From the NCBI GenBank assembly GCA_002269645.1, contig NIVC01002324.1:1-64000 (forward strand): 64,000 nt of DNA, in the 5' to 3' direction. Shown here piece after piece: positions 1 through 64,000 of this stretch. This stretch comes from Macrostomum lignano. Its lineage: Eukaryota. The position numbers and the translations under genes were made by a program. Under the pieces are notes generated by a model. It had not been told where the DNA came from and ran no database searches. It worked only from the letters and a program-made list of their open reading frames with translations. The stretch's first letter is position 1. Every line of letters begins with the position of its first letter.

Positions 1-455
1 CTCACTGATCACCTGGTCACTCGCTGATCACCTGTCACATCAACTGATCACCCTGTTCCCATCACTGATCACCTGGTCACTCGCTGATCACCTGGTCACT
101 GGCTGATCACCTGGTCACTCACTGATCACCTGGTCACTGGCTGATCACCTGGTCACTCGCTGATCACCTGGTCACTGGCTGATCACCTGGTCAATGGCTG
201 ATTACCTGGTCACTGGCTGATCACCTGGTCAATGGCTGATTACCTGGTCACTCACTGATCACCTGGTCAATGGCTGATCACCTGGTCACTGGCTGATCAC
301 CTGGTCACTGGCTGATCACCTGGTCACTGGCTGATCATCTGGTCACTGGCTGATTACCTGGTCAATCATTTATCACCTGTTCCCTCACTGATCACCTGTT
401 CCCTCACTGATCACCCGATCATTCACTGATCACCTGGTCACTCGCTAATCACCTG
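1..455. repeat. 19-nt minisatellite (CTGATCACCTGGTCACTGG), intronic
   Basis: Tandem 19-nt units visible from base 1, degenerating towards about 455, just before a TAG acceptor at 463-465. Confidence 0.9.
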
Positions 456-465
456 ATCTCATTAG

Positions 466-2373
466 GCTTTGATGAGAATGACTTTGAGCAAACCCATGCC
501 AAATCCGGAACCGCAGGCCTCCGGAACATCCGCTGGTGACGTTTTCACCTGTTTGTGGCAAGCGACGGACGCGAGCGCGGGCGGTAGCTCACGCCACTGT
601 CTGCCGTCAACTGGAGCGCCGCTTGAAAAGCCGCGCCGTTTTTCACCCGGCGCCATCTTGGGCGCCAAATTCGTTGGTCTATCGAGCGCACAACAGTAAG
701 AATGGCAAGTCACCGGTGACTGCCGTAGCATTCGCGCGTCAGAGCTGTCTCCTAGCAACCGGGGCAGCCACGATCGACGAGTCACGGTAGCGGATTGGTG
801 CCGTCTTGTTCAGCTGATGTCAGTTGATGACGGGCACGGATCCTGGGTTGTGGGCTTGCGCTGGAGCCGCGACGACCGGTGTCTGGCGTCCTGGGCTGAG
901 CACGACTGCGTCAGGCTGTGGCGACGGCGAGCACCCGACGGTGAAGGCGGCGAGAACTCCAGCTCGGAGTTGGACTACTCGATGGAGTCCGAAGTTGTAG
1001 CTGATTTGGAGCGAATGTGCAGCGTGTTCTGCTGCAGGTATAGGACTGCTTGATGCTGATCAGCATCCTGAGTACCTCTGAATCACTTTCTGATAACCCA
1101 GCTACACTTTAAACTACTACGAGTTATGATCTCTTGAATTGCCTACTAACCATCCAGTCGCTTTCTTTTCTATTTCTGATAAGCTGGTCGCTTCTTGATC
1201 ACCTGGTTTCATCCTAAGCACCTGGCTACATCCTGAACACTTGGTTACTCCTTGAATACCTGCATGGTTACATAGGAGTACTGATCACCTCGTCACTTCC
1301 TGATGACCTGGTCTCTTTCTGGTCACCTAGTCTCTTCCTGACCACCTCCTGGTCTTTTCCTGACCACCTGGTCCTTTCCTGATCACCTGGTCCTTTCCTG
1401 ATCACCTGGTCCTTTCCTGATCACCTGGTCCTTTCCTGATCACCTGGTCCTTTCCTGATCACCTGGTCCTTTCCTGATCACCTGGTCCTTTCCTGATCAC
1501 TTGGTCTCTTCCTGGACACCTGGTCTCTTCCTGACCAACTGGTCCTTTCCTGAACACCTGGTCTCTTCCTGATCACCTGGTCCTTTCCTGATCACCTGGT
1601 CCTTTCCTGATCACCTGGTCTTTTCCTGATCACCTGGTCCTTTCCTGATCACCTAGTCCTTTCCTGATCACCTGGTCCTTTCCTGATCACTTGGTCTCTT
1701 CCTGGACACCTGGTCTCTTCCTGACCAACTGGTCCTTTCCTGAACACCTGGTCTCTTCCTGATCACCTGGTCCTTTCCTGATCACCTGGTCCTTTCCTGA
1801 TCACCTGGTCCTTTCCTGATCACCTGGTCTTTTCCTGATCACCTGGTCCTTTCCTGATCACCTAGTCCTTTCCTGATCACCTGGTCCTTTCCTGATCACT
1901 TGGTCTCTTCCTGGACACCTGGTCTCTTCCTGGACACCTGGTCTCTTCCTGGACACCTGGTCTCTTCCTGGACACCTGGTCTCTTCCTGGACACCTGGTC
2001 TCTTCCTGGACACCTGGTCTCTTCCTGATCTCCTGATTACATCCTGAGTACCTACCTGGTTACATCTTGATATTTTTGTTCGTCACCTGCATATTTCCTG
2101 CTCGATCGATTAATAATCTGTTCTTTGTGTTAAAATAACTTGCCTCACTCACTGGTCTCTCATCATCCTGGCTACAGTGTGGACTCGCCGCATTCGGCAG
2201 CGGTCACAGTTGCCGGCAGCTCCTCGGATGGCACAGCGGCAGCGGCTCGCGAGAAGTTTCAGCTGGACGACCGAGACTTGGCCGCGCTGTCCTCGGGACT
2301 CGAGGATCGGGACAGCGCAGGCGGAAGTGACGACCAGGATGGCAGTCAGGCAGATGACGCTGAATTTGATTGA
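466..2373 (+). CDS. WD40-repeat protein, last two exons (about 466-1037 and 2178-2373); 5' part lies outside the window
   Basis: WD40 signatures SPVTAVAF..LLATG/SHDRRVTVADW and GHGSWVVGLRWSRDDRCLASWAEHDCVRLW. Donor CAG|GTATAG at 1037/1038 and acceptor CTACAG| at 2177/2178 join in frame (AG+T=Ser) to give VFCCSVDSPHSAAVTVAGSSSDGT, another WD40-like blade. Stop TGA at 2371-2373. The 466-764 part needs a frameshift or a small intron (see findings). Confidence 0.75.
1370..2030. repeat. 19-nt minisatellite (TCCTGATCACCTGGTCCTT) in the WD40 intron
   Basis: Period 19 (GATCAC at 1381, 1400, ...), with variant units CTGGACACCTGGTCTCTTC. Confidence 0.9.
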
Positions 2374-3159
2374 TTGAGTATTTTGTTATTCCGTTCTACA
2401 TAGCAGTGGAATTTTAATTGGAGGTGCTGCAACCCTAAGGGGCGTCAATACTTATGGTGTCTTGGTGGGGTGGGAGCCCAGCTGTCTGTAGGTCGGCGCC
2501 CCTGTCCTTTGGTGGGTGGGCGCCCCTCTTAATTACAGTTGGGTTCGCGAGGAAAGGCTCAAATCTCGCGAGACCCTCGCGAGATTTCGCGAGAATCTGT
2601 GTGTAACTCTCTCTCCATTGGCTGAGCGTTTATTGAGCTTGTAGGCTGAATCGAGAGAGAAAACCCCCTGGGGATGGGATAGTTGGGGTTGGTGCATGCA
2701 TGGTGTGCGAAATGGGGGGGGGTTCAGGGCTTGTACGAGCTCACAGAGATTTGCTTGATATATTTCGGAGTGTAGTTATATAAATAGTCTCAAAGCAGTG
2801 AAAATTGTTGCCTAGAAAGTTGCATACTAAGATTCTCGTAATCGTTATACAATTAATTTTAAATTAGAATTTTGAGATTTTTGTTGAATAACAGCAATGA
2901 GTACTTTGATGTTAACATTAATGTAAAAATTCATTAATTCCAGCGAACGGCGAAGTGAAAAATTTTCGTTTTTTATGCAGTTTACAATGTTAATTACAAA
3001 ATAAGTAGTGAGCAACATGACAATGGAGGGATAATATGGTGTGCACCGTCAAGGGTTTCCAGTTCATTCATCTGCCGACAGTTCGTCTTGTAAAACAAAA
3101 TGTTTTACAATATACACCTAAAATAAGAAAGCTTAACTTAAAACCCAATCTCGAACTTC

Positions 3160-3492
3160 CTGAGTGTGAGCGAGTGAGAGAGTGAGTGGGAGTGTGAGCG
3201 AGTGAGAGAGTGAGTGGGAGTGTGAGCGAGTGAGAGAGTGAGTGTGAGCGAGTGAGTGACTGTGAGTGAGTGTGAGCGAGTGAGAGAGTAAGTGTGAGCG
3301 AGTGAGTGACTGTGAGCGACTGAGTGAGTGAGTGAGTGAGTGTGAGTGAGTGAGTGTGAGCGAGTGGGTGATTGTGAGCGACTGAGTGAGTGTGAGTGAG
3401 TGAGTGTGAGCGAGTGAGTGAGTGTGAGCGAGTGGGTGAGTGTGAGTGAGTGAGTGAGTGTGAGCGAGTGGGTGAGTGTGAGTGAGTGAGTG
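3160..3492. repeat. Compound (GAGT)n/(GT)n microsatellite
   Basis: Direct inspection; explains the ORFs at 3133-3665. Confidence 0.9.
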
Positions 3493-4289
3493 ATTGAAGT
3501 TAATTTGCAAGCTAAGTCATTATAGTGAGTTCTTTGCGTGCTGTTTTTATCGCTATACAAACCGAAACAATAGGCCAAAAGTTGGAACTGAAAAAGACTG
3601 ACAAAAGATGACGATATGTGACTTTTAAGGTGAGCTGTTATAAATATATTTTTATTACGATGCAAGCCAGTCAGTTATTTAGACTATAGTCTGCTTTTCA
3701 ATCGTACCAGTAGGCCAAAATTGAAAAAAAGTTACTCTAGGGTTGGATTGTGTGTAACGATCCACAGTCACAATCAATGCGCATAAGGAGAAAGGGGGCT
3801 TGACGACAGTGACCATAAATTAACTCTGCTCATTCAAGCTTGAATTGACAGCCACCCCGCCCACCTTTTCGAAGTCCCAAAGTCTGAACCATGGAGCACG
3901 GTATTTGCAGTAGACTGTTATAGTTTGATCCCCATTCCCCATTTGTTCAGAGAATAAGAAAGACTTGGCTGACTTCGGACTATTCGAATACTCTATTCGG
4001 ACTATCGTAAAATAGAGGCTCTGTGGACAAATAAATAACTCACCCTGGTGAAGGATTGAAACGAATAAGGGCGAGCATCATAGCTTGCTTTGCCTCAAAC
4101 CGGCTAATAGGACTGGGTAGTGAAACTGCCTGTCGGTATACACCAACAAGAGGGTGCCTTAGCTCCGAGAACACCCACCCCATGGCCCCGCACCGAGCAA
4201 ACTACGAGCGTAGCTGAGAGTCCCCGTGTTACAAACAAGAAGCAGGCAAACAAGCTTAAAATCCTGAGGGAAGTCCTGACTGTAACATG

Positions 4290-4817
4290 ACAGAGGGCAG
4301 TACGGAAAAATATTATCTATAAATTTGTTGCACATCTGAACAGCCAGTAGCTTCCAGAATTCTTCAATTCCATCGGCCAGTGCTTGCTCCGTCTTTGGCT
4401 TGATCTTCTTTTCCAGATGATCCTTGAGGTGGCTCCACAGAATAGCCAAATGGGTTGCTTTTCAACTTTATCATCTGGCAATACTGTGTTGTTGTTCGAA
4501 CCCAACCCAGCAGTCGCCGAATTCTCTTCATTGTGCAGATAGAAAGGCGCAAACCAAACTTTAATCTCACCCTATTGCACAAGTCTTGAGCTGAAACTTG
4601 GCCCATGGCGTCAAGCAGCGCATCGATGAAGCCCCATTTTCGGGGCAGAGATTTATCCTTGCTAATTTTTGTCCTTGACAGAGTAGGATGGCGCCTGATG
4701 GCACGCCAGGAAGACCTGAATTTCGCTACTAATTTCAGCTACACTTCTTTTCTCTAAGTAAAACTTTGACAGGAGATCAATACGTTGCTTGTCCGTCAGG
4801 CGACGTCCAATCTCCAT
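4290..4817 (-). pseudogene. Tc1/mariner (IS630-like DDE) transposase remnant with frameshifts and a deleted catalytic core
   Basis: Three out-of-frame pieces: an N-terminal HTH (MEIGRRLTDKQRIDLLSKFYLEKRSVAEIS, ATG 4817), a second HTH (VSAQDLCNRVRLKFGLRLSICTMKRIRRLLGWVRTTTQYCQ), and the C-terminus NP../AILWSHLKDHLEKKIKPKTEQALADGIEEFWKLL..CNKFIDNI, which matches the Tc1 pattern LNPIENLW..LK. The DD part between YCQ and NP is missing. Confidence 0.8.
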
Positions 4818-4866
4818 TTGCAAGCTTCGTGAAATTGCTGTTAGTCTTCCTATTAGCTGTGTCAGA

Positions 4867-5038
4867 CAGGCGCGGATCCAGAAAATTTTTGAGGGGGGGG
4901 GCAACTATAGATATACCAAACACTACAACCCCATATTGGAAAGTAGACCTGGCATAGAAGCAGGCCAAAAAAGTATGATCAAAATTTCTTTGGCCGCGGC
5001 CATGGCCCCCTTGGCCCCCCCCTCTGGATCCGCCCCTG
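4867..5038. mobile_element. hAT-type MITE, 172 bp, with 8-bp TSD GTGTCAGA
   Basis: TIRs CAGGCGCGGATCCAGA / TCTGGATCCGCCCCTG. Identical GTGTCAGA at 4859-4866 and 5039-5046. Confidence 0.9.
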
Positions 5039-7728
5039 GTGTCAGACAATGAATTTTCGATGGGAAAAACAAGAAAGGGTTTGCCATAAAAAACTATGAG
5101 AAACTGTTAAGGTGGACGCCGAAAAAGCGGGCAACCTCAATAAACAACCCACCTCAAACAGCGCTCAATCTTACTCTCCCCAGTTAATGGCTCAGCCAAT
5201 GACGAACGAGTTACACACAGATTCTTGCCATAAAAAGGGTAATCAAAAATAGCATTGATTTTCATGCTTTTAAAGTTTATTTTAAAGCTTTTTTTAACTT
5301 GTCTCTTCGGTTTGTTTTGCAAGCAGCGAATATATGTTGTAAAATTATTTGTTATATCTTAATAATATTTTGAAAACACCGGAAAACTTTTTCAACATGT
5401 ACGTACTTTTTATTTGCGCACTATTATTTTTGCTGATTAAAAGCACACCTTATTGTTTTTGCGTAGCTTTATGTTTAAAAATTTTGATATTTTTATTCCA
5501 CATGCAGATGTAGATGTTTTTCCAATGCTTTTTTTGCGTGACCTCATATAGTTATTTTTATATGACTCTTCGGAAATACACTTGTATACATACGAGCTAC
5601 TGATATGGAAATGTATATGATTATATTATATGTACATATGTACTCGTATGTTAGCCCGATCCGAAGAATATTCAACATAAGTTAGTTTATGTTTTGTTCT
5701 CTTCAGTGTCACTTTTAAAAAGCTCAACAAAACCATTAAACATTTGGATTTGTTTTCATTTTATGCTCTCTATATAGATATAAATTAAATTAGTTTTTGA
5801 AAAAAGAAGTATTAAAAGTGTGTACAGTGTTATATTTGAATTAAGACTTTATAATTGTTAAAGCTTTTGACATAGAATTGACATGGACTCGAAAATATAC
5901 ATAGCTTGAAAAATAAATTTGCTTTCCGTGAACAAAAAACAGTTCAGAGCTCGGGGTTGTGACTGCGCTAAAATATAACAAATATGTGCTACTTACTGTG
6001 TCGTATGCAGCAAAACTACATATAGGGTTCTACAAACATTTGTGCTTGAAAATGATAATAAAAACTTTTTGAAAATAAGCTTGAGTATAATTCAAGAGTA
6101 TAATTAGACCATGAAAAGCTGACTAAAAAGGCTAGAGTTAAAATGAGAAATTTACAAATTTAAATGGAGCCGTTTGTGTAAAATCTAATCTGGTGCATAC
6201 TGATGGAAATTCTGTGTACTACTTTGCAATCGGTTAACAATTCATAACCGTTCTGTGTACAATAAATGTGATTTACTTCTAATTAAAAAGAGATTGTTGC
6301 AGAATAATAGTTCAAAGCGACTTAGGGTCATATCGAAAATAGAGAATTAACCACACTAGAGTGGCGTACTCAGGATAGGCACTTTTTTAGTATTCACGAA
6401 ATGTACATACCATTATCGCTAAGCTTTGAGAACTGCTCACACTTGGCCTCAGGACGCACCCGTACTCTAATCTCCCAGAAAATCCACTGCCACTTCCTGG
6501 CAGAGCGGAGTCTCCGTCTCTGGGAGTGCACTAGCTCAGCCTCAGCCTCCCCATCGCCTCATCTCGGACAAGCCCCACTCTAGTATCTGTTCTGAGCTCC
6601 CTAATTCTCCTTCCCTTGTTGGGACACAATCTCCCCATCTGCCAGCTCACCCGCTCTCCTCTCTGCCCATGCAGGATCTTGAGCTTCATCCGCTGAGTCC
6701 AGAGAAGTTGTAATCGGGATTAAATTAACAAAAGCCTCATACGCGCAAACAAACTTGAAAGACAAACAGCAAGCCTGCGAATGCGTGAACGATTTGCACA
6801 ATGAAAATGAAGGGCCTTGTAGTAAATGATGGGTTCGTGATGAAGACTCGTCAGGTGCTGCAATAAAACTGTACATGTGTTGCGAATGGAAACGAACAGC
6901 AATGCCAAAATGTCCAAAATGATATGTGAAATTATCATTAAAATCTGGATATAACGGCGTACGCACAGGTCTTGCTTTATACGAGAGTATTTGGGGAGCT
7001 TTTGAAATTTCGAGTTTTAACTCTCAACTGAGCGTCAAGTGAGACAAGTAGACGCTGCTCCCCCACTTGCACTCAAGGACTTATTAAGTTGAAGGACAGG
7101 AGGCAGGCCCAGTGCTGATCTTTTTTTATATGTTTGCCTTTTTGTTATAGCTCCATTGATATTCCCGAAACTTTTCGTTCAGAAAAATAGGATTCTATTC
7201 ATAATTTTTATTCTACTTACATTTGTAGATGTCCTGTGTCTAAAAACCATTAAAGTGGCACGGCTCGGCTCATTGGTTTTTAAAAAATCTATTTTGTCAT
7301 TCTTTGCTGAGTTTGTAACGATATTTCTAACAGAGATGATCAAATCCACTTCTAAAACCAAAGAGTCGAGTTGTGCCATGCATTTTTATGATCTCTGGAT
7401 AGTAAACAGAATCCTAATTTTCTGAACAAGAAGCTTCATGAATATCAATAGAGCTATAAGAAAGGCACAACATATCAAAAGATGAACATTGGGTCTGCCT
7501 CCTATCAAAAGCAATAACTATTTTTGCGCTGAAAAAGTGAAAACTTCCTATCTCCGTTGTGTATTTTTCGGAAAAACCGGCCTCCTAAAATTTTCCAAGA
7601 AACAATTTTTCCCGTCCTTCTAGTTGAGTGTCGTCCTTGCTTGCACCGCGTATGGCAAAGATAAATGAAAATTACTAAATCTCAAACCAATCAGTTCGTC
7701 CTACTACTCAGCCAGTCTCTCTCCTTCA

Positions 7729-16556
<8,828 letters not shown>

Positions 16557-17679
16557 CGCGACACGACCTCGGGTAGAAGATGACACCTTTCCTGATCTCC
16601 TGGGTGGCTGGGCTAAGCTTGCTAGTCGGGAGATTCAGCCTCCTGCACCGCCCCTGTACCAGGAGACCTTTTGGCTGCGTAGTGGCTCCGGAGCGACAGG
16701 GCAAGTAAGATGAGGAAGGGGGCTGGGGCGGATTCCAGCTATAGGGAAGCGATTAAGCCTTGGTCCCAGGAAGGAAGGCTTGTCTGGCCAAAACTGGAGC
16801 TTGAACGAAGTGCGTCATTCAGTTTTATCTTGCCTTGGAAATGGCCTTTCCCTCTGCCCTGGTTTCCCGCTCCTCTCTCCCCCTCTGTCCTCTCCCCTGT
16901 TTCTCTCCCTTCTCCTCTTGACACCGCGGTCGGGTTAGCGCTGGGTTAGACAGGGAGGGCCCGGGGAGAGAGGACACGACAGTGCGAGAGAGACGGAGAG
17001 GAGCGCGAAGGACATGCGAAGGGGGAGGGTGCAGCGCCCACCTCCTCTTCCCGCCCGGCCTGGCCCGTGTGCGCAGCTGACTCGACTGACTGCCCTCAGG
17101 CTCAAACTATAAACACGCGAACTGGAGAGGCCTTCGGGCTGGCAGTAGCTTAACACACCTATCGTACGTGCATTAATAACTTTACCATGCAGTCTTTAGC
17201 CTGCTTGATTTAGCATTTTATTACCCTGCCGTAATTGAAACTGTTAACTAGTTAATTGTTTTATTATTGCGTTTATCTTAGAGTGGTTATGTAGCAGCGT
17301 GAGGTAGGTGGGCAATAAAAGCATGATTTAACCGGAATGTACATCTGACCCACTCTGTTAAAACATCGCTGTTCCGGATTTAGGAGATTTAAAAAAATGT
17401 TTTTATCACAGTCCAGGGTTAAAGCAGCCACTTATTATCGAACGCCTGATTTCTGATGGATTTTACAATCGGAAGTGAAACAAACTTGCAGCAATCATAG
17501 TTCACCAGCTTGCCGAGTTTCCTTCATCAATATTTACTCTGACAGTCGATGGTTAGGGAATTTCATTTTTAACAGAAAGCAAGTAGTTGATTTGAATAAT
17601 GATGGAAATGCAATAATGTGAGGTTGACCGATTTTCCTCTGCTAGGAAATCGTTGAGTTGAATGCATGTTGTGACGTGT

Positions 17680-18020
17680 AGATAAGGGTTTGTGAGGTGT
17701 AGATAAGGGTTGTGAGGTGTAGATAAGGGTTTGTGAGGTGTAGATGAGAGTTGTGAGGTGTAGATAAGGGTTGTGAGGTGTAGATAAGGGTTGTGAGGTG
17801 TAGATAAGGGTTTATGAGGTGTAGATAAGGGTTTGTGAGGTGTAGATAAGGGTTTGTGAGGTGTAGATAAGGGTTTGTGAGGTGTAGATAAGGGTTTGTG
17901 AGGTGTAGATAAGGGTTTGTGAGGTGTAGATGAGGGTTTGTGAGGTGTAGATGAGAGTTGTGAGGTGTAGATAAGGGTTTTGAGGTGTAGATAAGGGTTT
18001 TGAGGTGTAGATAAGGGCTG
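17680..18020. repeat. 20-21-nt minisatellite (GTGAGGTGTAGATAAGGGTTT)
   Basis: Direct inspection. Confidence 0.9.
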
Positions 18021-18509
18021 TGAAGGGTAAATGAAAGACCCGGATAATATTCTGATAGTTACTAAAATTTATTAAATCATCTGTCTCTCAGCTGCGCAAA
18101 TCAAAATGCAGTTCCACTCCGAATTATCGCGATTGCGTAACAGCTCGCAGTGGGTGGTGTAAAATTCCCCCGAAAGAAAAAGCTTTGCAGTAGATCCGAA
18201 TTGCAACTGAGTTAAAATATAAAATCCCTTAATGCCTGCTCGCCAGTCTATCACATGCTCTTCCTAATCCCAAGCCTACTTTATCATTGCTTCCATCCCG
18301 GTGTTGCCTCCCCGAGGCTGCCTGCCGCTCCATCACTCAATTTGTGGCCGCATGCGCAGCTGCAGATGTCAGCCCTGGATGCTGGGAGGCTGCGATCTCA
18401 TTCCCTGTGGCTGCTCGTTGGAAAAGGTTCGGAAAAGAAATTCTGCTCATGGCTATTCTGCTCATGGCCGATGGTTGTTAGGGGTAGACGTAGCGCTGTA
18501 GTTGGGAGC

Positions 18510-18760
18510 AGCTCTATTTGGAAGTGGCGCCAGTTGGAACTGACACTAGCTGGAAGTGGCGCTAGTTGAAAGTGGCGCTATTTGAAATTGAGGCTATTTG
18601 GAAGTGGCTATGTGTGGAAGTGACACTAGTTGGAAGTGGCGCTAGTTGGAAGTGGCGCTAGTTGGAAGTGGCGCTAGTTGGAAGTGGCGCTAGTTGGAAG
18701 TGGCGCTAGTTGGAAGTGACGCTAGTTGGAAGTGGCGCTGTGTGGAAGTGGCGCTATTTC
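18510..18760. repeat. 16-nt minisatellite (TTGGAAGTGGCGCTAG)
   Basis: Direct inspection. Confidence 0.85.
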
Positions 18761-19214
18761 GCATGGGCGTGACTCTATTGGCAAGTTCATCAGTCCTTGA
18801 ATGCAGGTAGTAATTAACACCAAATTTCACCATCAGTTTTCAGCAGTGCAAATTCTCAATCCAGTTTCAACTTGGTTCAACTGCCCACTTGTAACTGTCA
18901 ATCAAGCAGTTATTAACAAGCTTTCACTAAATAGCTCTGGGCAGTGTACACGCAGTCCTGTGCATTCTATCATGTGCGCAGTTACACAATAATTAGCTGG
19001 GTAACTTGACTCTTTCTAAGCGTGGGCCAGGATTAATGGAACTGAGTATTCTTCTATAGGCGAGTGTAATAAGCCAATTTCTTTTCAACTCTAGTCAGAA
19101 TAAAAAAATTGGTTAAGAATAGTCGCAACTTGCTACTCAATCAGTTACGGATCAAGGCTTCTTTTTCTACTTGATGTAGGTCTAAGCTGTGAGGGTCATG
19201 GTTTCAGATTTGAG

Positions 19215-19695
19215 AGCCTGGGGCGCCGTTGTGGGGTGCCATTGGAGGCTCCGTTGGGGGCGCCGTTGGGGGCACCGTTGGGTGCACCGTTTGGGGGTGC
19301 CGTTGGGGGTGTGTCGTTGGGGTGCCATTGGGGCGTCGTTGGGGGCGCCATTGGGGGCTCCGTTGGGTGCTCCATTGGGTCGCTTAGTTGGGGCTCCGTT
19401 GGGTGCTCCGTTGGGTGCTTAGTTGGGGCTCCGTTGGGTGCTCCGTTGGGTGCTCCGTTTGAGGCATCGTTGGGGGCTCCGTTTGAGGCGTCGTTCGGGG
19501 CGCCGTTGGGGGCGCCGTTGGGGGCTCCGTTTGAGGCGTCGTTGGGGGCGCCGTTGGGGGCTCCGTTTGAGGCGTCGTTGGGGGCGTCGTTGGGGCTCCG
19601 TTTGAGGCGTCGTTCGGGGCGCCGTTGGGTGCTCCTTTGGGTGCTCCGTTGGGGGCCCATTGGAGGCACAGTAAGGGGCGCCATTAGGGGCCCAC
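19215..19695. repeat. GC-rich 12-nt minisatellite (GGGGCGCCGTTG / GGGCTCCGTTTG variants)
   Basis: Direct inspection. Confidence 0.8.
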
Positions 19696-20256
19696 CAGTT
19701 GGAATGCAGCAGCTGATAGCGCTCCTGTTGCAACGGTGAAAGAATCTGTCACAGACATCGCAGCTCAGGCGGAGTCAAAAAAAGCAGCCCTGAGCCTACC
19801 AGTCTCGGAGTGTCTCAGCGCCAGTTGGTTTTTTCACTTTTCCCGATAACCGGGGCCGAAAAAAAACTAATTTTGCGCCGACTGCCTGCAATAGCAATGT
19901 TCGAGCGCTCCGAAACCCCGAAGGACCAAATCTCTCTCCGCTCCACCCTCCCCTCTCTCTGTCCCTCTCTGCCTCGCCCTGTCTGCCGCACCTGTTAACA
20001 GCTCATAACCACTCAGCGATCCATTTTGCAATCTGGCAACTTTGTTTCAGTTGCTCCTAGCAACAGAGAGAGAGAGAGAGAGGGAGCGGGTGGGACGTTG
20101 ATAAGGTATCGTAATTTCCTAAGCACTGGACATGCATCAGTACACCTATATATGCGGCATGAACCCGAGAGAATAAGGACTCGGTTTGTCCCTGTCTGTA
20201 TGACTGCTTCTAAGAAAACGCTGCCCTATCTATCAATCTATAACAAAATTTACACA

Positions 20257-34438: not shown

Positions 34439-34849
34439 CCCTATACCCCAGCTTTGTAGCGGTTGCCCGCACAAATCTCTCTCTTACCTATCACAGCTCG
34501 CATTAGCCTATAACATTTGGCAGATCCATTTATCTCATTTTATACTGTTTTTTATTTGGCCTGCAGAGAAGTACTGCGCAATAATCTCCATGACCAGAGC
34601 CTGCGCTGCGGCCATAAATTGCGGCCCTGTGTTACCTGGCGGCCAGAGCTCTAAGTCGAGCTGGTCAACTCCAGCTAAAATGCTCTCTAGCCAATTTTAC
34701 CTTTGGCATAATGATATTCCAGTTGTACACTTTCTCTCTGTAGCTCCAGCTTCGATCATTCTTCTTCACTGTTGTCTCCCTCTACCCTCTTCTCTACCCT
34801 TTCCTCCCATCTACTTCTCAATGTCTACCGGCACCCCTAGCTATCTTCC

Positions 34850-35150
34850 CATACATAGATACTTCCAATCTCTACCTCCCTACTCTCCCTATCTACTTCT
34901 CATCTCTACCTCATCTCTACTCTACCTTCCCTATCTACTTCTCATCTCTACCTCTTCTCTACTCTACCTTCCCTATCTACTTCTCATCTCTACCTCTTCT
35001 CTACTCTACCTTCCCTATCTACTTCTCATCTCTACCTCTTCTCTACTCTACCTTCCCTATCTACTTCTCATCTCTACCTCTTCTCTACTCTGCCTTCACT
35101 ATCTACTTCTCATCTCTACCTCTTCTCTACTCTACCTTCCCTATCTACTT
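34850..35150. repeat. 42-nt pyrimidine-rich minisatellite
   Basis: Period 42 (TCTACCTTCC at 34921, 34963, ...). Confidence 0.9.
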
Positions 35151-36359
35151 CTCATTATATCTAGCTCTACTTCTACTGTCTATTTCCCCATTTTGTCTCT
35201 TCCCTCCTGTCCCTCTCCGCCCCTGATTCCACTATTTCCGGGACCCTCTAATCCTTCTCTACCTCCCCCACTCTGTCCCCGACCGCAGCCTCCCCAATGT
35301 CTAGCAGCGGATAGCACTCAGCTCACACCTGGAACAGGCGTGTCAAATAGATTGTTGAACATTGGCAAACCGAATTCATTTGGGAAACAGTTGATGAAGG
35401 ATTTCGTTTTATTGACAGCATTTCATAGCAGAAATTTTATACCGATCCTGCATAGCAGCCCCGGAGCATGATAAGTTGTGAGCTAAATTTGGAGCAAGAA
35501 ATGCTAAAAGAAATTTGTCTTGCAGCAGCAGCAGCAGCTTTCTCTGCTCCCCAACCCCTCCTTCAAAATATATCCTTTCGCGCTGAGGGCGCCAGATCTC
35601 CTCGATTTTCCTGCGATCCCCAGGGCCGCTAGGGCCTCTCCGGCATGGAGGGAAGAGATGGAGTGGCGCGGGCCAAGTGCTCCAGGTAGGGCAGCGATGC
35701 CGCACTCACACACAAGACACGGAGCTGATGCACTCGCGGCCATCGCTGCTGCTCCCCGTCATCGGCAGGAGGCATTCATCATTGCAGCACAGATGGAATC
35801 GCCCCGGTAGGAAACAGAAAGAAAACAACTTCTTTTCGAGGATTTTCCGCAAGGGCAGATAAAACAAAAAATCAGTCGGATAAGAGAATAACAAAATTAA
35901 TTTTTTATTTTTGCTTGGCATCCCGAACGCTAACTGGACTCAATTCCTGCTATCTCTGACTTGAGCTGAGCTTTATATAGAGAAGTGAAAGTTTATTTTT
36001 AGCTGGAGAAGTGACTGATGGCTATCTCTGCGCTCTGCGCAAAACTTTTCAACTTTCTTGAGAAACTGATATTGGAATTGCGAGATTCGTGGGCCACAGG
36101 CACAGCCAACTTTTTGCTATAGACTCAACTTCATCACCGGGAACTGCATTTTGTGATATTTTTATAGCAATCCTGAAGTCGGTGCTCGTGGATTGCTAAT
36201 CTAGCCGATAACAGATAACTGCTAAAAACGTTTCCCCATTTGGATTGAAAAATCGCCAAATTCGAAACGGTAATTTAAGACAGAAAAAAAACTGCGAAGG
36301 GCTATCAGTGATAAACAAATGTGGGTAACAGAGAAGGGGTAAAATATTACGAGAACAAG

Positions 36360-36840
36360 GAGAGGGAGATAAGAGAGAGAGGGGTGATATAGAGAGAGAG
36401 GAGGAAGGAGGGAGGCAGAGTAGAGACAAGAGAGTAAGAGAAGAGAGAGTGAAAGAGTGAGAGAGGAGAAAGGGAGAGAGAGGAGAGAGGGAGAGAGAGA
36501 GGAGAGAGGAGAGAGAGAGAGGAGAAAGGAGAGAGGAGAGAGGCAGAGGGGAGAGGAGAGAGGGAGAGGAGAGAGAAGAGAGGCAGAGGGGAGAGGTGAG
36601 AGGGAGAGGAGAGAGGGAGAGAGAGAGGAGAGAGAAGAGAAGGAGAGAGAGAGGAGAGAGGGAGAGAGAGAAGAGAAGGAGAGAGAGAGGAGAGAGGGAG
36701 AGAGAGGAGAGAGGAGAGAGGGAGAGAGAGAGGAGAAAGGAGAGAGGAGAGAGGAAAGAGGAGAGAGGGAGAGAGAGGAGAGAGCAGAGAGGGAGAGAGA
36801 GAGGAGAGAGGCAGAGGGGAGAGGAGAGAGGGAGAAAGAG
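36360..36840. repeat. GA-rich low-complexity tract
   Basis: Direct inspection. Confidence 0.9.
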
Positions 36841-37249
36841 ATTAGCAGTGCCATTGTGGGAGATTTGCAAGCTAGCTCAGCCGCATTGACATCACTAATA
36901 TCAACAATGTACCGAAGAATAATATCAAGAAACCGGGACAAAGAAGAGAGCCTGTATGTCCGTTGGTGAAATTTTCCTGAACAAAAGAGAAATTCAAAGC
37001 ATTCAAAGCAAGCAAAACTCTGGCCTCTCTAAAATGGCGGCTGAGCGAGTGGCCACAGGCTCACCCAGTAGGAGTCTCGAACGTCCGCGGGCTGGGCGCT
37101 GATGCAGATTGACAGCAGGCTGGCCAGAAGGCACAGCGAGACAGCAGCTGCCTCCAGTCTCATGGCTGCCGAGCTTGTGGTTGATTCGAGTTTGACTTCG
37201 AGTGACCTGCGCGAATTCCGGTTGGCAATGTCGCATTGTAGGAATTGAG

Positions 37250-37990
37250 AGTGACTGCTTTAGAGTGACTGATTGAGAGTGACTGATTGAGAGTGACTGA
37301 TTGAGAGTGACTGATTGAGAGTGACTGATTGAGAGTAACTGATTGAGAGTGACTGATTGAGAGTGACTGATTGAGAGTGACTGATTGAGAGTGACTGATT
37401 GAGAGTGACTGATTGAGAGTGACTGATTGAGAGTGACTGATTGAGAGTAACTGATTGAGAGTGACTGATTGAGAGTGACTGATTGAGAGTGACTGATTGA
37501 GAGTGACTGATTGAGAGTGACTGATTGAGAGTGACTGATTGAGAGTGACTGATTGAGAGTGACTGATTGAGAGTGACTGATTGAGAGTGACTGATTGAGA
37601 GTGACTGATTGAGAGTGACTGATTGAGAGTGATTAATTGAGAGTGACTGATTGAGAGTGACTGATTGAGAGTGACTGATTGAGAGTGACTGGTTGAGAGT
37701 GACTGATTGAGAGTGACTGATTGAGAGTGACTGATTGAGAGTGACTGATTGAGAGTGACTGATTGAGAGTGACTGATTGAGAGTGACTGATTGAGAGTAA
37801 CTGATTGAGAGTGACTGATTGAGAGTGACTGATTGAGAGTGACTGATTGAGAGTGACTGATTGAGAGTGACTGGTTGAGAGTGACTGATTGAGAGTGACT
37901 GATTGAGAGTGACTGATTGAGAGTGACTGATTGAGAGTGACTGATTGAGAGTGACTGATTGAGAGTGACTGATTGAGAGTGACTGATTGA
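37250..37990. repeat. 14-nt minisatellite (GAGAGTGACTGATT)
   Basis: Direct inspection. Confidence 0.95.
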
Positions 37991-38398
37991 GCAGTCACTA
38001 ACAGTAACAAAATGAAATCCGTAGATCAATAGATAATTATTTATGGCTCAAAAGACGCGTAATTCCTAACGCAGTTAATAAATTTGGCTTCCTGTCATTT
38101 TCCGTATCTGCAAGCAGCGCACACAGACTGTATCGTCACTGCTTAGCACACCCACGCAAGACCATCTCCTGTTTCAGTTCTGCTTTGTTCACCGAGCGCG
38201 GCTTCCTTTTGGGAAGATCTTTCACTGCGGAAGGAGCCAAGCACACACACACACACACACATCTTCCAATGTCTGCGTTCCTAAGATCCCAGAGCACTCA
38301 TTAATCTCATGTGGCTCTCTGTCTCCTAAACTCCGTCAGTTAGTGCTAAATTCATTCAAAGTAGCAACCTCAGGGTGCCTCGCAGTTCATTATCTCAC

Positions 38399-39700
38399 AT
38401 AGTCGACCTCTAGTGCGCCCTCCTGATCGCCAACTCCTATTTTGGGAGAGCGAATGGGGGCTTGAGATTCTCGCGTACCGGATGGTTGCTATGGATATAG
38501 GGACAGGTGGCCCTGCCTGTTCTACCTCTGCCTGCGAATCGTTGTCTATCCCACCAAATCTCTCCCTCCTCTCTCCTTCTCCCTGTCTCCCTCCCTTCTC
38601 GACCTGCATTTCCTAATCTTCCATCTTTCAGTCATTTTCTCCCTCCTTACCCTCCCTCATCTCTCCTTCTCCTTACCCTCCCTCATCTCTCACCCTCGTT
38701 ACCCTCCCTCATCTCTCCTTCTCCTTACCCTCCCTCATCTCTCATTCTCCTTACCCTCCCTCATCTCTCATTCTCCTTACCCTCCCTCATCTCTCCTTCT
38801 CCTTACCCCACTCATCTCTCATTCTCCTTACCCTCCCTCATCTCTCCTTCTCCTTACCCTCCCTCATCTCTCATTCTCCTTACCCTCCCTCATCTCTCAT
38901 TCTCCTTACCCTCCCTCATCTCTCCTTCTCCTTACTCTTCCTCATCTCTCTTCCTTACCCTCCCTCATTTCTCACCCTCCTTACCCTCCCTCATCTCTCA
39001 TTCTCCTTACCCTCCCTCATCTCTCACCCTCGTTACCCTCCCTCATCTCTCATTCTCCTTACCCTCCCTCATCTCTCACCCTCGTTACCCTCCCTCATCT
39101 CTCATTCTCCTTACCCTCCCTCATCTCTCACCCTCGTTACCCTCCCTCATCTCTCTTTCTCCTTACCCTCCCTCATCTCTCTTCCTTACCCTCCCTCATT
39201 TCTCACCCTCCTTACCCTCCATAATTTCTCTGCTCCTTACTCTCCCTTATCTCTCACCCTTGTTCGTCCTCTTCTTCTCACTCCCTGCCCACCCAGCAGC
39301 GCACCTCACACAATCCTCATAAGGCGAGAAGCCAGCAATTCTCGTAACGCCACTCGAAAACTTCTCAAGCTCTTCCTCATCAGACCAGCATGCGAAATTC
39401 GAAACTAAGAATTTGCCCTAGAAACTTGACCCGCGATCATTTAAAGCTTGAAAAGATTTTTCCGTTCAAATCATAAATATTTAATGAGATTAAAAATGCC
39501 CCCAGGGAAATCCGTGGATCCACTGTCCAGCGGAGAGGCAATGCATCTAGGAGAAGACTGCATTCAACTCACCTGCACAGGCGGCAATTGTATCCCTAAG
39601 TTCGACCCCTTCTTTGGCGAGTACCGGAAGAGCGAAAAAAACTTGAAATTAATGAACGACTCGAATTTACCGCAGTCCTCGCGAAGACGTCTCAGGGCGC
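38399..39700 (-). CDS. Candidate exons of an unidentified minus-strand gene (about 39700-39573, 39417-39310, 38488-38399)
   Basis: Donors CAG|GTGAGT (39572), TGT|GTGAGG (39309) and TAT|GTGAGA (38398) and acceptors TTTCTAG and TCCATAG are all phase 0. Translation: ...GIQLPPVQ|GKFLVSNFACWSDEEELEKFSSGVTRIAGFSPYEDC|QPSGTRESQAPIRSPKIGVGDQEGALEVDY. No homolog recognised; start and stop not found. Confidence 0.35.
38630..39245. repeat. 26-nt CT-rich minisatellite (ACCCTCCCTCATCTCTCATTCTCCTT)
   Basis: Period 26 (38701, 38727, ...). Confidence 0.9.
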
Positions 39701-40259
39701 CTTTTTATTTGTGAGGGTTTGAGCAGAGCAGGATCCCGGCCAATGAGATTGCTCGGCCAGCTCATTGGCTCAGTGGCTCAGTGGCGTGCGGATTTTCAAT
39801 TAACTTCTACCCATCTCCCCATCCTTGCCTTTGTGTTGCGTCAAAAGTTGCGCGGCAATTTCATTTTGTCTTTTGTGAGGAAGGTTCAGTTGGCTTGAGG
39901 TGCTCAAAGAAGCAAAATATTATAGAGCCAGCAATGAGCAATCAGTTTCTGCGTCTGCGTGGGTCATGCGAAATTCGAGGCTTGAATGCGGAAAATCAAT
40001 TAAAACATTAACCATACTGTGCCTCTGCCTCTACACATTTGCTTTCGTTGATTTCATCAAGAAAGCCTATGATAGTTCAGTACTGGTTCGTCACGAAATT
40101 AGTCACAGTATTAACGCCGCCCACGAGTTCGCTTTGAGAAAGAAGCTCTGAGAATCCTGGTCACAGAGATGACGCTGATTTTTCAGGTCAGATAGGTACA
40201 ACTTTGTGAGTGTAAAAACAACGCTTACTGTGCCGATGCAGTGGTAATGGCTAAAGGCG

Positions 40260-40655
40260 ATGCGGAGTGAGGTGGGTGCTGCGGTGGGGGGTTAAAATGG
40301 ATACGGAGTGAGGTGGGTGCTGCGGTGGGGGGTTAAAATGGATACGGAGTGAGGTGGGTGCTGCGGTGGGGGGTTAGAATGGATACGGAGTGAGGTGGGT
40401 GCTGGGGTGGGGGGGGTTAAAATGGATACGGAGTGAGGTGGGTGCTGGGGTGGGGGGTTAAAATGGATACGGAGTGAGGTGGGTGCTGCGGTGGGGGTTA
40501 AAAGCGATGTGGAGTGAGGTGGGTGCTGCGGTGGGGGGGGGTTAAAAGGGATACGGGTGAGGTGGGTGCTGCGGTGGGGGGTTAAAAGCGATGTCGAGTG
40601 AGGTGGGTGCTGCGGTGGGGGATTAAAAGCGATGCGGAGTGAGGTGGGTGCTGCA
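40260..40655. repeat. About 41-nt G-rich minisatellite (GATACGGAGTGAGGTGGGTGCTGCGGTGGGGGGTTAAAATG)
   Basis: Period about 41 (40300, 40341, ...). Confidence 0.85.
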
Positions 40656-41334
40656 GTAAAGATTTAGAAGCCGTTCGATTCTGAGGCCCTCCAAAAATAG
40701 TGGAGCAACACAGGAAATTCTGTCGCATGAATTTAGGCAAAACGAGAAAATCTATAGTATTAGTGCCAAAGTACTTATTATGTTGTTTGCTCTTTGCAAG
40801 GCAATGTATTTTCTCAGCCAAAATAGACCGCAGATCAGCTTGTTCAGGAAAGTAAGCAATTAAATCCATAAGAAATGTCCAATACTGTCACTAAGTATAC
40901 TTATAACAGAGGCAAATTAACCAAATAAGTTCTATTGAGCACACAATTCTGAAATATTGTTTCTTGAAATGAACCGGGAGCCCCTGCTCGCACTGGAGCA
41001 GGCAGATAAGCTGGTACCCAGCAGCCTTGGCCCTAATCTAGCGGTGTTCTTCCCCTTCCCAACCTTTCGTGTGTCACTCAACGGGAGGCAAATTTTCTGA
41101 TAAAAACTGAGCGAGCAGGAGCTGAGTAATTGCATTGGGCTACTCCAGCAGCATCCGCATCGCCCCGCATCAAGTATTCAGCTCAAAATCTGCGAACAGA
41201 AAAACTTGCTTCTTTTTCCTGCAATTGCCAATTTATCAACGGCGCGATTAAACTATTCTACTTACAGTAGTAAGATGCAAATTTTAGTCAGCTGCCATGT
41301 TGAAAAGTGTAATTTAGGGTAAGAAATTCATCTA

Positions 41335-41692
<358 letters not shown>

Positions 41693-42429
41693 AAAGACTG
41701 ACACTAAAGGTTCCATCGCATAGAGTAATGTCCTTTGGCCTTTTTTTCGGACAAAAAATGGGAAAAACAAACGCAATGAAAAATATAAAAAGGTATTTTC
41801 TGTCAGCCAAACGCTGCAAAACAGTCTCAGCTCTCAGAGTTCGCTCACCAACCCCAAACTTGTCTCACGTTGTTTTGAGAAACTAAACTTGAAAACGTGC
41901 CTGTAGAGGAGCCACGAAGATGCCTGATGAATGCGTTGCAGGCAGACCCAGTAAATTGTGCTCAAGCAATAAAGTTTTTTCTATTCTTTCATTTCCAGTT
42001 AGAGATCACAAAGCATGCAAACAATTTGACAGCGAGGCCAGCAGACAGAAGCAATTAAAAATAAAACTGAGAATGAGGCGATGCAGCAGGCTTTTCTGCA
42101 CCGACTCTAACTTAGGGCCTTGAGAGTTCGCAACGAGTGGCGCCATTCGCGACCCACTCCAGCATCTGCATGGGGTGATGCTGCTCCTTCTCACTGCCAA
42201 GTGCGGCAGTCAAGACAGGGTGGCTCCATTATCCTTCTAATTCTGTCTGAGAGCAGATTTTTTGGATTGAAGGAGTCTGCCGAACTTGAACCTTTTGGTT
42301 CCTTTTGTTTCGTTTGATGAAGCTTCATTTCAATTAAGATTATTCCTACTAATCCTACTTGTTCCCTTATGAATCAGTTATAAATCCTCTTTCAATACGA
42401 GTTATTATCCCATCTCATTCCATTCCGAA

Positions 42430-43220
42430 ACTATCTCACCCCATTCCGAATCTATCTCGACCTCTGTGGGCATTTCTGTGGGCACCTCAACCTATTCGGA
42501 ATCTATCTCACCTCATCTTGAATCTACCTCACCTCATTCCGAATGTATCTCATCCCATTTCGAATCTATCTCATTCCGTTCCAGATCTATCTCACCCCAT
42601 TCCCAATCTATCTCACCCCATTCCCAATCTATCTCACCCCATTCCCAATCTATCTCACCCCATTCCGAATCTATCTCACCCCATTTCGAATCTATCTCGA
42701 CCCATTTCGAATCTATCTCACCCCATTCTGAATCTATCTCACCCCATTCCAAATCTACATGTATCTCACCTCATTTCGAATCTATCTCGACCCATTTCGA
42801 ATCTATCTCGACCCATTTCGAATCTATCTCACCCCATTCTGAATCTATCTCACCCCATTCCAAATCTACATGTATCTCACCTCATTTCGAATCTATCTCG
42901 ACCCATTTCGAATCTATCTCACCCCATTCCGAATCTATCTCACCCCATTTCGAATCTATCTCGACTTATTCCGAATCTACCTCGACTTATTTCGAATCTA
43001 TCTCACCCCATTCTGAATCTATCTCACCCTATATTCAGTCTAGCTCACCCCATTCCGAATCTATCTCACCTCAGTCCGAATCTATCTCACCCCATTCCGA
43101 ATCTATCTCACCCCATTCCGAATCTATCTCACCCCATTTCGAATCTATCTCGACTTATTTCAAATCTATCTCACTCCATTCTGAATCTATCTCACCCTAT
43201 TTCGAATCTATCTCACTCCT
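42430..43220. repeat. 21-nt minisatellite (CGAATCTATCTCACCCCATTT)
   Basis: Direct inspection. Confidence 0.9.
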
Positions 43221-43720
43221 TTCCTTGCTATCTCCTCTCATTCGTTTCTGTATCTTATCTTTATGAAATCCTTCCATACTTGTCAATATTTATTTACAGA
43301 AGTTTTGAAACATACCGTACCTTGCTTCCAGCAATATATTATTATTGTCTCCTGCTGTCATAAAATTTCATCATCACGCAAACACGTGAGGCCCTACCTG
43401 ACGCAAAGAACACTGTGCACCCCAGAATTAAATACTTTTGAGCCTCAATACTACAATAGAAAGGAAAAGAAACTGCTCAATTTGCATTAACTACGAGTAC
43501 TAGACCAAAGTACGCAGTGTTAATCGCACCCCCATACGTATTAATTGTATCGTTGTTTGTCAGTGCCCTTGGCACTTTCGTCTCGCTGAGTTTAACACTC
43601 ACTTGCCCAGCGAGGAATAAAAAACCGGTTCAATCCGCTTCTTAATCACACTCGGGGGCATTTCGCATGCAGGCGCCTCCCGTGTCGTAGGTCTGCTCAG
43701 AAAGCGTGCTCAGAACAGGC

Positions 43721-43727
43721 TATAAAT
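43721..43727 (+). promoter_or_regulatory. TATA box of cationic peptide gene A
   Basis: GGC-TATAAAT about 100 nt upstream of ATG 43822; spacing matches the paralogs. Confidence 0.7.
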
Positions 43728-43821
43728 GGGCCCCAGCTTCACTTCCATTATCAGCTGACTGGGAGGTCTGAATCGCCGCTGTTCTCGTTGAATTTCCGCA
43801 GCATCAGCAGCATCAATCAGC

Positions 43822-44067
43822 ATGAAGTGGCAGCTGGCCACTCTTCTGCTCGCCTGCGTCGCCGTGGCCGTCATGGCGTCGCCGTCGGCCGAGGCCGAGG
43901 ACTCGGACCTGGCCGAGCTCGCCCAGCTGCAGGAGGCCATGGAGAGCGATGAGGTCGAGCACCTGCAGGCTAAAGGCCGCTACAGGCGCTTCAAGCGCAA
44001 GCTGAAGCGCGCCTACAAGCGCTATCTGAAGAGGCACGGATACCGGAGGCGCGTGATTTATGGCTGA
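43822..44067 (+). CDS. Secreted cationic peptide precursor A (81 aa: 19-aa signal, 32-aa acidic pro-piece, 30-aa Lys/Arg-rich peptide ending in Gly), antimicrobial-peptide-like
   Basis: MKWQLATLLLACVAVAVMA|SPSAEAEDSDLAELAQLQEAMESDEVEHLQAK|GRYRRFKRKLKRAYKRYLKRHGYRRRVIYG. Intronless, strongly C/G-ending codons, TATA upstream, homologous to the ORFs at 46503-46802 and 57274-57591. Confidence 0.9.
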   Translation: MKWQLATLLLACVAVAVMASPSAEAEDSDLAELAQLQEAMESDEVEHLQAKGRYRRFKRKLKRAYKRYLKRHGYRRRVIYG

Positions 44068-44821
44068 TTGTGGCCGCCACTGGACTGTCCGCAACGGAAC
44101 TGATTGTACTGAGTAATACTATATGCTCTCCACAGTATGTAGTACTTTGTAGAATTATCGATACAAGTATTGCATTTGCAAAATTATCAATACCGAAAAG
44201 AGCATGTTTCACCATCGCATGAGCTTGTCGTGTCAATGCAGCTGATTTATACAAAAAGAATGGAAATACACGAGCGTACACTTACTTTGCTATTCCTACT
44301 CTTATTTTAAGTACAGGTAACTCGTACGGGCTACTCTCAGCAGTTCTTGTTTTTATTTATTGAATTTGAAGATGGCTTGCACACCGAGAAGGCGAATTCC
44401 GTGTCCTAGATTGGATGATCTGGCATGCTAAATCAGAGATTGTGCAAAGACTCGACTGTTCTCTTTGATCAAGAGTTCGAATTGATTTTTAGTATGTTTG
44501 TATTCAATCGTTCAGAGTCCCTCTGAAATATGATAAACACTTTTACTATAGCTTTTGCAGCCCATTAGGGCCTACGTGCAATAAATTTAATTTAATGTAC
44601 CAGTAAGACACGGTTGGTAAAGTAATGGAGCTTTTGTCTAAAGCTGTGCAATGTTGCTTGAATAAAATTAATATCGTAGGCGTAGGAACGTTTCAAATAG
44701 TGGGGGGCCAGGTTCAGTGGCGGATTTAGGGGGGGGGGAGGGCGCACGCCCCCCATCGAGTTGTATTTTTTTGGGAAATGCACATTATCATGTACAGATT
44801 CTTTTCAGAATCGGTGTTGTC

Positions 44822-45362
44822 AGCACTCATTTTAGCGCCGCAGGCACTCATTTTAGCGCCACAAGCATTCATTTTAGCGCCGCAGGCACTCATTTTAGCG
44901 CCGCATGCAGTCATTTTAGCGCCACAAGCACTCATTAGCGCCGCATGCAGTCATTTTAGCGCCGCTAGCGCTGCAGGCAGTCATTTTAGCGCCGCAGGCA
45001 CTCATTTTAGCGCCGCATGCAGTCATTTTAGCGCCTCAGGCACTCATTAGCGCCGCATGCAGTCATTTTAGCGCCGCAGGCAGTCATTTTAGCGCTGCAG
45101 GCAGTCATTTTAGCGCCGCAGGCACTCATTAGCGCCGCATGCAGTCATTTTAGCGCTGCAGGCAGTCATTTTAGCGCCGCAGGCACTCATTTTAGCGCCG
45201 CATGCAGTCATTTTAGCGCCTCAGGCACTCATTAGCGCCGCATGCAGTCATTTTAGCGCCGCAGGCAGTCATTTTAGCGCTGCAGGCAGTCATTTTAGCG
45301 CCGCAGGCACTCATTTTAGCGCCGCATGCAGTCATTTTAGCGCCTCAGGCACTCATTAGCGC
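44822..45362. repeat. 19-21-nt minisatellite (GCACTCATTTTAGCGCCGCAG)
   Basis: Direct inspection; follows a CAGTGGCGGATTTAG hAT-like terminus at about 44716. Confidence 0.9.
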
Positions 45363-46423
45363 TGCAGGCGATATGTGAAAGAATTCTGCAGTCTCTCAAG
45401 AATAACAGCTTTTCTGTTAGGTTCAAGAACTGTTTATTTGAGTCTGAACCCCCACCCCATTGTGAGCCTGGCACTGGAAGGACCGACTCTTCATTGCCGC
45501 TGTCTCAAGGCTAGGTCGCATTGAGCATGCAGACTACCTGAGGGGCTGAGTATTCTCTTAACCAGCTCACCCAAATTTGGCTTGAGTTCTTGGGGCTCTG
45601 TTTTGTAGGTAAGCGAAAGCTCCCAGATTTCGGATTTATAGATTCGACGAGGTGGAGCTAGTGGATTTTTGGCTTTCTCTTTAAATATCGAATTCTTCAA
45701 CGATCATGCATAACTTTTTTTGATGAAAAAATCGTATTATGACTAGTGGGGTCAAATATTCGAAAAAACATGTTTTTAACGCTTTCACGCTTAACGCTCC
45801 GTTTGAATTTAATTGTTCAGTTCAATCATTTAGGTCTCTCCTTGGCCAATGTACAGTGTATAAGAATGTACATTCACAATAGCTAAGGCGTTTTATGACT
45901 CGCAATTTGTGGGGTTGATTGAGTTTTATCGTTTACCAGTCTGATAGACGATCGATGAAATAGAGGGGGTTATAAAGCTGCTGGCCTGAAATGCGATGTG
46001 TTTGCGGACGAAACAAGCCTTTTTTCACAATCCCCATCTTGCTCTGCTCTGCCCATTTGCCACTGCTCTGATTTTGTTTGTGTTATTTTAGAACACAGAG
46101 GGTGGCGCAGTTGCAGATGGGGGCAGTTGCTAATGGGTTCAATTACTTCAGACTTACTTGGCAAATTTGGAAAATAGTGCGCTAGTCACAATATACTAAA
46201 TAGTTTCCTAAAAGTGGGAGAGATGCTGAAGTCTGTTACCCTGCTGCTAAATATTTATTTTAACTAAAAGTTGAAAAAGTTAAAAAAACAATGCTTAATA
46301 ATTACGAGCTAGCTTGCAAACTGCGAACGATGAAATTCCAAGTGTATTTTCTGCCTGGCAGATTCTCAAAGTTCACGATGTTCAACAATCACTTGAGCTG
46401 ATATTATATAGTAAATTTTTTTG

Positions 46424-46429
46424 TTTATT
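46424..46429 (-). promoter_or_regulatory. Polyadenylation signal AATAAA of peptide gene B
   Basis: TTTATT on the + strand, about 74 nt past the stop codon. Confidence 0.6.
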
Positions 46430-46502
46430 AAGTGTACATTATCAGTAAAGAAAGATTAGTTATATTGTCCAAGGCGATAATTCAGAAGACGGTCCGGTTC
46501 GT

Positions 46503-46802
46503 TTAGCCATAGATGTGGTAGTGCCCGCGGAAGAAGCGCCGCCTGCGGAAGAAGCGCCGCCTGCTGAAGTAGCGCCTGCGGAAGTAGCGCCTGCGGAAGT
46601 AGCGACGCCTGCCGAACCGAATCCTAAACTTCTCTTCCGGATCCGCGTCCTCGTCGGATTCGGCCAGATCGGGCTCGGCCATGTCGGCCAGGGCGGAGGC
46701 CACCTTTTCGAAGTCTTCGTCGTCTTCTTTGTGCTCAGCCGGGCTGGCGTAGACCGCCAGCGCCACGCACAGGAGGAGACCGAGGGCGAACTGCCACTTC
46801 AT
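46503..46802 (-). CDS. Secreted cationic peptide precursor B (99 aa: signal, 39-aa acidic pro-piece, 41-aa Arg/Phe/Tyr-rich peptide ending in Gly)
   Basis: True start is ATG 46802, not the GTG at 46904, which lies upstream of the TATA box. MKWQFALGLLLCVALAVYA|SPAEHKEDDEDFEKVASALADMAEPDLAESDEDADPEEK|FRIRFGRRRYFRRRYFRRRYFSRRRFFRRRRFFRGHYHIYG. TATA and AATAAA both present. Confidence 0.92.
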   Translation of the reverse strand: MKWQFALGLLLCVALAVYASPAEHKEDDEDFEKVASALADMAEPDLAESDEDADPEEKFRIRFGRRRYFRRRYFRRRYFSRRRFFRRRRFFRGHYHIYG

Positions 46803-46889
46803 GGCTGCTGCTGAATTCAGAGAGATTCGCTTTGCAAAGTTGATCCCGTCTTGGGTCTTGGGGGCCGTTGTGAGCTCGAGGTGGTCGAC

Positions 46890-46895
46890 TTTATA
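46890..46895 (-). promoter_or_regulatory. TATA box of peptide gene B
   Basis: GGGTC-TATAAA on the - strand, 88 nt upstream of the ATG; same context as gene E. Confidence 0.75.
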
Positions 46896-47934
46896 GACCC
46901 GCAATCTGGGGCGGGGACACGTTTTTGCTTACCTGCAAAACAGAAGCCCCAAAAAACGTGCTCTCAAGACTCGATAGGGGGTTGAAATTTGAATGCTTTT
47001 GCCTCATGGTCCAAATTGCATTCAAAGAAAGAACGAAAGATGCATGCAGTAGCTGCCATTTTAATTTCAGCAACCACATATCTGATATTCATTCTCTCAC
47101 GGCCCCTTTCTCAACTCAATACTACCTAGCCTTGAGGCAGCAGTAATTAAAAGCGGCTCTTCAGTGTCAGACTCACAATAGGTGGCCTCAAGAACAGCAT
47201 AAGCAAGTCTTGGGCAGTTGAGCTTGAGAGTTGAAGCTGTTATTGTCTGGAAAACTACCGAACTCTACCTACGAGTCTTGTGAGTTCGCTCACACACTTG
47301 CAGACTTGCGTCGCATGGAAGCTTTTTCGGTCCCAGCATATTTTGGCCCATAAATTTTCTGTCAGGTTGACAGAGATCCCGGGACTTTAAAGCTGATTTG
47401 TGTCTATCTTCCAAGGGAATTTGTTCATCGTCAATTCAGCGAACCCAAAGGTTGCTTGATGGTATCGGCACGGGCTGTTCTGCCAGTCGTCCTGCACACC
47501 GCAGCGCTGTTGCTGGGGCTATTGATGTCAGTGATGCATTTGCGACAAAACACTGGCATTATTGGCATATTTAGCATAAGCAGTACCCTCAGGAGTTTGC
47601 AGCCTAAACTTATGCAGCTTTGAAAAGTCAGAGATTACTTCATGCTGCCACACCTTCACAGACTAAATATCTTGACTACAAAAGACTGTATCATCATCAG
47701 ATTCGTATTACATTCAGTGGTGTAGCAGTTTGAACAACCCACACTCGGCAGTTCAAAATTACCTTCAATGGTTCACCAAAAATTTAGCAATGGTTCACCA
47801 GCAGTTCAGCAATGGCTCACCAACAATTTGGCCACGGTTCACCAACAGTTTAGAAGCGGTTTATCAGAAGTTTAGCAATGGCTCACCAGCTATGGTTTAC
47901 CAGCACTGTTTCTCACAATCCCTGAGCAGATGGC

Positions 47935-48350
47935 CACAAATCTATGGCCATACCGGCTATGGCTACCTCACCAGACACTGCTTCCTCCGAGGCGACCTCG
48001 AAAGTGAACTTTGCCGTTTTTTGCGAGTGTGACAATGAAGATGCTCAGCACTTTGTCTGTCACTGCCCTTTCTTTACCAGAGACCGGCAACGCTACCTCG
48101 GGCCAAACCCGTCTATTGACGAGGTCTGCCAGCCCGACAGAATCTCACGGCTCATCCAGTTCCTCCGGGCGACGAGACGAGCCACTTTCTTCCCTACGGA
48201 AGATCAAAGCTGCAGGAAGGACCGGCGGACCACCCTGACCGGCCCCACGCCTCTGCCTGTCTGCGGGCCTTCGGGGGCTGGCGGAATGGGCGACCCTCGC
48301 CTCCCCGCTGTGTCTACGGACCACCATGCAGCTAAGTAAAGTAAGTCAAA
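47935..48350 (+). mobile_element. 5'-truncated non-LTR retrotransposon 3' end (I/Loa-like C-terminal CCHC knuckle)
   Basis: YGHTGYGYLTRHCFLRGDLESELCRF/CECDNEDAQHFVCHCPFFTRDRQRYLG..LIQFLRATRR, with a +1 frameshift in the T6 run at 48017-48022. Short TAAGTAAAGTAAGT tail at about 48333-48346. Confidence 0.75.
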
Positions 48351-48354
48351 GGGC

Positions 48355-48634
48355 CAGATGTACAAACGACAGCTCAGCCGCAGCTATTGCGCGGCGCATC
48401 TGAAGGCTGCGTACGGCTGTTCAGTCCAAGGACTGGGATTAATTACTAATACTGGCACCCATTTTACAGCTGGGTGAACTGAAGCAATGGAGAGTTAAGT
48501 GTCTTGCTCAAGGACACTAACAAGGAAGTTTTCCTAGTGGTTTTTGGACACTAATTGTTCCAGCTAGATCAGGAATCGAACCCCTGACCTTCAAGTCGTG
48601 ATTCCGACGCTCTAAGTACTAGGTTACAACTCCC
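48355..48634 (-). mobile_element. tRNA-derived SINE with a MIR-like CORE domain
   Basis: The - strand head has an A-box-like TAGTACTTAGAGCG and a B box GGTTCGATTCC (48572-48582). The + strand reads CCCATTTTACAGCTGGGTGAACTGAAGCAATGGAGAGTTAAGTGTCTTGCTCAAGGACAC (48458-48525), which closely resembles the MIR/CORE consensus as I recall it. The 3' boundary is approximate. Confidence 0.7.
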
Positions 48635-49234
48635 TTGCTATTGAGATACACGTCAAAAGATTCATACTCAACCCAACAGATGACATTTTAGCATTGTTAT
48701 GCATATAGTTACGTCTGTACTGGTAATATACGTTGTTTTTTATTTCAAAAAGCATTGTTAGTCGTTTCAGTCGGTCCTAAAGTAGTTGATTTATAATACA
48801 ACTTGTATTCGTCTTATAATCTCCTGAGTTATTATAGGGATACCCCTGCGTTAAATTAAGTGGGTTGGTTATGCACGAAAACGAAACTTTACTTGGCTGT
48901 AGTTTTGTTGAATTTATTTTAGTTGGTATGAGTAGGTGGTTTCTATTATCAGTTAATGAATTCAAACAATGCATAAACACTCTTTTATAGATCTGATCAA
49001 TATTCACCAGCCATCTGAGAGTCTGCATGGACGAAGCAAATAATTAAACCTGGCCGAAAAAGGAAGACCTTGAGAGATGCTGAGCACTGGGGGGTCTTTC
49101 TCGAAAGCAACTTACGATCGACCATAGACGTAAGTTGGGTAAGCTACACTTACGGGTTGCTCGAAGGGCTCGCAAGTTAGCTATGCGTAAGATTGATCGC
49201 AACTTTACGAGTTCGTAACTTTGTGCAAAAGACT

Positions 49235-49603
49235 CATGGATGAATGAATAGAATGGATTGCTATTCTGGCTCTGGCTATTTTCGTTTTTGACTCTTTTGC
49301 ATCCGGTTCCCCCCGTGCCTTTTCATTGGTTGATGATTGCCATAGACAATTTTCGGCCTTCGCCCCTTTCTTTCCTTTTTATTGTAGACGAATCGACTCT
49401 CGAATCGTGCTTGTAGGTCTTCCCCCTTTATTTCAAAACACGAGCGAAAGCGCTTGTGCATCGAAAGAAAGGGGCGAAGGCCGAAAATTGTCTATGGCAA
49501 TCATCAACCAATGAAAAGGCACGGGGGGGAACCGGATGCAAAAGAGTCAAAAACGAAAATAGCCAGAGCCAGAATAGCAATCCATTCTATTCATTCATCC
49601 ATG
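49235..49603. mobile_element. Foldback MITE with about 140-bp TIRs (CATGGATG...) and 8-bp TSD AAAAGACT; P-superfamily-like
   Basis: 49235-49374 is the reverse complement of 49463-49603, apart from one homopolymer length difference. TSD at 49227-49234 and 49604-49611. Confidence 0.9.
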
Positions 49604-49786
49604 AAAAGACTGTTTCTCGAAACGTTCGTATGTCTATGGTCTTTCGTAAGGTTGATCTTAACCCTACGACTGCTCGGTATCAGTCGTAAGACGCACTAAT
49701 CGCATAGTACGTGAAGCTTTAGTCAAGCCAAGTCAAGTTAAACTTTATCGAAGGTGGGTCTTTCTCGAAAGCAACTTACGATAGAC

Positions 49787-49827
49787 CAAGGAGTTCTATA
49801 ATTAGCAACTAATTATAGAACTCCTTG
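49787..49827. mobile_element. 41-bp perfect palindromic mini-element with 7-bp TSD GATAGAC
   Basis: CAAGGAGTTCTATAATTAG-CAA-CTAATTATAGAACTCCTTG; TSD at 49780-49786 and 49828-49834. Confidence 0.8.
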
Positions 49828-52800
49828 GATAGACTAAGTAAAGATATTTGCAGATTTATGACCATAGACATGCAACTTTTCGTTTCAGATACGACTTACG
49901 AACAGCGTAAGCCACGCAAAGTCTAAGTGAGTTTTGAGAAAGCGTCTTACGAGCAAACTTACTGTGACGTTGTCAGTTTAAGGTGGTCCCGAAAAGGGCC
50001 GTTGGACTGCTGGTTTTCCATAGTCATTCAACCCTTCAGTTTCACCGCTTCAACTAAACTTTTCCATTCGTTTATTGCGACGTTTACTTGTAGTAGTGCC
50101 CAACGATTTTGTGGCAATTTATAATTCATTGTATATTTTGCTATCCTCTCTCGCCACCGTATAAAATTGGCACGATCGATAATTTTAAGTTCTCTCGCCA
50201 GCCAATGAAATCACTCGTGTTCGCGCTACCCCCTCTGCGCTCTTTTATTAAACCCCCCCGCCTGGCGGCGGGCACTCCACGCGCCCCTTGCTCTCTCTCG
50301 CTCCTCTCTCTCCGCTTGCTCCTTGTTTCCTTCCCTGCGGCCTCTTAGCTGTCTTATCTGTTTGTCTGGCTGCCTCGAGCCTCCTTATTTCTCACCACGG
50401 CCCTTCTGTCTGGGCCAGCCTGCTCACACACTTACTTGACTGTTTCACGCCACGACCGACGCCAACTCACCACTACGTTTCACTGCATTCACTGTGATCA
50501 TAGCCACTGCTCACGTCACGTCGCCATTGTGTCATTCGCCTGCCACTTGACTTCATATCCAAATTATATTCAACCCATTGCTGCAGCCGCCAGTGCCCAG
50601 AAAGCTATAGTCTGTTTATTGCCAGTAACAACCAAACTTAATACTGATATTAACAATAAAGACAACTACGGCAGTTCCTGCCTTTATCGCCAAGTGCTCC
50701 GCTACAAAATCCGCTTTACAAGAATTGACTTCAACTTATTTTGGGACTAAAACGGCCCTTTTAAGGGTCACCGCATAGCTGGCCGCTACGCCAATAACGT
50801 GACACTTACGCTACACGCAAATTTCTTTCTTACGATCTAACTTACCATAGAACTTACGTGAGTTTCGAGAAACACCCCCTGTTTGATAATATTGAAAAAT
50901 ATTACTTTCGAACTTTCAAACTGGATGAACCGTTTTGCGTGAACACAGTTGTCTATGGTATGATCTAAATTTAGCTCCCATTAAGAAAGCATTTGTGGAC
51001 GAAAGGTTTTGCAGTTTGGACGAATTCAATCGCAAAAAAGTATATTAGGCGCTCTGTATTGTGAGTTTGAAGTGGTCGGGCCGAGGGCCAGGGTCACAAG
51101 CTGCTTGGCATTGAAACTGTAACTTGTCTGGAAAATTACTGGAATTTTTTATTCTTTTTAGACGCACGCAGGTCTCTCTTTCTATTGTTTTCACTGCATT
51201 TTTTTCTAAGCCTCATACCAAGAAAACGACCCTGCCTGTCCGTCTTAAACTCAAGTTTAGATTGCATTGGCATGCTCTTCTATACATAGTTTCATTGTGC
51301 TAAAGGAGGGATCGGAAAAAATTGTTACCTTAAGAGCCAAACAACCTAGCGCATGCCTTGCGAGCAAAGGAAGGGAGAGGAGAGGTAATTGAAGATAGAA
51401 GAAACGTAGGAGAAAGAAGAGGTGAGGGAATGCAGGAGAATAAAGGAGACGAGGGGAGAGGAGGGATGAAATAGGAAAGGAGAGAGGGAGAGGTAGAGGA
51501 GAGAGGGGGGAGAAGAGAGAAGAGAGGAGAAGAGAGAAGAAGAAGGAGGATAAGAGAGAGAGGAGACAAGGCAGAGAGCTGAGAAGAGAGACATGTGGCT
51601 CTCGGGCTGAAGTTTGCCGACGCCTGCGCTACGTTTCAGCCCTCTGCATCCTATCTAACGAGTGTCCCAAAAGAGGGTAATGCTGTCTGCGTTAACTGCG
51701 AGCGAGCAGTTTTGCGTATACCGCTGTAAATTGACAGTTTTACACTGAATATGTGCAATTGTTTTACTCCAACGATTTTGTGCCGAAAAAAATATCCAGT
51801 TTGTGCCAATCGTTGCCTTAGAGCAGTCATAGGTAACTTTTGAATGCTACAAAAAGTACTTTATTTTTAAGAAAACGAAAAGACGAACAGTGAAACTGAA
51901 AATGAACATAAAACAGCAATTCCGAGGCTACATGCACATGTCACGTACATGCATGATACTTGTTAAAAACTCCGCGACATGTCACTAAGCTATACGTGCC
52001 TCAGATGATGCTCATAGATTCCAATGCACTCTCGTCCTGTCGAAACCAACCAAAAGCTCCCACAGCGGCTGAGTCATAGATCTTATATTCCCTAGATAGG
52101 CCATTTTGTATTGTGGCAATAGGAAATGCGACCGTTGTCACTGGTGCGAAAAAGCTGACATGGGTTGCTTAAATTTTTAGTTCAGTAGCTTAGGGACACA
52201 GACACTATTTTTTGAGAAGTTGATAGAACTTCTTATTAAGTAAGAGTAGATATGTATAAGATATTCTATCGGTTTGAGGTCGGTATGAGATTAAATCCCG
52301 AGAGTTGCAACTGGCATATATTTTCTCCAAAACTGGATGAAAATGTCATTCTGCACCATTTTCCAAAGTTTGATACCGCCTCTCAGTATTGGATCGACGC
52401 ATTGAGATCAGAGGCTATAACCTCGGACGTCGTCAGGCAACACAAACTGCAGCTATGAAGCCTACAATTTGAAAGACGCCTACCCCCAATTTTGACGTCA
52501 ATTTGCGGTTGCGTTGACGTAGCAAAAATTACCTAACTGACTAACGATTTCGTTGGTAAATTTGTTTTTGCCACAGAAGCGTGGGGCACCGTTTTGCTTG
52601 CGGCAACGCCCCATTTAGTTGCTGCACGCTTTTTTTGTAAAAAAACAACGAAATCGTTTGGCAATGCAACTCAAGCCTCACTGCAGAATTTTAGTGATGA
52701 AGCGTTTCTATTTACTGTTCCAATGTGGCTCAGAGCGGTTCGTGGAAAAACACTGGTTTTTTCCTTTTCTGCCATGCAGGCACAAGAGATGGTTATAGAG

Positions 52801-53134
52801 CGGAGAGGGGTTGGGTGACTGGCTTGTTATATTGTTTGATATGAATATTTCGTGGCATTGGACTGATGGTCCGAACTTGAGATAGACGAACTTGCTTTCA
52901 AGTTATTAAATTTTACAGTTTTTTTACTTACTACGATCTTGTGTTTTACCCACTTTATAAGTCATAGTCATAATCAATCAAAGCGACCGATAAATATCCA
53001 GTATGTTTTATGAGCTACCAAAGTATGCTCGCATGCTAGAACTATGATTCTTTCAATCTAAAAATCATTATATACTAAATCTCTATATTTACTAAAGTCT
53101 TAATGTTTTTTTAATGCAAAATAGGCATGTAAAT

Positions 53135-53508
53135 CAATCTATGAAACAACCATGGAATCTATCGAATCAATCTATGGAACAATCATGGAATCTATCGAAT
53201 CAATCTATGGAACAATCATGGAATCTATCGAATCAATCTATAGAACAATCATGGAATCTATTGAATCAATCTATAGAACAATCATGGAATCTATCGAATC
53301 AATCTATGGAACAATCATGGAATCTATCGAATCAATCTATAGAACAATCATGGAATCTATTGAATCAATCTATGGAACAATCATGGAATCTATCGAATCA
53401 ATCTATGGAACAATCATGGAATCTATCGAATCAATCTATGGAACAATCATGGAATCTATCGAATCAATCTATGGAACAATCATGGAATCTATTGAATCAA
53501 TCTATGGA
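53135..53508. repeat. 33-nt minisatellite (AATCAATCTATGGAACAATCATGGAATCTATCG), about 11 copies
   Basis: Direct inspection. Confidence 0.95.
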
Positions 53509-53673
53509 AAAACGAGGCTTGCCCGCCCGTCACCAAAAGATTAGTCTCCTCCATTTCAGACTTACTTAGCTTGCTCTGCTTCAAACAATTTGGATGGTTA
53601 TTTGTTCCATTTTAAACCCACAAACGACAAAAGCAAGAACGACTGCCAGACACTTTCGGTAGCTAATATTCAA

Positions 53674-53882
53674 CTAGAACTGCGAGCGCCGGCGGAAGTA
53701 GCGATGCTTGCGGAACCGGAACCGAATCCGGAACTTCTCTTGCAGATCCGTGTTCTCGTCGGACTCGGCCAACTCGGACTCGGCCAGGTCGGGCTCGGCC
53801 GCGTCCGGCTCGGCCAGGTCGGCCAGGGTGTTGGACAACTTTTCGAGGTCTTCAGACAGCCCCAAAAGACGTGCCCTCGACC
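53674..53882 (-). pseudogene. Cationic peptide paralog C, pseudogene lacking promoter and signal peptide
   Basis: EDLEKLSNTLADLAEPDAAEPDLAESELAESDENTDLQEK|FRIRFRFRKHRYFRRRSQF* aligns to gene B. At 53853/53854 it joins directly to sequence homologous to the region upstream of the gene B TATA box (AGACAGCCCCAAAAGACGTG vs AGAAGCCCCAAAAAACGTG at 46942-46960). Confidence 0.85.
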
Positions 53883-53989
53883 TAGTTTCGGGAATTTCGG
53901 GTTAATGAAAAACCGGTTTCTCAACTTAATGGATTTACAATTAGAGTCAAGGTAAGGTACATCGTTTGAGGAAAGCCAAGAAAACGAAA

Positions 53990-54347
53990 GCAAACACGAA
54001 CATTCACATTTTTTCTTTAATAATACAAAATTACAATTTATTAATCTTCGCGCGACATGTTTCGCCGAATAATCGGCATCTTCAGGCAAAATATCGATGC
54101 AGAGAGATGGTAAATTTTTAAGTCTAGTAATCCAAAATGATGCAAGTATGGGTAACAGAGTTAGATGGCCCTAAATAAGAGGCAAGCGCATGGGGTCAGA
54201 ACACCCTTAGATGGACACTCGCCCCTCTACCACCAAGTTGGATGTTCATGGTGGGCTTTAGCTTGTTTAATGTACAATGCCTCAAGAGTAGACAACTTCA
54301 TACTCTGGCGGTTACGATCGATAATTTTAATCGATAATTTACGATCG
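53990..54347 (-). mobile_element. Penelope-like retroelement 3' fragment (GIY-YIG end plus pLTR)
   Basis: KIIDRNRQSMKLSTLEALYIKQAKA matches the C-terminal L..LEALYI...KP motif of Penelope GIY-YIG endonucleases. It is followed by the typical CTGAAGATG..CGAAACATGTC pLTR motif and an AT-rich tail. Boundaries are approximate. Confidence 0.7.
54046..54092 (-). ncRNA. Minimal type I hammerhead ribozyme (Penelope-type)
   Basis: The - strand reads UUUUGC-CUGAAGA-U-GCCGA-UUAU-UCGGC-GAAA-CAUGUC-GCGCGAA: core boxes, a 5-bp stem II, a palindromic ACAUGU stem III and a GUC cleavage triplet (54056-54054). Confidence 0.65.
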
Positions 54348-55498
54348 ACTTGTCTAAAAATTACTGGAGTCTTTTTATTGTTTTCGGCCGCACACAAGTC
54401 TGTCTTTTTATTGTTTTCGTTGCTTTTTATTTTTTTAAGCTTCATGCCAAAAAAGACCCTGCCGACTGCAACTCAAGTTTAGATTGCATCTGGCAGACAC
54501 TTCTACGCATATTCTAATTGCGCCTTGTGCCTTTCGTATTCGAATGTGCCATTGGCATGTAGAGCGTGATTACGTAGCAGAGGTGGAGAATTGAACTGTT
54601 GTTGAATTTCGGTTCAAATGTGACCAACTAACTGTCTTAGCTGTTAAGAGCTCCGAGACTTGCTCAATAAATGATTCATCGCAAATGCTTTAAGCAGCAG
54701 TTACTCTTTCCTTTTTTTCGAATCTCAAACTCAAAATGTCCTAATCAAAGTGAAAGCCTCTACACCTTTTTCAATTTACGAGTATTTTGGTAAGTGTGCA
54801 GTAAATATTGAAATACTCTCATTCAATTCACACGGTTAATGGTAGCCTTTGGTGTAATGTGCATCCACCTAACGCGTCTTCGTTCGATTACTCAAATATA
54901 GTATTTGATAACGCAGACGCTTTAAATAAAGCCCGAGCAACAGATGATCGCCCCACTTCATTAACTTGAATTTAGATTTTACAGAAAAGCGTTTTTCCTA
55001 TAAATATTTACTGCTTACTTAGGCAAAAAGATGACGCAGAGTCTTTTTAGAACTCATTTTAGAAACTAAAAACTAACGCTTACTCGTAACACACTACTCA
55101 AAGTAGGAGTAGAGCATGCCAGCAATTGACTTAAACTCTTTAAGAGTGTCTTTGAAAGAAAAGTTTTTATCAGTCTTCTAACAGAATAGCAAGATACTCG
55201 TACGTTCGTATTTAATAGTAGTGTTTAGGCTTGAATTCAGTAATTTGGTCACTTAAAATATAGTCAGATAAATTCGAGTTCATATAGCGCACTTGGTTTT
55301 AACATACATTTTTTAACATGGAGTTTGTATATCAGTAAGTCCGAAAACAAATGAAAAGTGAATCAGCTTTCATTAAATAACACCTTAGTGACACTCGATG
55401 ACCTGCTTTTAGTCCGAAAAAAATTAATCAAGTGGGTCATAGAAACTAATAAGGTAGGCTCTACTTTAAAAAATCCAACGATACTTGGATTCAAACTT

Positions 55499-55680
55499 CC
55501 AGGGCGAACTGCCACTTCATAGCTGCTGCTGCTGCGGTTGCTTTTGAAATCAAAGACGACAGCAAAATCGGTTCGCAGATTTTGCTCAACTTGGGGCCTG
55601 CTGGGCGCTCTCGGCCGGTCATGGTGACGGTCACGTTTTCGTTGTATTGCTGTCATCTGGACCGATGCACGTGTCCTGCA
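55499..55680 (-). pseudogene. Cationic peptide paralog D remnant (5' UTR, upstream motifs and first 7 codons only; TATA box lost)
   Basis: ATGAAGTGGCAGTTCGCCCTG (MKWQFAL, ATG 55520) then EV*. 55521-55675 aligns with 57592-57760 of gene E, except that the TATA-containing segment is replaced. Confidence 0.8.
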
Positions 55681-55984
55681 GCGTAATAATAAATGAATTC
55701 GGGGCTTTATTCATGCTATGTTAACATCTGAGGTGCTTGGAGCCAAGTAGAGGAATATGGTAATGGTTTGACTCGCTGTACTGCGGCACCGTGTCTTAAC
55801 TTCAGTTTAATAGAACGTGTCCTTTTTTCTACTTCGTAGTCAAATTGATCGGGGCATATTTTGTATGCAGGGCGCACGACCGTTTGCAGCTGCTGTCGGA
55901 GTGCAATTGATTTAAAATGCGCTTTCAAATGCTTCTATAATATAAAGAAAAAAAGTTAATTAAAACTTTGTTGAATTCATTGAG

Positions 55985-55988
55985 TAAC

Positions 55989-56076
<88 letters not shown>

Positions 56077-56089
56077 ATAGTAGTAGTAA

Positions 56090-56145
<56 letters not shown>

Positions 56146-56146
56146 A

Positions 56147-56190
<44 letters not shown>

Positions 56191-56191
56191 A

Positions 56192-56228
<37 letters not shown>

Positions 56229-56229
56229 C

Positions 56230-56296
<67 letters not shown>

Positions 56297-56306
56297 AGTA
56301 GTAGTA
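55985..56306. repeat. (AGT)n microsatellite
   Basis: Direct inspection. Confidence 0.95.
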
Positions 56307-57232
56307 GCGGAATTGTGGAAGGGTAAAAGGTTAATTAAGCGCTCTGTGTAGAAACATAAAATTCAGACTGATGAAAAAATCACGGTGCTTAGATTTATTT
56401 TAAGATTCCTTCTCATTTAATTTACTGCCGTTACTAGTGCGAGTATGGAATGAAAAAGTTGGCAATAAAGTTTGTTAATCTGAGACAGACTCGTGACTCA
56501 TAAATAGGTGCTAAGCAAATATTCGTAATAATAGTAGTAGAAGTTGTAGAAAGATGAGCTGCTTATTAGAATATTATACGACTCAAGCACTGCTTGGACC
56601 CACCCAACTCGCGTTGGAGGCCTCGGCTGCCAATTGTGCTCAATTTGCGCGTGAGAATGTAAAGCAGTCTCTCAAACTCATGCAATGAATCTGGGTAGCA
56701 GTTTTAACAATGAATCTCTGCACTTGGCAGACTGGTCCGGCTCCACTTAGACGTCGAACTCAGACGTCGAACTCAGACGGACGAGCGCAGACGAAAAAAA
56801 CTAGCAGAGATGTATTCCTCCGCTTACTCAGTTTAAATATTGCTCGTATGACAATAGCTTCATTTTCTTCGTACCTAGATCTAGGTATTTTCCATTACAG
56901 TCGCATTTGTTCGTCTTAAAGAATCGAGTATTTTTTTCACCACAATGTGGCGTGAAATTTAGGCATAGATGGCAACCATTTTGATGGTTCAAAGCGAGCT
57001 AAAGCTTTGCCTAGTCGGGTATTGTTTATTTCGCGCTTCTTTCTCATCTTTCGAAGATATAATTCATTCAATCAGGTCCTTTTCTAACAAGCAAGTAAGA
57101 TTTGAAACGAGGAAAACACTAAACTAAAGTATTCATCAAGCAAGTATCGAGAGAAGAGAAAAAATTTGTATGTTCTACTGAAGTTCTTATTACAGAGCGA
57201 ATTTCCGAACTACTGGGTGTATTAAAAGTGGT

Positions 57233-57238
57233 TTTATT
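57233..57238 (-). promoter_or_regulatory. Polyadenylation signal AATAAA of peptide gene E
   Basis: TTTATT on the + strand, about 36 nt past the stop codon. Confidence 0.6.
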
Positions 57239-57273
57239 TATGTCCAAAATGTTTTTCTCGCACGGGTTTTCGA

Positions 57274-57591
57274 TTAACCGTGGTAAGCGACGATGTGGAC
57301 GTGGTGGCGACGGTGATAGCGCCTGCGGTAATAGCGCCGGTAAAAGCGCCTGCGGTAATAGCGCCTGCGGCTGTGGTACACAAAATAGTGGCGACGCCTA
57401 CGACGACGGAAGAACAACTTCTCCTCGGGAGCCAGGTCGCTGTCCGATTCGGCCAACTCCGGCTCAGCCATGTCGGCCAGGGCATCGTTGGAAGCCTCGT
57501 CCAGGTTGTCGTCGTCGACTTGCTCAGCCGGGCTGGCGTAGACCGCCAGCGCCACGCACAGGAGGAGACCAAGGGCGAACTGCCACTTCAT
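57274..57591 (-). CDS. Secreted cationic peptide precursor E (105 aa: signal, 39-aa acidic pro-piece, 47-aa Arg/Tyr/His-rich peptide ending in Gly)
   Basis: ATG 57591. MKWQFALGLLLCVALAVYA|SPAEQVDDDNLDEASNDALADMAEPELAESDSDLAPEEK|LFFRRRRRRHYFVYHSRRRYYRRRFYRRYYRRRYHRRHHVHIVAYHG. Signal peptide identical to gene B; TATA and AATAAA present. Confidence 0.92.
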   Translation of the reverse strand: MKWQFALGLLLCVALAVYASPAEQVDDDNLDEASNDALADMAEPELAESDSDLAPEEKLFFRRRRRRHYFVYHSRRRYYRRRFYRRYYRRRYHRRHHVHIVAYHG

Positions 57592-57684
57592 TGCTGCTGC
57601 TGCTTTAGAAATCAAAGACAACAAACTCGGTTCGCAAAGATGCTACCCGACTTGGGAGCTCCTGGGCGCTTCACACAAGCCTTA

Positions 57685-57690
57685 TTTATA
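57685..57690 (-). promoter_or_regulatory. TATA box of peptide gene E
   Basis: GGGTC-TATAAATA on the - strand, 94 nt upstream of the ATG. Confidence 0.75.
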
Positions 57691-59984
57691 GACCCACTTT
57701 GATGGGGACGGTCACGTTTTCGCTTTATTATTGCCAGCTGGACCCCTTAACACGTGAAACGTGAAGATTTAGTTTTTTTGAGCACACGCGTCTGCAGCTG
57801 ACACGCCCTATGGGCGCAGACACACCCGTGCAGCGAGCTGACAGAAATTTCTGGAAAAGCAGTGGCAGCATCGAACACTACTCGAGCACGCAGCAATTGC
57901 TTGAAGCTTTTCTGCTCCATCTCAGTATCTCAATTCTCTTGATAAATAATAAGAAAGGCACACAATGCTGAGAATAATGGAGATTGCAATCAAGCCTTGC
58001 CCTCACTTCTATTTCTCTCTGTTTGGGTAAGACAGCAAAAACGTTTTGCTACTGCATCATTTTCCTGTCTCTCTCCACTCATTTCTGATTTTCTGTTCGC
58101 ACCCAACTCGGTGAGTTTGCACAAACTAGGACACCTGCTGCAGAAAACTTTGATGCTGCCAGTTTCTTACGGTTTAACAAACAGATTGGCCCAAGTAAAC
58201 ATTAAAATGTTATTGAAAAGTCAGTGAAGAACTCAACAAGGACTGCCAGACTAAGATGAGTGCTGCTCCAAGAATTTGTGTCTTTGTGACAAAATGCTTG
58301 ATTGAGAACCTTTCGGTGCATTGCACTGCACTTCATACATATGCATGTAACTGCATTAACTTACTTAGGCCTGAGACTATTAGAATAATTGGTCGTCCAT
58401 GCGTAAGACCTGAAAACTCTTCTGAGCAGTCGAAGCCAGTCGAAGCTATTCGAACGCACCCTTTATCTGCTGATACTGAAAACAACACTTACTGATAAAG
58501 GAGCAGCTAACGAGTCAGTTATTCCTTGAATCCATTTTTAAGCTCTTCTTTTTACATATACTGCAGTTCGCATTCATTTGACGATAAGTCAGTCAGACTT
58601 CGCAGTCGGAATTCGATCATTGTGTGTTCAAATCGATCATTGTATTGCACAATCTGCCATCGACAGAGGGTGATTAGCAGAGATGGGGCATTGCACTCTT
58701 GTTGAATTCCGGATGTGACCATAGGTGCTAACCAAGAGCTCCGATACCCATGCTCCTTAAATGATTCGTTGCAAACGCTTTGAGAATCAGTTTAGTCTTG
58801 TAACGAATCTGCTATTCGAATGATTGAATTGGTCGCTCATGTGCCATGGCTCTCCGCCATACCGTATACTTGCTAAGCGCAAGTCTTGTAGACTCTCAAG
58901 ATTAAAATTTCTTATCTGGTATAGCTTTTTTTACCTATGGTCGCGAATCTTTTAATCAATCTCGCAAACTCTCTATCTGCAATCGAAGAGTGACCACATG
59001 TTCGGTTTATAATCTTTGAGTTCACCAGATATTCTGTACCTCTACAATGTAGAAATCAAACAGTGAGACACCGTATTCGTTCGGTTGCTCAAGCATTGGA
59101 TAACACCGACGCTTTGAATTAAGCCTCCTGAGCAATTCAGATAATCAACCCACTCCATTAACTTGAGTTAGGAGTTTACAGCATCGCGATTTTTTGTCTC
59201 ACTGTTTACTGAGACAAAAATGTGTTGAAGATTATTTTAGGGTCCAGTTAGAAAATAAAAAGTGACGCTTAACACACTACTTAAAGTACGAATAAAAACA
59301 TGACAACAATTGGGTTAACTTCTTTGAGAATTTTTTTTGAAAATAAAAGTCTAAACCACAAAATACACGCGCTAACGCGCACTCGTGGTCTAGGCATTGT
59401 TACACTTGCAAGCCGTACACTCTCTCCATTGGCTACCTTCAAAACCATAGGCTCGATCTGCATGTAGCTTGTGCCATTGCCAGTGGGTTCGGTCCGTGGA
59501 TGAATAAAACCATGGATTTCTCGAGGCCCCCGTTCGCACCGATTGGCTACTGTAGATTCCATTGCTGTAAATTCGGTGCAAGTTGCAGTTCTGATTCATA
59601 CTTAAAAGACAAAACGACTGACTACAAGTAGTAAAAGAAGCTGAACTTTAAACCATTGAGATGGCGTGTCATTATTTGCATATCCAGTCAAGGATGAACA
59701 AAGGCTGACTATTTGTCTTGACATCGTTAAAACAGATCGAGTATTCACACCGACATGAATCAAGTACCAGTGTGAGCTCCATTTCAAGAACGAAGACTTT
59801 CCTACTTTGGCACAGGGAGGCCATGCAAGCTCCTGGTAAGAGTAGAAAAAGATTGAGACGTACGAATGTCTCGATCATCCAGTCCTGCAACGCTTTGCTG
59901 CTGAAGGCCCAGAATTGTACTGCATTCCTTGTCTTAATTGTACTTTTTCAATAATTTTCTAAACCTGCAGCTTCAATTACCTTA

Positions 59985-61712
59985 GTGCGTCCAAAAAGTT
60001 CTCAGACACCCCTCATATCTCTGCATCTGTTTGATTGAGTTTGATGAAAAAATGCAGAAACATAGACCAATATGTAATGAATTCAGTGCTAAAGTTTCAG
60101 CTTAATCAGGTTGACAGAACAAAAGCAATCCATCATTTACTGAGGAGCCTACGAAATTAGCAATAAGATTTTTGAAGAGAATCGAATCTGGACTCCAGTG
60201 GTGACATTGTAATTATACTTTTACCCAGACGCAATGAAAAAATATTTTGGCCATTATTCCACAGTTTTGATGTGTAGCATAGACATTTGGATTGAAAAAA
60301 TCCATCGCTCAGTATTTTGTTAATAAATACAGAACAACAAGAAGTAAATGAACAAAAAGGAAAAATCATTAAAACTAAAGTACCAGCTACACGAAAAGAG
60401 TTAATAATAAATGTCACAGCTAGTGCAGTTTATCAGTTTGTAGTCGAAATTTGACAATGTAAAAATCAATTTGTCACCCAAGTGAAACATGCAGTTCTCA
60501 AAGCCGCAGTTTCCAAAGATGCTCGACACTTAGCCTGATGATTTGGCACTGCAAAAGGAGTTGGTCTATTTTGAATGTTTTCTATGAAAGAGAAATACAG
60601 GTGCTCAAGTATAGTTGCCGAACTTACCATTTGAAAGATGCACGTCTTGGTTAAATTGGCATGCGACTGATGAGCTTCGTCTGATGAGCTTCTTTGGTGA
60701 GCTTCTTTGGTCCACAAAAGTGTGGAATAATGGCCGCAAAAGTGTAGAATAATGATAGATTGTCTACCTCCAAAACCATATACACAAACACATTGTCTCA
60801 TGAATGTATTTTTAGAAGCCTAAAATAATGATTCCTAAGCGTGGAATAATGAGCGTACAGCATGACACAATGACTGGGCGCTGAGAGAAAGTTTATAATT
60901 TTTATAAAAATGAGCTGCAATGAGCTACGCGCACTCGAGTTTTGGCCATTATTCAACTCAGTTGCATACTATACAATCTACCATTGCAGCTCATTTTTAT
61001 AAAAATTATTCAGAAAAATATCACTGCTTTCGCTGGGTATTGAAAAATACCTTAATTAATTGAATACTAATACAAGCTGTGAAGGTTTAGCCATAGATTA
61101 AAGAGCAAAAAAACAAAGCAGTAAGCAGCATAGCAACATAGCCAGAGTGCGCAGAGATTCAGATGCTGAGACGCGGAACCAGCCTCAGGTGGTTTAAGAG
61201 CAAAAGAATCGCCAATACGAAGTCTGCTTGCAACAAAGGGCGGCAGTTTCAGGTCTGGGAGACGAGTTCAAGAGCTGATTCAGCACGCAGAATGAGTCCA
61301 AGAGGACAGCGGTTCGTCAAGCTGCAAACTGAGCTGCAAACTGCTGCTGAGGGGCTGATCAGAGCGACACCTAGGGATATGTGGTCGGCGTGGATTGAGG
61401 ACTGAGGAGTTGCCGATGTGATATGACAAGTGCATTCGACAGAATGAAGATTCTTCTGAAGAATTTCACGATTGGTGATCTGTTTTTTGTTTGAACTGTT
61501 TGCTCGGTAACTTTTACATTTTATTGAGTTTAAAATCGTATTGCTAATTTCGTAGGTTCGTCAGTAAAAGATCGATTGCTTTTGCTCTGTCAACCCGATT
61601 AAGCTGAAACTTAAGCACTGAATTCATTACATATAGGTCCATGTTTGTGTAAATTTTTATAAAAATCAATTGAACAGATGCATAGATAGGAGGGGTGTCT
61701 AAGTTTCATATG
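59985..61712. mobile_element. Decayed Tc1/mariner-like non-autonomous element with about 165-bp inverted termini
   Basis: 60001-60165 aligns, with scattered mismatches, to the reverse complement of 61541-61705. The left end GTGCGTCCAAAAAGTTCTCAGACACCCC resembles Tc1-family termini. No transposase recognised. Confidence 0.6.
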
Positions 61713-62204
61713 TCTGTCTGTCTGTCTGTCAGTCCTGCATGTTCCTGCATCTGTTTCTCCTGGAGAAGAAATCTTTCAATGCATTTATATTACTTTATTT
61801 TGAGCATCAGTAATATTGATGCTACGGCACGTTTTCTTTTTTTTATTCTTTGCGATATAACAGGGCTTTGCACATATTAGAATGATTGAGTTTGAAAGTT
61901 CATTTATTAGGAAATTAAGAAAACCTCTGGCTTTAATAGTATTAACTCTTGTCTCGAAATTACATTAGCCTCTCAGATACGCATTTGAAATACGCGCGAA
62001 AAATATGAAAACTAGTGTAATGGCTGAAACAATTTTATAGGACTTAGAAATCTAATTCCTTGCAAAAATTTCGCTTCGATCGGAACGACTGAGTCCATTT
62101 CACCAGCTCGTATTCGTCTGAAATGTGGAGGTGTTTGAGTACGGTGTTGTTATCTCGAAAGCCGCTTTAATTGCATTCACTGTAAAATTGGTGGCACTTC
62201 TTCA

Positions 62205-62870
62205 GTCTAACAGGTGACATAATTCTAGTCTAACAGGTGACAATCCTAGTCTAACAGGTGACATAATTCTAGTCTAACAGGTGACATAATTCTAGTCTAA
62301 CAGGTGACAATCCTAGTCTAACAGGTGACATAATTCTAGTCTAACAGGTGACATAATTCTAGTCTAACAGGTGACATAATCCTAGTCTAACAGGTGACAT
62401 AATCCTAGTCTAACAGGTGACATAATCCTAGTCTAACAGGTGACACAATTCTAGTCTAACAGGTGACACAATCCTAGTCTAACAGGTGACACAATTCTAG
62501 TCTAACAGGTGACACAATCCTAGTCTAACAGGTGACACAATCCTAGTCTAACAGGTGACACAATTCTAGTCTAACAGGTGACACAATCCTAGTCTAACAG
62601 GTGACACAATTCTAGTCTAACAGGTGACATAATTCTAGTCTAACAGGTGACATAATCCTAGTCTAACAGGTGACAATCCTAGTCTAACAGGTGACATAAT
62701 TCTAGTCTAACATGTGACATAATCCTAGTCTAACATGTGACATAATCCTAGTCTAACAGGTGACATAATCCCAGTCTAACAGGTGGCATAACCCCAGTCT
62801 AACATGTGACATAATCCTAGTCTAACAGGTGACATAATCCTATTCTAACAGGTGGCATAACCCACTAGCA
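62205..62870. repeat. 21-23-nt minisatellite (CTAGTCTAACAGGTGACATAATT)
   Basis: Direct inspection. Confidence 0.95.
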
Positions 62871-63370
62871 CTCCTGGCTACCAGGACCACATTGTAATGA
62901 ACTGATGACTCACACAGGACTCTAGTGCGGACCACGTGACTGATGCACTCAACAATGCCGCCCAGGTCGCCCAGCCTGAACCATCTGGCCTGGGTTCGCA
63001 GCCATGCGGGCATCTGCCGGTGCTGCTGTCTCTGCTGCTCCGCTTCAAATGCCAGCCACACCAGCTGACAGGAGGGCCGATTCTCCAGGAGCTCGGCCAG
63101 CACCGACTGCTCCCCGGCTGAAACCGGCCGATCTGTCTGCAGGAACAGGCAGTGACAGGACTCATCAGCTGTCAGCTGATCGATTGACTTGGCTCGAACT
63201 CGATACCAGCTCTTGGTCACACCGTAGTCGCATTTCAACTTTTTCACCACCCGATGCAGCACCGAGGAGGCTGAGGCTGCAGCGGATTCCGCCCCGACTC
63301 CGGCTGTCAAAAGAAGAACTTCAACGGGATCGCTGGCGCGAATATTTGAACTGCTGTACAGCTGACCCAT
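62840..63370 (-). CDS. Probable coding exon, 176 aa from MGQLYS; alternating beta/alpha pattern, possibly TIR/SEFIR-like
   Basis: GC-rich, non-repetitive ORF in AT-rich surroundings. TATAAA on the - strand at 63468-63473, about 98 nt upstream of ATG 63370. The last codons run into the repeat edge, so the gene may instead splice at CTG|GTAGCC (about 62882). Confidence 0.6.
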   Translation of the reverse strand: MGQLYSSSNIRASDPVEVLLLTAGVGAESAAASASSVLHRVVKKLKCDYGVTKSWYRVRAKSIDQLTADESCHCLFLQTDRPVSAGEQSVLAELLENRPSCQLVWLAFEAEQQRQQHRQMPAWLRTQARWFRLGDLGGIVECISHVVRTRVLCESSVHYNVVLVARSASGLCHLLE

Positions 63371-64000
63371 GAATAACTGCTGTGTGCGGTGTTTTGAGTG
63401 TTGCAGGCTTGCACAGGCCAATTCTATTGTTAGTTATAGTCACCCGAGTGGCAAAATTGGCTCTCTATTTATACTTGTACTCGTGTCTGTATTTTCACCT
63501 TCTTACTCATCTCCACCTCAACACATTGAAACCTCTGCTCCAAGCTATTGTGCGTTGTACGTTGAAGATATTTCGTTAAATAAGCATTAAAAGCAATTTC
63601 TTACCTCCTTGAGTTTGGGACTTAAAAAAATATATATTTAAAAAGTTTTAATGAATAAAACCAAGGACTCATCAGGCGGATAAGTAGTGCGGATGAATTT
63701 TTGTATGCAATGAATTTCGCAGTCCACGTCACTCACGCCACACCAGCATCAGTGATGCCTGCAGTAGCGAGACTGACGAATCTCTGCACCCTGCTGACTC
63801 GTGTCCAAGATCCAGAATCACACAGTCCTTGATCGAAGTCTTGATTAGAAACCCTTATTAACTTGAGCAGTTCCCTAGCTCTCGGTCAGATAGGGCGCGG
63901 CAGTGCATTCCCCCCCCCCTGGGCCCATGTTTTTGGGCCAACCACCTTCCGCAAACCGTCTGCATCAACCCCCATCGCCTAGCTGCCTTCAACCGCCCCC

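Follow-up and report, generated by a model that had tools for sequence, protein, structure and literature searches.

A tandem cluster of single-exon genes in Macrostomum lignano encodes small precursors in which a predicted signal and an acidic pro-piece precede a strongly cationic C-terminal part. Judged by layout and composition, the products are read, at a probability of about one half, as processed, amidated, secreted polycationic peptides of a lineage-restricted family, probably host-defence effectors. The window (the whole stretch of DNA analysed, 64,000 nucleotides) is contig NIVC01002324.1:1-64000 of this species with equal coordinates.

Cluster organisation and transcription

The cluster consists, in tandem, of gene A, gene B, pseudogene C, pseudogene D and gene E, plus gene F past the window edge. 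F, a sixth copy located 2.9 kb outside the window, encodes an (RRRYY)n peptide with a net charge of +43. Three intact intronless genes and two broken copies had been proposed in the initial annotation; all five were located again, and A, B and E are each annotated as a single-exon gene on the GenBank contig. Features were assigned as follows:

43700..43727, plus strand: gene A promoter, degenerate ACGTG-type box GAAAGCGTGCTC (43700-43711) and TATAAAT (43721-43727)
43822..44067, plus strand: gene A CDS, single exon, 81 aa (sequence, tblastn, annotated gene)
46424..46429, minus strand: gene B polyadenylation signal AATAAA, about 75 nt 3' of the stop codon
46503..46802, minus strand: gene B CDS, single exon, 99 aa counted from the MKWQ Met (sequence, tblastn, annotation)
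46518..46616, minus strand: gene B coding tandem repeat, period 15/18 nt, RRRYF / RRRFF (Tandem Repeats Finder)
46889..46925, minus strand: gene B promoter, AAAACGTGTCC box (46925-46915) and TATAAAG (46895-46889)
53674..53880, minus strand: pseudogene C, signal-less, with promoter box, TATA box and 5'UTR deleted (tblastn of B against C, 9e-14)
55491..55640, minus strand: pseudogene D, reading MKWQFALEV and stop only (tblastn, promoter comparison)
57233..57238, minus strand: gene E polyadenylation signal AATAAA, about 35 nt 3' of the stop codon
57274..57591, minus strand: gene E CDS, single exon, 105 aa (sequence, tblastn, annotation)
57307..57370, minus strand: gene E coding tandem repeat, periods 15 and 27 nt (repeat analysis)
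57684..57720, minus strand: gene E promoter, AAAACGTGACC box (57720-57710) and TATAAAT (57690-57684)
61785..61835, minus strand: possible relic promoter, AAAACGTGCCG box and ATATAAAT, uncertain

Kinship of the copies is far above chance (tblastn inside the window, B against E 8e-35 and A against B 9e-11). The gene annotation of NIVC01002324.1 was built wholly from RNA-seq (PMC5730564). On this basis the intact cluster genes are transcribed, a point on which the initial annotation had staked its reading; A, B and E are all present.

Each gene is a compact TATA-driven unit of one exon with a common promoter module. The TATA box lies about 90-100 nt 5' of the ATG in A, B and E; for A, box and TATA were placed ~100 nt 5' of the ATG by direct reading and alignment with paralogue promoters. 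In B, E, F, P14a/b, P0062 and P0063, a AAAACGTGNCC box precedes the TATA box by 10-22 nt, and its exact form has three copies in the whole window, upstream of B, D and E only.

Pseudogene C joins GCACGTCTTTTGGGGCT, an element of the far-upstream promoter flank, straight to the middle of the pro-piece, after which come EKFRIRFRFRKHRYFRRRSQF and a stop. The fusion point was found by comparison with the upstream sequences of B and P0002. Part of the pro-piece and the beginning of the cationic part are retained, and the same pseudogene is carried by the homeologous contig. In pseudogene D, the AAAACGTGACC box (55639-55629) survives with the 5'UTR, the ATG and seven family codons before the stop; the TATA box is deleted and the remaining CDS replaced. 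Downstream (3') of the putative relic promoter no family ORF was found. Birth-and-death evolution, as proposed at the outset, is visible as tandem duplication with pseudogenisation.

Precursor layout and processing signals

By sequence, the proteins are three-part, with a conserved predicted signal, an acidic pro-piece and a polycationic peptide after Lys or Lys-Lys. The family alignment bears out the secreted prepropeptide with conserved signal and pro-piece and variable cationic tail that had been described from the window. In alignment A3, M1, A16 and one pro-piece Leu are invariant, and Q4, L10, P21 and K58 are at least 90% conserved. A predicted signal consisting of MK, a hydrophobic core and AVYA-SP, AVMA-SP or LAVA-VP (hyphen, predicted cleavage) was recognised by eye in 12 of 13 members; small residues occupy positions -3 and -1, likewise judged by eye. 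The pro-piece measures 32-48 residues and contains a conserved Leu-x-x-Leu-type motif. At the basic site before the mature peptide K58 is nearly invariant, with KK in one subfamily. Gly is terminal in 9 of 12 mature parts (binomial 2e-12) and two further members end in GK or GKR; a putative amidation signal (Gly, GK or GKR) is present in 11/13 members. These are the features of amidated secretory peptide precursors, and the processing is predicted from them. C-termini across the family are -IYG, -YHG, -RLG, -HIG, -YYG, -AVL and -SKK, with RF-Gly in B and P0059. Among 12 members net charge ranges from -3 to -15 in the pro-piece and from +2 to +43 in the mature part; pro-piece charge falls as mature charge rises (Spearman -0.70, p 0.012, n=12, paralogue kinship uncorrected).

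The precursor of A reads signal MKWQLATLLLACVAVAVMA, pro-piece (net -9), Lys51 and GRYRRFKRKLKRAYKRYLKRHGYRRRVIYG. In B, the signal is followed by a pro-piece (net -14), Lys58 and FRIRFG-RRR-(YF RRR)n...GHYHIYG, a tail with 19 Arg, 14 Phe/Tyr and a C-terminal Gly in which the FRIRF-G-RRR site is internal. E has the same signal as B (one of 60 nt different, the protein identical, as initially noted), a pro-piece (net -14), Lys58 and LFFRRRRRRHYFVYHSRRRYYRRRFYRRYYRRRYHRRHHVHIVAYHG, with 19 Arg, 13 Tyr/Phe, 7 His and a C-terminal Gly. Recounting gave the values first reported for A, B and E: acidic residues number 10, 17 and 15 in the pro-pieces and Lys/Arg 15, 19 and 19 in the tails, which are free of Cys, Asp and Glu. 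The RR/RRR/RRRR tracts of B and E are potential convertase sites, so that the true mature products could be far shorter; the product of B could be FRIRF-amide plus small fragments.

Two artefact explanations are very improbable: ORFs arising by chance in repeat-rich DNA, and protamine-like nuclear proteins that are not secreted. Their starting point is the low-complexity, Arg-rich character of the tails, together with the coding-looking minisatellites and antisense ORFs in the window. The artefact reading is refuted by a promoter-to-polyadenylation layout in which every element, from promoter, TATA box and Kozak context to signal peptide and polyadenylation signal, is correctly oriented, by the RNA-seq-based annotation of the genes, by conserved paralogues with in-frame indels on many contigs, and by the signal peptides. 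A protamine or sperm nuclear basic protein is ruled out by the acidic pro-piece of all members and by the hydrophobic signal at the start of every one, which excludes a nuclear role.

Mature peptides and their diversification

Mature-peptide classes in the family are Arg/aromatic repeats, amphipathic helices, Arg/Val alternation and Pro/Arg repeats. A is read as an amphipathic-helix type; B and E, like F, are read as peptides built of Arg/aromatic repeats and not amphipathic. The tail of A (net +15, C-terminal Gly, amphipathic-helix pattern) has a hydrophobic moment of 0.80, a value reached by 1.8% of shuffles. Its AlphaFold2 model gives a helix at 54-71 with pLDDT about 80 within the block, structure models of the family being overall of low to moderate confidence. 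Helical and strand moments of B and E lie below those of 85-99% of shuffles, the helical moment of the two below 97-99%; F has a moment of 0.92, reached by 0.2% of shuffles. Paralogue peptides of AMP-like type are WRRRRRFRWRKAIRVAGKVAKAVL (P0014), FVRVRARIRL-G, IFRVHVRF-G and (PRVRL)n in P0063. For P0014, the moment over an 18-residue window is not significant. Most members have short mature peptides of 9-33 residues with Tyr scarce or absent; the long tails span 41-78 residues, at net charges from +19 to +43.

Mature parts had been called hypervariable. This holds across the whole family; B and E, however, share the 15-nt coding repeat CGC AGG CGC TAY TWC (RRRY[F/Y]), and their mature DNA is identical at 78/126 nt, with repeat number and indels as the main differences. 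Coding repeats of 15 nt are found in B, E and F. The annotated E homeologue product P0001 lacks the 9-residue YYRRRFYRR; the 27-nt unit of E has the length of this segment and overlaps its codons. Coding-looking minisatellites abound in the window, and long antisense ORFs overlap genes B and E.

Between B and E, the signal differs at 1/60 nt and the pro-piece at 37/114 nt (Fisher 4e-7), with dS of 0.07 against 0.67. Signal-coding DNA is almost invariant within the B/E/P0002 subfamily, synonymous sites included. In a recent tandem pair (L010), 5/33 mature nt differ against 3/359 elsewhere (Fisher 1.5e-4). Paralogues across many contigs are conserved, with indels in frame. Diversification proceeds by tandem duplication, pseudogenisation, 15-nt coding-repeat slippage and substitutions focused on mature-peptide codons; signal and promoter remain conserved.

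The regular non-amphipathic Arg/aromatic repeats of B, E and F, which reach 78 residues and a net charge of +43, would also suit granule-condensing or material polycations. These would coacervate with polyanions (rhabdites, mucus, eggshell, duo-gland adhesive) by cation-pi contacts; in a variant, the anionic pro-piece itself could be the active product. In each precursor an anionic segment is joined to a cationic one as a di-block, and charge interactions are central in M. lignano adhesion, where the releasing factor is a small, still unidentified anionic molecule (PMC6410801, PMC8621496). Such a material role is nevertheless judged unlikely: most members are short and poor in Tyr, a poor fit to a structural function, and conserved amidation and cleavage signals favour small bioactive peptides. 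Moreover, low protein density is reported for the releasing vesicles, and adding cationic molecules blocks detachment instead of promoting it (PMC6410801).

Family extent

Relatives were sought by exhaustive HMM search of 1.84 billion representatives with a prepro profile and by three word-indexed searches alongside. As relatives, the profile search, proposed initially as a measure of novelty and copy number, and the word-indexed searches gave only M. lignano proteins and one Logan genomic contig. At least 12 distinct family genes are spread over many contigs. No homologue from other flatworms was found by the HMM search of the 1.84 billion representatives. No member reached the Pfam-A gathering threshold (A and B gave sub-threshold chance matches, E zero), every member is named "hypothetical protein" in the databases, and no mention of family gene ids or peptide strings was found in the literature; that no named family applies had been the first impression as well. 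The family is best read, from these searches, as unnamed, lineage-restricted and new, so far seen only in Macrostomum lignano.

Seminal fluid, well documented for M. lignano (PMC5977470), is an equally typical setting for secreted peptides that are lineage-restricted and fast-evolving. A reproductive secretion of prostate, cement or antrum glands, passed at mating or egg laying and subject to sexual selection or conflict, would fit the taxon restriction, the tandem duplications and the rapidly changing mature parts of the family, which are also hallmarks of seminal fluid proteins. In M. lignano, at least 76 transcripts are prostate-limited, many for secreted proteins and 31 without BLAST match (PMC5977470). 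Family ids were not found in supplements of the prostate screen or the reproduction-gene study, a weak argument as other transcript names are used there and the lists may be incomplete. Known Macrostomum seminal fluid candidates are not described as having a K/KK-plus-Gly amidation cassette with polycationic products, and a seminal role is considered doubtful.

Proposed processing and function

For the preferred host-defence reading, the precursor would enter the ER, where the acidic pro-piece would mask the cationic tail and may aid sorting to secretory granules. A convertase-type protease would cut after the K/KK site, a carboxypeptidase would trim basic residues, and peptidylglycine amidating monooxygenase would amidate the terminal Gly. 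Once secreted, the amidated polycation would act on anionic targets, most likely microbial envelopes; if these are the targets, a host-defence or antimicrobial role follows. Layout and composition suggest that the function is probably antimicrobial. Within the initial annotation's reading, the idea of a processed bioactive peptide gains from the K/KK site, Gly/GK/GKR in 11/13 members, the charge co-variation and paralogue peptides that recall several AMP archetypes. The antimicrobial role itself loses on B and E: with moments below most shuffles, the commonest AMP mechanism does not fit them. B, E (and F) would bind polyanions or membranes via Arg/aromatic groups, not via a classical amphipathic helix.

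Comparison with known peptide systems

Hydra AMP families are likewise bipartite in charge, taxon-restricted and arranged in tandem clusters (PMC10945409). In Hydra arminins, as in the M. lignano family, a signal is followed by an anionic N-terminal part and then by a C-terminal peptide of strongly cationic character. Both are confined to one genus, with many tandem paralogues and some silent or broken copies (PMC10945409, PMC6217004). Arminins are amidated in their active form (PMC6217004), and the M. lignano family has a predicted amidation signal. P0014 WRRRRRFRWRKAIRVAGKVAKAVL resembles arminin 1a-C, KPWRFRRAIRRVRWRKVAPYIPFVVKTVGKK-NH2 (PMC6217004), in composition and pattern. Arminins differ in belonging to another phylum, with sequence homology undetectable by profile search; no cnidarian protein was among the matches of the prepro HMM (1.84 billion representatives) or of the three word-indexed searches. 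The Arg/aromatic repeat peptides of the window have no arminin counterpart, and arminin activity is proven by experiment, that of the M. lignano peptides predicted. The family is probably analogous, not homologous, to arminins.

Frog preprodermaseptin-type and cone-snail toxin precursors combine a conserved signal and acidic pro-region with a hypervariable mature peptide, have a basic cleavage site before it and are frequently amidated at the C-terminus. By description, their evolutionary mode is similar; they are not homologous to the M. lignano family, which has single-exon genes and a K or KK site instead of KR.

Turbellarian FMRFamide-like peptides end in -YIRFamide. Their precursors (YIRFamide group) have basic cleavage sites and a Gly amide donor, as here, and B (K-FRIRF-G-RRR) and P0059 (KKK-IFRVHVRF-G) could likewise give -RFamide-ended peptides. 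Identity with FMRFamide-like precursors was rejected, an RF-Gly end being present in only 2 of ~13 members and the mature part not being conserved. More generally, a signal and an acidic spacer, then K/KK, a short peptide and Gly, form the standard layout of neuropeptide or hormone precursors, from which neurons or endocrine cells would release amidated receptor ligands, some RFamide-like; in Hydra, neuron-derived peptides have antimicrobial activity (PMC10945409). This origin is quite unlikely. Conservation is reversed relative to neuropeptide families, with signal and pro-piece kept and the predicted active peptide hypervariable; predicted C-termini are diverse (-IY, -YH, -RL, -RF, -HI, -YY), the long polycationic tails of 41-78 residues and net +19 to +43 are unlike neuropeptides, and the exhaustive HMM search gave no homologues in other flatworms.

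The only non-flatworm matches were weak and composition-driven, to bacterial 'protamine-2 (modular protein)' of Mesorhizobium and Methylopila. These proteins of ~100 residues are uncharacterised and without Pfam or NCBIfam family. Like the M. lignano precursors, they consist of an export signal, a spacer that is acidic or Pro-rich, and a (RRRYY)-like C-terminal tail, but they have a Tat-type signal (MDRRxFLxG...) instead of MKWQ and lack the pro-piece motif and the terminal Gly. The likeness is very probably due to convergence.

Gene structure and transcription

The three intact open reading frames and two fragments lie where the initial annotation had placed them, and its acidic and basic residue counts for the intact genes proved correct on recount. 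A sixth gene of the cluster, F, lies on the same contig outside the window.

43822-44067, + strand, gene A, intact
46503-46802, - strand, gene B, intact
~53674-53880, - strand, broken copy C
~55491-55640, - strand, broken copy D
57274-57591, - strand, gene E, intact
66880-67326, - strand, gene F, annotated, 148 aa

By exact-protein look-up, A, B and E are annotated as genes on NIVC01002324.1 of the Mlig_3_7 assembly (GCA_002269645.1), with the same coordinates as in the window, which thus corresponds to bases 1-64000 of this contig. The annotated gene range is in each case three times the product length plus 3, and the genes are therefore single-exon coding sequences. Matches to the three exact proteins were returned only from the genome contig and none from RNA-seq assemblies. 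The GenBank annotation of the M. lignano assembly was built solely from a genome-guided RNA-seq transcriptome (PMC5730564). Judged from the way in which this annotation was produced, A, B and E should therefore be transcribed. The F product has a related signal (MKLQLL...), an acidic pro-piece of 48 residues and a tail of 78 residues consisting nearly entirely of RRRYY units, with a net charge of +43 and a C-terminal Gly.

Contig NIVC01000866.1 (L001) is 96-99% identical to 47.5-64 kb of the window and represents its homeologous or allelic copy. M. lignano is a hidden polyploid, and homeologous or allelic contigs are expected.

Precursor organisation

Conservation was read from an alignment of 13 sequences. 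It contains a conserved signal peptide MKWQ[LF]ALGLLLC..LA, then A|(S)P, and a pro-piece whose length hardly varies (mostly 35-39 residues). A protamine-like nuclear protein is ruled out by the signal peptide. One invariant Leu of the pro-piece sits within an (A)LExLxxLxE-like motif, and this part is therefore more than merely acidic. The cationic part is directly preceded by Lys in at least 90% of members, as a single K in the subfamily of the window and as KK in the other subfamily. C-terminal Gly was found in 9 of 12 mature parts (binomial P 2e-12, with Gly at 2.8% of non-terminal tail positions), and the related proteins P0064 and P0065 end in GKR and GK, respectively. K/KK is a convertase-type cleavage site, and a C-terminal Gly, alone or followed by basic residues, supplies the amide in alpha-amidation. 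From these motifs we infer K/KK cleavage and C-terminal amidation of the family precursors. It is very likely (probability about 0.85) that the products of these genes are secreted, processed cationic peptides.

The pro-piece had been proposed to neutralise the cationic part. In agreement, pro-piece charge falls as mature charge rises (Spearman -0.70, p 0.012, 12 members, uncorrected for relatedness).

The mature parts are of several kinds. That of A is composed of Lys/Arg/Tyr and has a helical hydrophobic moment of 0.80, which is reached by 1.8% of shuffles. An AlphaFold2 model of the A precursor (6-sequence alignment) contains a helix at 54-71 with moderate confidence (68.5); a single-sequence model of the E precursor (pLDDT 62) was uninformative. 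B, E and F carry Arg/Phe/Tyr/His repeats, P0002 a Trp/Arg/aromatic peptide, P0014 and P0061 an Arg block plus a KAIRVAGKVAKAVL-type helix, and P0063 (PRVRL)n Pro/Arg repeats. Arg/Val-alternating nona- to decapeptides (FVRVRARIRL, IFRVHVRF) also occur. FRIRF-Gly and VRF-Gly ends are present in two members and lend support to a rival reading of the family as neuropeptide-like signals.

Promoters and broken copies

A TATA box (TATAAAT or TATAAAG) was found 90-100 nt 5' of the ATG in each of A, B and E, and the start context of the intact genes is GCAGCAGC(A/C)ATGAAGTGGCAG. AATAAA follows the stop codon by 35-75 nt in B and E; in A none was seen within ~330 nt downstream. In B, E, F, both copies of the P0014 gene and the genes of P0062 and P0063, a AAAACGTGNCC box precedes the TATA box by 10-22 nt. 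A and P0002 have a degenerate version of the box, and pseudogene D has retained it. The exact box occurs three times in the 64-kb window, correctly oriented and upstream of B, D and E, respectively. With one mismatch allowed, 12 matches were obtained in the window versus 2.7 expected. On the opposite strand, its CACGT core would be E-box-like. Chance open reading frames in minisatellites are ruled out by the promoter, the polyadenylation signal, the annotation and the conservation among paralogues.

Copies C and D decayed by different routes. In C, an internal deletion joined the element GCACGT(C/T)TTTTGGGGCT to the middle of the pro-piece. Compared with B and P0002, this element usually lies far upstream of the promoter, and C is therefore devoid of promoter, 5'UTR and signal. 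D has kept the promoter box, the 5'UTR and 7 codons, followed by a stop and unrelated DNA, and has lost the TATA box. A further promoter-like element was found:

61785-61835, - strand, AAAACGTGCCG box, then ATATAAAT ~40 nt on, resembling the family promoter

A further gene copy near 61.8 kb was rejected, as no MKWQ-type open reading frame lies downstream of the box and TATA-like element. The DNA downstream leads into a (CAGA)n microsatellite. The element is possibly the relic of a lost copy.

Mode of sequence evolution

In the B/E/P0002 subfamily, the 60 nt that encode the signal vary at 1-3 positions, against 33-37 in the neighbouring 114 nt of the pro-piece (Fisher 4e-7 to 1e-4). At synonymous sites, the signals have diverged by 0.07-0.15 and the pro-pieces by 0.44-0.76, with a pro-piece dN/dS of 0.4-0.9; all these values come from few sites. 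The 5' flanks of B and E are just 64% identical, so that the signal-coding DNA forms an island of conservation. Across subfamilies, synonymous sites of the signals differ while the amino acids are kept, which points to purifying selection on the signal peptide.

Short coding tandem repeats with a period of 15 nt make up the cationic parts of B, E and F. P0001, the annotated 96-aa product of the E homeologue, is devoid of nine residues (YYRRRFYRR). Unlike this annotated product, L001:10001-10318 itself encodes the full 105 residues. The missing residues correspond to 27 nt, i.e. one period of the E coding tandem repeat, and P0001 most likely comes from the transcript of a shorter allele, i.e. 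a repeat-length polymorphism. In a young tandem pair at locus L010, 3 differences fall in the 200-nt promoter and 159-nt prepro region together, versus 5 in the 33-nt mature region, where they give 3 amino-acid changes (Fisher 1.5e-4). The pattern is a compact example of focal diversification, with near-frozen signal DNA and with slippage and clustered substitutions in the mature codons.

Family members and taxonomic range

Word-indexed searches covered 5.8 billion proteins, and all 1.84 billion cluster representatives were screened with a profile HMM built from the signal plus pro-piece. In line with the novelty suspected initially, relatives were confined to M. lignano except for one 929-nt genomic contig from run SRR31628392 (Logan; L009). 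This contig encodes a member with a Pro/Arg repeat peptide, preceded by the promoter box of the family and a TATA box. In its coding DNA, it shares no more than 70-75% identity with the M. lignano paralogues compared, and it may represent an unannotated M. lignano gene or a gene of another Macrostomum species. All members are uniformly named "hypothetical protein".

Mlig025063.g1, homeologue of E
Mlig027113.g1, on three contigs, adjoining PARP-domain genes
Mlig026085.g2, two inverted copies of identical sequence, separated by 4.1 kb; a wrong 127-aa gene model has absorbed one of them
Mlig015779.g1, Mlig015087.g2, Mlig020420.g1 and Mlig001660.g1, further members
Mlig010792.g3, belonging to a tandem pair
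Mlig017210.g1, doubtful member

Identical, inverted copies of the P0014 gene (mature peptide WRRRRRFRWRKAIRVAGKVAKAVL) lie at L008:9967-10206 (-) and L008:14312-14554 (+). The 127-aa GenBank model Mlig026085.g2 spans both and looks mis-joined; the 80-aa form is typical of the family. P0002 is encoded by a single copy between PARP-domain genes, so that members of the family occur both in clusters and dispersed. Its near-identical contigs (L002-L004; NIVC01001462.1, NIVC01000621.1, NIVC01000739.1) show a three-fold contig redundancy of the assembly.

A Pfam scan of A, B and E gave no match, consistent with the earlier failure to recognise a named family, and a PDB sequence search with three mature peptides returned no relative. 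Full-text searches retrieved no paper for any of nine gene ids or six peptide strings. Macrostomum literature on antimicrobial peptides, arginine-rich proteins, rhabdites, single-cell data and neuropeptide precursors yielded nothing bearing on these genes, and the searched literature holds no antimicrobial or other effector peptide family for Macrostomum. The family ids are absent from the supplements of Weber 2018, Brand 2020 and Wudarski 2017, files that use other transcript names or are incomplete, so that this does not count as evidence against their presence. In the searched sources, the family as such, with the extent, conserved cassette, promoter and evolutionary mode set out here, appears undescribed; its genes are already deposited as hypothetical proteins.

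Function of the peptides

The family is a new, non-homologous instance of the known charge-bipartite design, in which a conserved prepro region is combined with a hypervariable mature part, and the (RRRY[F/Y])n members are unusual. The closest documented parallel are the Hydra arminins (PMC10945409); arminin 1a-C, KPWRFRRAIRRVRWRKVAPYIPFVVKTVGKK-NH2 (PMC6217004), is similar in character to the P0014 peptide.

The antimicrobial or effector role proposed at the outset is the best reading because established host-defence families share the layout, processing signals, charge co-variation, taxon restriction, tandem birth-and-death and focusing of change on the mature part noted in these genes. We would give a host-defence function about an even chance. 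Two caveats concern B and E: their peptides are non-amphipathic, and proteases of the secretory pathway may cut the poly-Arg tracts too. A rival is that the peptides form part of the seminal fluid or of another reproductive secretion; such secretions are well known in M. lignano. Another is that the cationic parts are material-forming, coacervating polycations, or that the anionic pro-piece is the active product, for which the charge-based adhesion and release model of M. lignano provides a setting. In an elaborated form that we consider improbable, B, E and F would be secreted 'sticker' polycations instead of membrane-active antimicrobials. Their di-block precursors, anionic pro-piece plus cationic tail, would self-condense inside granules, and the released halves would act on extracellular materials of the worm. 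The cationic half would coacervate polyanionic mucus, rhabdite or adhesive components; the pro-piece would serve as a small anionic competitor, like the postulated releasing factor of the duo-gland adhesive system.

Should the peptides act in host defence, they would offer a handle on flatworm innate immunity and microbiome control, and would constitute a second independent genus-restricted, tandemly expanding, charge-bipartite peptide arsenal after Hydra. To our knowledge, M. lignano is the sole flatworm with routine transgenesis and RNAi, and the family is therefore directly testable. The ~150 bp promoter (ACGTG-type box and TATA box) could drive reporters and so show the producing cell type. 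The (RRRY[F/Y])n peptides are Arg/Tyr polymers that occur in nature, are secreted and probably amidated, and carry an extreme charge, which makes them of interest for research on cell-penetrating peptides, antimicrobial peptides and phase separation.

Look-alikes, repeats and other reading frames

A large set of ~100-aa bacterial proteins (P0003-P0013, P0015-P0058) combines a twin-arginine (Tat) signal MDRRxFLxGLxG... with an Ala/Pro/acidic spacer, followed at the C-terminus by Arg/Tyr(/Trp) repeats, e.g. YWRRRRRRLYRRYYRRPRRRFYRRHYRRHYRRRFY. A few, from Mesorhizobium and Methylopila, bear the annotation 'protamine-2 (modular protein)'. Neither a Pfam nor an NCBIfam family was found for the set, which appears uncharacterised. 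Homology to the worm peptides was rejected, since the match is compositional only, the signal type differs and the pro-piece motif is not shared; the bacterial proteins are a convergent look-alike of B, E and F.

The window also contains a ~2.2 kb minisatellite with a 21-nt unit that is open in several frames on both strands, giving open reading frames of 730 aa such as (EQEAPNS)n. Many other arrays of this type are present. Repeats and long non-repeat open reading frames are as follows:

26744-28980, minisatellite, 21-nt unit
43000-43224, minisatellite array, 21 nt
44823-45369, minisatellite array, 21/42 nt x26
53132-53509, minisatellite array, 33 nt x11.5
55989-56307, repeat array, (AGT)107
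10.5-11.2 kb, 14-15.3 kb, 29-30 kb and 34-39 kb, further repeat arrays
7729-9846, - strand, open reading frame of 705 aa, Gln/Pro-rich, in a 65% G+C stretch
22116-23591, + strand, open reading frame of 491 aa, poly-Pro tract, C-terminal part acidic

The last two, both without a Pfam match, probably belong as exons to ordinary M. lignano genes that have no relation to the peptide cluster.
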